In this document: positions 1-64,000 of the stretch, one piece after another
Numbering within the stretch: position 1 is the first letter of the stretch
How the letters are laid out: each line of letters begins with the position of its first letter
NCBI GenBank assembly: GCA_045632345.1
Contig: JAZQWM010000008.1
Coordinates: 58,236-122,235, forward strand
DNA: 64,000 nt
Source: Eubacteriales bacterium
GTDB taxonomy: Bacteria > Bacillota > Clostridia > Oscillospirales > CAG-272
Reading direction: 5' to 3'
Made by a program: the position numbers and the translations under genes
The notes under the pieces: model-generated
The model's database searches: none
Seen by the model: the letters and a program-made list of their open reading frames with translations, nothing else
Told to the model about the DNA's origin: nothing

Positions 1-1
1 G

Positions 2-94
2 CTCCCCGATGACTTAGTCCTTGCATACGCAGCGGATTCGCAAATAAATTTGCGAGCCGTTTCGATACAATCCCTGCATATTAACGCAACGGAG
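2..94. repeat. ~90-nt repeat unit, copy 1 (touches window edge)
   Basis: Aligns by eye at ~80% identity with 171-262. Shared CTCCC.GATGACTT.GTCCT.GCATACGCAGCGGATTCGCAAA..TTGCGAGCC...CTGC.TATTAA, with inner hairpin CGCAAA/TTTGCG. Confidence 0.7.
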
Positions 95-170
95 TGCATT
101 AATTTTCAACAATTTCGCTATGGGGTATCAAAACTGTGTTTTGTGCTTCGGACAGTCCCTTGTGAGTAAA

Positions 171-262
171 CTCCCAGATGACTTTGTCCTCGCATACGCA
201 GCGGATTCGCAAAAAATTGCGAGCCACTTCTCATGAAGCCTGCGTATTAAATCATAGCGAGC
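171..262. repeat. ~90-nt repeat unit, copy 2
   Basis: Second copy of the unit at 2-94. Outer stem ATACGCAG (194-201) / CTGCGTAT (240-247) encloses inner hairpin TCGCAA/TTGCGA (207-222). Confidence 0.7.
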
Positions 263-275
263 TATAATTCAATAC

Positions 276-363
276 GCAGGGGTATCGAAGCGGTCATAAC
301 GAGGCGGTCTTGAAAACCGTTTGGCCAAAAGCCACGAGGGTTCGAATCCCTCCCCCTGCGCCA
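276..363 (+). tRNA. tRNA-Ser (anticodon UGA), class II with long variable arm, encoded CCA
   Basis: Cloverleaf read by eye. Acceptor GCAGGGG/CCCCTGC; 3-bp D stem TCG/CGA; anticodon stem GCGGT/ACCGT with loop CTTGAAA (anticodon TGA); variable arm TGGC-CAAA-GCCA; T arm GAGGG-TTCGAAT-CCCTC; discriminator G; CCA. Confidence 0.9.
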
Positions 364-367
364 AGAG

Positions 368-405
368 GAACGTAAACCGAACACCACGGTTTGCGTTCTT
401 TTTTT
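368..405 (+). terminator. Rho-independent terminator after tRNA-Ser
   Basis: 12-bp stem GAACGTAAACCG/CGGTTTGCGTTC (one G-T pair) followed by TTTTTTT. Confidence 0.8.
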
Positions 406-548
406 ATTTTTATTACAAGTCAACAAAATTCTTAAAAATTTAAGCAATACTTAAATCAAATTTTAGAAATACTCTCTTTTATTTGGCAAAATTGTGTTGT
501 ATAATGAAGGTACAAAAGTGCTTTTGAATGATTTTTAGGAGGTTGTTT

Positions 549-1652
549 ATGAATATCGGAACAACTATAAAAAATGCTCGTAGAAAACTTAATATGACAC
601 AGGAACAATTAGCTGAATACTTAAATGTATCAATCAGTGCAGTATCACAATGGGAAAGTGATAAAACATCACCTGATATTACAATCATACCATCAATTTG
701 CAATCTTTTAGATATTTCTGCTGATGAATTGCTTGGAATAGATATTTTGAAAAAGCAAGAAAAAATTATTGATATTGATAGGGAAGCAATGAAGTATATT
801 GTTATAGGCAAAAAGGAAGAAGCTATAAAAATTCTTCGTCGTGGTTTAGCGGAATTTCCAAATAGCTATCATCTTATGGCTTTGCTGTCAAGTGAATTGT
901 GGTCAAATAGACAAATTGAGGGCAATTTAGACGAAGCAATCGCGCTTGGAGAAAAAATACTTAATGAATGCACTGATGAGGAGGATAGACAATCAGCGAT
1001 TCAAATCTTGTGCTTTAGTTACCCTGAAGAAAAAGCGGCAAAGCTTGCAGAAAAAATGCCACATATTGCTATGACTTCTCAAGCTTTACTTTCCAGAGTT
1101 TATAAGCAAGGGGATAAGCGTTTTGAAAAACGAAAGGATTTCGCTGTAAGCTTGATTAGTATGGCTATTTCTGAAATTCACACAATAAATACAAAACTTG
1201 ATGACGGGAGCTGGGCTTATACAATTGATGAAGAAATATCTATTTGTAAAAAAGCATTATCTTTGATAGACGTTCTTTTTGAAAATGGAGATTATGGTGA
1301 GTTCATTATAAATGTAATTCAAATATATTATCAAATTACAAGACTATATTGTAAAAAAGGTGATACTGCAAATGCTCTTGGTTATTTTGAAAGAACTGTG
1401 AGAGAAGCAATAGCTTTTGACACCGAATATGATAAACATAAAAAGCATACATCTTTGTTATTTAGAAATGATGCGTATGACGGATTCGGTTTTAGCGACA
1501 CGCATAATGAATCGTTTGACATGGTTGAAAATGTTGACAAGCAAAATGAATTTGACATTATTCGTGATACGGACAAATTCAAGGGGCTTTACGCAAAATT
1601 AAAAGAGGTTGCTTCTGAAAACAGAGATTTTGAAAGATACAAACCTATATAA
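549..1652 (+). CDS. XRE-family HTH regulator with long TPR-like helical C-terminal domain (RRNPP-like architecture)
   Basis: N-terminal Cro/C1 HTH (LNMTQEQLAEYLNVSISAVSQWESDKTSPD) plus about 300 aa of helical repeats. Start moved to ATG 549, which has AGGAGG 6-7 nt upstream; the track ORF begins at 528. Confidence 0.8.
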   Translation: MNIGTTIKNARRKLNMTQEQLAEYLNVSISAVSQWESDKTSPDITIIPSICNLLDISADELLGIDILKKQEKIIDIDREAMKYIVIGKKEEAIKILRRGLAEFPNSYHLMALLSSELWSNRQIEGNLDEAIALGEKILNECTDEEDRQSAIQILCFSYPEEKAAKLAEKMPHIAMTSQALLSRVYKQGDKRFEKRKDFAVSLISMAISEIHTINTKLDDGSWAYTIDEEISICKKALSLIDVLFENGDYGEFIINVIQIYYQITRLYCKKGDTANALGYFERTVREAIAFDTEYDKHKKHTSLLFRNDAYDGFGFSDTHNESFDMVENVDKQNEFDIIRDTDKFKGLYAKLKEVASENRDFERYKPI

Positions 1653-1659
1653 TGAAATG

Positions 1660-1693
1660 GCGAGTGCTGATTTTTTCGGCACTCGCTTTATTT
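1660..1693 (+). terminator. Rho-independent terminator
   Basis: Stem GCGAGTGC/GCACTCGC followed by a T-rich tail, 8 nt after the stop codon. Confidence 0.75.
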
Positions 1694-1944
1694 CGCTTTG
1701 AAAATTTTAAATGAATAAAATTAACAGGACAAATGGGACGATTTTAAGACAGCACGATGTTGACTATAAAACTATTTTATGTTATATTTTTATTACCACG
1801 TTTTAAAAATTGAATAATTATATGTAAAAATGGTCATAATTTTATTAAACTTTCTAAAAAAGCATATAAAAAACATAAAATTTAGCAAAGTTATTGATTT
1901 TATTTGCATAATATGATAATATATTGATATGGAGGAAAGAAGAT

Positions 1945-3279
1945 ATGTTTACTTATGTTAAATTGAAAAATTTTATGTCTTTCGGAGAAGTTACGTTTGA
2001 TTTCAAGAAAAAGGCAGGAGAAGCCAAGCCTTTAATTGCTATTTATGGAGAAAATGGAAGTGGAAAATCTAACTTTGTTAAAAGTATAGAATTTTTATGC
2101 CATCTTATGAGTTCTTATGATGAATCTATAAATTTTGATAAGTTAGTCGAACAACTTAAAAATGATAAAAGTTTACACAGTGATAATTTAATAAAAATGT
2201 TGAAGGAATATGATTTCAGCGAACTAATGTTATCCTGTCGAATGCTTGAATGCCAAGAGCCTACCGAGATAGAGTACGGATATATTTTGAATGGTTGGGA
2301 AGGTTATTATAAAGTTGTTTTTGATAAAAATATATCATACGAAAAATTATATGGTCTTTGTGGCTTGCAACGTGGAACTATTTATGAAATCAGTAGAGAG
2401 AATAAAAAAATAAACACCAAATTTAACAGCAGATTGTTTGCTAATTCTGGAATAAAAAAAGATTTAGAGTCTGATATAGAAAAGTTTTGGGGGAAGCATT
2501 CGTTTTTATCTATTCTTGCACACCATATTAATGAAAAGAACAACGATTATATGGAGCAAAACTTGTCTTCTTGTGTGTTTGACATAATGAATTTGTTTAA
2601 TCGAACAAGCGTTATGACTAGAAAAAATGTGAGAAAGAATACGGGCTTATTGTCGCCTTTTCCTAAAATTTCAAACTACGATTTAATGTCAGGAACAATC
2701 CGCAAAAAAGATGTATATTTGCTTGATAAAGTAGAATGCATTTTAAATGATTTTTTTACGCAGACATATGCAGATATTAAAAAGGTTACATTTGATCGAA
2801 AACAGATTAAAAATGGTGCTGTAAAATATCAGTTATATGTTGATAAAATGATTTGTGGCAAAATTAGACATATAAGTTTCGAAAATGAATCATCTGGAAC
2901 ACAACAAATACTAAATATAATTCGAATTTTACTTGGTGTTTTTTGCGGAGTTACAGTGGTTTATGACGAAATAGATAATGGTATTCATGATTTGATTTTG
3001 AATAATATAATCGCATCTTTATCTGATTATATAACAGGGCAATTGATAATTACCACTCATAATACAATGTTGATGGAAACTATCAATCCAAATAATTCTT
3101 ATGTAATTAGCGTAGACTATAATGGAAACAAAGAAGTAAAATGCTTATCTAATTTTCCTATTCAAAACACTAATAACATTCGAAATCTCTACATTAAAGG
3201 AGTGTTTGGTGGAGTTCCTTATACGGAAAGTATAGATTACGATTTTATAACTGAAACTATAAACGAGGAGGACAATTAA
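1945..3279 (+). CDS. ABC/SMC-like AAA ATPase (AAA_15/AAA_21 type), candidate defence ATPase
   Basis: Walker A GENGSGKSN; signature-like SSGTQQ; Walker B VVYDEIDNGIHD; H-loop ITTHN. Start set at ATG 1945 behind GGAGGAAAG; the track start at 1924 is TTG. Confidence 0.8.
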   Translation: MFTYVKLKNFMSFGEVTFDFKKKAGEAKPLIAIYGENGSGKSNFVKSIEFLCHLMSSYDESINFDKLVEQLKNDKSLHSDNLIKMLKEYDFSELMLSCRMLECQEPTEIEYGYILNGWEGYYKVVFDKNISYEKLYGLCGLQRGTIYEISRENKKINTKFNSRLFANSGIKKDLESDIEKFWGKHSFLSILAHHINEKNNDYMEQNLSSCVFDIMNLFNRTSVMTRKNVRKNTGLLSPFPKISNYDLMSGTIRKKDVYLLDKVECILNDFFTQTYADIKKVTFDRKQIKNGAVKYQLYVDKMICGKIRHISFENESSGTQQILNIIRILLGVFCGVTVVYDEIDNGIHDLILNNIIASLSDYITGQLIITTHNTMLMETINPNNSYVISVDYNGNKEVKCLSNFPIQNTNNIRNLYIKGVFGGVPYTESIDYDFITETINEEDN

Positions 3280-3884
3280 TGGCCTCCTTGGAAAGACTAA
3301 ATTATTTAAAAGGAATTGTAATATGCCATGGAAAATCAGAAGTTTTTTTGGCGAAATTTGTCTGCTCAAACTTACATTTGAATATAAAAACATACTCTAA
3401 AAAGAATGGTGCAAATAGCATACAAATTAATTCTTTAAAGTCACTATTAAACACATCACCATTTAAAAGTTTTACAGAGTTTAAAAAAGAATATGAAGTT
3501 TCCGTTACAGGAAGAGGTGAAAGCAGGAAAATTAACAACTTTAAATTGTTCATAATTATGGATACTGATGATTGTTCAGATGACGAGCGAAAAAAGTTCA
3601 TTACAAAAGAGCAATTTAAAGGACATTGGCTTTATGATTACATAGTTCCCATATACAACATAACAAATTTGGAAGATGTCATGCAACAGTCGAATATTAT
3701 GACAAAAAGAATAAAATCAACAGAAAAAGGGGAATATTATAGTAAAGTTTTCCCGATAAATACCAAACCGGTTTGCGATGACACTATAAGTCAAGTGAAA
3801 ATTTTAAAGTCTCGTATAGCAGGAAATAAAAATACAAATTTAACAGAATTCATTGACTACTGTTTGACAAATGCGGGTTCTTAA
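3279..3884 (+). CDS. RloB-like / TOPRIM-like small protein, partner of the ATPase
   Basis: TAATG stop/start overlap with the ATPase gene. N-terminal IVICHGKSEVF resembles the RloB/OLD-TOPRIM 'CEGxxTE' motif, and FIIMDTDD resembles the DxD acidic motif. Confidence 0.6.
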   Translation: MASLERLNYLKGIVICHGKSEVFLAKFVCSNLHLNIKTYSKKNGANSIQINSLKSLLNTSPFKSFTEFKKEYEVSVTGRGESRKINNFKLFIIMDTDDCSDDERKKFITKEQFKGHWLYDYIVPIYNITNLEDVMQQSNIMTKRIKSTEKGEYYSKVFPINTKPVCDDTISQVKILKSRIAGNKNTNLTEFIDYCLTNAGS

Positions 3885-4174
3885 AAATCGTATCATAGTT
3901 TTTAATCGGTTTTTAGAATTCAGTTTCAAGTTCCAAACGAATTATTTGTAATGGCACTGTGGCGTGTGCTTGTATATATACAAGTGGCTCGGCTTCGCCT
4001 CGCCAAAACAATAAGGACACCAAATCGGTGTCCTTTTGTTTTGCCATGAGGAGAGGATTCAAACACTCCTTCATATTTGTGCACAAATATGAATAATGTT
4101 CGTAAACGAGGCAAAGGTCGTTGTCAGCTCGCTAGCAAAAGACCTGCCGAAGTTCTTTTTGTTTACAAAAAGCC

Positions 4175-4191
4175 TCCCTCCCCCTGCGCCA
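4175..4191 (+). repeat. att-like direct repeat: exact copy of the last 17 nt of tRNA-Ser
   Basis: TCCCTCCCCCTGCGCCA at 4175-4191 is identical to 347-363 (tRNA 3' end including CCA). Confidence 0.8.
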
Positions 4192-4350
4192 CGGCGGTGA
4201 TAGCTCGCTCACATAAGCCGTGGCGAAACGCATTGCCACAGGCAATGTATCCCTCCCATTCTGATAATTTAGTTTTATAATATTAAAAAATTTTAAACCT
4301 CTCGTTTTTATTTTAAAAAAAGCCTCTCCTGCATTTAGTGTCTTTCTTAT

Positions 4351-4379
4351 TTGACAAATATTTAACGCTATGCTATACT
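4351..4379 (+). promoter_or_regulatory. sigma-70-type promoter
   Basis: TTGACA (4351-4356), 17-nt spacer, TATACT (4374-4379), about 30 nt upstream of the ATG at 4411. Confidence 0.65.
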
Positions 4380-4410
4380 AAAATTGAAATTTTGATTAAA
4401 GGAGAATGTT

Positions 4411-4986
4411 ATGGTTGAAGAAAAGGCTTACCCGTTTGAATTTATTATAAATCCGCTAATGTGGAAATTATTCGGTCAAGAGCTTGAAAATTACACTATT
4501 GCTTATCACTTTATTCTTGAAAATTTTGATGAAATGCGTATGTTTAGAGAAAGACGTATTATTCAAGACGACCCAGAGGATTATTGGAGATATATATACT
4601 GCGGAAATTTTGGCTCAAATGAGGATATTATAGCTTATATTGGTAAAATAATTGAGCGATTTAAGGAATTTAACGTCCTTGCTGAAAAATGCACAAAATC
4701 AGCACGTAACTTTTTTAAAGAGCCAAATGACGTGGTTTCAAGCTATTTTTATCGTGATTTTATGTGTATTCAACTAGAAATGGAGCAATCAAGAAAAGTA
4801 TATCTTAATAATGCAAAAATTTATAATGAATTTAAAGAAACTAAAGAAAGCACTACTCTTAGGGAGTTAATTGGCGAAGAAAAGTACGAAGATGTAATAA
4901 AACCGTACCTTCCATTTAAATATCCTGAAGCATTAGAGCAAAAAAAGAAGTATTTAGAACGAATAAATAAAAATAACAAAAAATGA
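4411..4986 (+). CDS. hypothetical protein
   Basis: 191-aa ORF with AAAGGAG RBS and its own promoter. No motif recognised. Confidence 0.6.
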   Translation: MVEEKAYPFEFIINPLMWKLFGQELENYTIAYHFILENFDEMRMFRERRIIQDDPEDYWRYIYCGNFGSNEDIIAYIGKIIERFKEFNVLAEKCTKSARNFFKEPNDVVSSYFYRDFMCIQLEMEQSRKVYLNNAKIYNEFKETKESTTLRELIGEEKYEDVIKPYLPFKYPEALEQKKKYLERINKNNKK

Positions 4987-5030
4987 CGTTTTTTATTTCT
5001 TTATAGTGTATTTTTCAGTACACATTATAT

Positions 5031-5059
5031 TTGACAAGTATTTAAAGATATGCTATATA
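5031..5059 (+). promoter_or_regulatory. sigma-70-type promoter (paralogous to the one at 4351)
   Basis: TTGACA (5031-5036), 17-nt spacer, TATATA (5054-5059). The surrounding ~53 nt are ~80% identical to 4347-4399. Confidence 0.6.
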
Positions 5060-5118
5060 AAAATTGATGATTTAATTAAAATGAGAATAATTATGTAAAC
5101 TATTTTAAGGAGATTTAT

Positions 5119-6027
5119 ATGGATAAAATTTTAAAAAATCCTCTTGATAACGGCTGGTATGCGGACCCTGAGGCGAGAATTTATGAGGGAATGTACGTTA
5201 TTTACGTTACAAACTCACTTCCCTTTGATGAGCAGAAAAATCACGCTTGCTTTGTATCAAAGGATTTAATTAACTGGGAAAAGCATGAGAATATTATTGA
5301 TATGAGTGGCTTCCCTTGGGCTAAAAGAGCAATTTGGGCGCCTACTATTATTGATAAGGACGGAAAATATTACTATATTTTCGCATCCGGCGATATTCAC
5401 TCAAATGGCGAAATGGTCGGACTTGAAATTGCTGTGTCAGATAGTCCGTTAGGTCCGTTTAAGGCTATAATGGATAAGCCTTTAATAAATGAATTTCACA
5501 ATGGCGCGCAGCCAATTGATGCACACTTATTCAAGGATGATGACGGAACTATCTATCTTTTATACGGTGGCTGGTGTCGTTGTAATCTTGCTATAATGAA
5601 CGATGAAATGAACGGCTTTGTGCCATTTCCTGACGGCGAAATATTTAAGGAAATCACTCCACCTGACTACGTAGAGGGACCCTGTGTCTTTAAAAAGGAC
5701 AATGAATACTACTTTATGTGGTCAGCAGGGGACTGGACTAAGGGTACGTACCGTGTAAACGTTGCACGCTCCACTTCTCTTTTAGGAGATTTTAGTAACT
5801 ACAAAACTATCCTTGAAACAGGGGATTGCGACTTTGCAAACGGTCCCGGTCATAACGGATATTTCTATATTCCAGAAAAGGATAAATACCTAATGGTTTA
5901 CCACCGCCATCATAACGAAATAAACGACGGTAACGCCCGCTTCTTGTGTATTGACAATATGAGCTTTGATGAAAACGGCGATATTGAAAAAATAAAGATG
6001 ACTAAGGAATGGAAAATAGAATTTTAA
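5119..6027 (+). CDS. glycoside hydrolase family 43 (beta-xylosidase/arabinofuranosidase-like)
   Basis: N-terminal NPLDNGWYADPEARIY and WAPTII..DGKYYY, typical of GH43 five-bladed propellers. Good RBS. Confidence 0.8.
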   Translation: MDKILKNPLDNGWYADPEARIYEGMYVIYVTNSLPFDEQKNHACFVSKDLINWEKHENIIDMSGFPWAKRAIWAPTIIDKDGKYYYIFASGDIHSNGEMVGLEIAVSDSPLGPFKAIMDKPLINEFHNGAQPIDAHLFKDDDGTIYLLYGGWCRCNLAIMNDEMNGFVPFPDGEIFKEITPPDYVEGPCVFKKDNEYYFMWSAGDWTKGTYRVNVARSTSLLGDFSNYKTILETGDCDFANGPGHNGYFYIPEKDKYLMVYHRHHNEINDGNARFLCIDNMSFDENGDIEKIKMTKEWKIEF

Positions 6028-6067
6028 TAAAAATACCCGGAAGAGTGTATATCTTTCGGGTATTTTT

Positions 6068-6472
6068 TTATTTTGTTAAGTAATCATTTGCTAATTTTAG
6101 CATATCCTTCGCTTCCTCAAAGGTTAGCTCATTATATGCGCTTTCGTATGGGAGTAATAAAAAGTCAAAGTCCTCAAAGCCTTCACTATGTTTAGGCTCT
6201 TGATTTTTGTAATTTGCTAAGAAATAAACAGATACCTTTGTGTTTCCGTTTTTCTTTAAGTAAGATGTCTCGTAACGAAAATCGCTATTTATTGATACGT
6301 CTAGGGATGTTTCTTCCATGGTTTCACGGAGCGCTGTTTCAATTTCAGTTTCGTTATTTTCCATATGACCCTTAGGAAAACCGCAAAAACCGTCTTTTGC
6401 TTTGATAAGTAAAAATTGAATTTTACCGTCCTTTAATGTGTATGGAATTGTACCGCAGGATTTTTCTGTCAT
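6068..6472 (-). CDS. NUDIX hydrolase
   Basis: Nudix box GFPKGHMENNETEIETALRETMEETSL. Start moved to the internal ATG (6472), preceded by AAAGGAGA. Confidence 0.85.
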   Translation of the reverse strand: MTEKSCGTIPYTLKDGKIQFLLIKAKDGFCGFPKGHMENNETEIETALRETMEETSLDVSINSDFRYETSYLKKNGNTKVSVYFLANYKNQEPKHSEGFEDFDFLLLPYESAYNELTFEEAKDMLKLANDYLTK

Positions 6473-6634
6473 AGATATTCTCCTTTTCATTTTAGTTTCT
6501 TAATTATAGCATAGAAATTTATATCAAGCTTTTTGTTTTTCCACTTTATTTATATAAAATAAATTGAAATATATAAAAAAGTGTGATACAATATAAAATA
6601 TAATATCCTAATAAACTATTTTAAGGAGATACAT

Positions 6635-8173
6635 ATGAAAAAAATACTTGGCGTAGAGTTTGGCTCTACAAGAATTAAGGCGGTTTTAATTGATGAAAAT
6701 GCAAACGTTTTAGCGCAAGGCTCACATGAGTGGGAAAATCAATTAAAGGACGGACTTTGGACTTATGCACTTAGCGACGTATGGGCAGGACTTCAAGACG
6801 CTTACGCTTCATTGCTTACAAATTACGGTAAAAAAATAACATCCCTTGACGGTGTTGGTATTTCCGCTATGATGCACGGTTATTTAGCATTTGATAAGGA
6901 TGATAATTTACTTGTACCATTTAGAACCTGGAGAAACACAAACACAGCAAAGGCTGCTGATGAACTCACAGAAGCTCTTGAATTTAATATGCCACAAAGA
7001 TGGAGCGGCTCACACTTCTATCAAGCAGTTTTAAACGGCGAGGAGCATGTAAGCAAGGTAACATTTTTAACAACTCTTGCAGGCTACGTTCATTGGAAGC
7101 TTACAGGTAAAAAGGTAATCGGTATTGGCGACGGCGCAGGTATGTTACCTATTAAGGATAACGATTACGATAAGGAAAAAATCGCAAAATATAACGAATT
7201 ATTAGCACAGCATGGCTTAAACGTTGACGTTTACGACCTTTTACCAAAAATTTTATTAGCAGGCGAGGACGCAGGCACTCTTACAGAGGAAGGCGCAAAA
7301 TTACTTGATATAAGCGGCAACTTAAAAGCAGGCGCACTATTCTGCCCACCTGAGGGAGATGCAGGCACAGGCATGGTTGCAACTAACGCCGTAAGAGAAA
7401 AAACAGGTAACGTATCCGCAGGTACGTCTGCTTTTGCAATGGTTGTTCTTGAAAAGAATTTATCAAAGGTGAATCAATCTATTGATATTGTAGCAACACC
7501 ATCAGGACATCCTGTTGCAATGGTACATGCAAACAACTTTACTTCTGAAATCAACGCTTGGACAAATCTTTTCTATGAAGCTATTAAGCTTGTAGGAGCT
7601 GACGTAAATAAAGGCAAGCTGTTTGATATGCTCTATAACGTTTCACTTGAAAGCGATAAGGACATTGGCGGTCTTATGGGCTATAACTTCTTATCCGGAG
7701 AGCCTATTGTAGGTATGGAAACAGGTATTCCTATGGTATTTAGAAAGCCAGACGGAAAAATGACACTTGCAAACTTTATGCAAATGCAAATATATTCCGC
7801 ACTTGGTGCTATGGCTGTTGGTATGGAAATACTTGGGGAGGAAAACGTTCAAATTGACGATATTTGCGGCCACGGCGGATTCTTTAAGGCTGAATTTGTC
7901 GGTGCAAATGCTATGAGCGCAGCTCTTAACGCTCCTATTACCGTTATGAAGAATGCAGGCGAGGGCGGTGCTTGGGGTGTTGCCGTATTAGCTCTTTATG
8001 CAGTTAAAAAGATTGACACTCTTGAGGACTTTTTAGAAAAATTGTTTGCAAAAACTGAAAAAACAACAGTAGTTGCAAGCAAGGAAGAAAAGGAAAAGTT
8101 CAACTTATTCTTAGACGCTTATAAAGCAGGCTTAAAGGTAGAAAAGCTTGCTGCTGATATCTACAATAATTGA
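6635..8173 (+). CDS. FGGY-family carbohydrate kinase (xylulokinase-like)
   Basis: N-terminal ILGVEFGSTRIKAVLID (actin-fold ATPase phosphate-1 motif). 512 aa with GDAGTGMVATNA and GHGG motifs. Confidence 0.75.
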   Translation: MKKILGVEFGSTRIKAVLIDENANVLAQGSHEWENQLKDGLWTYALSDVWAGLQDAYASLLTNYGKKITSLDGVGISAMMHGYLAFDKDDNLLVPFRTWRNTNTAKAADELTEALEFNMPQRWSGSHFYQAVLNGEEHVSKVTFLTTLAGYVHWKLTGKKVIGIGDGAGMLPIKDNDYDKEKIAKYNELLAQHGLNVDVYDLLPKILLAGEDAGTLTEEGAKLLDISGNLKAGALFCPPEGDAGTGMVATNAVREKTGNVSAGTSAFAMVVLEKNLSKVNQSIDIVATPSGHPVAMVHANNFTSEINAWTNLFYEAIKLVGADVNKGKLFDMLYNVSLESDKDIGGLMGYNFLSGEPIVGMETGIPMVFRKPDGKMTLANFMQMQIYSALGAMAVGMEILGEENVQIDDICGHGGFFKAEFVGANAMSAALNAPITVMKNAGEGGAWGVAVLALYAVKKIDTLEDFLEKLFAKTEKTTVVASKEEKEKFNLFLDAYKAGLKVEKLAADIYNN

Positions 8174-8183
8174 GGTAATAAAA

Positions 8184-8732
8184 ATGGAAATTAAATCAGT
8201 TCAGGACTTTGAAAAGAATATTAAAAAGGTTTTAATTAACGAAAACCAAATTGCTGAGGAAATTAAAAAGGCAGGCAAATTTATTGATAACCTTTATGAT
8301 GGCAGACCGATTTTATTAGTAAGTATTTTAAAGGGCTCATTTGTATTTATGGCAGATTTAGCAAGAGCCGTTAGTGTGCCTTGTGAAATCGGCTTTATGT
8401 GTGCAAAAAGCTATTATAACGGCACACAGTCAAGCGGAATTGTAAATATTACAATGGATTTAGACCAAGACGTAAAGGACTACCATTTAGTTATTGTTGA
8501 GGATATAATCGACACAGGTCGTACCTTAAACGACGTTGTTAAGCTTTTAAAGGCAAGAAATCCAATTTCTTTAACTGTTGTAACGTTACTAGATAAGCCT
8601 GATCGCCGTGTGGTAGATTTTAAGGCTGATTATGCTCTGTTTACTATTCCGGACGAGTTTGTTATCGGCTATGGCCTGGACTGTGGCGAATATTACAGAA
8701 ATTTACCTTATATTGCAGTATTTAATACATAA
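8184..8732 (+). CDS. hpt: hypoxanthine phosphoribosyltransferase
   Basis: PRPP-binding motif LVIVEDIIDTGRTL. Size and overall sequence are typical of Hpt. Start at ATG 8184. Confidence 0.9.
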   Translation: MEIKSVQDFEKNIKKVLINENQIAEEIKKAGKFIDNLYDGRPILLVSILKGSFVFMADLARAVSVPCEIGFMCAKSYYNGTQSSGIVNITMDLDQDVKDYHLVIVEDIIDTGRTLNDVVKLLKARNPISLTVVTLLDKPDRRVVDFKADYALFTIPDEFVIGYGLDCGEYYRNLPYIAVFNT

Positions 8733-8759
8733 AAAAAGTCCTCATTTGAGGACTTTTTA
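8733..8759. terminator. Rho-independent terminator (A-tract/T-tract flanked)
   Basis: AAAAAAAGTCCTCA-TT-TGAGGACTTTTT immediately after the hpt stop. Confidence 0.85.
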
Positions 8760-8864
8760 GTAGCTATTAGTTTGTCAGAGACAAAAAATTTTATAAACAC
8801 TTGTAAAAATTATAAAATTAAGATATACTAAAATAAATCAATAATATTTAAAGGAGTAATTATT

Positions 8865-9023
8865 ATGAAAAAATATGTATGCGACGTATGCGGTTGGGAA
8901 TATGATGAGGAGCTTGGCGCCCCTGAATATGGTATTGCCCCAGGCACAAAATTTGAGGACCTTCCTGACGATTTTGAATGTCCTCTTTGTGGTGTAGGTA
9001 AGGATAACTTTTCTGAACAGTAA
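8865..9023 (+). CDS. rubredoxin (52 aa; below the ORF-track length cut-off)
   Basis: Own translation: [52 protein letters not shown]. It has the two CxxCG knuckles, and AAGGAG lies 8 nt upstream. Confidence 0.9.
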
Positions 9024-9091
9024 TTAGTGGTCAGTGATCAGCAGTTAGTTAAATGACTAACCCTTTTAAGCCTTAGTTGGTATTTTAAAAA

Positions 9092-9120
9092 ACCTCTTGA
9101 TAAAATCAAGAGGTTTTATT
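9092..9120 (+). terminator. Rho-independent terminator after rubredoxin
   Basis: Stem ACCTCTTGAT/ATCAAGAGGT followed by TTTTATTT. Confidence 0.8.
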
Positions 9121-9213
9121 TGTTATAATGTGTTGTCAAATCTTGCTGACAGCTGTTCACTAAATCAAAAAATATTATTAAGTATTATAAAAGAAAAATT
9201 GATTTAGATTTCG

Positions 9214-9262
9214 GTTTCTTTTTGCTTAGCTTTTTTCTTTTTCTAAAGAAAAAAGTAAGTTA
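9214..9262 (-). repeat. ~50-nt A/T palindromic module abutting a stop codon (copy 1)
   Basis: Minus strand reads TAACTTACTTTTTTCTTTAGAAAAAGAAAAAAGCTAAGCAAAAAGAAAC. Near-identical module at 18938-18986; inverted relative at 22867-22905. Confidence 0.75.
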
Positions 9263-9976
9263 GTGTGAAGCGTGGATTGTGATTGACTTAATTACAGGTT
9301 GCTTATCCTTTTCAACTGCACCGTTTGCGCCTTCCTTAACGTCCTCACAAATCTTGTCAACGATTTCCATGCCGCTAGTTACCATACCGAACGCTGCATA
9401 GTTGCCGTCAAGAGATTTTGAGTTGTTTTCGGACGTTTGATGAACAATAAAGAATTGGCTTGATGCGCTATTCTTGTTTCCGCCCTCACGAGCCATTGAA
9501 ATTGTACCGCGAACGTGCTTAATATCGTTATTTACGCCGTTAGCGCTAAATTCGCCCTTGATGTTTTGTTCCTTGCCGTCAACCTCATATCCGCCTGTGC
9601 CATCGCCCTTAGGGTCTCCGCCTTGGATCATAAAGTTATCCATAATTCTGTGGAACGTAAGACCGTTGTAGAAGCCTTGATTTGCTAATTTAACGAAGTT
9701 TTCTACTGTTTCAGGAGCTTCGTCGCCGTAAAGCTCTACGTGAATTGTGCCGTAGCCCTCAACCTCAATAGATGCGTGATGTGTAACCTTGAAGCTGTTG
9801 CAGGATCTAGAGATTAAAATAATTCCAAAAATTAAGCAAGTAAGAGCAAGCACTAATGCGATAGTTGTAATAATGGTTTTCTTTGTCTTATATGCCTTCT
9901 TAGCCTTTAATGCCTCTTCTCTGGCTTTAGTCTTTTTTTCAGTAACGTAGTTACTGTTTTTCTTTTTCTTTGCCAT
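9260..9976 (-). CDS. membrane-anchored cyclophilin-type peptidyl-prolyl isomerase
   Basis: K-rich N-terminus plus a TM helix, then a cyclophilin core (FHRIMDNFMIQGGDP, QFFIV). Confidence 0.9.
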   Translation of the reverse strand: MAKKKKNSNYVTEKKTKAREEALKAKKAYKTKKTIITTIALVLALTCLIFGIILISRSCNSFKVTHHASIEVEGYGTIHVELYGDEAPETVENFVKLANQGFYNGLTFHRIMDNFMIQGGDPKGDGTGGYEVDGKEQNIKGEFSANGVNNDIKHVRGTISMAREGGNKNSASSQFFIVHQTSENNSKSLDGNYAAFGMVTSGMEIVDKICEDVKEGANGAVEKDKQPVIKSITIHASH

Positions 9977-10060
9977 AAAAATTTCCTTTCATAAGTGTAT
10001 TGCCTCATTATTTTACCACAAAATTGTGAAATAATCAACACATATATTATATAAATGATA

Positions 10061-10088
10061 AAAAAGCTGACCAAGTGGTCAGCTTTTT
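10061..10088 (-). terminator. Rho-independent terminator
   Basis: AAAAAGCTGACC-AAGT-GGTCAGCTTTTT directly downstream of the LRR gene stop. Confidence 0.8.
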
Positions 10089-10089
10089 C

Positions 10090-11682
10090 TTATGCTTCGG
10101 TAGAATTTAAGTCGTTAAATGAAACGCTGTCAGCAATTTCATAAACGTCGCTTACAATTACGTTTCCTTCATTGTAGCCGTAAATGTAGCTTATTACGTT
10201 TGCACCGTCAGCATTCTTTGTAATGGTGTAAAGGTTCATTGAAATCTTAGCTACTGCGCTACTTGGATTTGTAAAGTCGCCCTTTAAAATAAAGTCAAAT
10301 GCAACGTATTTTTCATTTGATAAGTCAACGCCGATTGTGTTTTCAGCGAATACGCCGTTTTCGTTAATTGGAGTATTATTATTCGCAGAAGCCACAAATC
10401 CGTACTTTAATGGAGCGGAAGCGTTTACCTCATTATACTTATCGATTGAAGGGATTGAAATCATGTAGCCTGCGCACATGTTTTCGCCGTTTGAGGAGTA
10501 TCCAAGGAACTTAAAGATAGGGTCGAATGTTTCGTCCTTTTTAGTTTCGTTACATCTTGAACAAACACCCTCTGTGTAGCATTCTTCAACGAATGACGTA
10601 AATACGTACTTCAATTCTGTATTGTGAATATTGTTGTAATAATACTCACAGTGGTTAGCATATTCAATCTTTGATACGTAGCCACTTGCCTTCGCTGCTA
10701 CGCTTGCAACAAAAGCAGAGCTTTCATTTCCTGTAAATATAATTTTTTTAATACCTGTGTTTTGTAATGAGTATAATGAGTTAATTGAAGCGCAGCCCTT
10801 TGGTATTACTATTGTAATGTTTGAGTTTGTTGTTCCCTTAATTGAGTCGTGAGGAAGCTCAGTAAGATTTTCCGGAAAACGAACAAACGTTAAATTTGTG
10901 CAGTTTTGGAAAACACCATTGCCCATAGTTGTTACTGAGTTTGGAATGTCAATGTTTGTGAATTTAGCTCCGTTAAATGCATATGCACCGATAGACGTTA
11001 AAGCATCAGGAAAATTAAATTCATTTTCAATAGGGCAACCAGACAAAAAATTACCATCAATTGAAGTTACATTTTCAGCGTAGTTTATTACTGTCTTTAA
11101 GCTTGAACAACCGTTAAATGCATAGCCCTTCATTTCCTTTACTGATGCGGGGATCGTAATAGATGTAAGCTTTGAATTATCCTTGCAAAAGTCGTTAGAA
11201 ATGTTAGTTAATTTATTTGATAAAATAAGTGTTTCAAGGTTTTTACACTCTTGAAATACTTTTGCTGCAACGCTTGTTACAGTATCGGACATTTTTACAT
11301 AAACAAGTTTTGATTTATAGTTAAGGGTAGTGTCTATATAAGTAATGCCGTTTGGTATTTCAATTCTTACAACATAGTCCTTTAATGAAGCGGTACTTTC
11401 ACTGTAACCAAGAGCAACATTTAACGCTTTGTTTTGAACGATAGAAAATGATGTTTGGTCCTTTACAATGTAGTATGCAGGATATGTATAATAATTTCCG
11501 TCAGCGCCTAAAAGTACAACTCTTTCAGTTGTGCCTATTGTTGTAGGAACGGTAACGCCGTCTATTGTGTCAGGCGTTTCAGCAAATTCATTGCTTGTTG
11601 AGCCTGCTGCGCCTACGCTAATTGCAAATATGCATACAAGCATAATCGCCATTAACACAGTTAAAAGTAATGATTTTTTCAT
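10090..11682 (-). CDS. secreted BspA-type leucine-rich-repeat protein
   Basis: Signal peptide, then repeated '..IP.SVT.I...AF..C..L' LRR_5-like units. Confidence 0.75.
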   Translation of the reverse strand: MKKSLLLTVLMAIMLVCIFAISVGAAGSTSNEFAETPDTIDGVTVPTTIGTTERVVLLGADGNYYTYPAYYIVKDQTSFSIVQNKALNVALGYSESTASLKDYVVRIEIPNGITYIDTTLNYKSKLVYVKMSDTVTSVAAKVFQECKNLETLILSNKLTNISNDFCKDNSKLTSITIPASVKEMKGYAFNGCSSLKTVINYAENVTSIDGNFLSGCPIENEFNFPDALTSIGAYAFNGAKFTNIDIPNSVTTMGNGVFQNCTNLTFVRFPENLTELPHDSIKGTTNSNITIVIPKGCASINSLYSLQNTGIKKIIFTGNESSAFVASVAAKASGYVSKIEYANHCEYYYNNIHNTELKYVFTSFVEECYTEGVCSRCNETKKDETFDPIFKFLGYSSNGENMCAGYMISIPSIDKYNEVNASAPLKYGFVASANNNTPINENGVFAENTIGVDLSNEKYVAFDFILKGDFTNPSSAVAKISMNLYTITKNADGANVISYIYGYNEGNVIVSDVYEIADSVSFNDLNSTEA

Positions 11683-11698
11683 TATTTTTCTCCTTAAA

Positions 11699-12910
11699 TT
11701 ATTTAGTTATAAGATTGCATTTATCTGTATAAAGTGTATCGCCAACGTTAAACGGTGCAACAAGAAGCTGTGGGTGGTTTGGTTGAAGGTCCATTTTACC
11801 GTAATAGTAATCGTGGGTGTGTCCCTTCTTGTATTCAAAGCTAACGTTTTCAAGCGTTACGTTTTCGGCATCAACGATAAGTGATGGGTTTTCCTCAATG
11901 AACTTACTGTCTTTGATTGTTACGTTTTTAATATTACCTGTGGTGTTATCGGAGCAGATTACAAAGCCCTCGCCCTTTCCCCACCATCCGCCGGCGTGGA
12001 TGCGTGTTTCACATTCAATATTGTAAATTTCAACGTTTTCAACAAGTCCATCATCGCCAGAGAAAATTGAAATACCTCTGTTTGAAGGTAAAATCTTAAT
12101 ATCGTGTACCTTAACGTTTCTTACAACTGAGTAAAGGTGTCCAAAACGGATTGCCGCAGAGCGTGAGGACATTAAGCAGTCATAAACCTCCATATTTTCG
12201 CAAACGCCCTCTGTATTTGTGATACAGGTTGCCGCAAAGCAGTCATCTCCACAAAGGAACGTGCAGTTTCTTACAATGATATTCTTTGATGCTGAGAAGT
12301 GTACGCCATCGTTGTTTGCAATTCTATTGTGGTTATCAACGTACATATTCTCAAACACGATGTTTTCACAGTTAGAAAATGTTACTGTCCAGCATGGAGA
12401 GTTGAAAATCTTAAGGTCGTGAATATGTAAATTCTTACAGTTATTAAAGAAAATTGGTTGTGATGGTCTTGTAATCTTTGTTTCAGGTCCAACAACAGTT
12501 TGCTCCTCAAACTCCTTAACCATTTCCTCACGGTTAATTTCGCCTGGGCACCATGCATCAAAGTTTACAAAGGCGTCTCCGTTCATTTGGATTTTACCGC
12601 CGCCGTAAATTTCAATGTTATCGCTATCAAGGGCGTAAATAAGTGAAATTGTCTTTACCATTTCGTTATGGTAAAATTCGTTAGCATAGTAGTGGTCTAA
12701 ATTGCGGGAGCCAACAATTTCTGTGCCCTTTTCAATGTAAACCTTCATATCTCCTTTAAGTCTAAGCGTGCCACAAAGGAAAAAGCCCTTGCCATCAAGC
12801 ACAAGTGTGTCCCCCGCCTCACAAGCGTCAATAGCCGCTTGAATAGCCGCAGTATCAAGAGTGCAGCCATCTCCCTTAGCACCAAAATCTCTTACATTAA
12901 CAAATTTCAT
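11699..12910 (-). CDS. GH28-like right-handed beta-helix glycoside hydrolase (pectate-lyase superfamily)
   Basis: N-terminal VRDFGAKGDGCTLDTAAIQAAIDAC; NNDGVHF and GDDCFA acidic motifs. Confidence 0.7.
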   Translation of the reverse strand: MKFVNVRDFGAKGDGCTLDTAAIQAAIDACEAGDTLVLDGKGFFLCGTLRLKGDMKVYIEKGTEIVGSRNLDHYYANEFYHNEMVKTISLIYALDSDNIEIYGGGKIQMNGDAFVNFDAWCPGEINREEMVKEFEEQTVVGPETKITRPSQPIFFNNCKNLHIHDLKIFNSPCWTVTFSNCENIVFENMYVDNHNRIANNDGVHFSASKNIIVRNCTFLCGDDCFAATCITNTEGVCENMEVYDCLMSSRSAAIRFGHLYSVVRNVKVHDIKILPSNRGISIFSGDDGLVENVEIYNIECETRIHAGGWWGKGEGFVICSDNTTGNIKNVTIKDSKFIEENPSLIVDAENVTLENVSFEYKKGHTHDYYYGKMDLQPNHPQLLVAPFNVGDTLYTDKCNLITK

Positions 12911-12919
12911 AAAGTTACC

Positions 12920-13537
12920 TCATTTATCGTTTTTTAAATTTTCAGTTTTGTATGCATTGTAGCCCTCATAGTGATAGCTATTATCAATGCCCTTCATATA
13001 AATCAGACCGTTTTCAGTGTCCTCAGTTAGAGCGTTTTTTAGAATGTGCTTAATTTCAATGTCGCGAATTGGACTTCTTTCCATAGCTAAAAGGTAGTCC
13101 TCTTTGTCAACCTTTGACCAATCTACAACCACGCCAAGCTCTTTTTTGAAAATTAAATCAAGCCAAATTCGTGTGCTTCTGCCGTTGCCTTCTCTAAATG
13201 GATGGGCAATGTTCATTTCCACATACTTCTCTACGATTTGTTCAAAGGTGGATTGTGGCATCTTGTCAATATTGTCAAGTGCGCCTTGCAGATACATTAA
13301 AGGAGCAAATCTAAAGTTGCCTTTCGCTATATTTACTGTGCGGATTTTTCCTGCAAAATCATATATTTCGCCAAATAAAAATTCGTGTATTTTAGCAAGG
13401 GAGTCAAATTTGCCTGCGTCAAGTGTGTCTAAAAAGCCACTCTCAAAAAGCTCAATGGCTTTAATTTTAGTTAGCTTTTCCTCGTAATTTGCAAGCTCTG
13501 CTGAGCTTGTAATTCCAAGCTTGTTTTCAAGTGCCAT
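12920..13537 (-). CDS. fic: Fic-family AMPylase with C-terminal inhibitory motif (class III-like)
   Basis: Fic motif HPFREGNGRSTR. The C-terminal SYHYEG fits (S/T)xxxE(G/N). Confidence 0.85.
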   Translation of the reverse strand: MALENKLGITSSAELANYEEKLTKIKAIELFESGFLDTLDAGKFDSLAKIHEFLFGEIYDFAGKIRTVNIAKGNFRFAPLMYLQGALDNIDKMPQSTFEQIVEKYVEMNIAHPFREGNGRSTRIWLDLIFKKELGVVVDWSKVDKEDYLLAMERSPIRDIEIKHILKNALTEDTENGLIYMKGIDNSYHYEGYNAYKTENLKNDK

Positions 13538-13671
13538 TTGATTTTCCCCCTTTTTTAAGCATATATTTATTATATTATAACATTAAATATTATCTTTTGC
13601 AATCAAATATTGCAAAAAACAGTGTATTATGATATACTTTAAGTATAAATTATCAATGGAGAAAAAGCAAA

Positions 13672-14184
13672 ATGGGAAAAACATCAACCAAGGATAACAA
13701 GACTACGTATCAAATTGCACGAGAAAAGTTAGGACTTAGCCGAGAAAAAGCAAGTGAGCTAACGGGTATTGAGCAATCAAGAATAGAAAGAATTGAAAAC
13801 GAAAAGATAAATAAAATTGATGCATACGATGTTGTGGCAATGGCAGAAGCGTATAAGGAGCCTATGATTTGCAATCATTATTGCACAAATGATTGCCCTA
13901 TCGGTATGAAATATGTGCCTGAGGTAAAAATTGAGGGCATTAAGGAAATTACAGTTGAAATGCTGGCTTCTCTTGCCTCTTTAGATGAGCAAAAGGTAAG
14001 ATTTTTGCAAATTGCAAGAGACGGTCAGGTTGACGATACCGAGCTTGAGGACTTTGTGAAAATCCAAAAGGAGCTTGAGCAAATCTCAATGGCAGTTGAA
14101 GCTCTCCAAATTTGGTCCGAAAGAATGATCGCCGAAGGCAAAATTGATGAGAAAAAGTATAGAAAGCTAATGCAGACAAAATAA
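13672..14184 (+). CDS. XRE-family HTH regulator with Cys-rich segment
   Basis: HTH LGLSREKASELTGIEQSRIERIE; CNHYCTNDCPIG cysteine cluster. Divergent from fic. Confidence 0.7.
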   Translation: MGKTSTKDNKTTYQIAREKLGLSREKASELTGIEQSRIERIENEKINKIDAYDVVAMAEAYKEPMICNHYCTNDCPIGMKYVPEVKIEGIKEITVEMLASLASLDEQKVRFLQIARDGQVDDTELEDFVKIQKELEQISMAVEALQIWSERMIAEGKIDEKKYRKLMQTK

Positions 14185-14190
14185 AAAATC

Positions 14191-14221
14191 GCGGTATTTA
14201 CAAAATACCGCCTTTTATTTT
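14191..14221 (+). terminator. Rho-independent terminator
   Basis: GCGGTATTT-ACA-AAATACCGC followed by CTTTTATTTT. Confidence 0.8.
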
Positions 14222-14256
14222 GCACTTTTGCTAAAATAGACCGCTTTATTTTGTAT
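14213..14256. repeat. GCAAAATA/TATTTTGC hairpin repeat locus 1
   Basis: TTTTGCTAAAATAGACCGCTTTATTTTG. Related loci at 16441-16502 and 38135-38197. The downstream ~110 nt (to the RBS) are ~80% identical to 16455-16572. Confidence 0.6.
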
Positions 14257-14322
14257 TTGGTGTTATTTACTTTTGAAAAATAAAATGCTATAATTTATAC
14301 ATAAGGAAAAAGGAGTAATTTA

Positions 14323-15228
14323 ATGGATAAAAAGGTTAAAAATTTAATTTATCTTGATACGAACAGGTATATATCCTTATCAAGCTTAAAGACATTTTAT
14401 TGGGCAAGCATTATATTGCCAATTATGATGATTGTAATGGGAGTTGTATCCATAAAGCTTAACGGAGTAAATTGGAAATCAATATTCCCTCTTGCTTCTG
14501 TTTTTATTTGGAGCTTGCTTTATTGGATATTTATTTTCATAATCCAAAGCAAAAAAACTAAAAAGACATTTGAGCTAAGATTTCTTGTTAACGGTATTTC
14601 GGGCTTGTTTTTATTTTCACTGTTTTTATTGCTATATACATCAATAAATTTAGTTGCTGATAAAACAATTGTTGGATTTGATTTTTCATTATGGATATTG
14701 TTATTTTATGTGATTTTCTCAGCAATTTATATTGCGTTAGTTGTTTACGGTGTGCATAAGGATGTATATAAAAATATAAGAGAAAAGAGCAAAACACCAA
14801 AAGCGGTAGCTATTGCCATATTGTTTTCTATGCTAATTCCTTATATGAGCGCGTTAGGCGTATATGCTTCAAAAATATTAAGAGATAACGCAAGTGTTGA
14901 AGTGCAATATATAGTAATAGCTGTTTGCTTTCTGTTTTTGATTTTTATACCAATATTGGCTCACATAAATTTTGTTCAATATTATTATTGCAAAAAATAC
15001 AAGATTTTTTGTGATGAAAATGGCGATACAACATCACCTTATCTTGAACCTCAACCGAGAAAAAATAAAAAGCTTGACAAAAAAGCTGATAAAAAATTAA
15101 CAAAACCAAAGAAAAAAATTCCTTTAGTTGCAAAAATTTTAATTGGAATAATTTCTTTGCCTGCCATAGTGTTTGTTGCAATTTTTCTTGTTTTGTTTGT
15201 CAAAGAAATCATTTTAGCAATATTTTAA
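14323..15228 (+). CDS. polytopic membrane protein, unknown function
   Basis: Multiple hydrophobic helices, a K-rich linker and a C-terminal TM helix. Good RBS. Confidence 0.65.
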   Translation: MDKKVKNLIYLDTNRYISLSSLKTFYWASIILPIMMIVMGVVSIKLNGVNWKSIFPLASVFIWSLLYWIFIFIIQSKKTKKTFELRFLVNGISGLFLFSLFLLLYTSINLVADKTIVGFDFSLWILLFYVIFSAIYIALVVYGVHKDVYKNIREKSKTPKAVAIAILFSMLIPYMSALGVYASKILRDNASVEVQYIVIAVCFLFLIFIPILAHINFVQYYYCKKYKIFCDENGDTTSPYLEPQPRKNKKLDKKADKKLTKPKKKIPLVAKILIGIISLPAIVFVAIFLVLFVKEIILAIF

Positions 15229-15231
15229 ATC

Positions 15232-15264
15232 AAAAGCCATACTGACAAAATCAGTATGGCTTTA
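15232..15264. terminator. bidirectional terminator between convergent genes
   Basis: GCCATACTGA-CAAAA-TCAGTATGGC flanked by A and T runs. A similar hairpin occurs at 18887-18911. Confidence 0.8.
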
Positions 15265-15269
15265 AATTA

Positions 15270-16208
15270 TTAGTCATAATATTGATTAATTGTAATATGG
15301 AAAATTGGATTTTCAGGAAGTGTACTTCCGTTAAGCTTTTCCTTTGATATTCGTACAAAAAATAAATTGTTTTCTTCTGTGTCGCTTAAAGATGCTCCAA
15401 ACATATCATATGTTAAATGTATAACTGAGCCATCAATATAAAAATCCTTGAAAACCTTAGTGGATGCTTTTTCTTTAATGTCATATCTAAAAACTATTGT
15501 TATGGAGTTATCATTTATCATATAGCTTAGCGAACTACAGCCGAGTTGGCATAGAAAATCTTTAAATTTACTTTCATTGCTAAATAAAAAAGCTTCTTTT
15601 TCCTCAAAGCTTTCAAGATCATTATCGAAATCAAGTAAGCTTTGCGACTCGGAATAATAATTATTTGTTGGATCTAAGTTTAACTCTACGGCAAAAGTGC
15701 CAGATAAATTAGCGCCTTCAAAAACATAGCTTTTTGGAATAATCAAATAAAAGTATGATAAACGCAGTTCGCCAACAAACGCATAACTAACACCGGGTTC
15801 TTCACGCACAATTTTGTTTTCAGATAAAAAGCTCTCTGATTTAACTCCGTTAAAAGCAGAACCGTATTCTCGTATTATTAAAATACAGTTATCGTTAAAT
15901 AATTCCGCATTAACACCGTCGGTTTTATCCACACATGTCGCATATTCCTCATATGTTTTTATGATTTTATATGAGCCTTTTGTTTCTTCTATATCATCAA
16001 GCAAATATGTAGGAGCAGGCGTAACCTTATCAAAATATCTATCGTAAATTTTATTTACAACAACCGTATTTTCAGTAATTTCCTTTTGTGTGTCGCTATC
16101 GGTTGATTGACTATCCGTGTTTGTGTCGGTATCCGTACCGTCAACACTGCAAGCAATGAGAGAAAACGCTAAAATTAGCATAAATAGCGCTAATAAAATT
16201 TTTTTCAT
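15270..16208 (-). CDS. lipoprotein, unknown function, with D/T/S-rich linker
   Basis: Signal peptide with lipobox LIAC, then DGTDTDTNTDSQSTDSDT. Confidence 0.7.
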   Translation of the reverse strand: MKKILLALFMLILAFSLIACSVDGTDTDTNTDSQSTDSDTQKEITENTVVVNKIYDRYFDKVTPAPTYLLDDIEETKGSYKIIKTYEEYATCVDKTDGVNAELFNDNCILIIREYGSAFNGVKSESFLSENKIVREEPGVSYAFVGELRLSYFYLIIPKSYVFEGANLSGTFAVELNLDPTNNYYSESQSLLDFDNDLESFEEKEAFLFSNESKFKDFLCQLGCSSLSYMINDNSITIVFRYDIKEKASTKVFKDFYIDGSVIHLTYDMFGASLSDTEENNLFFVRISKEKLNGSTLPENPIFHITINQYYD

Positions 16209-16440
16209 AATATCACCTCTTTAAATAAAATCATTAAAAATTATGAAAAATAAAATATCCCACTTTAATCAACTCCCGTTTAAAAATAGCAAAAATAGCA
16301 TATGAGCAGTAAAACGGCTGTTCATATGCTATATTATGTAACCAAATAAAAATGCTGTCTTGCACAAACAGTGTCTTACAAATCTATTCTTCTAATTTAA
16401 TTATATAAGATTTTATTGCTTTTGTCAACATAAAATTATT

Positions 16441-16502
16441 TTTTGCAAAATAGACGCTCTTATTTTACACTTTTTGCTAAAATAACCACCTTTATTTTGC
16501 GC
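16441..16502. repeat. GCAAAATA/TATTTTGC hairpin repeat locus 2
   Basis: TTTTGCAAAATAGACGCTCTTATTTTACAC and TTTTGCTAAAATAACCACCTTTATTTTGC. Confidence 0.6.
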
Positions 16503-16691
16503 TTGGTGCTATTTATTTTTATAAAATAGGATGTTATAATAAATATACAAAGAAATAAGAGGTGCTGATATGACCGCCCGGGAGCGTATTTTAATAATTT
16601 TACTGATAAAAAATAGCAAAATATCAACAGCATTCAGAGAAAATTAGCATTTATATAAAAAATAAAATTTTTAAAAAATCACAAAAAGGGA

Positions 16692-16722
16692 TTGACTGTT
16701 TCCGGACACAATGATTTATAAT
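16692..16722 (+). promoter_or_regulatory. MerR-type promoter: TTGACT, 19-bp spacer with dyad, TATAAT
   Basis: TTGACT (16692-16697) and TATAAT (16717-16722). The 19-nt spacer contains the imperfect dyad TGTTTCCGGACACA (12 of 14 positions symmetric). Confidence 0.55.
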
Positions 16723-16740
16723 AATTTCAGGAGATAAAAT

Positions 16741-17598
16741 ATGGAAAAAATTGATGAAAAAAATTACAGTGAACCTTGGATTGTTCAGAATATTGGTATA
16801 AGCAGAGAGGCATTGGCAATTTATAGGGGTGCTAAATATGAAAAATATAAATTTGTTGAACCGATAACAAAGAATGAAGGTTTTGTTGAAAGGCGGTATT
16901 ATAGTAAAAGAGATATACAAAAAATAATGAAAATAAAAATGCTTGTTGATATGGGATATTCATTAAAAGAAATTCAACAAATTGAAGATAAAAAAATAGA
17001 TTCAAGAGATGTAATTGTTGAGAAAATTGAAAAGTTGGAAAAAGAAAAAGAAAAAATTGGTTTGATGTTAGGTGTTACAGAAATGATAAAAGTAACAGGT
17101 AAGTATCCGTTATGTGCTATTACTGATGTGGATAAAATGAAATATGAAGATTTTTTAGAAAAAGTTGTAAAAGAATGGAACGCAAATAATGAGCCTACTA
17201 TACCTGTTATTAAGAAAATTACGAATACTAAATTTTCATTGACAGAAGAAGATAAAAAAATAATCTGTGATGATATGAATATTCAAAGCGAAGATGATAT
17301 AATAAAATGCTTATATTCATTAATACATATTTTAAAATTAAAAAAGGCTTTGAAAACAAATTTAGATAGAGAAGAAATTAAAGTTTATCTAAAGGTGGTA
17401 CTTTTAGATGAATATTTAATGGTACTGAAAGAATATCCAAATGTATCATATAAAAAATTCCTTGAAAATAAAATAGAAACTTTATTAAGTAGTGGTGATA
17501 TTGCGATTTATATTAGAAAACATTTAACTGAAAAAGAATTTAAAATTTTAATTAAAGAATTGATAAAACAATACAAAGAAATTGAGGATGAAAAATAA
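16741..17598 (+). CDS. MerR-like HTH protein with long K/E-rich helical C-terminal domain
   Basis: ..ISREALAIYRG...RRYYSKRDIQKIMKIKMLVDMGYSLKEIQQI resembles the MerR wing-HTH plus the start of the coiled coil. Confidence 0.55.
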   Translation: MEKIDEKNYSEPWIVQNIGISREALAIYRGAKYEKYKFVEPITKNEGFVERRYYSKRDIQKIMKIKMLVDMGYSLKEIQQIEDKKIDSRDVIVEKIEKLEKEKEKIGLMLGVTEMIKVTGKYPLCAITDVDKMKYEDFLEKVVKEWNANNEPTIPVIKKITNTKFSLTEEDKKIICDDMNIQSEDDIIKCLYSLIHILKLKKALKTNLDREEIKVYLKVVLLDEYLMVLKEYPNVSYKKFLENKIETLLSSGDIAIYIRKHLTEKEFKILIKELIKQYKEIEDEK

Positions 17599-17603
17599 AA
17601 TCA

Positions 17604-17939
17604 ATGAATAAATTTTTTAAAAAGCGGATAAAAAGTATGGATGATATTTATAAATCTGCTATGAGAATAATTGAAAGCCATGATGGCGAGGATTTTTCGG
17701 GGTTATTTTTAACAGCAAAAACAATAAGTCTTGTTGAAATGGATTTGTTTGATTTACATGCAATTCCATTAACAGAATTTATAAAAATAAAAATTGAACA
17801 CTTTTTAGGAGAGGGAAAAATAGCACAATATAATCAAAAGAAGTACGGCAAGGAAAATGCTATAAAATATGGACAAGTGCTTGAAAACTTATTGAAAAAT
17901 GAAGAAAATACAAGGAGGGAAAATGAAACAAAAAACTAG
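17604..17939 (+). CDS. hypothetical protein
   Basis: 111-aa ORF in an AT-rich islet. Weak RBS. Confidence 0.45.
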   Translation: MNKFFKKRIKSMDDIYKSAMRIIESHDGEDFSGLFLTAKTISLVEMDLFDLHAIPLTEFIKIKIEHFLGEGKIAQYNQKKYGKENAIKYGQVLENLLKNEENTRRENETKN

Positions 17940-18378
17940 CAAATCACAAACAAACACACATGAAAAGAAAGAAAAAAATTTTTTCAAAAAGCATTGGAAA
18001 AAGATAGTGGTAACAACGGTAGTTATATGCGGAGTAACGGTGTCGGTTATATTATTATATAAAAACGGCAACAAAATTACAAAATTATTTGAATACAAAC
18101 ACAACAAAACAAAAGTATTATCAACATCTGCAAATTCACAACAAACACAATCAAAATTAGAAGAAACACAAGAAATTATGGAGAAAATCGTTGAGAGTAT
18201 AGCTAATGAAAAGATACAAACTGTTTCACTAGTTAAAGGACATCCGTTGAAACTACCAAACGGAAAAAAGGCAATGCCAGCAAAGCAAGAAATTATTAGA
18301 ACGAATTTTCCTGGATACGATACAGAATTATATACATATCGAAAATCACATGAAAGAAATTATAACAAAATTGCATAA
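17923..18378 (+). CDS. single-pass membrane-anchored hypothetical protein
   Basis: Start set to ATG 17923 behind AAGGAGGG. K-rich N-terminus, one TM helix (IVVTTVVICGVTVSVILL). Confidence 0.55.
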   Translation: MKQKTSKSQTNTHEKKEKNFFKKHWKKIVVTTVVICGVTVSVILLYKNGNKITKLFEYKHNKTKVLSTSANSQQTQSKLEETQEIMEKIVESIANEKIQTVSLVKGHPLKLPNGKKAMPAKQEIIRTNFPGYDTELYTYRKSHERNYNKIA

Positions 18379-18389
18379 AGGAGGATTTT

Positions 18390-18620
18390 ATGGCTTATCA
18401 TGAATTAGAAGAAGGAGACGAAGAGTTTCTTGAAGAATGCCCAGTTTGTGGAAAAGGTTACATGGTTCCAACAATGGGAGACTGGTACCAATGTAGCGAA
18501 TGTGGTATCGAAGGAAAGGAAGATGACTACGGAATAATAGGCTATGATAGTAGCGTTTTTGGAAACACCGAATACTACGATGAATACGAAGATGATGAAG
18601 ACAATGAAGACAATGAATAA
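18390..18620 (+). CDS. small zinc-ribbon protein with acidic tail
   Basis: CPVCG...CSECG pairs; C-terminal YYDEYEDDEDNEDNE. AAAGGAGG RBS. Confidence 0.6.
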   Translation: MAYHELEEGDEEFLEECPVCGKGYMVPTMGDWYQCSECGIEGKEDDYGIIGYDSSVFGNTEYYDEYEDDEDNEDNE

Positions 18621-18660
18621 CTAAACTAAATAATATTTTACATAATTGGAGAAAAAGAAT

Positions 18661-18873
18661 ATGGCAAAAACAGCAACAGCAAGTTGGAGTATTGTAACAA
18701 GAGATGAACAAGGAGCAATCATAGATATTAGCTTTGAATGCCCACATTGTCATTATAATACAGGAGATATTATATTTGTTGGCGAGAGTGGTGTTGGAAA
18801 ACTTGATGGCTCATGGGAGACAGATCAGGTTTGTAAAATTTGTAACAAAGAAGTTACAGTTCAATGCTACTAA
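18661..18873 (+). CDS. small zinc-ribbon protein
   Basis: CPHC...CKIC pairs. Start moved to ATG 18661 (GGAGA 8 nt upstream); the track start at 18646 is TTG. Confidence 0.55.
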   Translation: MAKTATASWSIVTRDEQGAIIDISFECPHCHYNTGDIIFVGESGVGKLDGSWETDQVCKICNKEVTVQCY

Positions 18874-18886
18874 AATATAGTAAATA

Positions 18887-18918
18887 GCCCTACTGACAAA
18901 ATCAGCAGGGCTTAATTT
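18887..18918 (+). terminator. Rho-independent terminator
   Basis: GCCCTACTGA-CAAAA-TCAGCAGGGC followed by TTAATTTATTT. Confidence 0.7.
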
Positions 18919-18937
18919 ATTTAGCATGTGTTTTTTG

Positions 18938-18986
18938 ATTTCTTTTTTGCTTATCTTTTTTCTTTTTCCAAAGAAAAAAGTAAGTT
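18938..18986 (-). repeat. ~50-nt A/T palindromic module abutting a stop codon (copy 2)
   Basis: Minus strand reads TAACTTACTTTTTTCTTTGGAAAAAGAAAAAAGATAAGCAAAAAAGAAAT. Nearly identical to 9214-9262. Confidence 0.75.
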
Positions 18987-20859
18987 ATTTCGATTGTAGG
19001 TAAATCAAAAGAACGGAAATGTCCGCAGGGGAAACGCCGCTGATACGGGACGCTTGACCTAAGGTTAATGGCTTAACCTTGTTTAGCTTTTGACAGGCTT
19101 CTATGCGAAGTCCCTTAATTTCAGTATAATCAAGGTCGGCAGGAAGAGGTTTTTCCTCTAATTTTTCTGTTCTTGCAACCTCAGCTAACTGTTTTTTTAC
19201 ATAGCCGTCATATTTAATGTCTGTTTGAGCGGTAAAAACTACACTTTGAGGCAAAACAGGGCGGGATGTGTCGAATTTTGCCATATTGTTAAGGTCAATT
19301 TGAGGTCTTTTTATAAGCTCATAAAGAGTCATTCCTGCATAAAGCGGAGTTGTGCCTAATGCTTCAACAACCTCATTTACCTCTTTTGAGGGTTTAATGT
19401 GAACGGTTTTAAGTCTTTCCTTTTCCGCTTCGATTGCTTGTTGCTTTCTTTGATAGTAATCCCATTGCTTGTCGCTTACAAGACCTACACGGCGGCCGAT
19501 AGGAGTTAAACGCTTGTCCGCATTGTCTTGGCGTAGAAGGAGACGGTATTCGCTTCGTGAGGTCATCATTCTGTATGGCTCATTTGTGCCCTTTGTTACA
19601 AGGTCATCAATAAGCGTGCCGATATATGATGATGAGCGTGGTAAAATCATAGGCTCCTCGCCTTTGATTTTTAATACCGCATTGATACCTGCCACAAGAC
19701 CTTGGGCAGCGGCTTCCTCATATCCGGATGTGCCGTTAAACTGTCCTGCGCCGTAAAGACCGCTGATTTTCTTGTATTCAAGGGTGGCAAGAAGCTCTTG
19801 AGGGTCGGTGCAATCATATTCAATAGCGTATGCATAACGCATAATTTTTGCATTTTCAAAGCCTGTAAGAGAGTGTACCATTTTTTCTTGTACATCAATA
19901 GGCATACTTGTTGAAAAGCCTTGTAAGTAAATTTCTTTAGTATTTAAGCCCATAGGCTCAACGAAAAGCTGATGTCTTTCCTTGTCGGCAAAGCGTACGA
20001 TTTTATCCTCAATAGATGGGCAATATCTTGGACCTGTGCCTGTAATATTGCCTGAATACATTGCACTGCGCTTAATATTTGACTTAATAATTTCGTGAGT
20101 ATTTAGGTTTGTATAAACGATATAGCAAGGAATTTGGCTCTTCTTTTGGTATTCGTTTTCATCAGTTTCCCAACAGAAAGGAAGAGTATCGCTTTCTCCC
20201 TCTTGAATTTCAAGCTTGGAATAATCAATACTGTCAGCGTGAATTCTTGCAGGTGTGCCTGTCTTAAAGCGCATAAGATTTATACCCTCACGCTTTAACG
20301 CTTCCGTTAAGAAATTAGCACCGGAAAGTGAGTCAGGACCGCTTTGATAACAAATATTACCTGTGTGAATTGTGGCATTAAGATATGTACCTGTGCAAAT
20401 AATTGCGCACTGTGTCTTATATTCCTCGCCTAAACGGGTAATCACGCTATCAATTTTCTTTATGCCGTCTTCCTCTTTAGTTTTGATGTCAACAATTTCT
20501 GCTTGAATTACACGAAGGTTAGGCGTAGCTTCAAGAGTGGCTTTCATAATGTCGCGGTACTTCATTCTGTCCGCTTGTACTCTCTTTGAGTAAACTGCCG
20601 CACCCTTGCCTAAATTTAACGTTCTTGACTGTAACGTAACGTTGTCTGCGCCTCTGCCCATTTCTCCGCCAAGAGCATCAATTTCATATACTAAATGACC
20701 CTTTGCCGTGCCACCGATTGATGGATTGCAAGGCATATTGGCAATAGCGTCAAGGGACATAGTAAATAGAATGGTGTCCATTCCCATTCTTGCACAAGCA
20801 AGTGCTGCTTCTATTCCTGCGTGGCCTGCGCCTATTACGCATATCTGTGCACTTTTCAT
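18985..20859 (-). CDS. mnmG: tRNA uridine-5-carboxymethylaminomethyl synthesis enzyme MnmG (GidA)
   Basis: FAD motif VIGAGHAGIEAA; 624 aa; full-length GidA-like sequence (GGTAKGHLV, GQINGTSGYEEAAAQG-like). Confidence 0.95.
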   Translation of the reverse strand: MKSAQICVIGAGHAGIEAALACARMGMDTILFTMSLDAIANMPCNPSIGGTAKGHLVYEIDALGGEMGRGADNVTLQSRTLNLGKGAAVYSKRVQADRMKYRDIMKATLEATPNLRVIQAEIVDIKTKEEDGIKKIDSVITRLGEEYKTQCAIICTGTYLNATIHTGNICYQSGPDSLSGANFLTEALKREGINLMRFKTGTPARIHADSIDYSKLEIQEGESDTLPFCWETDENEYQKKSQIPCYIVYTNLNTHEIIKSNIKRSAMYSGNITGTGPRYCPSIEDKIVRFADKERHQLFVEPMGLNTKEIYLQGFSTSMPIDVQEKMVHSLTGFENAKIMRYAYAIEYDCTDPQELLATLEYKKISGLYGAGQFNGTSGYEEAAAQGLVAGINAVLKIKGEEPMILPRSSSYIGTLIDDLVTKGTNEPYRMMTSRSEYRLLLRQDNADKRLTPIGRRVGLVSDKQWDYYQRKQQAIEAEKERLKTVHIKPSKEVNEVVEALGTTPLYAGMTLYELIKRPQIDLNNMAKFDTSRPVLPQSVVFTAQTDIKYDGYVKKQLAEVARTEKLEEKPLPADLDYTEIKGLRIEACQKLNKVKPLTLGQASRISGVSPADISVLLIYLQSK

Positions 20860-20873
20860 ATAAATCCTCCAAT

Positions 20874-21084
20874 GCGAAACTCACAGGCTGGTGAAACCGA
20901 AAAGCAAATTTTAATAATGTTTTTTGCCTATCAAGACGATAACGAACCTTTCAAGGAAGGAATTTTCCCTTTAGGAGAAATTCCATTTTTGCTTTTCTAT
21001 TTACGAATACGGCTCTACCGTACACAAGTACGCCGACGCTTCGTATTCGAAAATTTTCCCTCACCCTCTGAGCTTCTTGTGTTC
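20874..21084 (-). promoter_or_regulatory. mnmG leader: bipartite motif shared with the typA leader, split by a ~160-nt hairpin-rich insert
   Basis: GCGAAACTCACAGGCTGGTGAAAC (20874-20897) and CCCTCACCCTCTGAGCTTCTTGTGTTC (21058-21084) match 24882-24903 and 24910-24936. Confidence 0.4.
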
Positions 21085-21125
21085 ATTTTAGAGTTGTAGT
21101 TGTTAGTCAGTGTGTGAAAATGTAG

Positions 21126-21608
21126 TTATTTATGGTATTTCGTACCATTAATAATGCTTAATGACCTATAAACCGTTTCGTGTAAAATAACTCTTAATAG
21201 CTGATGTGGGAAGGTTAATTTTGAGATTGAGAGCTTAAAATCAGACGCTTCCTTGACCTTTTTGGAAAGACCAAAGGATGAGCCGATGATAAAAACTATC
21301 TCGCTTTTGCCTAGGTTGGTTATCTCGGTTATCTTTGAGGCAAGCTCCTCGCTGGATAACTGCTTACCCTCAACACACATAGCGATTACGTATGATTTTG
21401 AGGAAAGCTTTTCTAAAATTCGCTTTTCCTCACATTCAAGGGCTTTGTCAATTTGTGATTGTGTGGGATTATCGGGAAGTCTTTCTTCCTTTAAGATAAT
21501 TTCCTCAATTTTGCACCAAGCGCCAAGTCTTTTTTGGTATTCCTTAATGGCGTTTTGCCAATATGCTTCTTTTACGTCGCCTGTGGCTATGATTTTTATA
21601 TTAAGCAT
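21126..21608 (-). CDS. rlmH: 23S rRNA (pseudouridine1915-N3)-methyltransferase RlmH
   Basis: 160-aa SPOUT protein with the typical N-terminus (IKIIATGDVKE..) and C-terminus (FPHQLLRVILHETVYRS). Confidence 0.9.
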   Translation of the reverse strand: MLNIKIIATGDVKEAYWQNAIKEYQKRLGAWCKIEEIILKEERLPDNPTQSQIDKALECEEKRILEKLSSKSYVIAMCVEGKQLSSEELASKITEITNLGKSEIVFIIGSSFGLSKKVKEASDFKLSISKLTFPHQLLRVILHETVYRSLSIINGTKYHK

Positions 21609-22855
21609 TATTCTCTATCCCCTAATTTTTCAGCGGCAGTCATAATTGCAATCTTTCCACTTTCAAACGTAAGACCGCCTTGTAAAAATGCGGTATATGG
21701 TGGGCGGATAGGACCGTCAGCTGAAATTTCAATTGATGAGCCTTGTGTAAATGCACCTGCTGCCATAATAACCTCGTCTTGATAGCCTGGCATTGCCCAT
21801 GGCACAGGAGTTACGTAGGAGTCAACGGGAGATGCACTTTGAATACCTTGACAGAATTTAATAAGTCCGTCAGGATAGCCAAACTTGATTGTTTGAATAA
21901 TATCGGAGCGCATTTCGTTATATTTTGGAGATACGTCAAAGCCTAATTTTTCAAACACATATGCGGCAAAATGCGCTGTTTTAATAGCCTGTGCCACAAT
22001 ATGAGGAGCTAAGAAAAAGCCCTTGAACATATTTCTGTTTTGACCTAAGGACGCGCCAACCTCTGTTCCTGTGCCGGCAGAGGTTAAACGGTAGGAAGCA
22101 AGCTCAACTGCTCTTTTTGTGCCTGCAATATAGCCGCCGCTTTCCGCAATTCCGCCACCCGGATTTTTAATAAGTGAGCCAATCATCATATCTGCTCCCA
22201 CTTGGCAAGGCTCTCTATCCTCACAAAATTCGCCGTAGCAGTTATCTACAACCACATACGCCTTGCTTCTTTTGTGAACAAAATCGCAAATTTCGCCAAT
22301 TTGGTCGATTGTAAGTGTTGGTCTGTTTAAGTATCCCTTTGAGCGTTGAATGAAAACAACCTTAACGCTGTCTCCATACTGGTTGAGCTTTGCTTCAATT
22401 CCATCAAAGTCGATTTCATCGTTTTTAAAATCTACTTGGTCGTATTTTACACCAAAGTCTGCAAGTGAGCCATCACCGTTTGCACCGTTAATGCCGATTA
22501 CCTCACAAAGAGTATCGTAAGGCTGATTTGTAACGGATAAAAGCACATCGTTTGGTCTTAAAAGTCCAAATAAGCCAATAGTCAAAGCGCTTGTGCCGTT
22601 AGCTATTGAGTGTCTTACAAATGCACTTTCAGCACCGAAAACGTCAGCATAAATTTTGTCAAGAGTGTCTCTGCCAATATCGTCATAGCCATAACCGGTA
22701 GTGCCTGCAAACATGCTTTCCGCAACCTTAAATTCCTTAAAGCTTTCAAGGACTCTTTGTGTATTTTTAAATGAAATTTCATCAATTTTAGCAAAAATAG
22801 GAGCAAGCTCCCTTTCCGCCTCAGATGCTATATTTAAAATCTTTTCTGAAAACAT
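21608..22855 (-). CDS. YnbB-like PLP-dependent enzyme (methionine gamma-lyase / 'aluminium resistance' family)
   Basis: N-terminal ...FAGTTGYGYDDIGRDTLDKIYADVFGAE is typical of this family. Stop overlaps the rlmH start. Confidence 0.75.
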   Translation of the reverse strand: MFSEKILNIASEAERELAPIFAKIDEISFKNTQRVLESFKEFKVAESMFAGTTGYGYDDIGRDTLDKIYADVFGAESAFVRHSIANGTSALTIGLFGLLRPNDVLLSVTNQPYDTLCEVIGINGANGDGSLADFGVKYDQVDFKNDEIDFDGIEAKLNQYGDSVKVVFIQRSKGYLNRPTLTIDQIGEICDFVHKRSKAYVVVDNCYGEFCEDREPCQVGADMMIGSLIKNPGGGIAESGGYIAGTKRAVELASYRLTSAGTGTEVGASLGQNRNMFKGFFLAPHIVAQAIKTAHFAAYVFEKLGFDVSPKYNEMRSDIIQTIKFGYPDGLIKFCQGIQSASPVDSYVTPVPWAMPGYQDEVIMAAGAFTQGSSIEISADGPIRPPYTAFLQGGLTFESGKIAIMTAAEKLGDRE

Positions 22856-22866
22856 ATGTAACCTCC

Positions 22867-22905
22867 CGCTTTTCTTTTCAGAAAGAAAAGCTTAGCAAAA
22901 GAAAT
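22867..22905 (+). repeat. A/T palindromic module, inverted copy
   Basis: GCTTTTCTTTTCAGAAAGAAAAGCTTAGCAAAAGAAATGG, about 80% like the minus-strand reading of 9214-9262. Confidence 0.6.
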
Positions 22906-22949
22906 GGGACAACGGTTGTAAAACAAAACCGTTTGCTTTTTTACATTAA

Positions 22950-22980
22950 ATTTCACAAAAGCCACTCACAGAGTGGCTTC
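22950..22980 (-). terminator. typA terminator
   Basis: AAGCCACTC-ACA-GAGTGGCTT. On the minus strand it is followed by TTTTGTGAAATTT. Confidence 0.7.
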
Positions 22981-23003
22981 GCGTATTTAATTGAAATCTA
23001 TTC

Positions 23004-23047
23004 GTTAGTCTAGCAGCTGATCACTGACCACTGACCACTGATCACTG
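23004..23047. repeat. heptamer-periodic tract
   Basis: GTTAGTC TAGCAGC TGATCAC TGACCAC TGACCAC TGATCAC. Runs into the typA stop codon. Confidence 0.8.
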
Positions 23048-24868
23048 CTTTTTCAATTTTGCTTGCGCCTTAAGTCTTAATGCTGTATCAAGAATTTTCT
23101 TTCTTAATCTGATTGACTTAGGTGTAACCTCGATAAGCTCATCATCTGCGATGTACTCAATAGCTTGCTCAAGGGATAATTGCTTTGGTGGAACAAGGAT
23201 AAGAGCTTCATCAGCGCCCTTTGAACGGATAGCAGTTAAATGCTTCTTTTGGCAAACGTTTAATACGATATCCTCCATCTTTGGACATTCGCCAACGATC
23301 ATTCCCTCATAAACAGGAGTTTGAACGCCGATAAACATAGCGCCTCTATCCTGTGTCTTAAATAGACCGTAGGATGTTGCTTCGCCTGTTTCGGATGCGA
23401 TAAGTGAGCCTGTAAATCTTGTTACAACCTCGCCCTTGAATGGTTGGTAGCCGTCAAAGAGTGTATTTAAAATACCCTCGCCCTTTGTATCTGTCATAAA
23501 CTCGTTTCTGTAACCGAGTAAGCATCTTGATGGGATGATATATTCAAGCTTTGTTCTTGAGCCTGTTGGGTCCATTTCTAAAAGCTCGCCCTTTCTTGCG
23601 CTGAGCTTTTGAATAACTGCACCTGCGCTCTCGCTTGGAACGTCAATAGAAACTCTTTCCATTGGCTCGTGTAAAATGCCGTCGATTGTCTTATAAAGAA
23701 CTCTTGGGGTTGAGCAGCAAAGCTCAAAGCCCTCACGGCGCATTGTTTCAATAAGGATTGATAAGTGCATTTCGCCTCTACCTGCAACTCTAAATGAGTC
23801 GGTAGTGTCGCCATCGCTTACACGGAGAGATACATCCTTAAGTGTTTCCTTATAAAGGCGGTCTCTAATTTGACGGGATGTTACGAATTTACCCTCTTTG
23901 CCTGCAAATGGGCTATCGTTAACTGCGAATGTCATTTCAAGAGTTGGCTCTGAAACCTTTACAAATTCAAGTGGCTCAACATTACCAACTGAGCAAAGTG
24001 TATCGCCGATTGAAAGCTCTTCAACACCTGAGAAGCAAACAATATCGCCAACTGTTGCGTTTTGTACCTGTGTACGGGAAAGACCGTCAAATTGGTAAAT
24101 TGAAACGATTTTTGCTCTTCTTGGAGCTGCATCTGAGTGATAGTTACATACTGTAACCTCTTGGTTAACCTTAAGTGAGCCTCTTTCAATTCTACCTACA
24201 CCGATTTTACCAACGTATTCGTTGTAGTCAATAGAGGAAACAAGTAATTGAAGGCTCTCATCCTCTTCTCCCTCTGGAGCAGGAATGTAATTTACGATTG
24301 TATCAAGAAGCGGAATTAAGTTTTCGCCCTCAACGTCTGGAGAGAATGAAGCTGTGCCTGCTCTACCTGAACAGAAAAGCATTGGAGAGTCAAGCTGTTC
24401 ATCAGTTGCGTTTAAGTCAATAAGAAGCTCTAAAACCTCATCAATAACCTCAGTTACGCGAGCATCAGGACGGTCAATCTTATTAACAACAACGATAATT
24501 CTGTGGTTTAACTCCATAGCCTTACGAAGAACGAATCTTGTTTGTGGCATTGGTCCCTCAGCCGCGTCAACTAAAAGAATAACGCCGTTTACCATTTTTA
24601 AGATACGCTCAACCTCGCCACCGAAGTCCGCGTGGCCTGGGGTGTCAATTACGTTAATTTTAATGTCGCCATAGTGAATAGCAGTATTTTTTGCAAGGAT
24701 AGTAATTCCTCTTTCCTTTTCAAGAGCGTTAGAGTCCATTACTCTGTCAGTAGTTGCTTGGTTTTCGTGATATGCACCACCTTGCTGAAGCATACCGTCA
24801 ACAAGAGTAGTTTTGCCGTGGTCAACGTGAGCAATAATAGCTACATTTCTTAAGTCTTCTCTTACCAT
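23042..24868 (-). CDS. typA: translational GTPase TypA/BipA
   Basis: G1 AHVDHGKTT, G3 DTPGHADF, NKID. 608 aa. Confidence 0.95.
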   Translation of the reverse strand: MVREDLRNVAIIAHVDHGKTTLVDGMLQQGGAYHENQATTDRVMDSNALEKERGITILAKNTAIHYGDIKINVIDTPGHADFGGEVERILKMVNGVILLVDAAEGPMPQTRFVLRKAMELNHRIIVVVNKIDRPDARVTEVIDEVLELLIDLNATDEQLDSPMLFCSGRAGTASFSPDVEGENLIPLLDTIVNYIPAPEGEEDESLQLLVSSIDYNEYVGKIGVGRIERGSLKVNQEVTVCNYHSDAAPRRAKIVSIYQFDGLSRTQVQNATVGDIVCFSGVEELSIGDTLCSVGNVEPLEFVKVSEPTLEMTFAVNDSPFAGKEGKFVTSRQIRDRLYKETLKDVSLRVSDGDTTDSFRVAGRGEMHLSILIETMRREGFELCCSTPRVLYKTIDGILHEPMERVSIDVPSESAGAVIQKLSARKGELLEMDPTGSRTKLEYIIPSRCLLGYRNEFMTDTKGEGILNTLFDGYQPFKGEVVTRFTGSLIASETGEATSYGLFKTQDRGAMFIGVQTPVYEGMIVGECPKMEDIVLNVCQKKHLTAIRSKGADEALILVPPKQLSLEQAIEYIADDELIEVTPKSIRLRKKILDTALRLKAQAKLKKQ

Positions 24869-24881
24869 AAGTACTTCCTTT

Positions 24882-24936
24882 CGCGATCCTCACAGGCTGG
24901 AAACATTTCTCCTCGCTCTCTGAGGCTCTTGTTTTC
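24882..24936 (-). promoter_or_regulatory. typA leader motif (compact version of the mnmG leader motif)
   Basis: GCGATCCTCACAGGCTGGAAAC ... TCCTCGCTCTCTGAGGCTCTTGTTTTC, 14-70 nt upstream of the start codon. Confidence 0.4.
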
Positions 24937-25017
24937 TTATTTATATAAAGATAAATTATATATAAAAATATAAAGCGGCAATATTATAGCACAACAATTT
25001 CAAAAAATAAAGTGTTT

Positions 25018-26136
25018 TTATAAAAATTTTTCAAGAAAAACACAAAAAATTAAGAGAACCATCAAAAATATTACATTTAGAAGCGTGAAAACGCCAAAAT
25101 ATTTCTTCTTTTTGTCAGGCTGATAGCGTGAAAATTCGGAAAAAGTGATTAAGCTTGCAAGTGATGCGATAATTGTACCTGTGCCACCGATATTAACGCC
25201 AAGTAAAAGTGATTTATAGTTATCGGTAAATTGGGATAAAAGCACGGCAGAAGGCACATTTGAAATAAACTGACAGGACATAGCAGACACTAAAAGGGTG
25301 TTTTTATCTAAAAGTCCTGACATAAAATTGCGTATCACGTCAATTCTTGACATATTTCCCGCAAAAATAAAGAACATTAAAAACGTTAAAAGAAGTGGGT
25401 AATCAACCTTTAAAAATGCTTTTTTATCGAGCATAAAAATTCCAACTGCAATTATAACTGCGGCGATTAAGTAATGAACAACTGAGAATACCGCAAGGAT
25501 TGATACCGCAAAAAGCATAATATAGATGGCGGTGCGCCTAGGCTGAAATTCTATTGCGTCCTCGCTTTCTGAAAGCACCATTTTTGTTTTTGGAAAAAAT
25601 AGCACGGATAATGTTAGCATTAAAACCGCAAGCAAAAACGGAAATACCATAATACCCATAAATTCAAGAGTTGGTATGTTAAATTTAGTGTATAAATATA
25701 GGTTTTGTGGGTTGCCGAAGGGGGTAAGCATACCGCCTAAATTTGCCGCAATATTCTGTAAAACGAACACCCAAGCCATGTATTTGTGGTTACCTGTGTC
25801 GCTTAATACGAAATAGCCAAGGGGCAAAAACGTAATTAACGCCATATCGTTGGCAATAAAAAGTGAGCCTATAAAGGTTATATAAAGTAGAGCCAAAACA
25901 CATGCTCTGAGGTTAGGCGCTAAGCTTACAATCTTTCTTGAAACCAAGGTAAAAAAGCGAATATTCTTTAAAGCGCACACCACAAGAAGTGTAGCAAAAA
26001 GACAGAAAAGCGTCTTAAAGTCAATATATTCAAAGTACGTTACGTCAGGTGGCACAATAACCATTGTAGTTAGCGCCACAATCATGGCTACGGTCAATAC
26101 AGCATGACCCATGAAAAATTTATAAACTGTCTTCAT
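25018..26136 (-). CDS. polytopic anion/citrate-transporter-like permease (ArsB/NhaD-SLC13 superfamily)
   Basis: About 10-12 TM helices over 372 aa. Family assignment rests on overall resemblance only. Confidence 0.5.
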   Translation of the reverse strand: MKTVYKFFMGHAVLTVAMIVALTTMVIVPPDVTYFEYIDFKTLFCLFATLLVVCALKNIRFFTLVSRKIVSLAPNLRACVLALLYITFIGSLFIANDMALITFLPLGYFVLSDTGNHKYMAWVFVLQNIAANLGGMLTPFGNPQNLYLYTKFNIPTLEFMGIMVFPFLLAVLMLTLSVLFFPKTKMVLSESEDAIEFQPRRTAIYIMLFAVSILAVFSVVHYLIAAVIIAVGIFMLDKKAFLKVDYPLLLTFLMFFIFAGNMSRIDVIRNFMSGLLDKNTLLVSAMSCQFISNVPSAVLLSQFTDNYKSLLLGVNIGGTGTIIASLASLITFSEFSRYQPDKKKKYFGVFTLLNVIFLMVLLIFCVFLEKFL

Positions 26137-26163
26137 TGTAAGTGCTCCTTTCAGTCGCTTTTT

Positions 26164-26198
26164 AGTGACTAGTGGTCAGTGGTCAGGGGTTAGCTGAC
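26164..26198. repeat. heptamer-periodic tract
   Basis: TAGTGAC TAGTGGT CAGTGGT CAGGGGT TAGCTGA. Confidence 0.75.
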
Positions 26199-26323
26199 AA
26201 AATATTTCCCAATGCATAATACAACTTTTTTGTCTGTTTGTCAATATTTTATTGACATATATTATATAAAATGTTAAAATTATATAGACAGATAACCTAT
26301 TAAATCTGTGTATAACAAATCTC

Positions 26324-26358
26324 GCTGATGGCTGGTGGCTGACTGCTGACGGCTAAAG
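26324..26358. repeat. heptamer-periodic tract
   Basis: GCTGATG GCTGGTG GCTGACT GCTGACG GCTAAAG. Confidence 0.75.
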
Positions 26359-26377
26359 CAACCGAAGGGAGCTTTTT

Positions 26378-27250
26378 ATGAAACTTGCTACATACTATGG
26401 AAACGCTAAGAGTGCGTACTCATTCGTTTTTGATGACGGATGCTATCGCGAGTCAACTCTTGATGCATATGAAAATTTAAAAGAGGTTTACGAAAAGACA
26501 GGACAAAAAATCAAAATTACCTCTGCTCAAACTGTTGGCTTCTTGCACGAATGGATAATTAAAATGTGGAAGGACCTTATTAACGAGGGCTATTTTGATA
26601 TTTGCGGACACAGTATCGACCATTGCTTATGCTATAACGGCGAAACTGACCCTGAAAAATTACATAAGGACGCTAAGGAAACCAAGGAAAGACTTGAAGA
26701 AATTTACGGCACACCTGTAATTGCATATGTAACCCCAGGTGGTGGTAGCACACAGGAGGGTTGGGATATTCTTAAAGAATATTACTACTCAAACAGAAAC
26801 GGAAATGACCGAATTAACGACACATATAATATGAATTTATATGATGTTGGCACATTTACAACTCGCTTTGTTTACGATTTACAGCCATATATTGATAATA
26901 TTGACAAGACAATTAGCGAGGGCGGCTGGACTGTTCAAATGAACCATTGGCTCTCTAAAAAGGAGCAGGATACCCACCACGCCCAAAAGTACGAAACATT
27001 CTTACCTGAATGTATGTATCTAGCTGAGCAAGCTAACAAAAACAATATTTGGCTCTGCTCATATAATGATATGGTAAAATACATCTACATTCGCGATAAC
27101 TCCGAGTTAGTAGTTGAAAATACCGAAAACGGCACACAGGTTACACTAAAAACCGACCTTCCAACTGAAATTTTTGACGCTCCTGTGTCTCTAATTTTAG
27201 ATAACGGCAACGTTGTTGATATCTACGCTAACCAAACAATAAATATTTAG
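26378..27250 (+). CDS. polysaccharide deacetylase-like (CE4/NodB-like) protein
   Basis: FVFDDGC and CGHSIDH resemble NodB motifs 1 and 2. Confidence 0.5.
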   Translation: MKLATYYGNAKSAYSFVFDDGCYRESTLDAYENLKEVYEKTGQKIKITSAQTVGFLHEWIIKMWKDLINEGYFDICGHSIDHCLCYNGETDPEKLHKDAKETKERLEEIYGTPVIAYVTPGGGSTQEGWDILKEYYYSNRNGNDRINDTYNMNLYDVGTFTTRFVYDLQPYIDNIDKTISEGGWTVQMNHWLSKKEQDTHHAQKYETFLPECMYLAEQANKNNIWLCSYNDMVKYIYIRDNSELVVENTENGTQVTLKTDLPTEIFDAPVSLILDNGNVVDIYANQTINI

Positions 27251-27274
27251 CCGCCAGCAATGACTACATAAACA

Positions 27275-27312
27275 AAAAATAAACGCATACGGAAATCCGT
27301 ATGCGTTTTGTT
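27275..27312. terminator. bidirectional terminator between convergent genes
   Basis: ACGCATACGG-AAAT-CCGTATGCGT flanked by an A-run and a T-run. Confidence 0.85.
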
Positions 27313-27321
27313 TTATTGTAA

Positions 27322-27349
27322 TAGTGCTAACCGCTAGCGGCTGACAGCT
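27322..27349. repeat. heptamer-periodic tract
   Basis: TAGTGCT AACCGCT AGCGGCT GACAGCT, abutting the citrate synthase stop. Confidence 0.7.
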
Positions 27350-28722
27350 TATTTTCTTTCTTCCATAGGAACGTATTCGCCACGTGGAATGATTTCTTGG
27401 TAAGCAGGACGGATGATTTTGCCGTTCATTAAGATTTCCTCAAGGCGGTGTGCGCTCCAGCCTGCAATACGAGAAATTGCAAAGAGTGGTGTGTATAGCT
27501 CGTGAGGGATATCAAGCATGTCATAGATAAATCCACTATAAAAGTCAATGTTTGCACTAACGCCCTTGAAAATTGACTTATGCTCTGCAATGATTTGTGG
27601 AGCAAGTCTTTCAATTAACTGACAAAGCTTATAGTCCTTATCCTTGCCCTTTTCCTCTGAAAGCTTTTCAACAAATCTTCTTAAAATGCAAGCTCTTGGG
27701 TCGCTCTTTGAGTAAATTGCGTGTCCCATACCGTAAATAAGTCCCTTGCCATCAAATGCTTCCTTGTTTAAGATTTTGTGTAAGTAATCGGAAATTTGGT
27801 TTTCATCTGTCCAATCCTTAACGTTTTTCTTAATGTCCTCAATCATTTCAACAACCTTGATGTTAGCGCCACCGTGTCTTGGACCCTTAAGTGAGCCAAG
27901 GGATGCGGCGATTGTTGAGTAGGTATCTGTACCTGATGAAGAAACAACGTGAGTTGTAAAGGTGGAGTTATTACCGCCACCGTGCTCTGCATGTAAAACT
28001 AATGCAACGTCAAGAATTCTTGCTTCAAGCGGAGTATATTTTCCGTCCTTTCTTAACATATAAAGGAAGTTTTCCGCTGTGGAAAGACCTGCCTTTGGTG
28101 GGCGAATAACTAAGCTATTTTTCTTTTCATAGAATTCATATGCATGATATGCATAAACCGCTAAAAGTGGAAATTCTGAAATTAACTGTAAGCTTTGGCG
28201 AAGCACGTTTGGAATTGACGTATCATCTGCCTTGTCATCATAAGCATAAAGAGTAAGCACGCTACGTGCAAGTGAGTTCATCATATCCTTGCCTGATGCC
28301 TTCATAAGAATATCACGAACGAAATTCTTTGGAAGAGAACGGTATTTTGAAAGTAGCTTTATAAAATCATCAAGCTCCTCTTTATTTGGAAGAACACCGA
28401 AAAGAAGAAGGTAAACCGTTTCCTCATAACCGTGTCTGCCGTCCTTTAAAAATCCGTCAACAAGCTCATAGATGTTGATGCCACGGTAGAAAAGCTCGCC
28501 CTCGCAAGCAGTTCTTACGCCGTCAACGTACTTAAAGCCCTGTACCTCGGAAATTTCAGTAAGACCTACAACTACACCCTTACCGTCTTTTTCACGAAGT
28601 CCTCTTTTTACGTTATATTTTTCAAAAAGCTCTGCTTCAATAGTTGTGTTAATTGAGCATTTTTCCACGTAGCCCATAAGCTGTGGAGTGAGCTGTGTTA
28701 ATTCTTTCTTTACTCTTGCCAT
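27349..28722 (-). CDS. citrate synthase
   Basis: GMGHAIYSKSDPRA and the HGGAN motif. 457 aa. Confidence 0.9.
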   Translation of the reverse strand: MARVKKELTQLTPQLMGYVEKCSINTTIEAELFEKYNVKRGLREKDGKGVVVGLTEISEVQGFKYVDGVRTACEGELFYRGINIYELVDGFLKDGRHGYEETVYLLLFGVLPNKEELDDFIKLLSKYRSLPKNFVRDILMKASGKDMMNSLARSVLTLYAYDDKADDTSIPNVLRQSLQLISEFPLLAVYAYHAYEFYEKKNSLVIRPPKAGLSTAENFLYMLRKDGKYTPLEARILDVALVLHAEHGGGNNSTFTTHVVSSSGTDTYSTIAASLGSLKGPRHGGANIKVVEMIEDIKKNVKDWTDENQISDYLHKILNKEAFDGKGLIYGMGHAIYSKSDPRACILRRFVEKLSEEKGKDKDYKLCQLIERLAPQIIAEHKSIFKGVSANIDFYSGFIYDMLDIPHELYTPLFAISRIAGWSAHRLEEILMNGKIIRPAYQEIIPRGEYVPMEERK

Positions 28723-28758
28723 AGTTTCTCCTTTTTGTTCTCCACAAAAAGGAGAACA

Positions 28759-28932
28759 GTTATAATTGCCGCCAGCAAACTATGATTGCTACGCAAGTTA
28801 TGAAACTTCGTAGCTATGAGCCTTCGGCGTTTATTATTAAATAGGCAATTATATCATAACTTTCGCATTGCGAAATCATAACGCTTGCTTGCAAGCTCAT
28901 AACATTCGCATGGCGAATTCGTAACAAATGCC
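28759..28932. repeat. GTTATGA/TCATAAC hairpin-array element, copy A
   Basis: The left side reads ..GTTATGA-AACTTCGTAGC-TATGA-GCCTTCGGC and the core is ATAATTGCC. The right side has TCATAAC-TTTCGCATTGCGAAA, TCATAAC-GCTTGCTTGCAAGC and TCATAAC-ATTCGCATGGCGAAT, ending TCGTAAC. Confidence 0.85.
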
Positions 28933-29056
28933 TTTATATTATAAAAAATATACTCTATTCTATCACATAATTATGAACAATGTGTTAACAAATGAAAATT
29001 TGTTGAATTTTTTTAATAAAATTTGCATTTTTATTCATTATTATATGTATGTAAAA

Positions 29057-29087
29057 TAGAAAAGAGCTTAAATTTCGCTCTTTTCTT
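29057..29087 (-). terminator. Rho-independent terminator
   Basis: GAAAAGAGC...GCTCTTTTC hairpin with a T-run on the minus strand, 20 nt after the stop of the 29106 gene. Confidence 0.65.
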
Positions 29088-29105
29088 GCATTTAATGTGA
29101 AAATT

Positions 29106-29465
29106 TTACCATATATGAGTTGCAATTAAGCTGCTTTCGTTAAGGTCATCACATGCTAAAACCGAGTATGCGTTTTTAACTACCTTAACGCTTTCGCCAT
29201 CATCAAAGAGAAAATGAATATATTCCTTTTCTATATATGCTATGGCAATTTTGATTTTGTTATCGCTTTTTCTGCCTAAATATAAGTCAAACCAAATAAG
29301 GTCCTTGCCCTTAATTTCGCTAACGTTAAAAGACGCGCTTTCTATGAGCATTTCATCATTAAAGCATCCTCTTGCAACATGGTAAACGCTTACGTCTATT
29401 GTCTTTTTTATAGCGTTTTCTGCTACAACGCATTTTTTTAAATTTAAAATTTCTTGTTCGTTCAT
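29106..29465 (-). CDS. hypothetical protein
   Basis: 119-aa ORF. No motif recognised. Confidence 0.55.
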   Translation of the reverse strand: MNEQEILNLKKCVVAENAIKKTIDVSVYHVARGCFNDEMLIESASFNVSEIKGKDLIWFDLYLGRKSDNKIKIAIAYIEKEYIHFLFDDGESVKVVKNAYSVLACDDLNESSLIATHIW

Positions 29466-29483
29466 AGCTCATTCCTTCATAAT

Positions 29484-29508
29484 CTAGCCATCTGACCACT
29501 GACCACTA
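29484..29508. repeat. heptamer-periodic tract
   Basis: TAGCCAT CTGACCA CTGACCA CTATTAA, abutting the rsmG stop. Confidence 0.7.
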
Positions 29509-30231
29509 TTAAAGCGGCTTCTTTGAAATCTGCGAATTATTTCTTGGATACTTAGGTGGAGTGCTTTTTATCTTTCGTATTACTACGATTGATCGTTCAA
29601 TTTCCTCATTTCCGTCGGTAAGTGTGTAGGTAAACACTCTTTCAACCTTACCGCCCAATAAATCTATTGATTTTGTAGCTTCCTCAAGCTCCTCATCGGT
29701 TGAGAGGGATTTCATAGCAAGAAATACGCCGCCCACCTTAACTAACGGAATACAAAGCTCCGAAATTAAATTAAGTCTGCCAACTGCTCTTGCGGTAACA
29801 ACGTCAAAGGATTCTCTTTTGTTACCTTGACCTAAAACCTCAGCTCTTTCGTTTGAGGTTTTTTCGTTTTTAAGACCGAATTTTTGTGCGGTGCTTTCAA
29901 CGTAAGCAACCTTTTTTGATACGCTATCAACTGAAAATACAGACACATCAGGGCGTAAAATGGCAATTACAAGTGATGGAAAGCCACCGCCACAGCCGAT
30001 ATCACAAAGACTTGCATTTTCGGGAATGAACGGCACAACGGCAGAACTGTCAACCAAATGCTTTAAAATAACACCGTCCTCATCCTTAATAGCGGTAAGA
30101 TTTAATGTTTTATTTACCTCAAGCATGTGGCTTGAAAGTGCTTCAAGCTTAGCCGCATTTTCTTCATTTATTAAATTTTTAGTAGCATCGTTTCTGTTTG
30201 CTACGCTTATTAGTTTTTCTACAAATGACAT
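29509..30231 (-). CDS. rsmG: 16S rRNA (guanine527-N7)-methyltransferase RsmG (GidB)
   Basis: SAM motif DIGCGGGFP. Typical 240-aa GidB sequence. Confidence 0.9.
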   Translation of the reverse strand: MSFVEKLISVANRNDATKNLINEENAAKLEALSSHMLEVNKTLNLTAIKDEDGVILKHLVDSSAVVPFIPENASLCDIGCGGGFPSLVIAILRPDVSVFSVDSVSKKVAYVESTAQKFGLKNEKTSNERAEVLGQGNKRESFDVVTARAVGRLNLISELCIPLVKVGGVFLAMKSLSTDEELEEATKSIDLLGGKVERVFTYTLTDGNEEIERSIVVIRKIKSTPPKYPRNNSQISKKPL

Positions 30232-30240
30232 TTTTTCTTC

Positions 30241-31017
30241 CTATTTCCTTGTTAATAAGACCGCATCCTCAGGTGAAGCAACCTTTAAGTCAACACAAAA
30301 GCCGTTACTACAAAGTAAGCTACTAACGGTATTAAATGCAACCTCTGGCAAATTGTTTTCCTTGCTTAAATGTCCAAGAGTGATACATTTTACGCCGTTG
30401 TCTGCAAGATAGCAAGCAAGACGAGCGCAATTTTCGTTTGATAAGTGTCCGTATGGGGATAAAATTCTATCCTTTAAAACCTGTGGATACTTTCCCTCTT
30501 TGAGCATCTTTTTATCGTGGTTTGCTTCAATTAAAGCGCATCTGCATTTTATAAGCTCATTGGCAAGAGCTTCGGTAACGTGTCCCATATCGGTGGCTGT
30601 GCCGAAGGTGTCCTCGCCGTCGCTTACTATGTAGCCAAGATTTTGCATACTGTCGTGAGGCACCTCAAAGGATTTTACAGTTACGTCCCCCACCGTTTTT
30701 TCAAAAAGCACCTCATGGCGAACTGCGCTACGCTTTAAATAGGTGGTATTTTGTATCGCCTTATCATATGACGGATAAGCAAAATGCACGGGAATATTAT
30801 ATTTTTTAGAAATTACCTCAAGCCCTATGATGTGGTCGCTATGCTCGTGAGTTACGAAAATACTTGAAATATTTGAAAGAGATGTGCCGATTTTTGTAAG
30901 CGCCTTTTCAATGGCAAGACAGCTCTTGCCTGCATCAATAAGTATTTCAGTTTTTCCGCTTGCTACATAGGTACAGTTACCGCCTGAGCCTGAAAAAAGT
31001 GTGTATGCGGTTATCAT
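30241..31017 (-). CDS. MBL-fold metallo-hydrolase
   Basis: THEHSDH metallo-beta-lactamase motif. Confidence 0.85.
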   Translation of the reverse strand: MITAYTLFSGSGGNCTYVASGKTEILIDAGKSCLAIEKALTKIGTSLSNISSIFVTHEHSDHIIGLEVISKKYNIPVHFAYPSYDKAIQNTTYLKRSAVRHEVLFEKTVGDVTVKSFEVPHDSMQNLGYIVSDGEDTFGTATDMGHVTEALANELIKCRCALIEANHDKKMLKEGKYPQVLKDRILSPYGHLSNENCARLACYLADNGVKCITLGHLSKENNLPEVAFNTVSSLLCSNGFCVDLKVASPEDAVLLTRK

Positions 31018-32297
31018 TATAAAACTTGAATAGCGCCGTATGGTCTAATTCTTAGAATATGACAAGCGCCCTCACCAAGAGCAGAGTCAATTTCTTCCTT
31101 ATATGCCTTAACCTGCTCAAATGGTACAAATGCTTGAATTGTACCTGCAAATCCACCGCCGTGTACACGCCAAGCGGCACCTGTATCGCAAAGGATATTT
31201 TCAGTAATTGCAAGTGCAAGTGATAAGCCTTGCTCACTTACGTTCTTAGTTGTGTAAACGTTTTGTAAGAATTTAAAGCTTGAATTTCCTGACTTTAACA
31301 CAAATTCAAGGAAGGATTCAACGTCGTTTTCCTTTAAGTAGCTTGCTTGGGCGGAAACTCTATCGTTTTCGTTAAAGAAGTGGTATGCTCTTAAAATTGC
31401 TCTGTCGCCTACCTTTTCGCGAAGGGCTTTAACGTTTGCAAGCACCTCGCCAAGGCAAGTTTGTCTTAAATATTCACAGCCAAGCTCCCTTGCAACTGCT
31501 TTCATTTCAGATGGTACTGAAGCATAATCGTCATTTAAGTCAGCGTGGTTGCCACCTGTATTTACAATACAAAGAGCATAGCCTGCGCCACTTAGGTTAA
31601 AGTCGATTTTTTCAATCTTAGGATTTTTTGTATCCTCAAAGTCAATATAAACAAATCCGCCAACTGCACACGCCATTTGGTCCATAAGTCCGCAAGGCTT
31701 ACCAAAGAATACGTTTTCTGAAAATTGTGCCATTTTAGCGATTTCTACGTTGTCAACCTTGCCGTCATTATAGAAATAGTTAAGAATATTACCAACCATT
31801 ACCTCAAATGCCGCAGAGGAAGAAAGACCTGAGCCCTTAAATACGTTTGACGTTGTATAAGCGATATAACCGCCCTTATTGTAGCCACCATTTGCAAATG
31901 CTTTTGCCATACCTGCAATTAAAGCACCTGACTTAAAGAAGTCAGCTTCGTTTGGCTCTGTATATGTATTTGTGTCGATTTTATCTTCATCAAAGCCCTT
32001 TGACTTAATTCTAATTACACCGTCATCTGTCTTTGATGCAATAGCAATAATATCAAGGTTGATTGAGCCTGCAAGCACCTTGCCGTGGTTATGGTCTGTG
32101 TGGTTGCCTGAAATTTCGCTTCTGCCCGGAACTGAGAAGATTGAAACCTCTCTATCTCCGTAAATATTTAAAAAGTCGGAAATTGCTTCCTCATATCTTG
32201 CTTTTTGGCTCTCTACGTTTTCCTCTCCGTAGATATCAGCAAGCTTTGAGTTTAATTCTCCATTTTTTACATAATTTAAAAGCTCTGTTGTTTTCAT
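31017..32297 (-). CDS. galactokinase-family GHMP kinase
   Basis: PGRSEISGNHTDHNHG (galactokinase signature-like) and GHMP motif GSGLSSSAAFEV. Confidence 0.8.
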   Translation of the reverse strand: MKTTELLNYVKNGELNSKLADIYGEENVESQKARYEEAISDFLNIYGDREVSIFSVPGRSEISGNHTDHNHGKVLAGSINLDIIAIASKTDDGVIRIKSKGFDEDKIDTNTYTEPNEADFFKSGALIAGMAKAFANGGYNKGGYIAYTTSNVFKGSGLSSSAAFEVMVGNILNYFYNDGKVDNVEIAKMAQFSENVFFGKPCGLMDQMACAVGGFVYIDFEDTKNPKIEKIDFNLSGAGYALCIVNTGGNHADLNDDYASVPSEMKAVARELGCEYLRQTCLGEVLANVKALREKVGDRAILRAYHFFNENDRVSAQASYLKENDVESFLEFVLKSGNSSFKFLQNVYTTKNVSEQGLSLALAITENILCDTGAAWRVHGGGFAGTIQAFVPFEQVKAYKEEIDSALGEGACHILRIRPYGAIQVL

Positions 32298-33088
32298 TTT
32301 ATTTCTCCTTTAAGGTTTACTAATTCGCAGGAAATTCCTCTTCCTGTGTCTGTATCTATTTCAAAAATCGCTCCGTTAAATTCAATTTCGCCATCTGCAA
32401 AATCAAATTTTGAAAGCAGTTTGTTTTTTAGCTTAAATATAACCGCTTCCTTTTTAACGCCTAAAATACTATCGTAAGGACCACACATACCAATATCAGT
32501 AACGTATGCGCATTTGCCGTCAAGTATTCTTGCATCATTTGTTTGAATATGAGTGTGAGTGCCGAATATTACACCGATTTTGTCGTCAAAATTGTAAGCG
32601 ATTGCTTTCTTTTCGCCTGTTGCCTCAGCGTGAATATCTAAAACTGCAAAATCATATTCGCCTTTGTTTCTGTTTAACGCTTTTTCAACTGCTTCAAATG
32701 GGCAGTTAGGGGGATTATCGGAATAAACCTGTCCCATAACGTTTAAAAGAAGCATTTTGTAGCCGTTTATATCAATAATCGTGTCTCCGTGTCCTGGACA
32801 GGATGAAACGAAATTGAGAGGGCGCACTATTTTTTCTTCATCGTCAAGATAACGAAAAACAGTAGTTTTTCTAAATACGTGGTTGCCTGTTGTGATAGCG
32901 TCAACACCGCTTGCAAAAAGCGTTTCGGCGGTCTGCTTGTCAATTCCGTTAGGCTCTGATGCATTTTCGCCGTTGGCAATAACGCCATCAACTCTGTATT
33001 TTTTTCTTATCGCCCATAAATTTTTTCTTAAATATTCTACCGCGCTCGGCCCTACAATATCGCCGATTGCAAGTAAACGAATAGACAT
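32294..33088 (-). CDS. YmdB-like metallophosphoesterase (TIGR00282 type)
   Basis: LLAIGDIVG, GENA and TGNH motifs. 264 aa. Confidence 0.85.
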   Translation of the reverse strand: MSIRLLAIGDIVGPSAVEYLRKNLWAIRKKYRVDGVIANGENASEPNGIDKQTAETLFASGVDAITTGNHVFRKTTVFRYLDDEEKIVRPLNFVSSCPGHGDTIIDINGYKMLLLNVMGQVYSDNPPNCPFEAVEKALNRNKGEYDFAVLDIHAEATGEKKAIAYNFDDKIGVIFGTHTHIQTNDARILDGKCAYVTDIGMCGPYDSILGVKKEAVIFKLKNKLLSKFDFADGEIEFNGAIFEIDTDTGRGISCELVNLKGEIK

Positions 33089-33108
33089 ATATTTTCTCCT
33101 ATCTATTA

Positions 33109-33322
33109 GCGAAATTACTTCGCTACAAGTTATGAATTCGCCTTGCGAATGTTATGAGCTTGCATGCAAGCGTTATGAGTTTACTCCGTAAACGTTATGA
33201 TATGATTGCCATAAAGTAACCTTAAACTGTGCCAAGGCACATCATAACAATGCGAATCATTTCATAACGACGCAGTCTCATAGTTTGCCGAAGGCAATCA
33301 TAGTTGCGTAAATTACTTCCGC
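33109..33322. repeat. GTTATGA/TCATAAC hairpin-array element, copy B
   Basis: Four GTTATGA+hairpin units, then core TATGATTGCCATAAAGTAACCTTAAAC + TGTGCCAAGGCACA, then TCATAAC/TCATAG+hairpin units. The right end overlaps the pncB stop. Confidence 0.9.
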
Positions 33323-34758
33323 CCTTGACGAAGTAATTTATGCTTTTCGTCCCATAGTCTTTGTGAAAGGTCAACGTAGTAGTTGTGAGGATTTTCAAAA
33401 CGAAGCACCTCATCCCACATAGAATCAAGCTCGCTTTGACAGTATGCGCGAATTTCTTCAATGGTTGGATTTTCGTAAACACATTCGCCCTTTACAAATA
33501 CAGGAACAAGTAACTCTCTTAACGTGTAATTTTCCATTACCTTACGCTTCCATGTGTGGTCAGGGTCAAAAAGCTCATATGGAGCGTTTTCATCAATTAC
33601 CTCATCATGAATTGTAAGAAGGTCTGCCTCTGCCTTGCCTGTGTCCTTTGAGTAGAAGCGGTATACCTTTTTAAAGTCCGGATTTGTAATCTTTGCAGCA
33701 TTTTCGCTTATCTTGATTTTTGGCTTAATTCCGTTTTTGTCCTCAACTGCGCATAGCTTATATACACCGCCAAAAACAGGCTCACTCCTTGCAGTTATAA
33801 GTCTTTCGCCAACGCCAAACATATCAACCTGTGCGCCTTGTAAAAGAATATCTCTTATAATGTATTCATCAAGTGAGTTGGAAACTACAATCTTACATTT
33901 TGGAAGTCCACTGTTATCAAGTATTTTTCTTATCTTTTTTGTAAGATAGGTAATATCTCCTGAGTCAATACGGATAGCGCAATTTTCTCTTTGCTCCTCG
34001 GTTAGACATTCCTTAAATGCTTTAATAGCATTTGGAAGACCGCTATTTAATACATCATAGGTATCAATTAAAAGCGTTGGGTTGTTTGGATAAAGAGTAC
34101 AGTAGGTTTTAAATGCTTCAAGCTCTGTATCAAACATTTGAATCCAGGAGTGCGCCATTGTGCCGCCTGCCTTTGCGCCAAACATCTTATCGGAAATAGC
34201 GCATGATGTGGAAGCACAACCGCCAATATATGCAGCTCGTGAGCCATAAATTGCAGCATCAGGACCGTGGGCGCGTCTTGCACCGAATTCGGAAACGGGT
34301 CTGCCCTTTGCGGCTCTTACAATTCTTGAAGATTTAGTTGCAACTAAGCTTTGATGATTTACAATCAAAAGCACAAATGTTTCAATAAATTGCGCTTCCA
34401 TAGCAGTTCCGCGAACAGTCATAATAGGCTCATTTGGGAAAATTACAGTTCCTGACGGAACACTCCAAATGTCGCCTCTAAATTTAAAGTCCTTTAGGTA
34501 GGCTAAAAACTCCTCATCAAAAATTCCCTTTGAACGAAGATATTCAATATCATCATTCTCAAACTTAATTGATTTAATATACTCAATAATTTGTTCAAGA
34601 CCGCAGAAAATAGCATAACCGCCATTGTCCGGCACCTTTCTAAAAAATACATCAAAGTATGCAATCTTGTCCTTAATTTCAGAGTGGAAATATCCACGAG
34701 CCATTGTAAGCTCATAAAAGTCGCATAAAAGCGTTAGCTTTCTTTCATCAATTTTCAT
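33313..34758 (-). CDS. pncB: nicotinate phosphoribosyltransferase
   Basis: 481 aa. N-terminal LTLLCDFYELTMA and GTMAHSWIQ motifs are typical of PncB. Confidence 0.9.
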   Translation of the reverse strand: MKIDERKLTLLCDFYELTMARGYFHSEIKDKIAYFDVFFRKVPDNGGYAIFCGLEQIIEYIKSIKFENDDIEYLRSKGIFDEEFLAYLKDFKFRGDIWSVPSGTVIFPNEPIMTVRGTAMEAQFIETFVLLIVNHQSLVATKSSRIVRAAKGRPVSEFGARRAHGPDAAIYGSRAAYIGGCASTSCAISDKMFGAKAGGTMAHSWIQMFDTELEAFKTYCTLYPNNPTLLIDTYDVLNSGLPNAIKAFKECLTEEQRENCAIRIDSGDITYLTKKIRKILDNSGLPKCKIVVSNSLDEYIIRDILLQGAQVDMFGVGERLITARSEPVFGGVYKLCAVEDKNGIKPKIKISENAAKITNPDFKKVYRFYSKDTGKAEADLLTIHDEVIDENAPYELFDPDHTWKRKVMENYTLRELLVPVFVKGECVYENPTIEEIRAYCQSELDSMWDEVLRFENPHNYYVDLSQRLWDEKHKLLRQGRK

Positions 34759-34838
34759 AATCTACCTCACATATCTATAAAAAGATATAGTTATATATAT
34801 AATAAAATAAATGTAATTAAATTGCAAGACTTTTTTAA

Positions 34839-34875
34839 CAAAAAAACAGATTGCGGCGTGCAATCTGTTATTTTT
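34839..34875 (-). terminator. Rho-independent terminator
   Basis: CAGATTGC-GGCGT-GCAATCTG flanked by an A-run and a T-run. Confidence 0.75.
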
Positions 34876-34935
34876 GTTAGGGGATAGGGACAGGGGATAG
34901 GGGTTCGCTACGCTCACAGGGTGGATACCTATCGC
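34876..34935. repeat. G-rich heptamer tract plus conserved core TTCGCTACGCTCACAGGG
   Basis: TTAGGGG ATAGGGA CAGGGGA TAGGGGT TCGCTAC GCTCACA GGG. A 29-nt exact match to 38994-39022. Confidence 0.85.
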
Positions 34936-34991
34936 CAATTTGCCGAAATCAATTTCGTTTGAGAAAAACTCAATATTGATTTATAACGCGA

Positions 34992-35519
34992 TTAAATCTT
35001 ACGATATACCCCATGATTTTCTAATGCATTTACAATTGACGTTACTCCTATTCTCATATCGCCAACAAAAAACAACAATTTGTCGGTTTTATCATATACA
35101 CTCAATTGGTTATATGAAAAAGAATAATTCGACATTTGGTTATAGCTAACAAAGGCCTTTTTAAACATTCGATGAACTTTAATTCCGTCCTTTGTTATTA
35201 CCTCATAATTTGATATGCAAATGAAAAATATCAATAAAGGTATTGAAATTACAAACGTGCAACTTAACGGATAAGCAATTAAAAACCCAATATCCAATTC
35301 TTGCTTGGTTAAAATTATAGCGAGTGTACCAACAATAAATATCGTTATTAAAGCAATTGAAATAATTAGCGATGTAACAGTTCTTCTTTTTGGTGCGTGT
35401 GTTCTTTCAATATGTGAGTCGCTTTGCTCTTCTTTTTTTGATGATGAAAAAAACAACCATTCAAGCAAAAATGCGATTAAAACTAACGCAATAGGAAAAA
35501 TTAAAATAAACCAAATCAT
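34992..35519 (-). CDS. membrane protein with C-terminal soluble (PH-like?) domain
   Basis: Three to four TM helices, then about 70 aa of soluble sequence. AT-rich gene. Confidence 0.55.
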   Translation of the reverse strand: MIWFILIFPIALVLIAFLLEWLFFSSSKKEEQSDSHIERTHAPKRRTVTSLIISIALITIFIVGTLAIILTKQELDIGFLIAYPLSCTFVISIPLLIFFICISNYEVITKDGIKVHRMFKKAFVSYNQMSNYSFSYNQLSVYDKTDKLLFFVGDMRIGVTSIVNALENHGVYRKI

Positions 35520-35523
35520 AAAC

Positions 35524-35616
35524 TTACCTCAATTCATTAAATGCTCTTCTTAAAATGTTTGATGTTTCAATTTTCTTTTTATATCTTTTGTATTCTTCAA
35601 TTTTTGAGTTGTCCAT
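35524..35616 (-). CDS. possible 30-aa micro-ORF
   Basis: Own translation MDNSKIEEYKRYKKKIETSNILRRAFNELR. AAAGGAGA lies 5 nt upstream, and the stop is 4 nt before the next start. Confidence 0.3.
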   Translation of the reverse strand: MDNSKIEEYKRYKKKIETSNILRRAFNELR

Positions 35617-35718
35617 GATTTCTCCTTTATAGTCCGTAAAGTCGTTTATCGTAGTCGGTAAGGCTTTCTAATTTGTCCCTTCTCATTATTTTAGTAATAG
35701 GTTTATCCCAAAACACTT

Positions 35719-36162
35719 TTATAAATTCAATGCTTTTATCATTATCGGTAAGCGAATAGGATGCTTTTTTGATGCTTTGCTACAATTTTCGTTATCTTCT
35801 TCCACAAGCTGAAAATAAAGACCGGCTCTGTATATGGGTATTATTATAATGTCTTTAATGTTTTCTAATTTTACCGTATGCTTAAAGCCTTTTATGTACC
35901 CTTCTCTGCATATTTCCTTGCTTTCCGTATCATACCACATTTTGCCACATTCTCTATTCATAACAAATAAACAGCTTATTAACATAGAGAGGGAAAAAGA
36001 AAAAATGATAATTGACAACACAATAGAAGCAACAATATCTTCACTTGAAAATGTCAAAGCGACTATAAATATGCTTAAAATCATAAGAAATATGAAAAAA
36101 GCGATTCCAACTATAAAAATGCTCTTTGATTGCTTTGGTGCATAAATTCTGTTTTCCATCAT
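35719..36162 (-). CDS. membrane protein with C-terminal soluble (PH-like?) domain
   Basis: Two TM helices, then about 80 aa of soluble sequence. Same architecture as 34992-35519. Confidence 0.55.
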   Translation of the reverse strand: MMENRIYAPKQSKSIFIVGIAFFIFLMILSIFIVALTFSSEDIVASIVLSIIIFSFSLSMLISCLFVMNRECGKMWYDTESKEICREGYIKGFKHTVKLENIKDIIIIPIYRAGLYFQLVEEDNENCSKASKKHPIRLPIMIKALNL

Positions 36163-36283
36163 CTGCTCCTTTTTGCAAAAAAGACAGAGAGAGGGGACCG
36201 CAGGAGGTGGCGGTTTCCCCCTTCTCTGCCATAGAAAAATTTAGTATTAAATCAGAGTGAAGCTACATTCGTTAAACAAATCT

Positions 36284-36330
36284 CGCTAACCGCTAACCGC
36301 TAACAGCTGACCGCTGTGAGCGAAGCGAAC
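36284..36330. repeat. heptamer tract plus inverted copy of the conserved core
   Basis: CGCTAAC x3, AGCTGAC, then CTGTGAGCGAAGCGAAC (reverse complement of a GTTCGCTTCGCTCACAG core). Abuts the stop at 36331. Confidence 0.8.
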
Positions 36331-37977
36331 TTAATTAAACTTCCAAGAAGAAATAATATAAATATCCTTTTTGTCGCTTTCGGTATATGAAATATTTAAT
36401 TTATCTCCTTGGCGGACTAAAATAAGTGATTCATCTGCTTCAAGATAGCCTTTATATACTTTGCCATCGGTTGATGTGATATAAACTGTGGAAACTCCTG
36501 ATACAAGAGCAATACGAACGTTTTCAACTGTAATGTCAACGCTTGTGTCTGCGCCAATGTCAATATTATTTTGCTTTAACTGCTTTTTGTATGCGCTCAT
36601 AGCATCTGCTTGGGTGGCACCTGTGGCTACAATACTGTAATTTTCCACGTTTACAAGAGCGTATAGCTTAACAAGTCCTGCATCATCCTTTAAAACCATG
36701 ATATACGTTGCTTGACCTGAAATATTTACAAGGGATGGGAATGATGCAACGTAACCCTTTTCCTGTACCTCGCCCTCTGCCGCCGCCATTGCGGAATGCT
36801 CCTCAGCGCCAATTACGGAATAGAACTTATATTCCCCTGTTCTTGCATTTGTGAGTAAGAAGCCGATATTTGACTTATCGTTTGAAACGGCAGACGTTAC
36901 ACCTGTAAAATACCACACGTCATCGCCGATAACAATATAACCGTAATCATCGGTTGAGTGCTTACAGCCAACGTTACCGATAATGCTATTAAAGAAGCCA
37001 CCTGATAGTTCCCCTTGCCAGTCGTACTTTTTACAAGCTAAGTCGCCTGTATAAACAATGTCAATCCAGGACGGTGTTTCTGCAAGTGAGTAAATTTCGC
37101 TCTCTCCGTTTATAGGATTAAAGATAATAACCTCATTTATATCCATAGCGCCGAAAAGTGAAACTCTTGGCTTTGCGCATGAAACTATATAGAACGGTTG
37201 ACCGTTTTCATCAACCTCAAAGCTGATTGATTGAAAAATCTTGGTTGGGTATTCAAAACGGAGCTTTCTCTTTAAATCATCCTTAAAATATCCGCTTTCT
37301 GTGTAGAAAACAGGCTCATCAAACTTAACGTATTCTGCACTGCTCTTTACAGGGTCAACCATAACCATACCCGGAATACCCTTGTGATTATTGATTGCCC
37401 ACTTGAAAAAGCCATCATATTCAAGAGTTGTAACCTTTTTAGGAGAGCCTTGGTAGTTAATTTGTGTGTAGTAATTATTTAACGTATATTGAGACACCAC
37501 ATCGGAAAGTGAGCCAAGTGTACGGTTGCCTAAAATTGTAGCGGACGCTGTGTCCATAAGAGCGATGTTTGTAATTTCAGTTGTTTCAGGTAAATCCTGC
37601 GCAAAGTCCGCTTCCTTAACCTCAATCACTCCCGCATAGCTTCTTGCATTAAAGAATGTTGATGAAAAGATAAGACCTAAAAGCAATACCGTAAGAGGAA
37701 TAAGCGCTAAAAGTGTCCATTTATTATAATCAACGTTGTATGAGGATTGATAATAATTGCGGTTGCCCTTTTTAACCTTGTTCTTTTGGTGGTTTACTCT
37801 TAGACCTAAGAAAGGCAAAGCACCTACTATGGCAAGGACTGAAATGTAAAGGTAAAATCCCGGGGAGCGGAAATTAAATGCAGGTAATGCGAAATAGAAA
37901 ATCGCATATCCCACCACCGCTACTAAAATCACGGCAAATAGGATTTTTAATAATAATGTTGATGTTTCTTCTTTCAT
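36331..37977 (-). CDS. membrane-anchored protein with large extracytoplasmic domain, unknown function
   Basis: Start trimmed to ATG 37977 behind AAGGAGA. Three N-terminal TM helices. Confidence 0.65.
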   Translation of the reverse strand: MKEETSTLLLKILFAVILVAVVGYAIFYFALPAFNFRSPGFYLYISVLAIVGALPFLGLRVNHQKNKVKKGNRNYYQSSYNVDYNKWTLLALIPLTVLLLGLIFSSTFFNARSYAGVIEVKEADFAQDLPETTEITNIALMDTASATILGNRTLGSLSDVVSQYTLNNYYTQINYQGSPKKVTTLEYDGFFKWAINNHKGIPGMVMVDPVKSSAEYVKFDEPVFYTESGYFKDDLKRKLRFEYPTKIFQSISFEVDENGQPFYIVSCAKPRVSLFGAMDINEVIIFNPINGESEIYSLAETPSWIDIVYTGDLACKKYDWQGELSGGFFNSIIGNVGCKHSTDDYGYIVIGDDVWYFTGVTSAVSNDKSNIGFLLTNARTGEYKFYSVIGAEEHSAMAAAEGEVQEKGYVASFPSLVNISGQATYIMVLKDDAGLVKLYALVNVENYSIVATGATQADAMSAYKKQLKQNNIDIGADTSVDITVENVRIALVSGVSTVYITSTDGKVYKGYLEADESLILVRQGDKLNISYTESDKKDIYIISSWKFN

Positions 37978-38134
37978 TTTTATCTCCTTGTACTTTTTGT
38001 ACATTGTAATATATATTAGTATGTTTTTCAAGCAACCTGAGGTTGCATTTTGCTAACCGTAGGTTTACAAACACTTGTTTTTTTACTACTGTAATAATTA
38101 TACCACACTATTTTTGGAAAATAAATATCAAAAA

Positions 38135-38197
38135 GTGCAAAATAAATGTGTCTATTTTGCAAAAAATGCAAAATAAAGCGCTCTATTTTGCAAAATA
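38135..38197. repeat. GCAAAATA/TATTTTGC hairpin repeat locus 3
   Basis: Two tandem hairpins, GCAAAATA-AATGTGTC-TATTTTGC and TGCAAAATA-AAGCGCTC-TATTTTGCA. Confidence 0.7.
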
Positions 38198-38228
38198 AAA
38201 AATTCCCACACGGATATGTGTGAGAATT
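38192..38228 (-). terminator. Rho-independent terminator
   Basis: AATTCCCACAC / GTGTGAGAATT stem (one mismatch), with a T-rich tail on the minus strand. Confidence 0.65.
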
Positions 38229-38242
38229 TTGTTGTTTTTAAA

Positions 38243-38464
38243 TTAGATATCGAGACTGTTTAAAAGTTCCTTGAGGTTCTTAATCTCTACCTCTGTAAGA
38301 GTAATACCTTTGCCGAGCTTCTCGTGGCTTTCTTGCCATACACGAATGTCGTAAACTGGTTCCTTTTCGTTCCAGCTAACAAGGTTAACTTCCTTAATCC
38401 AACCGCTGTTAGACTCAGAAATAACACCAAAGCTCTTTACAATGTCAAACTTGAATTCTGGCAT
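38243..38464 (-). CDS. YdbC/PC4-like ssDNA-binding family protein
   Basis: MPEFKFDIVKSFGVISE..GW.KEVNLVSWN...YDIRVW....EKLGKGITLT closely resembles Bacillus YdbC. Start at 38464 behind GGAGGGA. Confidence 0.8.
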   Translation of the reverse strand: MPEFKFDIVKSFGVISESNSGWIKEVNLVSWNEKEPVYDIRVWQESHEKLGKGITLTEVEIKNLKELLNSLDI

Positions 38465-38692
38465 AGTAATCATTCCCTCCTTAAGAATTTTTGACAGTCC
38501 CCTGTCAGTTAAGACCATTGTAGCACAAATATTTCCAAATTGCAATATATTATTATAATATTTTTTATATTTTTATATATATTATATATAAATGTAGAAA
38601 AATATAATATAAATATATAAGAAGGCTTTAAAAGGAATTCGGCTAATAACGGCGATAAAACTTGAAAAATTGCGTTTTATCGACACATAGTC

Positions 38693-38953
38693 CTATTTTT
38701 TTGTGAAAAATGAGAAAATTCCCTTTTTCTCTATTTCCTTTTCGGTTACGTCAAGTAACTTAAAGCCAAGAGCGGTAATTGTCTTTTCAAGAGCTGTTCT
38801 TTCGATTTTATTTTTAGATGTAATTACAGTTGTGCCGTTTTCGTGTGAGGAAACCACCTTTTTTACGTTAAAGCCACTCTTGATAGTCTCTGTAACTTGA
38901 CTTTCACAGTGTGGGCACATCATTCCTTGAATTTTTAAAGTTGTTTCTATCAT
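38693..38953 (-). CDS. heavy-metal-associated (HMA) domain protein
   Basis: GMMCPHC metal-binding motif in a beta-alpha-beta-beta-alpha-beta sized domain. Confidence 0.75.
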   Translation of the reverse strand: MIETTLKIQGMMCPHCESQVTETIKSGFNVKKVVSSHENGTTVITSKNKIERTALEKTITALGFKLLDVTEKEIEKKGIFSFFTKK

Positions 38954-38976
38954 AATAAACTCCTTTCAGTCGTATT

Positions 38977-39069
38977 TTAGGGGATAGGGTATAGGGGATA
39001 GGGGTTCGCTACGCTCACAGGGGTGGTTAGTTATTCCCTGTTCCCTGTCCCTTGTCCTCTGACCCCTGC
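38977..39069. repeat. heptamer-tract inverted arms (GGGGATA-type vs CCCTGTT-type) around the conserved core
   Basis: TTAGGGG ATAGGGT ATAGGGG ATAGGGG TTCGCTA CGCTCAC AGGGGTG GTTAGTT ATTCCCT GTTCCCT GTCCCTT GTCCTCT GACCCCT. Confidence 0.85.
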
Positions 39070-39801
39070 TTAAAGCTTTGGCTCAAAGCAAGGCATAAGC
39101 TCTAATTTGAATAGGTTATTTTTATGCTTTCTATCAATGATTTCCTTTTTATTAAGGTCATCAATTTCGCCTGTGCGGATGTATCTGTCAAGCTCTGCAT
39201 AGGTAAAGCCGAGGTTTTCCTCATCGCTCTTTCCGCAAAGACCGTCAATAGGTGTCTTTTCAACAAGATTATAGGGCAATTTTAAGAGGTGGCCGATTTC
39301 CTTGACCTCTGTTACGGTTAATCTTGAAAGGGGGCTAAAATCGCCTACTGAATCGCCGTAGCGTGTTGAGTAGCCTACCCAGTCCTCAGAGAGATTGCAG
39401 GTATTTGCAACTCTGCCGTTGCAGCTTTGTGAAATTGCATAAACTGTTGACATACGAATACGCGGTGGGAGATTTTGAATAGATTGAGCTGTAATTTCAA
39501 GCTCCTTGGGCATGTTTTTTATAATTCCGTCAACGGCGTCCTTGATGTTTACAACGTAGTGCTTAATGCCCAAGTGATTTACAAGCTGATATGACGCGTC
39601 AATATCGTGCTGCTCTCCCTGTGGCATTAAAACGCCTATTACTCTGTCCTTGCCTAGAGCCTCAACACAAAGCGCCGCCACAACTGAGCTGTCCTTTCCG
39701 CCTGAAACACCTAAAACAGCGTTACAGCCCTTGCCGTTTTGCTCAAAAAAATCTCTTATCCACTCAACACATTCGTTTTTAATTTTTTCTGCGTTAAACA
39801 T
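39070..39801 (-). CDS. nadE: NH3-dependent NAD+ synthetase
   Basis: PP-loop GVSGGKDSS. 243 aa. Confidence 0.9.
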   Translation of the reverse strand: MFNAEKIKNECVEWIRDFFEQNGKGCNAVLGVSGGKDSSVVAALCVEALGKDRVIGVLMPQGEQHDIDASYQLVNHLGIKHYVVNIKDAVDGIIKNMPKELEITAQSIQNLPPRIRMSTVYAISQSCNGRVANTCNLSEDWVGYSTRYGDSVGDFSPLSRLTVTEVKEIGHLLKLPYNLVEKTPIDGLCGKSDEENLGFTYAELDRYIRTGEIDDLNKKEIIDRKHKNNLFKLELMPCFEPKL

Positions 39802-39874
39802 TTTGTTTCTCCTTTTTATTGCTTTAGTTTGTTTTTTGCCAATGACTATTTAAATGACTGATGGCGGCTAACTG

Positions 39875-41350
39875 CTAACATCTTGCTTTAGCGATAGCAT
39901 CCCCGTCATATTCCCAAAGGAAGTCCTCGGCGAATTTTGCGATACGCAAAAATGCTAGGTTATCCTTAAAGTAGAATGAGAACGTAACGTTACCGAAGTA
40001 TCTATCAATAATTTGTGAAAATAACGTGATTTTGTCGCCCTGCGTCCACGCGGCAGAGGTGGCACAATCGTATTTAAAGCCATCCTGTGTGCGTACTCCG
40101 CCATTTTCGTTGGAGTAGCCTTCCTCAGGAAACTTGCCAAAATAGTTATCGTTTATCTTAAATGGAAGCTCCATTACGCCGTTTTTGTTTTCGTAGGTTA
40201 GCTTGCCCTCTTTTGCATTTTTGAAATCAAAGCGGAAATTCTTAATTCCCATTTGATTTTCCTCGCACTCGTAGGTTACGCCGTTTATAATATCAGGGCA
40301 TGGGGAGTCATAGAAGCCTTGCTCAGAGTAAAGCTCAAGGGAATCGCACAATGCTTTAAGCATTTGCTGCCCTTTTTCATTTTCAGGTAGGGGCGTGTCG
40401 CTTATTTCATCAACAATATACTCATAGAAGCCGTTTATAATCAGCTCTCTTGAAAATCCGCTGCCTTGGTTGTCTGCCGTGCAAACGAAAATTAAGTCCT
40501 TGCCAGGCACACAAATTGCAAGCTGATCGCCCATTCCTATAAAGCCAAATCCGCTTTGAGGCGCGCGCCAAAATTGATATCCGTAGCCACGGTGTAGTGA
40601 GTCTCTGTGGGCGCTTGGCGCGTTGTCCTTATGTCTTGAGGTTGCTTCTCTTAGGTAGCTTTCGTTCATTAGTCTTTCGCCGTTATAAACGCCGTAATTT
40701 AAAACGAAGCGTGCAAAGGTTAGTAAATCCCTAGGTGTGCAAATAAGCGCGGAATCGCCCCAGCTATCGCCGTTAGGTGTCTTTAATATTGTAGCGTTTT
40801 TAAAACCATCTAGCTTTGTGAAAATTCTTTCATTTAAAAAGTCAAATAGTTGCTTTTTAGTTACTCTTTCAACAAGTGAGGAAAGCACCTGTGAGCCTGC
40901 GCTATCGTATTCCCAAAGAGTGTTGCTTGGGTGCTTTTTGTTTGGGTCATTCAAATAAAATTCTGTTCTATCGTACGCTTTTTCGCTAAACCAGTTAGGG
41001 TAAAAGCCTGTGGTTGTCATGGTAAGCATTTCACGAATTGTCTGCTTTTTTAGATACTCATCCGGCTCTTTTTTGATTTTGTCAGGAAAATATTCTATAA
41101 TTGGCGTATCCAAATCAATAAGTCCGTCCTCAACACAAAGACCGATTGCCACGGACACAAAGCTCTTTGTTACAGAATACATTCTGTGGTTAAAGTCCTT
41201 GTCAAAGGGCTTCCAATAGCATTCGCAAAAAATATCGTTGCCCTTAGCTACTAAAAAGCTGTGCATGTGTAGATTATTTAATCTACTAATTAGCTTATAA
41301 AGATTTTTTGAGTCAACTCCAACGCTTTCCGGCGTTACGTTTCTAAACAT
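39875..41350 (-). CDS. serine hydrolase (beta-lactamase/PBP4-like fold) with extra C-terminal domain
   Basis: SxxK motif YSVTKSF. No signal peptide. Confidence 0.75.
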   Translation of the reverse strand: MFRNVTPESVGVDSKNLYKLISRLNNLHMHSFLVAKGNDIFCECYWKPFDKDFNHRMYSVTKSFVSVAIGLCVEDGLIDLDTPIIEYFPDKIKKEPDEYLKKQTIREMLTMTTTGFYPNWFSEKAYDRTEFYLNDPNKKHPSNTLWEYDSAGSQVLSSLVERVTKKQLFDFLNERIFTKLDGFKNATILKTPNGDSWGDSALICTPRDLLTFARFVLNYGVYNGERLMNESYLREATSRHKDNAPSAHRDSLHRGYGYQFWRAPQSGFGFIGMGDQLAICVPGKDLIFVCTADNQGSGFSRELIINGFYEYIVDEISDTPLPENEKGQQMLKALCDSLELYSEQGFYDSPCPDIINGVTYECEENQMGIKNFRFDFKNAKEGKLTYENKNGVMELPFKINDNYFGKFPEEGYSNENGGVRTQDGFKYDCATSAAWTQGDKITLFSQIIDRYFGNVTFSFYFKDNLAFLRIAKFAEDFLWEYDGDAIAKARC

Positions 41351-41411
41351 TATTCTACCTACCTTAAATAATATTATATAAGCATTTTAACACACAAATA
41401 AATATCTGTCA

Positions 41412-41470
41412 ATAAAATAAAGAGCAGATTTTTGAAGTGAACCAAATGGGGTTCACTTCATTTCTGCTCA
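41412..41470 (-). terminator. long nested-hairpin terminator
   Basis: GAGCAGA...GAAGTGAACC-AAAT-GGGGTTCACTTC...TCTGCTC, with a T-rich tail on the minus strand. Confidence 0.7.
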
Positions 41471-41477
41471 TTTTTGT

Positions 41478-44396
41478 TTATTTAACGCTAATGGTTATTG
41501 TTGCCTCGGTGTCGCTTAGACTGTCAACAACGAAGGTGTAAATAAGAGTATTGCCAAGGTCATCGGTTTGATTTGATAATGTGTCGCCTAATGCGAAAAT
41601 GTACTCGCTTCCGTTTGAAACAAGCTCGATTAGGTTATTTACTGTGCCGTAGTAGTCAGATGCATCGGTATTGGTGTTATACACATCATAATAAATCTCG
41701 CCATCGTATTCCTCATAGAAAAGTGATGCATTTACGTGGTAAACTAAAATTCCGCTTTCCTCAAAGTAACCGCCCATACCTGTGTTAAGTGCTTCGTTTG
41801 TATAGTAAATCAAGACATAGTATTCTTGATATACGCCAAGGGATGGGTCAAAATTATTTGCAATAATTATTGTGTCGCCGTTTTTTGCAAACGCTTCAAG
41901 GGATAAGGTAACGGTGCTATCTGTTACAACTAAGCGTGAGGACGTAATCCAGCCAAGGTTGAACTTGGTATATGGGTTATGATCGCCTGTCATGGAGTCC
42001 ATCATATCATATCCGCCGAGAGGAGAGCCAACGTACGCTGTATCGTAATAGTCATCAATGCCAAGCACGTGTCCGAACTCGTGAATGAAGGTGTACGTGT
42101 TTATAATGTCCGTATTAGAATAGTCGCCCTCTAGCTCTAGGTCCTCATGTAAAAATTCATATGAAGCCCAAAGGTAATCGTTTGCGCTTACGCCATCGTA
42201 TTCGTAGTAGTTATCGTAGCTATCTGTGTAGATATTCCAATATCTGTACGCCCAGTAGAAATCGCTTTCGGAGTCAATTTCAAGGGTTGTTACAAGAACA
42301 ACTGAGTCAATTATGCCGTTATTATCGGAGTCAAACTCAGAAAGATCCATAATGGTTGAAAGGTATGCAAGCGCCTCGTCCATAATCATTTGGTCGCCGA
42401 TAAGCACCTTGTTTCCGTCATAGCTCATTGTTTGTTTTGCGTAATAGGTGCTGGTCTTTGATGGTCTGAACCAAGTGTCAACTACTGTAATATCAAGAGT
42501 AAGCTGGCCTAAGCTTGAAATAAAGTAGTAATCATAAACGGAATAATAGTCGGTTTGACCGTTTTTCTCAAACGCCTTTTTGATATTCTCTATGGAGTAG
42601 CCAAGGTCGCTTGCTGTTCTGTCGCTGAACTCAACGGGAATTACCAAAACTCCCGGAGAGCCTACGGTTGGGCAACCGTCAAGATAATAGCCTTGGTCGG
42701 TTACGTCCTTAACTATTTCCGCGTCCTTGAAATCAACGTCATATACGCCGTCGCCGTCATCATCAGGTAAGCCTGCGCCATCGTTGGTAATAACGTTTTC
42801 CTCTGTTATAACGTCATCCTCTCCGCCTGTGCTGCCACCCTCGCTACCTTCCTCAAAGTATGCGTCAACGTCCACGTAATACGCGCCTTCATACTCATAG
42901 TAGCAAACATCAATGTAAATATCGCCCTTGGAATATAAATACCAAGTATCGCCATACTCATCAACCTCTGTGCCGTCGCTACCATAGGAGGAAAACATTG
43001 CAAGATACCAGGTAAATGCGGTCTCTGTGTCGCAAAGTGCGGAATAATAAACACCTGTGTAGCCGTATTCACTGTATGGCTCTACATAGTAATCATCGGT
43101 TGGCAGGAATGGAATAACTAAGCCTACGTACTCATAATACGTATCCTTTTCATCATCGGTAAAGTCATAATAAAGATGCTCGCCGTCATTATCGTTATCA
43201 TTGCCGCCTGTATTGCCACCTGAGCTGCTTGTTTCGGTGTAAGCGTCAACGTCAACGCAGTAAATGCCGTCATATTCATAGAAGCAAGCATCTACGTAAA
43301 TATCTCCCTTTGAAAATAAATACCACGTGTCGCCGTAATCGTCAAGCTCTGTGCCGTCGCTTTGGTAATCTGAGAATAAATTAAGATAGCTATTAAATCT
43401 GGATTGGTCATCACATACTGCAGAGAAATAAACACCGCGGTAGCCGTATTCGTCATAGGCTTCAATTTCGTAGTAGTTGTTTGGGAAAAACGGAATAACT
43501 AAGCCAACGTATTCTAAATACGTGTTCTTTTCGCTTGGCGTAAAGTCGCTATATATAAAATCGCTATTCTCGCCGTCTGTGCTTGGTATGTCGGGTGTGG
43601 GTGGTATGATATCTCCCTCTTGTCCTGCGTAAATAACCTCTATTGCAGAAACGTAAAGTCTATCAGTTTTAGACGTGCCTGTAACGGTTACCTTAATTTC
43701 AGTTGCGCCGCTAGCTGCGTTAATGGTAAGTATATCTCCGTTTTGGGTTGGCTTATTACCACCCGTTACAGATAATTTATTACTGCCGTTTTTGCCGTCG
43801 CTAAAGGTAATAATTACAGTTTTAATTACTCTGCCGTTTTTTGCGCTTACAGTAAGAGTGCCGCCTGATTGGTAAATACGGATTGCATCGCTGTAAATAG
43901 CAGGCTCTGTATTTGCAGTTTCCTTGCCGAATGACACATAAATGTTGTCATCAAGCTTAATTTGGCTACCGCTTACAATGTCGCCATTATTATATTTACC
44001 GATACTCTCTGCCATTTCTGTGGCGGTTTTTGATACGCTAACGTCAATAATTTCAGGCTCGTTATCTCCGCTGTCGTTTCCGCTATCGGTACTGTCGGAG
44101 TCAACGCTGCTGTCAGTATTAATATCGCTGTCTGTGTCTATATTACTGTCGCTATCACTGTCAGTATCTGTGTCAGTTGGAATATCGCTATCCTCGCCGT
44201 TGCTATCTGTGTCGATAATATCGTTATCCGTATCACTTGGTAATGATGTATCAGTATTAGTATCAACACCTGTGTCGGTGTTTACAAAATCGTTTTCTGT
44301 GTTAGGTGTGCTATCAATTTGATTATTTGGCGTGCATGATGATATTACCGCAACAGCCATAAGAAGCACAAAAATTATACTTAAAATCTTTTTCAT
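41478..44396 (-). CDS. large lipoprotein with C-terminal M6 (immune-inhibitor-A-like) metalloprotease domain
   Basis: Lipobox ISSC; about 90 aa D/T/S-rich linker; two tandem ~120-aa repeats; HEFGHVLGIDDYYD zinc motif. Confidence 0.8.
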   Translation of the reverse strand: MKKILSIIFVLLMAVAVISSCTPNNQIDSTPNTENDFVNTDTGVDTNTDTSLPSDTDNDIIDTDSNGEDSDIPTDTDTDSDSDSNIDTDSDINTDSSVDSDSTDSGNDSGDNEPEIIDVSVSKTATEMAESIGKYNNGDIVSGSQIKLDDNIYVSFGKETANTEPAIYSDAIRIYQSGGTLTVSAKNGRVIKTVIITFSDGKNGSNKLSVTGGNKPTQNGDILTINAASGATEIKVTVTGTSKTDRLYVSAIEVIYAGQEGDIIPPTPDIPSTDGENSDFIYSDFTPSEKNTYLEYVGLVIPFFPNNYYEIEAYDEYGYRGVYFSAVCDDQSRFNSYLNLFSDYQSDGTELDDYGDTWYLFSKGDIYVDACFYEYDGIYCVDVDAYTETSSSGGNTGGNDNDNDGEHLYYDFTDDEKDTYYEYVGLVIPFLPTDDYYVEPYSEYGYTGVYYSALCDTETAFTWYLAMFSSYGSDGTEVDEYGDTWYLYSKGDIYIDVCYYEYEGAYYVDVDAYFEEGSEGGSTGGEDDVITEENVITNDGAGLPDDDGDGVYDVDFKDAEIVKDVTDQGYYLDGCPTVGSPGVLVIPVEFSDRTASDLGYSIENIKKAFEKNGQTDYYSVYDYYFISSLGQLTLDITVVDTWFRPSKTSTYYAKQTMSYDGNKVLIGDQMIMDEALAYLSTIMDLSEFDSDNNGIIDSVVLVTTLEIDSESDFYWAYRYWNIYTDSYDNYYEYDGVSANDYLWASYEFLHEDLELEGDYSNTDIINTYTFIHEFGHVLGIDDYYDTAYVGSPLGGYDMMDSMTGDHNPYTKFNLGWITSSRLVVTDSTVTLSLEAFAKNGDTIIIANNFDPSLGVYQEYYVLIYYTNEALNTGMGGYFEESGILVYHVNASLFYEEYDGEIYYDVYNTNTDASDYYGTVNNLIELVSNGSEYIFALGDTLSNQTDDLGNTLIYTFVVDSLSDTEATITISVK

Positions 44397-44411
44397 AACG
44401 TCCTCGGGTCT

Positions 44412-46391
44412 TTATTTTTTAAACTGTGTTTCCATCCAAGCTATATGCTCATCTAGCCACGTTAAAAAGCGTTGCTTTCTTGTGGTTAAATTTGTTTTGG
44501 ACGTGCCAAATCGCATATTGTCATAATTTAAAAGAATCGTGTGGGCTTGTACGTCAACGTTGTCAAACGCTTCGTTTATGAACTCAACTAAATTATCCTT
44601 AACCTGATAAAATAGCTCTGTGTATCGCTCTCTAAATGAGTCCTTTTCTATTAAGTATTGATAATAGAATGGCGCGCCGTCCCATTTCATGCGGATTGTG
44701 GATAGACCGTCAACGCTTCCCATGTAGGAGTCAAAATCCCAGTTAGGTCCCATGCAAAGCTTGGTTTGGTCGCTTGAATCCTTTTTATAAAGGAATACGT
44801 TACAGCCGCCGCCGTCCTCAATACAAAGTAAATCGGACACAAGAAGCCATTTTACAAAGGAATCAAGGTCTATGTATTCAAGGTAGGAATCATCATCCTG
44901 CATTAATGCTTCCTCAAATCTAATTAGATAATCTCTTAAATACGTATAGTCGGGGGTTAAGTCCGGGTCGGGATATTTAAACGTAAAATACATAGGCGTA
45001 TTTTCAGTCAAAGGAGTGCTGAAATAGTAGTCCTCATTCCACCAATACGCATCACATTCAAATACGTATCCGTCCTCATCCACGTTTACACGCCATTTTT
45101 CCACGTCCTGTCCGCTGCCCTCTTCAACAGCCTCGGATAAAACGTAAATTCCTCTATATTCGCCGTTTACGTATAAGGTAACGTAGCAGTAATCGGGAGA
45201 CCACTCTGTATTTACGCCATCGGCAATAGCATCTCCGCAAATACGGTAGCCGTCGCTTCCGTAGTTAAGTAAAATCCAGTCCTTGTCGGCGTAAATATCG
45301 CTATTGTCGCTTCTGCCTATAAGGGGTGCTAAAAGGTCGGATTTTTTATCAAGCTTTAATTTATAAGGAAATCTACCGCTGGATGCGTATCTTGCGCTTG
45401 TGTTTCCTCTGATTTTTAGCTTTGCGCCTTGATATTTGTTGGCGTCTTGTGTATCGGCAGAGGAATAAACGATTTCGTTATTTTCATTGTAAATTACAGC
45501 CACACATCTTTCATAAAGCGCGTTTGTAATTCCTGCTCCCCAACATCCATCGGGAGATGAAACAAAATCACAGCTTGGCCACACGTAATTTTCGGTGGTG
45601 ATTTCAATTCGCGGAAAGCTTACCTTTTTAGGAGCTACCATGTAGCAACAGGAAAAGTCAATTTGCTTGCCCACGCGCGTTTCCGAAACTGCTCTTATTG
45701 AAATATTGTAAACCTCGTTTTCGTTCATTGTAAAAAGCTCTTTTTTAGAGTCCTTTGCGTCAACGTAAGAGGTGTGCGCGCCGTATTTGTCCGTGTAGGT
45801 TATTTCAACGTAGCGAAGCGGTTCAGCTTCATTTTGAGACCAAGAAATATTGAGCTTACCGTCATCGGAAATACCGTAGCCGTAGTCATTAAAGTATTCC
45901 TTGCTTGTTGACGGCATTGTGATTGTGTTGGCGTTTACCGTAAGGTCGGACTTAACGCCGTGAATACACCATAGGTCCATGCCGATTTTTTCAACGGATG
46001 AATATTCGCCACCGATTACTAATTTTGTTACATTGTATGTTTTTTGCGGCTTTATTGTAAGATATATTTTGCCTGTTCCGTCATTTCTTGGGTTGCCGCC
46101 AGGAGCGTCTGCTGAGTAGAAAATGTTCTTTAGCTCATTTTCAACCTCGTTACCATCGGTATATGGAGTGGCTATAAAATATTCGCTTTTAGATACAGTT
46201 GCCACGAAATAGCCTTGGGCTGTGTCTGTAATTTTATCTGTATCTGTGCTTGTGTCTGTTTTATCAGGTAAAGTGTCTATAATTTCCGTATCGGTTGATA
46301 CTGTGTCATTTGGCGTAGTGTTATAGCATGATGATAATACAATCAACGCTATAATGAAGCAAAGCGCCAAAAATAGCTTTTTATTTACCAT
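44412..46391 (-). CDS. CotH-family (atypical kinase fold) lipoprotein
   Basis: Lipobox LSSC; TDT-rich linker; YVNGEYRGIYVLSEAVE is typical of CotH. Confidence 0.7.
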   Translation of the reverse strand: MVNKKLFLALCFIIALIVLSSCYNTTPNDTVSTDTEIIDTLPDKTDTSTDTDKITDTAQGYFVATVSKSEYFIATPYTDGNEVENELKNIFYSADAPGGNPRNDGTGKIYLTIKPQKTYNVTKLVIGGEYSSVEKIGMDLWCIHGVKSDLTVNANTITMPSTSKEYFNDYGYGISDDGKLNISWSQNEAEPLRYVEITYTDKYGAHTSYVDAKDSKKELFTMNENEVYNISIRAVSETRVGKQIDFSCCYMVAPKKVSFPRIEITTENYVWPSCDFVSSPDGCWGAGITNALYERCVAVIYNENNEIVYSSADTQDANKYQGAKLKIRGNTSARYASSGRFPYKLKLDKKSDLLAPLIGRSDNSDIYADKDWILLNYGSDGYRICGDAIADGVNTEWSPDYCYVTLYVNGEYRGIYVLSEAVEEGSGQDVEKWRVNVDEDGYVFECDAYWWNEDYYFSTPLTENTPMYFTFKYPDPDLTPDYTYLRDYLIRFEEALMQDDDSYLEYIDLDSFVKWLLVSDLLCIEDGGGCNVFLYKKDSSDQTKLCMGPNWDFDSYMGSVDGLSTIRMKWDGAPFYYQYLIEKDSFRERYTELFYQVKDNLVEFINEAFDNVDVQAHTILLNYDNMRFGTSKTNLTTRKQRFLTWLDEHIAWMETQFKK

Positions 46392-46400
46392 AAAATCTCC

Positions 46401-48818
46401 TTATATCAGTAGCTCGTAGCTTTCGGTTAAAGCTCCGTTTTCGTAAACTACTGTTTTTACCTCGTATTTGCCAAAGGATAGGTCAAGCTGGGTATTGTTT
46501 ACCTTTATATATGATTTTTCGGTGCTTGGAGTGTTGTTTATTAAACGGAAAATAACTGCATCCTTATCGTATGCTTTTTTCATTGTTACAAGTGAAATTA
46601 CCTCTCCGCCCACACGTATATCAAGGCTTGATAACGACTTGCTATTTGGAATTGGGAAAATGTTAAGAGCGTAAGGCTTTGAAATAAACTCACTTGCTTT
46701 TCTTTCAAGCTGCCCCCTATCGGTTACGGTTAGTCTGAACGAATAGTTATTTTCCCCTTGGTCGATTTTCTTTGTAAATCTATCATGTGGGATAAGCTCT
46801 CTTTCCCCAATAGGATGTGCGCAGTAGGTAACGCCACGGACAAGGGACATATAAAGAGTGTCATTTTCAAAGTGGCTACCGTAAACGCTTGTATTCATAA
46901 ATGATACGCACTTTTCTCCCATATCAAGAGCAATAAAGCGATGTGCAACGTTTTCTCTGCCATCAGTAAATAGCTCCTGCGTGCCGAATGCAGTTTGACC
47001 GATAAGGTTGCCCGAAGCGTTAAATGGTACTTTTAGCTTGATTATCTTATTAACGTCGCCTAAATACAGATTAACGTCAATATCAACGTTATCGTTGTTT
47101 TTATAAATCTTGTATAAAATTCTAGCCTTGGTGTCATCACACTCAAAAAACGCTTCAATGCCTAGGTAAATATCGCCGTTTTCGATAATCTGCACGGACT
47201 TCATGCCATCAAATACGCCGTGAGGATTTTTTGAGAGGGAGAATTGTTTTTCATTTTCGCCCACTCTTAAAAGCTGATTTTTGCCCATTCCCCATGGGTC
47301 AGCGTTATCGTCAAAGGAGCAAATGCCGAAGCCGTCCTTTAAATATTCAACGCCGTCAATTTTGTATGATTTTAAAAGACCTGTGTTTTTGTCTATTTCA
47401 ACGTGCTTTCTTCCGTTATCGTATGTAAATACGGAGTCAAGGGACTTTTCCTCTTTATCCTTAAAATCAACGTAAACGCTGTAACGCGCCAAGGACATTG
47501 GCTTTAATTTTGCCTCGAAAATAACGCGCTTACGCCAGTCAAGATTAAGGTTGCTATCCTCTTTTATAATTTGGTAAGGAACTGCGTTTGAGTTTTCGTC
47601 AACTACTCTTAAAACGGAATTTATATTCTCATTCCAGTTTTGGTCGGCAAGAGTAAATTCACACTCCACGTTATCACATAGCTCATATGGATTAGGGTTG
47701 AATATTACGAATGGATATTCCCCTTCCTTTGCAACTCCCTGCTCCTGAGAAAGTGCAAAATAAGACTTGATTTTAACTCTTTCAGCTTCAAGCATGCCGT
47801 GATTTAAGTATCTAAGACCTGCGTCCTCTCCGCATTGAACGGATGTGCCGGGTAATACGTCGTGGAACTGAGCGTTTAATAAATCCTCGGTTGCGATTTT
47901 TATTTCCTTTTCGGGATAGGTATCAATAGCTCCCTTTAGATAAGCCACAGATGCAATTTTTTCTGCCATTAAAATTTCATTTTCAAGCTGAGCGTGTAGC
48001 TTCTTTACACGGTACATAGACGTATAACAGCCGGGCATTGAAATTTTAAGTGAGGTATCAACAACGTCACTTGGCTCTATTTCGCTGAAAAATTTATCGG
48101 GAGTAGAGTGGATAAATTCCTTTTCGGTATTGCATAAAAGCTGATTTTTAATGTCCTCTAAATCCTTTTTTGAAGGACCGCCGCCGTGATTACCAACACC
48201 CCAAAGAGCCACGCCCACGTCATATGGCTGCCACTTTGTTTTATGGTAAAGGGATTCTGCGCTTTTGCCAAGAGGTGTGCCGTAGCCGCCTGTAATTCTT
48301 ACAGCCTTTATCTCACTGCCATCAAGTCCGCGCCAAATAAAGTGGTCGCTTGGTAATTCCATTTCGCTTCCGTATGGTCGCATAAATAAATAGCCGTCTT
48401 GACCGCACTTTTTTATAATCTGAACAAGTCCAACGCTATGTCCGAATGGGTCAAGATTTATGGCGGTAGTAGGACAAACGCCAAACTTTTCCTTAAAGTA
48501 TCTTTGTCCCTCTCTTATTTGGCGAACAAAGCTTTCGCCACATGGTAAATTACAGTCCGGCTGTAAATACCAGCCACCCATTATGTGCCACTTGCCTAGC
48601 TTTACAAGCTCCTTAATTCTTTCAAAAAGCTCCGGAGCGTACTCCTCAATATATTTATAAACTGTTACCTCATTATGGCAAAAAATATAGTCAAATTCAT
48701 CACAAAGATTTGCCGCAGTATAGAAGGTTGAGAGGGTTGCGCTAACTCCCTCAGGCCAGTCCCATTGCCAAATGGGGTCAATATGGGCATTACATACTAG
48801 GTGCATTCTTTTTTTCAT
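46401..48818 (-). CDS. glycoside hydrolase family 38 alpha-mannosidase (cytoplasmic)
   Basis: N-terminal HLVCNAHIDPIWQWDWPEG, ..HGGG.., 805 aa. Confidence 0.9.
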   Translation of the reverse strand: MKKRMHLVCNAHIDPIWQWDWPEGVSATLSTFYTAANLCDEFDYIFCHNEVTVYKYIEEYAPELFERIKELVKLGKWHIMGGWYLQPDCNLPCGESFVRQIREGQRYFKEKFGVCPTTAINLDPFGHSVGLVQIIKKCGQDGYLFMRPYGSEMELPSDHFIWRGLDGSEIKAVRITGGYGTPLGKSAESLYHKTKWQPYDVGVALWGVGNHGGGPSKKDLEDIKNQLLCNTEKEFIHSTPDKFFSEIEPSDVVDTSLKISMPGCYTSMYRVKKLHAQLENEILMAEKIASVAYLKGAIDTYPEKEIKIATEDLLNAQFHDVLPGTSVQCGEDAGLRYLNHGMLEAERVKIKSYFALSQEQGVAKEGEYPFVIFNPNPYELCDNVECEFTLADQNWNENINSVLRVVDENSNAVPYQIIKEDSNLNLDWRKRVIFEAKLKPMSLARYSVYVDFKDKEEKSLDSVFTYDNGRKHVEIDKNTGLLKSYKIDGVEYLKDGFGICSFDDNADPWGMGKNQLLRVGENEKQFSLSKNPHGVFDGMKSVQIIENGDIYLGIEAFFECDDTKARILYKIYKNNDNVDIDVNLYLGDVNKIIKLKVPFNASGNLIGQTAFGTQELFTDGRENVAHRFIALDMGEKCVSFMNTSVYGSHFENDTLYMSLVRGVTYCAHPIGERELIPHDRFTKKIDQGENNYSFRLTVTDRGQLERKASEFISKPYALNIFPIPNSKSLSSLDIRVGGEVISLVTMKKAYDKDAVIFRLINNTPSTEKSYIKVNNTQLDLSFGKYEVKTVVYENGALTESYELLI

Positions 48819-48852
48819 AATAAACCGTCCTTATTTGTCCGTAGTCATACTC

Positions 48853-48881
48853 AGTATAGCACTATATTATAATATTGTCAA
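48853..48881 (-). promoter_or_regulatory. sigma-70-type promoter for the GH38 gene
   Basis: Minus strand reads TTGACA, 17 nt, TATACT. Confidence 0.65.
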
Positions 48882-48902
48882 CAAAATTAAAAGGGATAGA
48901 TT

Positions 48903-49086
48903 TTAGCGTGATGTCCTTAACGGACAAATCACGCTAAGTTATGATTGCCCTTGCGGGCAAGTTATGAGTTATGAAATGCTACGCATTGTTATGATTGGCT
49001 TCGCCAAGTTTAAGATTGGATGGGCAATCATATCATAACGTTTGCGTAGCAAACTCATAACGGCGAGCAAAGCGAGCCTCATAACT
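48903..49086. repeat. GTTATGA/TCATAAC hairpin-array element, copy C (core inverted relative to B and D)
   Basis: Starts with the nested hairpin TTAGCGTGAT..ATCACGCTAA. Then four GTTATGA units, core GTTTAAGATTGGATGGGCAATCATA, and three TCATAAC units. Confidence 0.9.
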
Positions 49087-49100
49087 CTAAATGAAAACCA

Positions 49101-49153
49101 ACAGAAAAAGAGCAGACATACAAGATTTAGTCTTGCATGTCTGCTCTTTCTGT
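49101..49153 (-). terminator. long hairpin, terminator-like
   Basis: ACAGAAAAAGAGCAGACATACAAGA / TCTTGCATGTCTGCTCTTTCTGT, a stem of over 20 bp. Confidence 0.5.
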
Positions 49154-49271
49154 TTGTAATAAGGGTTTGGGCTTAGCCCATTTATAATTTGATTGGTCAA
49201 ATACGATGCTCGCACTTAACGGCGGTTTTCAAATTCTCCGCTAAGAACATCATCCTTTCTATCCCTTTTCG

Positions 49272-51119
49272 TTAGTTATTCGGAAGTGCAGATGTTTTGT
49301 AGTCCTCGGCTATAATTACGTTATCAATGAAAAACGCTGTGTTGATGAACGATGCGTTTAGAACAGAGCCATAGAAGTAGAAGCCTGTAATAAGAGTGTC
49401 CTCTTTTGGGAAGATTCTATCTTGAAGCATATCTTCTATTGCAAATGCAAAATATCCCTTTTTGCCTTGAACTGAGCTTGCACCGCCATCGCCCTTACCA
49501 AAGCAGCCGTCATAGCCGAAGGAAAGAGCTTCCCATTCTGTTGAGCCGTCTGCAAGATAGTAGAAGCTTGAGTATGAGCCGTTATTATCGTCAGATCTAT
49601 ATGGAAATTCAGCGCCTGCTGTGGACGTGAAGCCCACAGATGCTTTTCTAATCTCTACCTCTGTAAAGTCCATCCAAACGATAATATATTTGTTGTTTCC
49701 GACCTTGCCGTAGGTGTCAAGATCTATTGCAAACTCAAATGCACCCTCGCTTCCCCCAAGGCTTGTGGAAATGTAAAGTCCCTTTGAGCCGTTTACTCCC
49801 ACTTTTTTAGCAGGCTCGGCAAGAACGTTTGCGGTAAGCTCCTTGTTATCCCAGCCGGAAATTACAATATCGTTAATTCCGCTTTCAAAGTCTTCAAGAA
49901 CAGTACCGCTTTGGAAAGCATCGTAATCATTTGGGTTTGGTCTTTCAACAAGGTATTCAACGTAGGTAGGAACGTTATCTGTTTTTGATGCATTTAAGTC
50001 AAGGACTCTTGAGCCTTGAATAGACGTTGAGTAATAGGTTAAATCACTTAGGTTAGGAGATGCTATAAGCTTAACTCCCTTATAATTTATCGCATAGTCA
50101 TTTATGTGGTCATGGCCTGTAACGATAGCTTTAACGTTGCCAAGTTCAAGAATTGTTTCAAAAAGATTTGTATCAACCTCTGACGGATGCGCGCTTTCGT
50201 TAAAGCCCCCGGTAAATTCATAAACGACCTCAGGATTGTTTACGTTTTTGTATGCATCTCTATTTTCAATAAGAGGAATGTGGAACGCCATAATGCCGTT
50301 AACGTGTTCACCGTTATTGTATTCCTTAATAAGAAGTGAGGTTTCCTTGTACCAATCAATTTGGTCCTGCTTAATAAAATCGTAGTAGCTTGAATATTGT
50401 GTTTGGTCTGCGTATGCGCCTGAGTCAAGAAGCCAGATAAGAGAGCCTAAGCTACCGTCTCTGTTATAAACGCCGTGAACGTAGGTGCCTGTACCGCTTA
50501 ATTCCGTTACGTCCTTTGAAATGCAATATTCGTAGGACTCATAAATTGCTTGCTGTTTTTCATGGTCAAGAGCGTTTTCGTGGTCGTGGTTGCCGTAAAC
50601 GTGGCACCAAGGAATTTGCTTTTCCTCAATATAGCTTACAATAGCGTTTAAGTTTTTGCGTAGGCTTACCTCGTAAATTGAATTTATGGTGTTATCTCCT
50701 GTTAAAATTACAAGGTTAGGTTGAATTTGGTCAACCATCTGTTTAATTCTAATCTTTACTCTTTCAACGCTGGCAGAGCTTGCATTTACGTTCATGTGAG
50801 CGTCGGCAATAATCATAACTCTGAATGAGCCGTCCTTGTTGTATTCAAGACGGTGCTTGCTTTCAAGTAACGCTTCAGCCTGAGAAATAATTTCCTCGCT
50901 TGCATTACTTTGCCATGGCTCAATTATAACGTCCTCTTCCTCTGGAATATCGGTGTCTGTGTCGCTATTTACGCTGCTATCCTCGTTTTCGCTGTCGCTT
51001 GACGTGTCGCCTTCAATGCTTGAATCGGTATCTGTGTCGGTATTTTCGCCACATGCAACCAATGAACAAATCAACAAAGCTAAAAGAGCAAGGATAACTA
51101 ATAATTTAATTGCTTTCAT
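49272..51119 (-). CDS. lipoprotein metallophosphoesterase (calcineurin-like) with C-terminal beta-rich domain, paralog 1
   Basis: Lipobox LVAC; D/T/S linker; motifs IIADAHMN, TGDN, GNHDHE, FHIP, GHDH. Confidence 0.8.
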   Translation of the reverse strand: MKAIKLLVILALLALLICSLVACGENTDTDTDSSIEGDTSSDSENEDSSVNSDTDTDIPEEEDVIIEPWQSNASEEIISQAEALLESKHRLEYNKDGSFRVMIIADAHMNVNASSASVERVKIRIKQMVDQIQPNLVILTGDNTINSIYEVSLRKNLNAIVSYIEEKQIPWCHVYGNHDHENALDHEKQQAIYESYEYCISKDVTELSGTGTYVHGVYNRDGSLGSLIWLLDSGAYADQTQYSSYYDFIKQDQIDWYKETSLLIKEYNNGEHVNGIMAFHIPLIENRDAYKNVNNPEVVYEFTGGFNESAHPSEVDTNLFETILELGNVKAIVTGHDHINDYAINYKGVKLIASPNLSDLTYYSTSIQGSRVLDLNASKTDNVPTYVEYLVERPNPNDYDAFQSGTVLEDFESGINDIVISGWDNKELTANVLAEPAKKVGVNGSKGLYISTSLGGSEGAFEFAIDLDTYGKVGNNKYIIVWMDFTEVEIRKASVGFTSTAGAEFPYRSDDNNGSYSSFYYLADGSTEWEALSFGYDGCFGKGDGGASSVQGKKGYFAFAIEDMLQDRIFPKEDTLITGFYFYGSVLNASFINTAFFIDNVIIAEDYKTSALPNN

Positions 51120-51161
51120 GTTTTCTCCCTTAAATATTCCTTTTTATTCGTAATCATATTT

Positions 51162-51190
51162 AGTATATCATTATGTTATAATAAAGTCAA
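51162..51190 (-). promoter_or_regulatory. sigma-70-type promoter
   Basis: Minus strand reads TTGACT, 17 nt, TATACT. Preceded by the terminator hairpin GGGGATAG/CTATCCC of the upstream gene. Confidence 0.65.
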
Positions 51191-51228
51191 CAAAATTAAA
51201 GGGATAGAATACCTATCCCCTTTAATGT

Positions 51229-53205
51229 TTATTCAGTTGGAAGGGATGCTGCTTGATAATTTTCAACAAGCATTACGTTATCAATATAGAATGGCTTGTT
51301 AAGGTATGCTTCTCCCCACCAAAGTGAAGCGTAGAAGTATAAGCCTGTGATAACTGTATTTTCATTCATTCTATTGTTTCCTTGACGTAAATCGTCAATA
51401 GGAAATGCGAAATATCCCTTTAAGCCGTTTACTGAGCCCTCTTGCTCTCTGCCGAAGCAACCATCTGAGCCATGGGCAAGCTCCTTCCATTCCTTAGTGC
51501 CGTCTGCAAGATAGTAGAATTTAGGGGAAGCGCCATCAAGGTCATCTGTTCTAAACGGATTTTCGTATCCGTCAGTTGTTGTAAGACCGATACATGCCTT
51601 TCTAAAATCAATCTGTGTTAAATCCATCCAGAAAATAACGTACTGGTTGTTTCCAACCTTACCTGCGCTCGAAATATCAATTACAAACTCAAAGTTTCCT
51701 GTGTTATCACGAATAACCTCAAGACCAACTGAGCCGCCTGTACCCTTGCCGTCAACGGCGGTAATTGTAGCAGTTCCTGCCATAGGGTTACTAGCCCAGC
51801 CTGAAACAACAGGATCTGCAAATTCGCCTTCAAAGTCCTCTAAAACAATATCCTTGCCAAGGTCCTCGAAATCATCGGGATTTACTCTTTCAATTACGTA
51901 TTCAACGTACGTTGGAATATTGTTAAGAGTTGACGTATTTAAGTCAAATACTCTTGAGCCTTGGAACGTTACGTTATAATACGTAAGGTCGCTAAGGTTA
52001 GGAGAGGACGTAAGCTTAACGCCCTTATAGTTAAACATATAGTCGTTTACGTGGTCGTGTCCTGTAACGATTGCCTTAACGTCGCCAAGCTCAAGGATAG
52101 TTTCAAGAAGATTTGTGTCAACCTCGGATGGACACATAGCCTCATTAACACCGCCGGACGCATCTAAAACGATTTCAGAATTGTTTACGTTCTTTTGTGC
52201 ATCTCTGTTTTCAATTAGCGGAATATGGAACGCCATCATACCCTTAACGGTAACGCCGTTATTGTATTCCTTAATAAGAAGTGATGATTCCTTATACCAG
52301 TTAATTTGGTCCTCTTTAATAAAGTCGTAGTAGCCCGGGTATCCTGAGGCTACGTATGAGCCTGAGTCAATTAGCCAAATAAGAGAGCCAAGGCTTCCGT
52401 CCTTGTTGTAAACGCCGTGCACATACGTACCTGTGCCGCTTAATTCTGTAACGTCCTTTGAAATGCAGTATTCAAATGACTCATAAATTTCTTGCTGCTT
52501 AGCGTGGCTTAACGCGTTTTCATGGTCATGGTTACCGTACACGTGGCACCAAGGAATTTGCTTTTCCTCAATGTAGCCAACAATAGCTGAAATATCATCG
52601 CGAAGCTTTGATTCGGTGTTGGCGTTAATAGTGTTATCGCCTGTTAAAATAACTAAGTTAGGTTGAATTTTATCAACCATCATTTTAACTCTGTCCTTAA
52701 CCTCTTGTACGTCAACCTCGTTGCCTAATGCGTTCATGTGTGCATCGGCAATAATCATAACTCTGAATGAGCCGTCCTCGTTATATTCAAGACGGTGCTT
52801 GCTTTTAAGTAACGCTTCAGCCTGAGAAATAACGTCTGCGCTTGCATTGCTTTGCCATATCTCGTTTGTGTCATCTGAGCCATCGTCTGCTACGTCGCTA
52901 TCGGTATCGCTGTCGGTAGGCTCACTGTCAGTTGTGATTTCACTATCCGTATTAGTTTCGGTATCAGTATCACTTGAAATATCGCTATCTGTGTCTGTAA
53001 TTTGGTCTGTATCTGTGTCAGTATCGCTTAAAATGTCGCTGTCTGTGTCGCTATTTACGCTTGTGTCCTTAATTTCGCTATCAATTTGAGTGTCGTTTTC
53101 CGCGGTTGAGTTTGTATCTGTGTCGGTGCTTTCCCCACACGCAACCATGGTAAAAATCAATAAAAGCGAAAGAGCAAGTAAAGCTAATAATTTAATTGCT
53201 TTCAT
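51229..53205 (-). CDS. lipoprotein metallophosphoesterase, paralog 2
   Basis: Lipobox MVAC, a longer D/T/S linker and the same phosphoesterase motifs. The catalytic domain aligns by eye with paralog 1 at roughly three-quarters identity. Confidence 0.8.
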   Translation of the reverse strand: MKAIKLLALLALSLLLIFTMVACGESTDTDTNSTAENDTQIDSEIKDTSVNSDTDSDILSDTDTDTDQITDTDSDISSDTDTETNTDSEITTDSEPTDSDTDSDVADDGSDDTNEIWQSNASADVISQAEALLKSKHRLEYNEDGSFRVMIIADAHMNALGNEVDVQEVKDRVKMMVDKIQPNLVILTGDNTINANTESKLRDDISAIVGYIEEKQIPWCHVYGNHDHENALSHAKQQEIYESFEYCISKDVTELSGTGTYVHGVYNKDGSLGSLIWLIDSGSYVASGYPGYYDFIKEDQINWYKESSLLIKEYNNGVTVKGMMAFHIPLIENRDAQKNVNNSEIVLDASGGVNEAMCPSEVDTNLLETILELGDVKAIVTGHDHVNDYMFNYKGVKLTSSPNLSDLTYYNVTFQGSRVFDLNTSTLNNIPTYVEYVIERVNPDDFEDLGKDIVLEDFEGEFADPVVSGWASNPMAGTATITAVDGKGTGGSVGLEVIRDNTGNFEFVIDISSAGKVGNNQYVIFWMDLTQIDFRKACIGLTTTDGYENPFRTDDLDGASPKFYYLADGTKEWKELAHGSDGCFGREQEGSVNGLKGYFAFPIDDLRQGNNRMNENTVITGLYFYASLWWGEAYLNKPFYIDNVMLVENYQAASLPTE

Positions 53206-53236
53206 AAAATTCTCCCTAAAATTTGTTTATATATAA

Positions 53237-53265
53237 ATTATAAGATAAAATTTCTCTAATGTCAA
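53237..53265 (-). promoter_or_regulatory. sigma-70-type promoter
   Basis: Minus strand reads TTGACA, 17 nt, TATAAT. Confidence 0.65.
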
Positions 53266-53273
53266 TAAAAATT

Positions 53274-54284
53274 CTAATTGTCTAGCTTCCATTCTTTTTT
53301 ATAGTGCAAGGATATTGTGTTGTCCTCATTAAAGGTAATAGGAAGCCACACGTATGAGCTTTTTAAAAAGTTTGATACGTTATGCCTTTCAAGCATGATA
53401 ATTTGCACGTCCGTGTTTTCTACGGAAAATACGTTTGAGGATTGGGTATTAAAGGTGGTATGAGTAAAATCATCTACACAGGGGTCGCCGATTTCCTCCC
53501 AGCTATCAAGCAGATGCTTTGTTCTAAACGCTTTTGCTTGGTTGGTTGCCCAGCCTGTTAGCCCTGAGGTTACAATATAGTAGTAGCCGTTCTTATACGC
53601 AACGACAGGAGCCTCACGCCACTCTGCAGCATCTATCCTTTTATACGTGTCTGTAAATGAAAGATAATCGTCGCTTAATTTAACCACGTGTAAGCATCTA
53701 TTACCTTGAAGCCCGCCGGTTTTATCTCCTAAAATTGGATCGGGGACGTGTCTATCGTATATAAGATATGCATATCCGTCAATATCCTTATATACCGTCA
53801 TATCTCTTACATAGCCATTTTCAATAGGCTTTACGAAGCCTTTATATTGGTAATTGCCGTTTACGGTGTCGCACACCGCAAGACCCATATCCGCATCTCC
53901 ATCTCCGTTACCGTGGTCGCCCGGATATTTAACGAAATGGCACCATAAAACGTACTGCTTGGTTTTTTCGTTATAGATAATCTTTGGGCGTTCAAATCGC
54001 ATAGGCGCATAAAGGTCGCTTTGCGGGTCATTGCTTACGGCTAAAATAACGCCCTCGTATTCCCAATTAAGCAGATCGCTTGATTGATACATTACAACGC
54101 CAATATCCGTCATTTGCCCGCCGTGAGGACCGCTACCCATAGGCAGAGGGCGAAACGCCATTCCGTACCAATGGTATTTGCCATCGGCAAAAATAATACC
54201 GCCATCGCTTGCGTTAATTATATTGCCGTCGGTGTCATGCCAATCTATAAATTCGTTTATTTCTCCGTGATTAAATGATTTCAT
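53274..54284 (-). CDS. GH43-like five-bladed beta-propeller glycoside hydrolase (cytoplasmic)
   Basis: DGKYHWYG, ERPKIIYN..YVLW and YYYIVTSG blade-like repeats. Family-level call only. Confidence 0.55.
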   Translation of the reverse strand: MKSFNHGEINEFIDWHDTDGNIINASDGGIIFADGKYHWYGMAFRPLPMGSGPHGGQMTDIGVVMYQSSDLLNWEYEGVILAVSNDPQSDLYAPMRFERPKIIYNEKTKQYVLWCHFVKYPGDHGNGDGDADMGLAVCDTVNGNYQYKGFVKPIENGYVRDMTVYKDIDGYAYLIYDRHVPDPILGDKTGGLQGNRCLHVVKLSDDYLSFTDTYKRIDAAEWREAPVVAYKNGYYYIVTSGLTGWATNQAKAFRTKHLLDSWEEIGDPCVDDFTHTTFNTQSSNVFSVENTDVQIIMLERHNVSNFLKSSYVWLPITFNEDNTISLHYKKEWKLDN

Positions 54285-54308
54285 AGCATTTTCCTTATTA
54301 TTTATTTT

Positions 54309-54336
54309 AAAAAAGGCACACAGGGTGCGCCTTTTT
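54309..54336. terminator. short terminator hairpin
   Basis: AAAAAGGCACAC-AGG-GTGCGCCTTTTT. Confidence 0.6.
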
Positions 54337-54340
54337 CAGC

Positions 54341-55087
54341 TTATATGTCAAGCTTGATAAAAAGTCCGTAATGGTCGGTTGGGTATTTACCGTCAACCAA
54401 TTCATCAATAATCTTTAAGCTGACAGGCTTAATTTTACCGTCAATAAAGCAAAAATCAATATGCTCATCATCCACCCTGCCGTAGCCGTGGTAGGTTGTT
54501 CTTCTATCGTTTATGGTTGCTCCGTTTACGTCTGTAAAGTACTTTGTAATTTCCTTGTAGCCAAGGCTGTCGGGCCTCATGTTAAAGTCGCCTGTTACAA
54601 AGGTTGGGTTATTTGAAATCTTCTTTGAGTATTCGTAAATAAGCTTAGAGCTTTTAACCTGACCGTTATCGCCAAAGCCGTAATGTGTGTTCATGTAGGT
54701 AAATACCTTGCCGCTTTCATTGTGCTTTAAAATAACGTACTGACACATTCTCCAGCAGTTGTAAAGCTCATCCCAGCCGCGAGACTCCACCTCAGGAGTG
54801 TCGGAAAGCCAGAAATAGCCCTTATCAAGAAGCTCAAACATTCCCTTTTTCCAAAGGATAGGCGCGCCCTCAAGCTCGTTTACAGAACGATATTTGTTGT
54901 ACATTTCATACTCTGGATAGAATTTTTCAATTTCCTTTTCCCAAGGAACTGTAAACTCCTGAAAGCCGATTATATCAGCATCGTATTTTTTAGTGATTTC
55001 TGCAAGTCTTGGGGCGCGCTCTATAATTGAGTTGCCATCCTTATCATCACAGCATCTTATATTAAAGCTTATAACACTTAATTCCAT
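54341..55087 (-). CDS. endonuclease/exonuclease/phosphatase (EEP) family protein
   Basis: N-terminal VISFNIR, GFQE, and C-terminal TDHYGL, all typical of the EEP fold. Confidence 0.75.
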   Translation of the reverse strand: MELSVISFNIRCCDDKDGNSIIERAPRLAEITKKYDADIIGFQEFTVPWEKEIEKFYPEYEMYNKYRSVNELEGAPILWKKGMFELLDKGYFWLSDTPEVESRGWDELYNCWRMCQYVILKHNESGKVFTYMNTHYGFGDNGQVKSSKLIYEYSKKISNNPTFVTGDFNMRPDSLGYKEITKYFTDVNGATINDRRTTYHGYGRVDDEHIDFCFIDGKIKPVSLKIIDELVDGKYPTDHYGLFIKLDI

Positions 55088-55096
55088 AGCAGCTCC

Positions 55097-56068
55097 TTAA
55101 AATTTAACCTTTTTCATTTCCTTATAGATGTTTAAAGCAAGCATGTAGCAGCCATATTCGTTTGGATGCACCTTATCGCAGAAGCATTCAAGCACGTTAG
55201 GAACTAATTTAAAGCCATCAACGTAGGTAACGTTTTCATATTTTTCAATCTCTCTTTTTACAATACTGCGGCACCAGGTAAATCTTTCCTTGTCAAGGTC
55301 ATCGTTTCCACGCCAAATAGGAGAAATTGATATAATTTGCTTGTTTGGATATAGCTCCGTTAGTCTTTTATAAAAGCCGACGGTTGCTGTCTCGTAATCG
55401 TATTCGTTTGGAGCGTCATACCAGTTAGTGCCAAGGAAGGTTACGATTTTGTCAGGTGTAAAGCCGTAAACATACATAAGGTCCTGTGGCTCACAGCGAT
55501 AGCCGCCAATGCCTTGGCAAAGCATATCGTAGCCTGTCATTCTTTGAAGCTCGTTAAAGTATGAGCCGCTTGAAAATACAGGTCCGTAGCCCTGTGTAAT
55601 TGAGTCGCCGATAACTAATACCTTTTGCTTATGGCTCTTTACAGATTTATAGCTGCCCTCAATAGTGAAGTTCTTTACCCAGAATTGACAGTCGCAGGGT
55701 AGGTAAATGCACACCAGCTTGTCGCCTTTTGGCAAGTCAATTTTAATGCTTCCCTTGCTTTTGTCAGGGGTTAAAACGGAATATAAAACGCCGTCAACCC
55801 AAACGTCAATGGAATTGCTTCTGTCTTTTAGGCTTGTACCCTTATATGCGTTATAGTCAAAGGAAATAAAGTCTGAATTTGTCTTTAATTCAATTCTTAT
55901 TCCTGCACAAAAGCTTCCTCTGTCGCGCCAAAATTCATCGTATCCCTCTTGATTCATTAAATCAAGCTGAGCTTTTGAATATTTATAGGCAACAAGATAC
56001 CCTCTTACCGTTTCAAAATAGCATGCGCCCTTATATAATTTTTGTAATGATTTTGCTGAAAATTTCAT
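55097..56068 (-). CDS. SGNH/GDSL hydrolase with N-terminal beta-sandwich domain
   Basis: Block I VIGDSITQGYG and C-terminal D..HP. Confidence 0.7.
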   Translation of the reverse strand: MKFSAKSLQKLYKGACYFETVRGYLVAYKYSKAQLDLMNQEGYDEFWRDRGSFCAGIRIELKTNSDFISFDYNAYKGTSLKDRSNSIDVWVDGVLYSVLTPDKSKGSIKIDLPKGDKLVCIYLPCDCQFWVKNFTIEGSYKSVKSHKQKVLVIGDSITQGYGPVFSSGSYFNELQRMTGYDMLCQGIGGYRCEPQDLMYVYGFTPDKIVTFLGTNWYDAPNEYDYETATVGFYKRLTELYPNKQIISISPIWRGNDDLDKERFTWCRSIVKREIEKYENVTYVDGFKLVPNVLECFCDKVHPNEYGCYMLALNIYKEMKKVKF

Positions 56069-56127
56069 ATAGTACTCCTTAAAACAATCTATATTTTGAT
56101 TTTATCATTATTTTAAGGAAAAATCAA

Positions 56128-56160
56128 GTAAAAAAGCCCCGTATCTTTCTTACGGAGCTT
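56128..56160 (-). terminator. Rho-independent terminator ending the microcompartment operon
   Basis: AGCTCCGTA-AGAAAGA-TACGGGGCT followed by TTTTTT on the minus strand. Confidence 0.8.
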
Positions 56161-56174
56161 AATTTTTACTGTAA

Positions 56175-56600
56175 TTATAGTAAATGTATTGGCATTTTGC
56201 CGCCAAGGTTTACGTAGCCGTTGCCTTCTCTTTCGTTGGCTTCGTCCTTTTTTGTAATTTTCTCTGCTGTTTTAACAGGGGAAAGGTCAGGCTCTTTTTC
56301 AAGGCTCTTTTTAGGAGCAGATTTTGCTTCCTTTTTAGGAGCAACCGTTTCTTCCTTTTTAGGAGCTGTCTTTGTTTCCTTTTTAGGCGCGGAAGCTTTT
56401 GCTTTGTTGGATGCTTTTACTCTGTTTTCCGCTTTTTGAATTTCTGCCTGCTCCTCTGCCTCGAAAACAACCTCAACGTCAATGGGGGCTTCTAATATTT
56501 CCTCTACGCTAACGCTGTTTTCCATGTCGGGAGCAGTAGTTTTTACGTTTGAGTATCCGTTATTTGATACTCTTTTGATGGAGTTCTTACCTATTGGCAT
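56175..56600 (-). CDS. small K/A/E-rich repeat protein, candidate ParA partner (McdB-like?)
   Basis: 141 aa. Basic N-terminal peptide MPIGKNSIKRV, an acidic segment, then four APKKE-type octapeptide repeats. The start overlaps the ParA-like stop by 14 nt. No ParB/HTH motif. Confidence 0.6.
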   Translation of the reverse strand: MPIGKNSIKRVSNNGYSNVKTTAPDMENSVSVEEILEAPIDVEVVFEAEEQAEIQKAENRVKASNKAKASAPKKETKTAPKKEETVAPKKEAKSAPKKSLEKEPDLSPVKTAEKITKKDEANEREGNGYVNLGGKMPIHLL

Positions 56601-57378
56601 ATTCGATTATCTCCTTTGCGAGATTTTTGTATTCTAATGCGCTTCTTGAATATTTTTTGTAAGCAACAACAGGCTTACTGTTGTCCTGAGACCATTCAAC
56701 GGCGCTATCAACCTTAACGTAAGCGTTGAAAACTCTTATGTCCTCTGTTGCTTTTAGAGTTTCAAGCGTTTCCTTAAAGTATTTCTTTCTTTCGTCAGCC
56801 TTTGTTATCATAATACCCATAACGTTAAGGCGTGGAGAAATTTCGCTTACCTTACTTATGAAGTCAAACATGTTTGCAAGACCGAAAAGTCCCCAAGGGC
56901 TAGCCTCAACGGGAATTACAACGAAGTCCGATGCGCACATGATGTTCATTACCCAGCCGCCAAGTGTCGGTGGGGAATCTATTAAAATATAGTCGTAGTA
57001 GCCACGGGCGCGAATTGGCTCTAAGCACTTTTTGAGAATGAATTCCCTTTGCCACTTTGGGAATAAATCAAACTCAATAGCGCTCATAAGTGAGGTTGAC
57101 GGAATAATATCCAGTCCCTCATACTCCGTAGCCACTACGAAATCCGAAAGGTCCTTTTCTTCCTTTATTGCGGTGTATATATTCTTTCCGTTGCTTGCGT
57201 AGTCAAGTGATTTTTCTTCATCAAAAAAGGAAAGAGTTAAGTTAAGCTGCATGTCTCCGTCTATTAAAAGCACCTTTTTGCCCATTAACGAAAGTGCGCA
57301 GCCTATATTTGAGCAGGAAGTGGTTTTACCGCTGCCGCCCTTGTTATTTGCAAATGCAATTACCTTAGTTTTGCTCAT
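56587..57378 (-). CDS. ParA/MinD-family deviant Walker-A ATPase
   Basis: KGGSGKTT with the signature lysine; DSPP (Walker B region). 263 aa. The start overlaps the eutP/pduV stop by 14 nt. Confidence 0.85.
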   Translation of the reverse strand: MSKTKVIAFANNKGGSGKTTSCSNIGCALSLMGKKVLLIDGDMQLNLTLSFFDEEKSLDYASNGKNIYTAIKEEKDLSDFVVATEYEGLDIIPSTSLMSAIEFDLFPKWQREFILKKCLEPIRARGYYDYILIDSPPTLGGWVMNIMCASDFVVIPVEASPWGLFGLANMFDFISKVSEISPRLNVMGIMITKADERKKYFKETLETLKATEDIRVFNAYVKVDSAVEWSQDNSKPVVAYKKYSRSALEYKNLAKEIIEYANR

Positions 57379-57841
57379 TGTCTCTTCTCCTTCTTAAATT
57401 TTCAAGCTCCTCTTCACTGTCTGCTAAAAACTCAATAAGCTTGTCAAGTCCTTCTCCTGTGTATGCACTTACAGGGAATATTTTTTTACATCCTGCAAGT
57501 CTTAACCATCTTTCTACTCTTTCAGGGTTGGCGTCAGGCTTGTCTATGCCTGTAATGATACCCACAACCTCACGGTTTACTAGGCTTGTAATACATGGAG
57601 AGAAGATTGAATATGGCTCATTTGCCGAAAGCACAAGGCCCACCACGTCCGCCTCATAGGAATAAAGAGCAAGCGCACCGCTTGTTTGCCTAAGCTCTGT
57701 ATATTCTCCCGGGGTGTCGATTACAGTATCAAGATAATTTATGTACTGAGTTTTATAGTAGTGAATATCCTCGCCGTTTAACGCCTGAGTCAAGGTAGTT
57801 TTACCTGCCGCAACTCTGCCTATAAGAATAATTTTTTTCAT
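57365..57841 (-). CDS. eutP: EutP/PduV-family small GTPase
   Basis: IILIGRVAAGKTTL P-loop, DTPGEY. 158 aa. ATGA overlap with the upstream BMC gene. Confidence 0.85.
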   Translation of the reverse strand: MKKIILIGRVAAGKTTLTQALNGEDIHYYKTQYINYLDTVIDTPGEYTELRQTSGALALYSYEADVVGLVLSANEPYSIFSPCITSLVNREVVGIITGIDKPDANPERVERWLRLAGCKKIFPVSAYTGEGLDKLIEFLADSEEELENLRRRRDNEQN

Positions 57842-58200
57842 TACGTTCTTGTAATTTCACAGCAAACGTATTTGAGTCTTTGTGTGAAATATTCTCTGAT
57901 TGCGGTAAATGCTGACTCAACGCTTGAAACGCTACCTGAAATAATAAGCGTTCCTGTAAATCTGTCAACGAAGCCGATATCAGCTCCCGATGATTTAATT
58001 GAAATATCCGCCGCAATAACTGCGCTCTCCGCAGGGGAAACGGTTAAAACACCGATTGCGCTTTTTGTGTAGTCGGTCTTTGGGTCAAGACCAAGCTTTG
58101 TGTAAAGCACGTTATCAGGATTTGCAATTATATGTGAAAGAGTTATCTGCTTACCAGGTACTAACTCCTGCACTATTCTCATGTTTTCTTTAAGCTCCAT
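57841..58200 (-). CDS. eutS: EutS/PduU-type (circularly permuted) BMC shell protein
   Basis: RIVQELVPGKQITLSHIIANP...AIGVLTVSPAESAVIAADISIK is typical of EutS/PduU. Start at 58200 behind GGAGG. Confidence 0.8.
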   Translation of the reverse strand: MELKENMRIVQELVPGKQITLSHIIANPDNVLYTKLGLDPKTDYTKSAIGVLTVSPAESAVIAADISIKSSGADIGFVDRFTGTLIISGSVSSVESAFTAIREYFTQRLKYVCCEITRT

Positions 58201-58202
58201 TT

Positions 58203-58985
58203 TTAGCCTCCAATTTGACATTTAAGTCCCGATTCCTCGGCAACTGATAAAAGATATTCCATTTTTTCCTTTGTAGGCGGCTCTATTTCCTTAAGTGCGT
58301 AATTTCTGCCAAGTCCTACGTATTTATCTGAGCCAAGTCTATGATATGGGAGCAAGTGATGCTCTTTAACTCCCGGAAGTGATTTAGCAAAGCGTGAAAT
58401 TGCTCTTATTTCCTCGGCTGTATCGTTAAAGCCGGGAATTACAGGAGTTCTTATAATAAGCTCCACTCCGCTCTCTGCTATTTTTTTAGCGTTTTCAAGA
58501 ATTCTTTCGTTGCCAAGCGCGGTAAATTCCTTATGCTTTTCGCTATCCATATGCTTTATATCCATAAGGTATAAATCAAGATATGGAAGGATTTTTTCGA
58601 TCTGTGAAAAGTCCGATGAAGCAGCCGACTCAACAGCAGTATGTAGTCCCTCTTCCTTGCATGCTTTTAATAATTCTCTTGCAAAGTCTGCTTGGCAAAG
58701 CACCTCGCCACCTGAGAGGGTAACGCCGCCGCCGCTTCTTTTGTAGTATGGCTTGTCGGACAAAATCTCAGGCATAATGTCGCTAACCGTTACGTCATAG
58801 CCAACGGTTTTTCTTTTGTCCTTTTCAATAAGAGTTTCAATTTCGTATCTTTGTGATTCAGGATTACAACACCAAGCGCATCTCATATAACAGCCCTTGA
58901 AAAAGACGATAGTTCTTATTCCAGGTCCATCGTGAATTGAAAAGCGTTGAATATTGAATATTCTGCCCTTTGTTTCATTTGGCAT
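58203..58985 (-). CDS. glycyl-radical enzyme activating enzyme (radical SAM)
   Basis: FSIHDGPGIRT and the CYMRCAWCCNPE cluster motif. Start at 58985 behind AAGGAGGG. Confidence 0.9.
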   Translation of the reverse strand: MPNETKGRIFNIQRFSIHDGPGIRTIVFFKGCYMRCAWCCNPESQRYEIETLIEKDKRKTVGYDVTVSDIMPEILSDKPYYKRSGGGVTLSGGEVLCQADFARELLKACKEEGLHTAVESAASSDFSQIEKILPYLDLYLMDIKHMDSEKHKEFTALGNERILENAKKIAESGVELIIRTPVIPGFNDTAEEIRAISRFAKSLPGVKEHHLLPYHRLGSDKYVGLGRNYALKEIEPPTKEKMEYLLSVAEESGLKCQIGG

Positions 58986-59007
58986 TGTATCCCTCCTTCT
59001 TTTAATT

Positions 59008-59288
59008 GCGACCCTGTCGCACTTCATTTGATGTAGGCAACTTCATTTGAGGCTTTGCCTCAACTTCATTTGTCCGTAGGACAACATCATTGCGAAGCAC
59101 TTCAATGAAAAGTTATGAATTTGCTTCGCAAATGTTATGAGCTTAACTCCGTTAAGCGTTATGAAATGATTGCCATTAAGTAATCTTAAACGGTGCCGTA
59201 GGCACTTCATAACGACGCAGTCTCATAACTACGCGTAGCGTATCATAACTTGCCGTAGGCAATCATAACTGGCGAAGGCTTCGCCTAT
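59008..59288. repeat. GTTATGA/TCATAAC hairpin-array element, copy D, with extra ACTTCATTTG-spaced hairpins
   Basis: Left: hairpins spaced by ACTTCATTTG/ACATCATTG/ACTTCAATG. Then three GTTATGA units, core AATGATTGCCATTAAGTAATCTTAAAC + GGTGCCGTAGGCAC, and four TCATAAC units. Confidence 0.9.
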
Positions 59289-59291
59289 CGC

Positions 59292-61823
59292 CTACCAACC
59301 CTGCTCGGTTCTATTTATAATATCGTCCTGTAAGGATTTAGAAAGTGTTGTAAATAGCGCGCTATATCCTGCAACTCTGACAACGAGAGTTTTATATTTT
59401 TCAGGGTTCTTTTGCGCATCAAGTAATGTTTCCTTAGTTACAACGTTAAATTGTACGTGCATACCCTTTTGGTCAAAGTATGAGCGAATAAGAGCAACGA
59501 ATTTTGTAAGACCGCTCATGCCGTTTAATGCAGATGGGTGGAACTTTTGATTTAAAAGCGTTCCGTTAGATGCAACCCCCTGCTCTAGCTTTGCAACTGA
59601 GTTGGCTGTTGCAGTTGGTCCTTTAATATCTCTGCCTGATGCAGGACCGATACCGTCTGCAAGCGGTGTGTACGCTAAGCGTCCGTCAGGTGTTGCGCCT
59701 GTTGCCCCACCAAGTGGAACGTTAGCAGATACAGGATAAAGTCCTGCTTGGAAAATACCGCCACGAGGATTTTTATATTTTTCTACCTCTTTGGTATAGC
59801 TATTTGCCACGTCGCGGGCAAGCATATCTACGTCGTAAATATCGTTACCGTACTTTGGCGCTTCCTCATCAATTAAGCGTTTAATTTCCTTATATCTTGA
59901 CTTTTCGCTATCGCTAAGTGATGTTTGATTTGTAACCTCATCATAGATTACACGAATAGCGCTTTCGTTTATTTCAACGCCTTGCTTTACAAGCTCCGTT
60001 GCAATCTCTGTTGTAAGTCTTTCGGCCGCCGCACCCTTAACTCCGTAGCCGAAGTTAGATTTAAGCGCTTCTCTTAATTCCTTAAGAGTAAATCTATTTT
60101 CCTCAAAAACCAGCTTTTTAATTGCCGCAAGACCGTCTGTATTATTAGCAATACCGAAGCCCTGTGGACCTGTAAAGTTATAGATTGCTCCGCCCTCTTG
60201 AAGTGATTTTCCTCTGCCGATACAGTCCTCAACCATACAGGATTGGAATGGAAGCGGACATCTTACGGCGTGAGCCATATCTATTGCGTTGTTTGCGTTT
60301 ACAAGTAATTTAATCATATAGCTTTGCTGAGCCTTATATGCGTTATAAAACTCCTCAAAGGTTTTCATATTAGCTACGTCCCCTGTATCAGGACCGATTT
60401 TCTTGCCTTTATCATATCCATTTGAGAATGCAAGCTCCATTGGACGGCACATATTAAAGAATGCCGCATCGTGCCAACCATCTGTCTTGCCAGCCTTTTG
60501 TGGCTCAACACAACCGATAATGCAATAGTCCCTTGCGTCCTCAAGTGTAAGTCCTCTTGCCATAATTGACGGAATAATAATTTCGTCATTATAGTAAGCA
60601 GGTAAGCCTGTGCCAAGACGTGTTAAAGCTGCAGCTTTAATTAAAAGTGGCTCTGGAGAGCCGTTCCAAACTCTGATTGAGATTGATGGCTGTGGAAGTG
60701 GCACATGCATTGCTGCTTCAATACACATATATGAAAGGTCGTTTGTTGCATCCATGCCGTGAATGTCCTGTCCGCCTACAATAAGGTTTTGGAACATTCC
60801 GTAGCCTGCAAAGCCATCGGCAGATGCCGCATCTCTTACCTTGTTTATATCGTTAAATTTTACCCATAGACAGTCAAGAAGCTCTTGAGCTTTTTCGTAA
60901 GTGATTAAGCCACCCTCAATGTCCTTCTTAAAGTATGGATACATGTATTGGTCAAATCTACCCGGGGAAATTGAGTGACCGCTTGACTCAACCTGTAAAA
61001 GAAGCTGAATAAACCAAAATGTCTGACACGCTTCATAGAATGACGTTGCTCCAAACTCAGGCACTCTTGCGCAGTTACGGGCAATTATTTCAAGCTCACG
61101 CTTTCTTTGAGGATTTGCTTCCTTAGAAGCCATATCGCGTGCAAGGGCGCTATATCTGCGTGCGTATTCAATAACCGCCTCACAGCTTTCAATTACTGCG
61201 TAAAGGAAGTTGCTCTTTGATACGTAGTCAGCATCGGAAACGTCAAGCTTTTTAAGTGCATTTTCAGTTTCCGCAATAATTCCGCGGTAGCCAATTTTTA
61301 AAACCTTACCGTAATCTACGCACACGTGTCCTATGCCGTTATAGAAGTAGTTGCCGGGAGTAAATACGCTATGCTCTGTAAATGCCTCGTAAGCCTCAGG
61401 GGACATGTTTGCTTTTGCAAGGTCGCTTGTTGTCTTACCGTGCCACCAAGGATAAATCTCACGAAGCTCGCTTTTTGTTTTTTCGCTTATGTAAAACGGG
61501 TCAGCTGCGCGGGTAGATACTGTATCAAGCTCGGAAAGAAGCCACTCATATGAATATTCAGGGAAAACCTGACATCCTCTTGGAGCAACCGTTGCGCTAC
61601 CTACAATAAGCTCATTGTCTCTTATGACAATAGGAATGTTTCTTAAAATATGAGCAAATGATGCGCTTCTGCGCTTGATTATAGGAAGATTTTCAGTCAA
61701 TTTATAGCTCTCTGTAACAAGCTTACCTCTTGCGGATTCAATTTCCGGCATTTTTTCATAGAGGTTGTCAACAAGCTTTTCAATTCTTGAGCTTTTTTCA
61801 ATTATGAATTTAATGTTTTCCAT
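59292..61823 (-). CDS. glycyl radical enzyme, B12-independent diol (1,2-propanediol/glycerol) dehydratase-like
   Basis: Glycyl motif RVAGYS (Gly819); active-site IIGCVEP (Cys438, Glu440); also His166, His283-Ser284 and Asp452. Confidence 0.8.
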   Translation of the reverse strand: MENIKFIIEKSSRIEKLVDNLYEKMPEIESARGKLVTESYKLTENLPIIKRRSASFAHILRNIPIVIRDNELIVGSATVAPRGCQVFPEYSYEWLLSELDTVSTRAADPFYISEKTKSELREIYPWWHGKTTSDLAKANMSPEAYEAFTEHSVFTPGNYFYNGIGHVCVDYGKVLKIGYRGIIAETENALKKLDVSDADYVSKSNFLYAVIESCEAVIEYARRYSALARDMASKEANPQRKRELEIIARNCARVPEFGATSFYEACQTFWFIQLLLQVESSGHSISPGRFDQYMYPYFKKDIEGGLITYEKAQELLDCLWVKFNDINKVRDAASADGFAGYGMFQNLIVGGQDIHGMDATNDLSYMCIEAAMHVPLPQPSISIRVWNGSPEPLLIKAAALTRLGTGLPAYYNDEIIIPSIMARGLTLEDARDYCIIGCVEPQKAGKTDGWHDAAFFNMCRPMELAFSNGYDKGKKIGPDTGDVANMKTFEEFYNAYKAQQSYMIKLLVNANNAIDMAHAVRCPLPFQSCMVEDCIGRGKSLQEGGAIYNFTGPQGFGIANNTDGLAAIKKLVFEENRFTLKELREALKSNFGYGVKGAAAERLTTEIATELVKQGVEINESAIRVIYDEVTNQTSLSDSEKSRYKEIKRLIDEEAPKYGNDIYDVDMLARDVANSYTKEVEKYKNPRGGIFQAGLYPVSANVPLGGATGATPDGRLAYTPLADGIGPASGRDIKGPTATANSVAKLEQGVASNGTLLNQKFHPSALNGMSGLTKFVALIRSYFDQKGMHVQFNVVTKETLLDAQKNPEKYKTLVVRVAGYSALFTTLSKSLQDDIINRTEQGW

Positions 61824-61843
61824 AACCGTTTCCTTTCGTTAAA

Positions 61844-62389
61844 TTACATTTGCTTCCAAAGGTCCTTATGCGGAGCTGCAATTACTGTATATGATGATAG
61901 AGTTGATACGCTCTTAGCGTAATTTGCGCCAGCCTCTGCAGCGGCAGTAACGTCGCCAACATCACCGGTAATCATAACTACGCCCTTTCCTCCCATACCT
62001 CTTGATACACGAAGGTCATATATTTCAACTCTTGCAGTTTTTACTGCTATATCTGCCGCCTTAATTGCAGAAGCGGCTGAAAACGTTTCAATAATTCCAA
62101 GTGAGCCCTCACGAACCCCCTCGCCTGTGCCGAACAGAGCTTTAATTACCTGCTCCTCAATTCTTCCCATAACACAGGAATCTATAACGTATCCGTCAAA
62201 TTTGTTTACCACATGCTCAACGGCTACGGTAACGTTGGAAATTGAGCCTGTAAGCACAATTTCATATTTGCCCGGACATGATGGATGGGCTGAAACCATC
62301 TCAATACCTGAGCTTTTTAAAGCATCGTCTGCTGCTTCAACGCCCTTAGGTATGCTCTTTAATTCAATAACGCCTATCGCTCTAAACAT
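61844..62389 (-). CDS. pduT: tandem-BMC-domain shell protein (PduT-like BMC-T)
   Basis: Two BMC domains in 181 aa (AIGVIELKS.., SLGIIETFS..). A Cys in HPSCPGKY could ligate a cluster. Confidence 0.75.
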   Translation of the reverse strand: MFRAIGVIELKSIPKGVEAADDALKSSGIEMVSAHPSCPGKYEIVLTGSISNVTVAVEHVVNKFDGYVIDSCVMGRIEEQVIKALFGTGEGVREGSLGIIETFSAASAIKAADIAVKTARVEIYDLRVSRGMGGKGVVMITGDVGDVTAAAEAGANYAKSVSTLSSYTVIAAPHKDLWKQM

Positions 62390-62391
62390 TT

Positions 62392-63711
62392 TTATCTTAT
62401 CCTATCAATTATTATTTTGTTAATTCCAAGTGTTACTCTGCCAGAAATTGATGCGTGCTGAGGCAATGAAAGACCGCCCCCTGCGTTTGCAATAATTTCG
62501 CCCTCGCTAACAACGTCTCCGTCCTTAACGCACGGAATGCTTGGCGCGCCTATATGTGGGTTAAGTGTAATTTCTACACGGTTAAAGTCGTTAATTTCTC
62601 CATTAAAGGTTGCCAATTTATCGAATTTTGTAATTCCAAGCATGCTCATCCATCTTGTGGAAGGCACCATTCTGTAATCTCTTTCGCTTCTAACCTCATA
62701 AATATTTGAGGAGCTAAAGCGCATTTTGTTTTTAGCAAGCACAGCCTTGTAGTTTTCAATTACCGCCTTTGGAGAAATGCCTTGGTTACATGCAAGGCTC
62801 TCACAAATACCACAGCCGCAGCATAGCGTTGCGCTAAGCACCATTTCAGGCATAATTTCAGCAACACCCATGGCTGTTCTTACCATTTTGTGTGGCTCAA
62901 GTGGGTATCCAAGCATGCTTCTTGGACACATGTCTGTACATCTTGTGCATTGACAGCAAGCAGTTTCTGCTCTTGTGATGGCTAAATCCTTATTTATCTT
63001 TTTTGACATTATGGCTTGCGTGTCATTTGGGAGAATTAAAATTCCCTTTGTGGTTTTAGTTACGGCATAGGTGCTTGGGTTTATTACCTTACCCATGGAA
63101 GGACCGCCGTCAATTACCGTGTGTCTTTCGTCAACCGTAATGTTAAGCTCTTTAAATATATCTGAAATTTTTGTGCCAATAGGTACCTTTATAACAGTTG
63201 GGTTTTTAATATCTCCGCCAATAGTTAGCCACTTCTTTGTTACAGGCTCAGAAAATCTTACGCTTCTGCCAAGGTTGTACATTGTTTCAACGTTATATAC
63301 TATAACGCCCTCGGTAATAGGTAATTTGCCAGGCTGAATAAGTCTGTTTGTTGCTTGGTATATAAGGCTGATTTCATCGCCCATTGGATATACGTCCGGT
63401 AAAACTCTTATGTAAATTTTATCGCTAAGTCTTTCTCCGTCGGTAACTCCAAGTCTTTTAGCGGTGTGGTCCTTAATTGCTATTAAGGAGCTTTGAATAC
63501 CCGTGCTTTCAAGCACCGTTGAAATTCCGGATAAAACCAAGGACATTTCATCCTTTAAAAGTATATAGTCAGTATATAGTAACGGCTCACATTCTGCGCC
63601 GTTTATAAGGAGAAGGTTTGCCCCTTCTGCTATCTTGGCATAGGAAGGGAAGCCCGCTCCGCCGGCACCCAAAATGCCGAAGCTTTGCATTAAATCCTTT
63701 AGTCTTTGCAT
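62392..63711 (-). CDS. pduS: PduS/RnfC-like flavoprotein with two 4Fe-4S motifs
   Basis: GILGAGGAGFPSYAK, ETACCQCTRCTDMCP and LCCGCGICESLACN. Confidence 0.75.
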   Translation of the reverse strand: MQRLKDLMQSFGILGAGGAGFPSYAKIAEGANLLLINGAECEPLLYTDYILLKDEMSLVLSGISTVLESTGIQSSLIAIKDHTAKRLGVTDGERLSDKIYIRVLPDVYPMGDEISLIYQATNRLIQPGKLPITEGVIVYNVETMYNLGRSVRFSEPVTKKWLTIGGDIKNPTVIKVPIGTKISDIFKELNITVDERHTVIDGGPSMGKVINPSTYAVTKTTKGILILPNDTQAIMSKKINKDLAITRAETACCQCTRCTDMCPRSMLGYPLEPHKMVRTAMGVAEIMPEMVLSATLCCGCGICESLACNQGISPKAVIENYKAVLAKNKMRFSSSNIYEVRSERDYRMVPSTRWMSMLGITKFDKLATFNGEINDFNRVEITLNPHIGAPSIPCVKDGDVVSEGEIIANAGGGLSLPQHASISGRVTLGINKIIIDRIR

Positions 63712-63746
63712 TTTTCTACTCTTTCGTTAATTTGCTGGGGTTAAAA

Positions 63747-63995
63747 TTAGTCAACAATACCTACGATAACTGCATCTGCAGGGCTGTTTTGATTGTGTAA
63801 AGCAAGTCTTGCTGAGCTTCCTGTTGTAATAAGAACAGTCTCTCCTATACCTGCGCCAACTGAGTCGATTGCGATAATGAACTCGTCTGTTTCCTTACCG
63901 TTTTTAATAAGCTGAACCTCCATGAATTTGCTGCCAACCAAGGAGTCTTGCTTTCTTGTGGAAACGATGTTTCCTCTGATAATTCCCTTTAACAT
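63747..63995 (-). CDS. eutN: EutN/PduN/CcmL-family BMC vertex (pentamer) protein
   Basis: 82 aa. GNIVSTRK..LVG.KF..VQ...., typical of BMC-P. Confidence 0.85.
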   Translation of the reverse strand: MLKGIIRGNIVSTRKQDSLVGSKFMEVQLIKNGKETDEFIIAIDSVGAGIGETVLITTGSSARLALHNQNSPADAVIVGIVD

Positions 63996-64000
63996 ATTTA

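Follow-up and report, generated by a model that had tools for sequence, protein, structure and literature searches.

A candidate foldback-type dispersed repeat of heptamer tags and mini-hairpins in uncultured gut Clostridia

The window analyzed here, a stretch of 64,000 nucleotides from a Clostridia genome, contains four copies (A-D) of a composite element in which a 7-nt tag is joined to small perfect hairpins. We read the four loci as a dispersed repeat of the foldback type, non-autonomous and about 160-400 bp long, that occurs in uncultured gut and rumen Clostridia, and we give this reading a probability of roughly 0.55. Each copy consists of two inverted arms around an asymmetric core, and each arm holds 2-4 units of a tag plus a perfect hairpin. 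The density is 4 copies per 64 kb, and all four (4/4) are intergenic.

Architecture of the element and its four copies

The exact heptamer GTTATGA/TCATAAC occurs 36 times in the window, compared with 8.7 ± 3.2 in dinucleotide shuffles (maximum 17; 0/100 reach 36), and of the 36, A holds 4, B 6, C 7, and D 7, or 24 in all. The first-pass annotation had counted 24 heptamers in these loci and expected about 8 window-wide, which our recount reproduces; the remaining 12 are scattered across 63 kb at chance level. The loci align with one another (A with B, 75% over 178 bp; B with D, 78.5% over 163 bp; B with C, 83% over 98 bp), and a family profile HMM built from 14 members and run on both strands of the window matches exactly four places (C, 147 bits; B, 116; D, 100; A, 64). 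The proposed four-copy family is therefore real. The profile scores much higher on one strand of each copy, the plus strand for B and D and the minus strand for A and C. A search of the window for other clusters of hairpins with G..A/T..C loops returned C and D only and thus showed no excess beyond the four loci.

Read in its canonical orientation, the element starts with a short heptamer run (GTTTTA-GTTTAGA), followed by 2-4 units of GTTATGA and a mini-hairpin. The core is composed of TATGA, an arm, 8-11 nt, CTTAAAC, and a hairpin, after which come 2-4 units of TCATAAC and a mini-hairpin, a terminal hairpin, and a longer hairpin of variable sequence. The 3' arm of the terminal hairpin together with TCATA is the reverse complement of the core. 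This complementarity is perfect over 10-12 nt, is present in the canonical orientation only, and differs in sequence by subfamily (TTGCCC, GTTCCGC, TCGCC). Tag orientations within an element always run F..F and then R..R, as in FFFFRRR; the outermost tags are mostly the variant TCATAGT. The ends of the element read GTTTTAGTTTAGAGTTATGA... and ...GGCAATCATAGTT, and the 7-nt tags alone are inverted there. Adjacent tags without a hairpin between them occur occasionally (GTTATGAGTTATGA; 48961/48968), and heptamer runs are present at element ends.

The space between tags is wholly filled by hairpin. A perfect stem of at least 4 bp is found in 60 of 74 distinct inter-heptamer segments from the window and the family loci, compared with 4.8 on average and 12 at most after shuffling. 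Read outward from the core, 5' to 3', both arms follow one pattern, in which the tag leads into 3-7 base pairs of variable sequence capped by an apex that is always C-G(N)NA-G. On the TCATAAC strand, 39 units have a G..A loop and a single one has T..C, the loop-closing pair is C:G in 59/64, and GNRA-type tetraloops occur among the units. The GNA loops closed by C:G that were remarked on at first reading are thus the rule, and they have one set polarity, which is reversed between the arms. The idea that a unit of 21-22 nt represents three heptamers does not hold, because the hairpin segments span 9-23 nt and the units about 16-30 nt, mostly 20-25. A simple long palindrome was also dropped as a description, since the mirrored hairpins differ in sequence.

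Copy B lies on the plus strand. The hairpin TAGCGAA-ATTAC-TTCGCTA (33107-33125) stands at the 5' side of the copy in its canonical reading, immediately upstream of the YmdB ribosome-binding site and antisense to it; no exact protein match to the YmdB of the window is on record. The left arm (33129-33200) carries four GTTATGA tags at 33129, 33151, 33172, and 33194 and three perfect hairpins (ATTCGC/GCGAAT, GCTTGC/GCAAGC, and GTTTAC/GTAAAC). The core (33201-33241) is made up of TATGATTGCC, 10 nt, CTTAAAC, and the hairpin R0 (TGTGCC/GGCACA), and its TATGATTGCC is the reverse complement of GGCAATCATA at 33293-33302. In the right arm (33242-33304), the tags TCATAAC (33242, 33262) and TCATAGT (33278, 33298) accompany the hairpins AATGC-GAA-TCATT, GAC-GCA-GTC, and TTGCC-GAA-GGCAA. 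The long terminal hairpin AAATTACTTC...GAAGTAATTT (33310-33339) overlaps the 3' end of the NAPRTase gene, namely the final nine codons and the stop codon (KLLRQGRK*); the same end peptide is present in L317, a relative with an empty site, but there the codons do not pair. The 10-mer AAATTACTTC is common to the hairpins at 33107-33125 and 33310-33339.

Copy A (28753-28932, canonical on the minus strand) lies in the 5' UTR of the citrate synthase gene, where a conserved promoter precedes it. Its left arm has three hairpins and its right arm 3-4 units, after which come the hairpin GTTCTCC/GGAGAAC and then the ribosome-binding site. The core had been described as shared by all copies, but that of A is degenerate (TATAATTGCC, without CTTAAAC), and the spacer within the core is 8-11 nt, not 9-10 nt. 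Copy C (48903-49097, canonical on the minus strand) has its core at 49008-49032, a long terminal hairpin at 48903-48937, and tags at 48938, 48961, 48968, and 48988 on the plus strand and at 49033, 49055, and 49079 on the minus strand. It is located past an intrinsic terminator and ahead of the next promoter. An accompanying block (49098-49295, minus strand) contains the intrinsic-terminator hairpin at 49105-49151 and a GGGCTTAGCCC hairpin at 49168-49180, and it is conserved to about 49295. A small peptide in this block was rejected because its reading frame is not kept among L006, L013, and the window.

Copy D (59101-59288, canonical on the plus strand) sits between a glycyl-radical enzyme gene and its activase. 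Its tags are at 59112, 59134, and 59158 (plus) and at 59207, 59223, 59243, and 59263 (minus), its core is at 59165-59191, and its terminal hairpin GGCGAAG/CTTCGCC (59271-59285) lies 3 nt from the upstream stop codon. The stretch 59008-59288, first taken as one copy, holds a true member of the family and, abutting it, a second array (59007-59111, plus strand), in which the tag ACTTCAT(TTG) alternates with small hairpins (GCGAC/GTCGC, AGGC/GCCT, TCC-GTA-GGA, and TGC-GAA-GCA). The ACTTCAT(TTG) tag class is also found in L089, L123, and L322. Both B and D occupy the spacer from a stop codon to the next ribosome-binding site. Relative to the minus-strand genes that flank them, two copies run in the sense direction and two in the antisense direction, in keeping with the earlier view that the element is not orientation-locked to transcription.

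Distribution and signs of mobility

The family extends well beyond the window: it is carried by at least ~25 loci from species-level rumen and gut Clostridia MAGs. In the scan of genome contigs, 44 of the 119 matches listed were unrelated pure tandem heptamers. Of the ~25 loci, about 10 are located at the end of a contig or at a scaffold gap, a position to be expected for multicopy repeats, and the arrays probably fragment metagenome assemblies of these organisms.

Composites of 315-400 bp are found with sharp borders between unrelated flanks. Copy C together with its accompanying block is present in L006, L013, and L086, with 80-90% identity in the block and unrelated flanking genes, and a 315-bp unit is nearly identical in L017, L020, and L030, with flanks that are unrelated on both sides. 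L001 and L099, which are contigs from a single MAG, have partial copies of the 315-bp unit with different upstream flanks. Part of the near-identity between MAGs could stem from mis-binning. L030 lacks exactly one 31-nt unit, and the missing unit is bounded by direct repeats.

Orthologous sites differ in whether they hold a copy. In the collinear relative L317, the NAPRTase-YmdB spacer (B site) measures 57 bp and the metallophosphoesterase-GH38 spacer (C site) 25 bp, both without the element, and there are zero arrays across 20.8 kb. L317 also has no copy at the A site; this may be a deletion, as the gene start differs there too. The D-site spacer is 10-60 bp long and element-free in more than 12 relatives. 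Conversely, L322 carries a full D-like copy in its NadE spacer, which is empty in both the window and L317. Single units are gained, duplicated, or lost at tags: L318 has an orthologous B copy with other stems and one duplicated unit, and L322 has a short orthologous A copy, the unit number differing between orthologous A copies. These further copies, the empty and filled sites at B, C, D, and NadE, and the same composite between unrelated flanks speak for the mobilized repeat that the first-pass annotation had envisaged, including its presence/absence polymorphism. The relatives are 74-87% identical at the protein level, so a difference at any single site may reflect loss instead of gain. With regard to a target-site duplication, no junction can be aligned, the nearest empty sites (L317 and the D-site relatives) being too diverged, and the 10-nt direct repeat AAATTACTTC that flanks B is absent from the orthologous L318 copy.

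We also looked for an enzyme, a partner protein, and a known family. Pfam searches of ~48 ORFs in the window gave no transposase, HUH nuclease, or recombinase, and no Y1/HUH protein was detected in the window or in ~0.9 Mb of related loci. Approximate query sequences for IS200 TnpA, IS608 TnpA, and E. coli RAYT, run with phmmer against six-frame ORFs of the window and L001-L199, returned nothing credible, the sole match being weak and in an unrelated Bacteroidetes locus. All-against-all clustering of ORFs yielded no protein that recurs beside the arrays except generic XRE-type HTH regulators. Rfam at gathering thresholds matched the window at a tRNA (276-360) only, and in E-value mode B, D, and C gave just sub-threshold generic hairpin matches. 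There was no blastn match for C plus its block among plasmids or for B among phages, and none of the 117 matches listed for a three-tag pattern in IMG/VR viral contigs has hairpins between the tags. The searchable literature (tag sequence, REP/RAYT in Firmicutes, mosaic elements, GNA mini-hairpins, and gut-Clostridia MITEs) does not describe the family, which agrees with the initial statement that it was not recognized. No dif site lies near the skew switch within 8 mismatches of the consensus, which is of the Bacillus type.

Alternative readings and a possible mechanism

The stems change by paired Watson-Crick substitution, while the tags and apex stay constant. Three aligned hairpins are 92% paired, with double changes at 10/16 pairs in 36 cells, a result reached by 0/500 shuffles; slid-alignment controls give 24-48% pairing. 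One-sided changes of the G:U type make up 2/205 stem cells. These compensatory changes, together with the hairpins in most inter-tag segments, uphold the initial claim that structure is conserved rather than sequence.

An RNA role is the alternative that survives best, although we consider it unlikely. The elements would then be host-selected cis-acting modules whose transcribed hairpins and tags stabilize or insulate the neighboring mRNA or offer a platform to an RNA-binding protein, a role suggested for TAACTGA heptamer repeats. The strong folding as RNA (z = -5.9), the hairpin covariation, and the GNRA-type tetraloops speak for such a module. The outer variant TCATAGT pairs with GTTATGA solely through G:U, and the RNAalifold consensus joins the tags to one another in a ladder of helices; these two features suit RNA more than DNA. 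The positions of A, behind a promoter in a 5' UTR, and of B and D, which fill the spacer between stop codon and ribosome-binding site, would also suit it, as would the independent gain of other hairpin arrays or heptamer runs at the D site in L123, L124, L126, L134, L136, and L137. A post-transcriptional role has been proposed for heptamer repeats (MacGregor 2015, PMC4679880). However, 2/4 copies are antisense to genes, so that transcription would run through their asymmetric core and 3' complement in the wrong direction, and C sits after a terminator and before the next promoter. G:U is nearly absent from the stems, where C:G-closed triloops dominate, close relatives lack the element at these sites, and Rfam has no match. 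Folded DNA is somewhat more likely than RNA to be the recognized form, on account of the C-GNA-G mini-hairpin motif, the scarcity of G:U pairs, and the independence from the direction of transcription.

Local generation of the repeats in situ, with no transposition, is a doubtful account. Heptamer microsatellites would expand, and mini-hairpins would arise repeatedly by duplication and palindrome-forming template switching. Some of the material invites this view: heptamer microsatellites number at least 8 in the spacers of the window and belong to families that are also seen in relatives, and pure (GTTATGA)n arrays exist in other phyla. Within the family, the hairpin-less adjacent tags, the terminal heptamer runs, the duplicated unit in L318, and the varying unit number of orthologous A copies speak for it too, and arrays with other tags (ACTTCAT, AATTCAC, AATTCAT) have the same loop polarity. 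Against it, a specific hairpin order, the asymmetric core, and the 3' complement are common to copies at different sites and in different genomes, which points to the copying of whole elements, and the composites are sharply bordered.

An array of double-stranded binding sites for a heptamer-recognizing protein (iteron-, centromere-, or nucleoid-protein-like) is highly improbable: its invariant heptamers, 3-4 per arm and inverted about the core, are as one would wish, but the sequence between them is constrained to self-complementarity and an asymmetric apex that a duplex binder does not need, the tag spacing of ~16 to 30 bp gives no helical phasing, and no partner gene recurs. The loci can hardly be multicopy genes for a structured non-coding RNA such as a CsrB-style protein sponge, for although many hairpins are spaced by a constant single-stranded motif and the C and L017-type copies adjoin terminators and other conserved hairpin blocks, there is no conserved promoter, the homology begins at the element border, copies lie inside operons and in both orientations relative to genes, and Rfam again has no match.

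We therefore return to the non-autonomous foldback-type repeat. The unit obeys a strict rule, in which a 7-nt tag is joined to a Watson-Crick stem of variable sequence and an apex that is always C-G(N)NA-G, and this implies a specific recognizing protein. Such a protein, acting in trans, would recognize the tag and apex of a folded single strand, which would explain why only copies with tags and hairpins persist and spread. Any effect on the host would likely be incidental, in that a stable hairpin block in a 5' UTR or between cistrons may buffer mRNA decay or read-through. What is inserted into 5' UTRs and operon spacers, including the glycyl-radical enzyme/activase site, is 150-400 bp of stable structure, sometimes together with terminators.

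A more speculative idea, to which we give little credence, is that the GTTATGA arrays, the arrays with other tags (ACTTCAT, AATTCAC, AATTCAT), and the heptamer microsatellites of the clade are products of one new enzyme system. Such a system would place 7-nt tags and C-GNA-G mini-hairpins in intergenic regions, by writing or copying them through a single-stranded intermediate. If true, this would link REP-like hairpin repeats mechanistically to the unexplained STRR/TAACTGA heptamers of Cyanobacteria, Beggiatoaceae, and Bacteroidetes. The occurrence of the arrays alongside abundant heptamer microsatellites offers, at the least, a handle on the origin of bacterial heptamer repeats.

Comparison with known systems

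Two array types can be set aside. Integron attC sites, in which RYYYAAC and GTTRRRY enclose a single imperfect palindrome of 50-140 nt beside cassettes and an IntI integrase, do not fit, as TCATAAC departs from RYYYAAC, the order is GTT first and then AAC, the palindromes lie between tags of the same orientation, and there is no integrase. In a candidate CRISPR array, the constant part would be 7 nt only, against repeats of 24-48 bp in CRISPR, and the variable parts self-complementary, and the Pfam scans contain no cas genes.

The intergenic TAACTGA heptamer direct repeats of Beggiatoaceae, Cyanobacteria, and Bacteroidetes (MacGregor 2015, PMC4679880) and the cyanobacterial STRRs share a 7-nt intergenic unit with the present family; (TCATAAC)n read in shifted phase is TAACTCA, one base off TAACTGA, and pure (GTTATGA)3-19 arrays exist in the same phyla. 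Those repeats, however, are contiguous tandem heptamers, mostly facing a start codon, without interleaved hairpins, two arms, or a core, whereas the tags here are 9-23 nt apart. We take the resemblance in sequence as a lead, not as evidence of relationship.

IS200/IS605 elements and their gene-less derivatives, the PATEs, which use single-stranded DNA chemistry and insert 3' of a fixed tetra- or pentanucleotide, likewise have small subterminal hairpins beside a short conserved cleavage or target motif and no long inverted repeats. The end hairpins of IS200/IS605 share one strand and number one per end, whereas here there are arrays with polarity reversed between the arms, and neither TnpA nor TnpB was found near the arrays in the searched loci.

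BOX of Streptococcus pneumoniae and NIME (dRS3 + RS) are built from modules of 45 bp (boxB) or 50-150 bp (RS), and no dedicated transposase is known for them. Set against their general description, our family resembles them in being modular and intergenic, in its variable module number, in the alternation of a constant motif with variable segments, and in its strong predicted structure; on the same description, their modules are not mini-hairpins and have neither a heptamer tag nor a GNA apex rule. MITEs and foldback elements are similar in that they are small and non-coding, have two inverted arms, show intergenic insertion polymorphism, and contain subrepeats that let the length vary. Unlike MITEs, the present elements lack long terminal inverted repeats, apart from the 7-nt tag, and no IS or transposase was found in the searched loci. 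Each subrepeat, moreover, is itself a hairpin maintained by compensatory change, which sets the family apart from MITEs and foldback elements alike.

REP elements, with their RAYT transposases, are small dispersed palindromic repeats that are well studied in Proteobacteria. REPs, BIMEs, and REPINs are short extragenic palindromes with a constant tag at one end. Like the units here, they cluster in composite mosaics in both orientations, keep the hairpin while the stem sequence varies, and are present in many copies per genome that differ among related genomes (here, 4 in 64 kb, with empty and filled sites). Recognition of folded single-stranded DNA is the accepted model for REP. The attribution to REP/RAYT or IS200/IS605 that had been suggested for our loci is nevertheless not supported. 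A REP/BIME unit is a palindrome of 20-40 bp that ends in GTAG, or in CGTC in the second superfamily (PMC3733652), whereas the tag here is the heptamer TCATAAC, and neither GTAG nor CGTC is present as a tag. The hairpins, at 11-19 nt, are far smaller; they are perfect and have a C-GNA-G apex, and no two units of an element share a stem. Within an arm the units are direct repeats, and inversion is seen between arms only, whereas REP/BIME units alternate. The replicating unit is the whole composite with its asymmetric core, the host belongs to the Clostridia, and no RAYT was found in the searched loci.

We thus read the family as a new foldback-type, REP/BIME-like mobile repeat that differs from REP/BIME in the very traits that define the latter, the GTAG tag and alternation. 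The word "Firmicutes" is in neither of two REP surveys (Di Nocera et al. 2013, PMC3733652; Quentin et al. 2018, PMC6006769), which contain no Firmicutes REPs and place Clostridia solely under IS200-type subclass 1.1; against that background, it would be a widespread palindromic-repeat family of uncultured ruminant and gut Clostridia.

Four copies and their gene context

The four intergenic copies A (28759-28932), B (33109-33322), C (48903-49086) and D (59008-59288) constitute a previously undescribed family of dispersed repeats, foldback-type and REP/BIME-like. Their heptamer tag, GTTATGA or its complement TCATAAC, occurs 36 times in the 64-kb window against 8.7 ± 3.2 expected (maximum 17) from dinucleotide-preserving shuffles; 24 of these heptamers lie within the four loci (4 in A, 6 in B and 7 each in C and D) and the other 12 are dispersed at the chance rate, in agreement with the enrichment reported by the first-pass annotation. 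The copies are paralogous (A and B, 75% identity over 178 bp; B and D, 78.5% over 163 bp; B and C, 83% over 98 bp), and a family profile HMM with 14 members as input, when run on the window, matched A-D and no other site (C, 147 bits; B, 116; D, 100; A, 64). For each copy one strand scores far higher, which places B and D in canonical orientation on the plus strand and A and C on the minus strand; minus-strand genes flank all four, and the annotation was thus correct on both counts. Copy A lies within the citrate synthase 5' UTR, B in the NAPRTase/YmdB spacer, C in the metallophosphoesterase/GH38 spacer with a terminator before it and a promoter after it, and D between the genes for a glycyl-radical enzyme (PFL-like, microcompartment locus) and its activase.

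The surroundings of D (57365-63711), the "PFL" included, are a glycyl-radical-enzyme microcompartment locus with EutP/PduV (57365-57841), a BMC shell protein (61844-62389) and an RnfC/Nuo51-like protein (62392-63711). Near C, metallophosphoesterase paralogues stand in tandem (49272-51119 and 51229-53205; 72% DNA identity), and the promoter-like region upstream of GH38, just past C (48828-48900), is an 84% copy of the inter-paralogue spacer (51138-51208); in the related locus L317, GH38 starts 25 bp after the upstream gene, with neither promoter nor terminator. Beside B, the last nine codons and stop of NAPRTase (KLLRQGRK*, 33310-33339) fold into a hairpin of 10 perfect base pairs, both in the window and in the relative L318. 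L317, which lacks B, encodes an identical peptide in synonymous, non-pairing codons, and a third relative, L322, is intermediate.

Elsewhere in the window, another dispersed repeat of about 100-120 bp (14197-14315, 16441-16561 and 38080-38195; 75-82% identity) has two of its three copies in a low-GC stretch at 14-18 kb. A 55-bp direct repeat (9209-9262 and 18933-18987; 91% identity) brackets a 9.7-kb segment of G+C 0.26-0.37 and mixed gene orientation, encoding a BspA-type LRR protein, Fic, HTH regulators and unknowns; the repeats could be the ends of an integrated element, and Pfam found no integrase. At about 9-19 kb the sign of the GC skew changes (positive to negative) and the genes switch from the plus to the minus strand, making them convergent; a search near this switch gave no Bacillus-type dif site, and gidA (18985-20859) and gidB (29509-30231) lie to its right.

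Unit grammar and conservation of structure

We compiled 74 distinct inter-tag segments from the window and the family loci, read on the TCATAAC strand. Perfect stems of 4 bp or more occur in 60 of the 74 (shuffled segments: mean 4.8, maximum 12), and the hairpin fills the entire segment (median coverage 1.0). Loops of the form G..A occur in 39 units (GAA 13, GTA 9, GCA 5 and GGA 3, plus GNNA tetraloops) against one complementary T..C loop, and a C:G pair closes the loop in 59 of 64. Given these stem, loop and closing-pair counts, a unit consists of the tag, 3-7 variable base pairs and an invariant C-G(N)NA-G apex, with polarity; the C:G-closed GNA loops noted at first reading are borne out. 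The proposed period of three heptamers is not real, because segment length spans 9 to 23 nt.

On either strand, GTTATGA always stands to the left and TCATAAC to the right, so the arms are mutually inverted copies in architecture; outward from the center, each arm reads 5' to 3' toward its own end as tag, then GNA-loop hairpin. The elements are nevertheless asymmetric despite the inverted arms. With orientation defined by the core, the canonical element runs GTTTTA-GTTTAGA; two to four (GTTATGA-hairpin) units; the core, GTTATGA-TATGAT[T/C]GCC(C), 8-11 nt, CTTAAAC and a hairpin; n (TCATAAC-hairpin) units; T[T/C]GCC-loop-GGC[A/G]A-TCATAGTT; and a longer hairpin whose sequence varies. The core "TATGA + arm" and the 3' terminal "arm + TCATA" are perfect complements over 10-12 nt in the canonical orientation only, and the complement is kept while its sequence varies by subfamily (TTGCCC, GTTCCGC, TCGCC), so core and 3' end covary. 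Tag variants are TCATAGT (usually outermost), TCTAAAC, TTTAAAC, CTTAAAC and TGATAAC, and D has a second array on its left (59007-59111) with the tag ACTTCAT(TTG).

In an alignment of 14 copies, three local hairpins are 92% paired, with two-sided changes at 10 of 16 pairs (36 cells) and one-sided, G:U-type changes in 2 of 205 cells. None of 500 shuffles reached the observed pairing or covariation score, and shifting the partner by 1-3 columns lowers pairing to 24-48%. Stems are maintained almost purely through Watson-Crick replacement, which upholds the earlier claim that structure is conserved rather than sequence. An independent RNAalifold run predicted the same local hairpins, together with helices between the first left and last right tags and between the last left and first right tags; being invariant, these tag-tag helices lie beyond support or rejection by covariation, and the outer one, with the TCATAGT variant, would be kept through G:U pairs only. 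Single copies fold far better than shuffles (z = -5.9 as RNA, -6.6 as DNA).

Folded DNA is somewhat more likely than RNA to be the recognized form. Unusually stable DNA mini-hairpins of the d(GCGAAGC) type are known for the C-GNA-G apex motif, G:U pairs are nearly absent, the element is independent of transcription direction, C lies outside a transcription unit, and the arms have the inverted polarity that is usual in transposon ends. That the arrays act as RNA is somewhat less likely; this reading is favored by copies in UTRs and intercistronic spacers, GNRA-type tetraloops, the G:U-compatible outer tag variant and the independent acquisition of other hairpin arrays at the D site in relatives. 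An RNA effect, whether incidental or exapted, is plausible.

Gain, loss and distribution

C, its terminator and an adjoining conserved block (48902 to about 49295) are 80-90% identical to L006, L013 and L086, where the genes beside the composite lack homology to the window's neighbors. The block of about 135 nt (49161-49295, minus; beginning GATGTTCTTAGCGGAGAATTT), upstream of the terminator, contains several small hairpins and is common to these four genomes with unrelated neighbors; it is no conserved ORF, lacks an Rfam match, and could be a small RNA or a piece of a larger mobile unit. Similarly, a 315-bp unit (long hairpin, arrays and a terminator-bearing tail) recurs almost unchanged in L017, L020 and L030 between unrelated flanks, and partial copies on two contigs of one MAG (L001, L099) differ in their upstream flanks.

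Orthologous sites are both empty and filled. In L317, collinear with 27-49 kb of the window (YmdB 82% identical), B is replaced by a 57-bp spacer and C with its block by a 25-bp spacer; at the A site the start codon comes immediately after the conserved promoter of citrate synthase, which may be a deletion, and no array occurs in all 20.8 kb. L318 (YmdB 84%) has an orthologous B copy with tags kept, most stems replaced and one unit duplicated. L322 (YmdB 79%) has a short orthologous A copy (one left hairpin, two right units), and a full D-like copy occupies its NadE spacer, a site empty both in the window (38953-39070) and in L317. In metagenomic relatives of the activase (74-87% identity), the D-site spacer is mostly 10-60 bp. 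A single 31-nt unit with direct repeats at its borders is precisely missing from L030; units are lost at tags. Together, the unrelated flanks, empty sites, differing filled sites and this unit loss show whole-element gain or loss with unit-level growth and shrinkage, as the first-pass proposal of a mobilized repeat implied; among these genomes, which are relatives rather than strains, no target-site duplication was definable.

A scan of one genome per species for three tags at 9-18 nt spacing returned at least 119 loci. At least 44 consist of (GTTATGA)3-19 in pure tandem, from Bacteroidetes, Cyanobacteria and some further phyla (L003-L117); we rejected these as members because they are distinct from the hairpin arrays. 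True members number at least about 25 loci and so are not confined to the window; among the matches listed, all are in uncultured rumen/gut Clostridia MAGs (RUG "Ruminococcus", RGIG Clostridia, Eubacteriales). About ten of the 25 or so are at contig ends or scaffold gaps, the array itself being cut in three of them, as multicopy repeats affect assemblies. No members were seen in viral contigs among the matches listed or in phage and plasmid collections, and neither Rfam nor the literature searched yielded the family, which the first reading had also failed to recognize. Another short repeat family (GGGGTTCCCC...GGGGGTTC...) occurs in or beside elements of several MAGs (L013, about 6540-6590; L030, about 20-110; L322, about 6300-6420).

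Related arrays and comparison with known systems

At least eight heptamer microsatellites (CTGACCA/AGTGGTC, GCTGATG, TAGGGGA, CGCTAAC, TTCCCTG; 2-5 copies each) occupy short spacers beside gene ends in the window (23017-23047, 26171-26190, 26324-26354, 29492-29507, 34878-34903, 36284-36315, 38978-39004, 39034-39052). These families recur elsewhere in relatives (L319, L322, L323), sometimes as two inverted arms (B site of L322/L323), and arrays tagged ACTTCAT, AATTCAC or AATTCAT share the loop polarity of the GTTATGA arrays. At the D site, the relatives L136 and L137 (spacer upstream of the activase gene) and L123 have runs of (CTTTCAA)n or (ATGCAGA)n, or a hairpin array tagged AATTCAC; other spacers of L322 (12531-12751, 15798-15860) hold a hairpin array tagged ATGAATT(G) and a run of (YAGCSGT)3. 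A dispersed module, (TAGGGGA)n followed by the hairpin GTTCGC-TAC-GCTCAC, has two copies 96% identical (34877-34921, 38977-39022), with a related site at 36310-36330. This type of hairpin, which has tandem G.A/A.G mismatches (GNGAGC-GNA-GCGANC), also comes after the CGCTAAC run and is a unit within C-type elements (GGCGAGC-AAA-GCGAGCC).

The window's spacer microsatellites resemble the STRR/TAACTGA phenomenon, here in a Clostridia genome; TAACTGA tandem heptamers of unexplained function are described in Beggiatoaceae, Cyanobacteria and Bacteroidetes (PMC4679880). In another phase (TCATAAC)n reads TAACTCA, and the pure (GTTATGA)3-19 arrays occur in phyla reported with TAACTGA arrays; the sequence resemblance hints at a common origin but is no evidence of one.

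The REP/RAYT or IS200 attribution of the first-pass annotation was not supported. Pfam searches of about 48 window ORFs found no transposase, HUH nuclease or recombinase; phmmer with IS200 TnpA, IS608 TnpA and E. coli RAYT as queries likewise found none among the six-frame ORFs of the window and L001-L199, so that no Y1 enzyme was seen in either set, and no protein family recurs beside the arrays. Tag and arrangement set the Clostridia family apart from REP/BIME, and strand sets it apart from IS200-type elements. Two REP/RAYT surveys (PMC3733652, PMC6006769) report no REPs in Firmicutes, a word in neither text, and name Clostridia for IS200-type subclass 1.1 only. The family is a foldback-type, REP/BIME-like repeat new to the literature and databases searched.

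Follow-up and report, generated by a model that had tools for sequence, protein, structure and literature searches.

How catabolic microcompartments (BMCs) are spaced in the cell and inherited is still open, and the carboxysome McdAB pairs are the only positioning systems shown to work. The question arises at a locus of a Clostridia bacterium, in the window (the whole stretch of 64,000 nucleotides analysed here), where a glycyl-radical microcompartment operon ends with a gene for a ParA-type ATPase and one for a small, compositionally biased partner protein: do these two proteins position the organelle? The initial annotation put this idea forward. The bioinformatic prediction is already in print, since ParA genes in BMC loci were reported in 2014 (PMC4207490) and McdA/McdB-like genes, with a C-terminal Tyr/Phe, were described in GRM and PDU loci in 2021 (PMC8359340, section 2.9) and 2024 (PMC11321042, Fig. 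4); ParA is not discussed in Sutter et al. 2021 (PMC8217296). The accompanying statement that no such metabolosome pair has been characterised experimentally holds in the papers on BMC positioning that were consulted. The genes and sites concerned are, in the direction of transcription:

63747-63995 (-), EutN (ORF; Pfam on equivalent genes)
62392-63711 (-), PduS-like (ORF; Pfam on equivalent genes)
61844-62389 (-), PduT-like BMC-T (ORF; Pfam on equivalent genes)
59292-61823 (-), glycyl-radical diol dehydratase (top PDB match diol dehydratase 5I2A, 1183 bits)
58203-59027 (-), GRE activase (ORF; Pfam on equivalent genes)
57841-58221 (-), EutS/PduU-type BMC protein (ORF; Pfam on equivalent genes)
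57365..57841 (-), EutP/PduV-family small GTPase-like protein, 158 aa (PF10662 1.3e-50, TIGR02528 1.4e-41)
56587..57378 (-), ParA/Soj-type ATPase with deviant Walker A, 263 aa (ORF and PF13614 AAA_31)
57319..57342 (-), deviant Walker A of the ATPase, KGGSGKTT, residues 13-20 including signature lysine K13 (read off the sequence)
56788..56790 (-), codon of R197 of the ATPase, which aligns with the Arg in the chromosomal Soj motif TMxxxR
56175..56600 (-), partner gene, 141 aa (ORF; putative adaptor, predicted mostly disordered, K/A/P/E-rich)
56124..56160 (-), intrinsic terminator closing the operon (10-bp stem with 5 G-C pairs, 7-nt loop, T-run)

ParA and the partner are the final two genes of a propanediol-type glycyl-radical microcompartment operon. 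They lie in the same orientation as the seven upstream operon genes visible in the window, and the operon (57841..63995, then EutP, ParA and the partner) runs past the window edge; on related contigs a Zn-ADH, four BMC-H genes and PTAC are found further upstream in the locus. The gene order proposed initially (EutN, PduS-like, PduT-like, GRE, activase, EutS/PduU-type, EutP) was borne out by Pfam, and the minus-strand ORFs bear out both of the proposed junctions, ParA starting 14 nt ahead of the EutP stop and the 141-aa ORF 14 nt ahead of the ParA stop (stop codon counted in both overlaps). The genes are translationally coupled, with an AAGGAG Shine-Dalgarno sequence for ParA within EutP (57387-57392) and another for the partner within the ParA gene (56611-56616). 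A terminator had been placed after the partner gene, and the stem-loop at 56134-56160 (10 pairs, 5 of them G-C), followed by a T-run, was indeed the top-ranked terminator-like site in a search of 55000-64000. Co-transcription with PduV, also brought forward as support for positioning, is a weak argument, because the role of PduV in movement rests on a single study (as noted in PMC8262871).

The ATPase matches PF13614 AAA_31 (2.3e-52, 177.9 bits against a cutoff of 27) and PF01656 (2.6e-19, 69.9 bits), and its top PDB matches are the ParA family protein 8RAY (5e-29) and H. pylori Soj 6IUB (1.5e-28), with Soj 1WCV also among them. The deviant Walker A with signature lysine claimed for it is present, and KGGSGKTT is invariant in orthologue alignments, as are the signature lysine, the Walker A' aspartate, the Walker B aspartate and R197. 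The last of these does not vary among 51 orthologues or within the wider ParA clade, and it aligns with the Arg of the L016 Soj and of 8RAY; we take its position to be that of B. subtilis Soj R189, which is required for non-specific DNA binding. ParA is 65-97% identical across 50 related genomes (tblastn, essentially whole-length coverage), and at one further related locus only its last 71 residues are present. Longer 'ParA' entries (P0129, P0391, P0384), considered as ParA-partner fusions, proved to be assembly duplications or frameshift read-throughs.

Judged by its PDB matches, ParA is nearer to Soj (~1e-28) than to the structurally characterised McdA (McdA-like 6NOO, 5e-14), and in the comparison with 6NOO it does not come out as the orthologue of a characterised McdA. 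McdA proteins are defined by function and context, not as a single clade. In an NCBIfam profile search ParA reached no equivalog cutoff, and so is not the orthologue of a named partition ATPase. Its identity to the chromosomal Soj encoded in a related genome is ~35%, and its clade is clearly distinct from chromosomal Soj. Where the fetched flank extends that far, the related genomes carry a separate soj-spo0J pair ~7-8 kb off, and the ParA of the microcompartment locus is therefore an extra paralogue.

The partner is not a chance ORF: it has 331 homologues (272 representatives at 50% identity, ~270 clusters), all 51 related genomes hold the complete ORF, and there are invariant residues at both its N- and C-terminus. 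Of the checks suggested in the initial annotation, a profile search of the 141-aa protein found no match in Pfam or NCBIfam, nor in PADLOC or PHROGs, and its profile gave nothing at E<=10 against all PDB chain sequences. A second suggested check, disorder prediction, indicates a mostly disordered protein. The AF2 model (mean pLDDT 56.5, pTM 0.17) contains a single 14-residue helix, a charge-hydropathy plot classes 43 of 52 orthologues as disordered, and K, P, A, E, S or T make up 60% of the residues. Since the partner matches no solved structure (McdB entries included, if these are in the PDB set), its likeness to McdB is architectural only. McdBs overall share 6.7% identity (PMC11321042); with almost no identity between McdB types, a sequence-homology test against McdB has little power.

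As read from alignments, three parts make up the proteins of the partner family: an N-terminal module that is nearly invariant, a variable linker rich in K, A and P, and the C-terminal motif [LM]Px[Y/H/W]LL. The parts of the window copy are:

56514..56600 (-), N-terminal module, residues 1-29, MPIGKNSIKRVSNNGYSNVKTTAPDMENS (81% mean pairwise identity among 52 orthologues)
56298..56393 (-), four octapeptide repeats [S/T/V]APKK[E/S]xx, residues 70-101 (24-nt tandem repeat in the basic linker)
56238..56279 (-), helix, residues 108-121, PVKTAEKITKKDEA (AF2/DSSP; sole predicted secondary structure in the partner)
56178..56225 (-), C-terminal tail, residues 126-141, GNGYVNLGGKMPIHLL (ends in the motif [LM]Px[Y/H/W/F]LL)

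Residues that do not vary within the window-type family are M1, G4, R10, G15, Y16, V19 and A23-S29, and M1, G4 and R10 are also invariant throughout the 87 members of the extended family. The basic N-terminal peptide that had been singled out, MPIGKNSIKRV, is thus present and conserved; K5, K9 and R10 give it its charge, with R10 found in 87 of 87 and K5 in 77 of 87 sequences. We propose that residues 1-29 may be the ParA-contacting, ATPase-stimulating peptide. The N-terminus of ParB carries a short basic ParA-stimulating peptide, which the start of the partner, with its invariant R10, recalls. An acidic stretch, listed earlier among the parts of the protein, does exist in the window partner but is not a family feature, since residues 38-46 lie in alignment columns that are 92-94% gaps; it belongs to the window subclade only. 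The four octapeptide repeats were confirmed (the 24-nt tandem repeat, direct-repeat family D1, has 3.4 copies with 80% matches), and among orthologues the linker varies in length and sequence and retains its K/A/P/T composition. The predicted helix (pLDDT averages of 75 for residues 101-110 and 65 for residues 111-120) falls within a mid motif, KKSMExEPxLSPVKTAEKV, that occurs in ~60% of family members.

The short C-terminal tail, noticed at the outset as conserved-looking, is conserved across the family, with G133, P137, L140 and L141 invariant in window-type members and P at -5 invariant. Position -3 is occupied by Y, H, W or F in 64, 15, 7 and 1 of 87 extended-family sequences, respectively, and in 175, 74, 5 and 4 among 259 sequences. 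The family consensus is LPxYLL; the window partner ends in IHLL, with His at -3, not Tyr/Phe/Trp. Carboxysomal McdB has an invariant C-terminal Trp, and McdB-like proteins of other BMCs have Tyr/Phe within the last 4-5 residues (PMC8359340, PMC11321042). The C-terminal aromatic residue in McdB is the basis of a docking analogy (PMC11321042). By this analogy, we propose that the tail could be a cargo (shell) docking motif.

ParA lies directly upstream of the partner in 51 of 51 partner-carrying GTDB species genomes, its stop overlapping the partner start in 50 of 50 measurable loci, by 14 nt in 47 of them. In a survey of genomic context, also suggested initially, the window-type pair proved to be tied to the BMC locus: it stands at the end of the same locus in 49 of 49 informative species-level genomes, with a downstream flank that differs. 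The partner-seeded set comprises 51 genomes of one related clade, across which the GRE is 73-98% identical. A ParA-seeded metagenome scan gave a wider clade (ParA identity 59-89%), in which partners of the same design occur in at least three BMC locus layouts: the pair follows EutP in GRM loci, follows PduT and a DeoR regulator, or precedes EutS-EutP in a fucose/rhamnose-type locus. The association thus persists through rearrangement, which argues for functional coupling. One ParA subgroup adjoining BMC-T genes lacks any partner ORF, and no displaced partner ORF was found within 6 kb in ParA+AraC loci.

The best explanation of these results, which we favour with modest confidence, is that the pair is a dedicated McdA/McdB-like microcompartment distribution system. 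A ParA dimer would form with ATP and bind the nucleoid non-specifically. The partner would dock on the outer face of the glycyl-radical (propanediol-dehydratase type) microcompartment via its C-terminal [LM]Px[Y/H/W]LL motif, possibly aided by the short helix upstream of it, and would contact ParA via the near-invariant N-terminal module (MxIGKxxIxR...). This contact would stimulate ATP hydrolysis and locally free ParA from DNA, and the ensuing ParA depletion zones would push organelles apart (Brownian ratchet), so that they would not aggregate and their inheritance would be secured at division.

Of the McdA/McdB-like reading as originally sketched, the operon linkage, the signature lysine, the disordered partner and the BMC association stand. 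The tripartite partner also fits published McdB, with its charged N-terminus, disordered biased middle and C-terminal aromatic (PMC8359340, PMC11321042). The function itself (partner-ParA, partner-shell and ParA-DNA interactions and the cellular phenotype) we infer. Against the reading count His, not Tyr/Trp, at -3 of the window partner, the closer relation of ParA to Soj than to McdA, the BMC-T-linked ParA subgroup without partner, and pairs that stand alone. Positioning of the Salmonella Pdu microcompartment needs neither ParA nor MinD (PMC12866334), and such a system is therefore not universally needed by metabolosomes.

The stand-alone pairs, that of Blautia obeum among them, are many in the wider family and lack a shell gene within 6-10 kb, so that the cargo there is not fixed by context. 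Their ParA is 62-67% identical, their neighbours include a Crp regulator, ferredoxin, pilin/sortase, LacI and ABC transporters, and they are abundant in human-gut metagenomes. Occurrence beside unrelated genes, which the initial annotation had named as speaking against its proposal, is therefore real in the wider family but not in the window-type pair. These same-design pairs suggest that the pair might serve other cargo or have a nucleoid-linked role of a general kind, in which case its position at the operon end would reflect co-regulation or an old inherited arrangement; the origin of the 51 partner-seeded genomes in one related clade, with synteny possibly inherited, points the same way. 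We consider this unlikely, as the BMC association recurs in the at least three layouts with the pair placed differently, and the C-terminal motif is identical in kind in embedded and stand-alone copies. Many cyanobacterial mcdAB genes sit apart from the carboxysome operon (cf. PMC13052382). Blautia obeum, moreover, has been listed with the pdu-bearing taxa (PMC11414229), so that a pair encoded on its own can nonetheless have a microcompartment as its cargo.

The composition of the linker raises another possibility, that the pair is concerned with the biogenesis of microcompartments and not with their spacing. On the shell, the partner would then serve as scaffold, condensate or nucleoid tether, with ParA setting the site of organelle nucleation and organelle number; a histone-H1-like linker might bind DNA directly. 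The low-complexity linker, rich in K/A/P/T, is strongly basic (median net charge of the partner +9.5 across orthologues), linkers of relatives match histone H1-like HC2 (E 7.7e-7, 29.8 bits, a compositional match below the cutoff of 40), one family member is named 'histone-like protein 2' by a database source, and McdB forms condensates in vitro (PMC8359340, PMC11321042). However, linker sequence and length are poorly conserved (the orthologues span 72-203 aa), the window copy is nearly neutral (+2), and it is the two termini that are conserved, as one would expect of an adaptor. We therefore regard a role in biogenesis as quite unlikely, though it overlaps the positioning model and does not exclude it.

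That the pair is a degenerate ParAB-type partition module acting on DNA, such as a chromosomal region or an integrated element with the locus, seems very improbable. ParA is Soj-like, and one divergent partner relative, L127, has a ParB N-terminal domain (PF02195 1.2e-5; PDB ParB 7O0N 1.1e-5). The window partner, however, has no ParB, HTH or RHH signature, as had been claimed from inspection: Pfam and NCBIfam gave no match, the PDB profile search found nothing, the AF2 model has neither HTH nor RHH, and profile-profile comparison (hhalign) of the extended partner family with ParB gave a probability of 0.1%. A general ParB ancestry of the family is thus not demonstrable, and L127 alone shows ParB likeness. 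Plasmid partition and a centromere-binding role, which had also been named initially as speaking against positioning, are likewise not indicated. Near the pair there is no centromere-like repeat array, the only repeats being the 24-nt one in the coding sequence and short ones at chance level; the partner has no relatives on 72,556 plasmids, the closest plasmid ParA reaches no more than 41% identity, and no member of the partner family or the ParA clade was confirmed in IMG/VR viral contigs. In addition, the canonical soj-spo0J is kept in related genomes where the flank reaches it, and the flank downstream of the pair varies while the BMC side is constant.

That the ATPase is an Mrp/NBP35- or CooC-type NTPase delivering metalloclusters to mature the Fe-S proteins PduS, PduT and activase has a negligible chance of being correct despite the Fe-S-rich locus and weak matches to PF10609 (NUBPL iron-transfer NTPase, 1e-9) and NifH-type families, because the AAA_31 match is far stronger (2e-52), a CxxC motif is absent, which together rule out an Mrp/NBP35 carrier, the closest structures are Soj/ParA, and the conserved ParA-adaptor-like partner would be left unexplained.

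The distribution system favoured here could be taken further, in a form that we offer tentatively and think rather doubtful. It would be a widespread system across Clostridia, including the abundant, culturable human-gut Blautia, dedicated to keeping catabolic microcompartments spaced and to their inheritance. The adaptor would form a new family, derived from ParB through loss of the DNA-binding body but with the N-terminal ParA-activating peptide retained, and [LM]Px[Y/H/W]LL would be a universal shell-docking tag for organelles of the GRM, fucose/rhamnose and PDU types, wherever the pair is encoded, within the operon or outside it. If positioning is the true function, ParA-based organelle positioning extends to metabolosomes, and a portable docking tag and positioning module would be at hand for engineered microcompartments. 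What was a sketched prediction is now a defined family with two short invariant motifs and a ParA clade that stands clearly apart from chromosomal Soj. In gut Clostridia it is strictly associated with a single GRM locus of the propanediol type, and it has relatives in Blautia obeum, which can be cultured and is abundant in the human gut.

Among known systems, chromosomal Soj/ParA shares with the window ParA its ATPase fold, the Walker motifs and the arginine that we take to be equivalent to Soj R189. Unlike Spo0J/ParB, the window partner lacks a ParB N-domain, HTH and dimerisation domain, and there are no parS-like repeats. The beta-McdAB system of Synechococcus elongatus PCC 7942 (type 1) also combines a ParA-family ATPase with an adaptor, and the same nucleoid Brownian ratchet is proposed for it. 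Type 1 beta-McdA, however, is without the signature lysine (PMC8359340) that the window ParA has, and the match of the window ParA to 6NOO, the McdA-like protein of Cyanothece, is much weaker than that to Soj (5e-14 and 1e-28). Beta-McdB assembles into hexamers and contains a coiled coil and a Gln-rich region; the sequence of the window partner shows neither of these two features.

The alpha-McdAB system of Halothiobacillus neapolitanus resembles the window pair in arrangement: in the cso operon, as here, a ParA with signature lysine is encoded in the organelle operon, with the adaptor gene directly downstream (PMC8359340). Like the window partner, alpha-McdB is small, almost fully disordered, charged at the N-terminus and equipped with a C-terminal aromatic motif. 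The two differ in that the partner family has Tyr/His/Trp/Phe at -3 and not an invariant Trp, and that its conserved N-terminal module is much longer (~29 residues) and nearly invariant; the cargo of alpha-McdAB is the alpha-carboxysome, and here it would be the catabolic glycyl-radical metabolosome of an anaerobic Clostridia bacterium.

Finally, the GRM/PDU McdA/McdB-like pairs (MacCready et al. 2021, PMC8359340, section 2.9 and Fig. 8f; Basalla et al. 2024, PMC11321042, Fig. 4; review PMC8262871) likewise have, within a GRM operon, a gene of ParA type with a small McdB-like one after it. Their McdB-like proteins have an aromatic in the last four residues and acidic residues just upstream; here the family has LPxYLL, with Tyr at -3 and acidic residues upstream, and the window partner differs in having His for Tyr. 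The partner family is therefore likely to be that of the published GRM/PDU McdB-like proteins, as compared by description, to which the present analysis adds the size of the family, its invariant N-terminal module, its strict locus association and its stand-alone relatives.

The microcompartment (BMC) operon of the window ends with the following features:

57365-57841, minus strand: ORF for EutP/PduV (Pfam PF10662, 1e-50)
56587-57378, minus strand: ORF for a ParA-like protein of 263 aa
56175-56600, minus strand: ORF for the partner, 141 aa
56134-56160, 3' of the last ORF: terminator-like stem-loop (10 pairs, 5 G-C) with a T-run

The EutP/ParA and ParA/partner junctions each overlap by 14 nt (stop codon included), and the AAGGAG ribosome-binding sites of the ParA and partner genes lie inside the respective preceding gene. 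The stem-loop is the first-ranked terminator-like site listed in a scan of a 9-kb region, and the 24-nt coding repeat underlying four octapeptides of the partner was found independently by repeat searches. ORF, terminator and repeat scans thus bore out what the initial annotation had read from the DNA (the ORFs, overlaps, terminator and octapeptides). Pfam also identified a EutS/PduU-type BMC protein in the operon, and EutN, a PduS-like flavoprotein, a PduT-like tandem-BMC protein, the glycyl radical enzyme (GRE) and its activase were identified via equivalent genes of related contigs, which continue past the upstream window edge with a Zn-alcohol dehydrogenase, four BMC-H genes and a PduL-type phosphotransacylase (PTAC). 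Because the best-matching structure for the GRE is 5I2A (1183 bits), the B12-independent 1,2-propanediol dehydratase from Roseburia inulinivorans, and choline lyases score much lower, this is a propanediol-type glycyl-radical microcompartment (GRM) locus. PduS-like and PduT-like Fe-S proteins are kept beside the B12-independent (glycyl radical) propanediol dehydratase (59292-63711), a pairing equally seen, and left unexplained, in GRM1 loci (Axen et al. 2014). A 13-nt inverted repeat, TCCTTAAAACAAT / ATTATTTTAAGGA (56076-56119), whose arms are 92% complementary and separated by 18 nt, is located between the operon terminator and the start of the next gene, for a GDSL-family hydrolase (55097-56068), and may be an operator or a chance occurrence. 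The sole Rfam or ARAGORN match in the 64 kb is a tRNA-Ser (anticodon TGA, 276-363).

Scanning one genome per GTDB species with the partner as seed, we found 51 loci, every one in an uncultured member of the gut Clostridia; the MAGs belong to Eubacteriales, Oscillospiraceae and Christensenellaceae, and their hosts include ruminants, rabbits and humans. ParA lies directly upstream of the partner in 51/51, and where the overlap could be measured (50 loci) it is 14 nt in 47. The proposed operon linkage holds in every informative genome: all 49 loci whose contig extends upstream of ParA show a collinear BMC operon, with the GRE gene reached in 46, and the genes downstream of the pair differ among loci. 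Across these genomes identity is 65-97% for ParA, 73-98% for the GRE and 35-91% for the partner.

The partner had been described as disordered and lacking a recognisable domain. Both descriptions stand, as it has no match in Pfam, NCBIfam, PADLOC, PHROGs or PDB sequences, and its AlphaFold2 model (33-sequence alignment; mean pLDDT 56.5, pTM 0.17) has a single predicted helix, at residues 108-121. It represents a genuine protein family: clustering at 90% leaves 331 homologues, and a search of 1.84 billion proteins gave 272 representatives at 50% identity; among the matches listed (150 of the 272), all relatives are small (80-196 aa). Members begin with a module of ~29 residues (MPIGKNAIKRVSNNGYSNVKTxAPDMENS; mean pairwise identity 81%), followed by a linker highly variable in length and sequence and constant in its K/A/P/T/E composition, and the whole protein has a median net charge of +9.5. 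The motif KKSMExEPxLSPVKTAEKV, which holds the predicted helix, occurs in ~60% of the family, and the C-terminal end reads G..[LM]Px[Y/H/W/F]LL, position -3 being His in the window partner versus Tyr in most members. An acidic stretch, pointed out initially, is present, but by alignment it is an insertion limited to the window's subclade rather than a family feature.

A variant partner at L127:6777-7241, inside the BMC locus L127:99-7241, keeps both family termini (MPIGSASIRRA at the N-terminus, DLPDYLL at the C-terminus). Its residues 50-104 correspond to the N-terminal domain of ParB (PF02195, 1.2e-5, slightly below cutoff; PDB ParB 7O0N at 1.1e-5; chromosomal ParB by BLASTP at 1e-6) with a degenerate arginine patch. 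For the other family members, profile comparison with ParB gave no similarity. As a hint rather than proof, this domain might be a relic of descent of the adaptor from a ParB.

The ATPase matches the ParA-type AAA_31 family of Pfam (2e-52) and stays below every curated NCBIfam equivalog cutoff for partition ATPases of plasmids or chromosomes. Its nearest solved structures are the ParA family protein 8RAY (5e-29) and the chromosomal ParA Soj (6IUB, 1WCV), whereas the structurally characterised McdA-like 6NOO is more distant (5e-14). K13 (the signature lysine), K18, D40/D42, D134 and R197 are invariant in 51 sequences (the window copy and 50 orthologues) and in the wider clade; R197 aligns with the Soj arginine (R189 in B. 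subtilis) that is required for non-specific DNA binding. A clade-specific invariant stretch, VEASPWGLFGLANM, stands in place of Soj TQCEYFALEGLTQL. Since related genomes also hold a canonical soj-spo0J, 7-8 kb off and ~35% identical to the BMC-linked ParA, the latter is an extra paralogue. These soj-spo0J genes (L016:16972-18683 and L055:17688-19368, also L021 and L032) are encoded downstream of the GRM locus and on the strand opposite to it, and L032 carries one further ParB paralogue. In the 64-kb window itself, neither a ParB nor another ParA was found anywhere.

Plasmid partition, which the initial annotation had set against its own reading, finds no footing: the repeat search around the pair revealed no centromere-like array, the plasmid search returned no partner relatives, and the closest ParA on a plasmid has 41% identity to that of the window. 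In viral contigs, no member of the partner family or of the ParA clade could be confirmed. An Mrp/NBP35-type Fe-S role is unlikely, because the ParA profile dominates and a CxxC motif is absent. Defence-system models did not match the partner; ParA aligned with one, candidate family PDC-M28B, only across its Walker A region and at 18.7 bits, which is not credible. Apparent ParA-partner fusions (over-long 'ParA' entries P0129, P0384, P0391) were assembly duplications or wrong-frame frameshift read-through into the partner gene.

A metagenome scan seeded on ParA gave 80 loci with ParA 59-89% identical to that of the window and only ~30-35% identical to Soj. An overlapping small ORF of the same design follows 51 of the 73 complete ParA genes; HMMER did not link these ORFs to the window partner family. 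They start M-[P/S/A]-[V/I]-G-K-x-S-I-x-R-A, continue with a K/A/T/E-rich, frequently repetitive linker and end in [LM]Px[Y/H/W]LL, rarely YFF or YYF. M1, G4, R10 and P(-5) are invariant over 87 non-redundant partners, and position -3 carries a ring side chain in 87/87. The contexts of the pair are:

(a) after EutP in GRM loci: L057, L058, L060, L062, L068; directly after a EutS-type gene, no EutP detected, in L061; contig ending inside ParA in L131
(b) after PTAC-EutN-PduS-PduT: L123, L127, L128, with a DeoR regulator between at least in L127; fetched contig starting inside the PduT-like gene in L122; contig ending just past ParA in L099
(c) between FucU and FGGY kinase (fucose/rhamnose genes) and EutS-EutP-class II aldolase-aldehyde dehydrogenase: L133-L136
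(d) stand-alone, no shell genes within 6-10 kb: L137-L140:10001-11135; also L106, L066, L116, L093, L059, L086, L120

In the fucose/rhamnose-type BMC locus L134:3606-11943 the pair lies upstream of EutS/EutP, versus downstream in the window. A further ParA subgroup is followed by an AraC regulator in place of the partner ORF, with no partner-like ORF within 6 kb; in eight such loci, including L079, L083 and L091, ParA is immediately preceded by a PduT-like BMC-T gene running the other way. At L083:4325-7778, upstream of ParA and the AraC-family regulator, the divergent genes are one for a tandem-BMC (BMC-T) protein followed by one for a short-chain dehydrogenase, an arrangement resembling a small satellite BMC locus; L079, L080, L088, L089, L091 and L095 are similar.

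The tie of the pair to BMC loci is complete in the informative loci of the partner-seeded set but not in the wider clade, where stand-alone pairs also sit beside unrelated genes. Such pairs are very abundant in human-gut metagenomes, the biggest group being Blautia (entry 'MULTISPECIES: ParA family protein [Blautia]', >1000 contigs in Blautia obeum; WP_015543208.1, CBL24456.1), with Crp regulator, ferredoxin and pilin/sortase genes as neighbours. That the pair serves some other cargo is improbable. The stand-alone pairs would be compatible with a microcompartment cargo, since Blautia obeum is listed among the known pdu gene carriers (PMC11414229) and Blautia is one of the chief contributors to the expression of BMC genes in the gut (PMC12289924). 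Being culturable and a listed pdu carrier, Blautia obeum is a possible experimental model.

By analogy, we consider it moderately probable that the pair is a nucleoid-based ratchet resembling McdAB, the carboxysome-positioning ParA ATPase and its small adaptor. A ParA-ATP dimer would reside on DNA, the adaptor would be anchored to the shell via its C-terminal motif, and contact of its N-terminal module with ParA would lead to hydrolysis. These interactions and the positioning phenotype are what we infer; the anatomy of the pair, its conservation pattern and its genomic association are direct observations. A role in microcompartment biogenesis or tethering instead of positioning seems unlikely.

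The presence of ParA genes within BMC loci was pointed out in 2014 (PMC4207490). In or beside four non-carboxysome BMC operon types, MacCready et al. 2021 described genes resembling those for McdA and/or McdB, the McdB-like proteins having a Tyr among their four C-terminal residues (PMC8359340, section 2.9). Reviews describe metabolosome McdAB-like systems as still uncharacterised (PMC8262871, PMC13052382), and our literature search found no experimental test of such a pair on a metabolosome. In the C-terminal logos of Basalla et al. 2024, PDU- and GRM-associated McdB-like proteins show Tyr/Phe with nearby acidic residues; the same study showed that Tyr can take the place of the Trp that is invariant in carboxysomal McdB (PMC11321042). 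The window partner family fits these descriptions and is probably of the same kind; the window pair is a real, coherent case of a kind already predicted.
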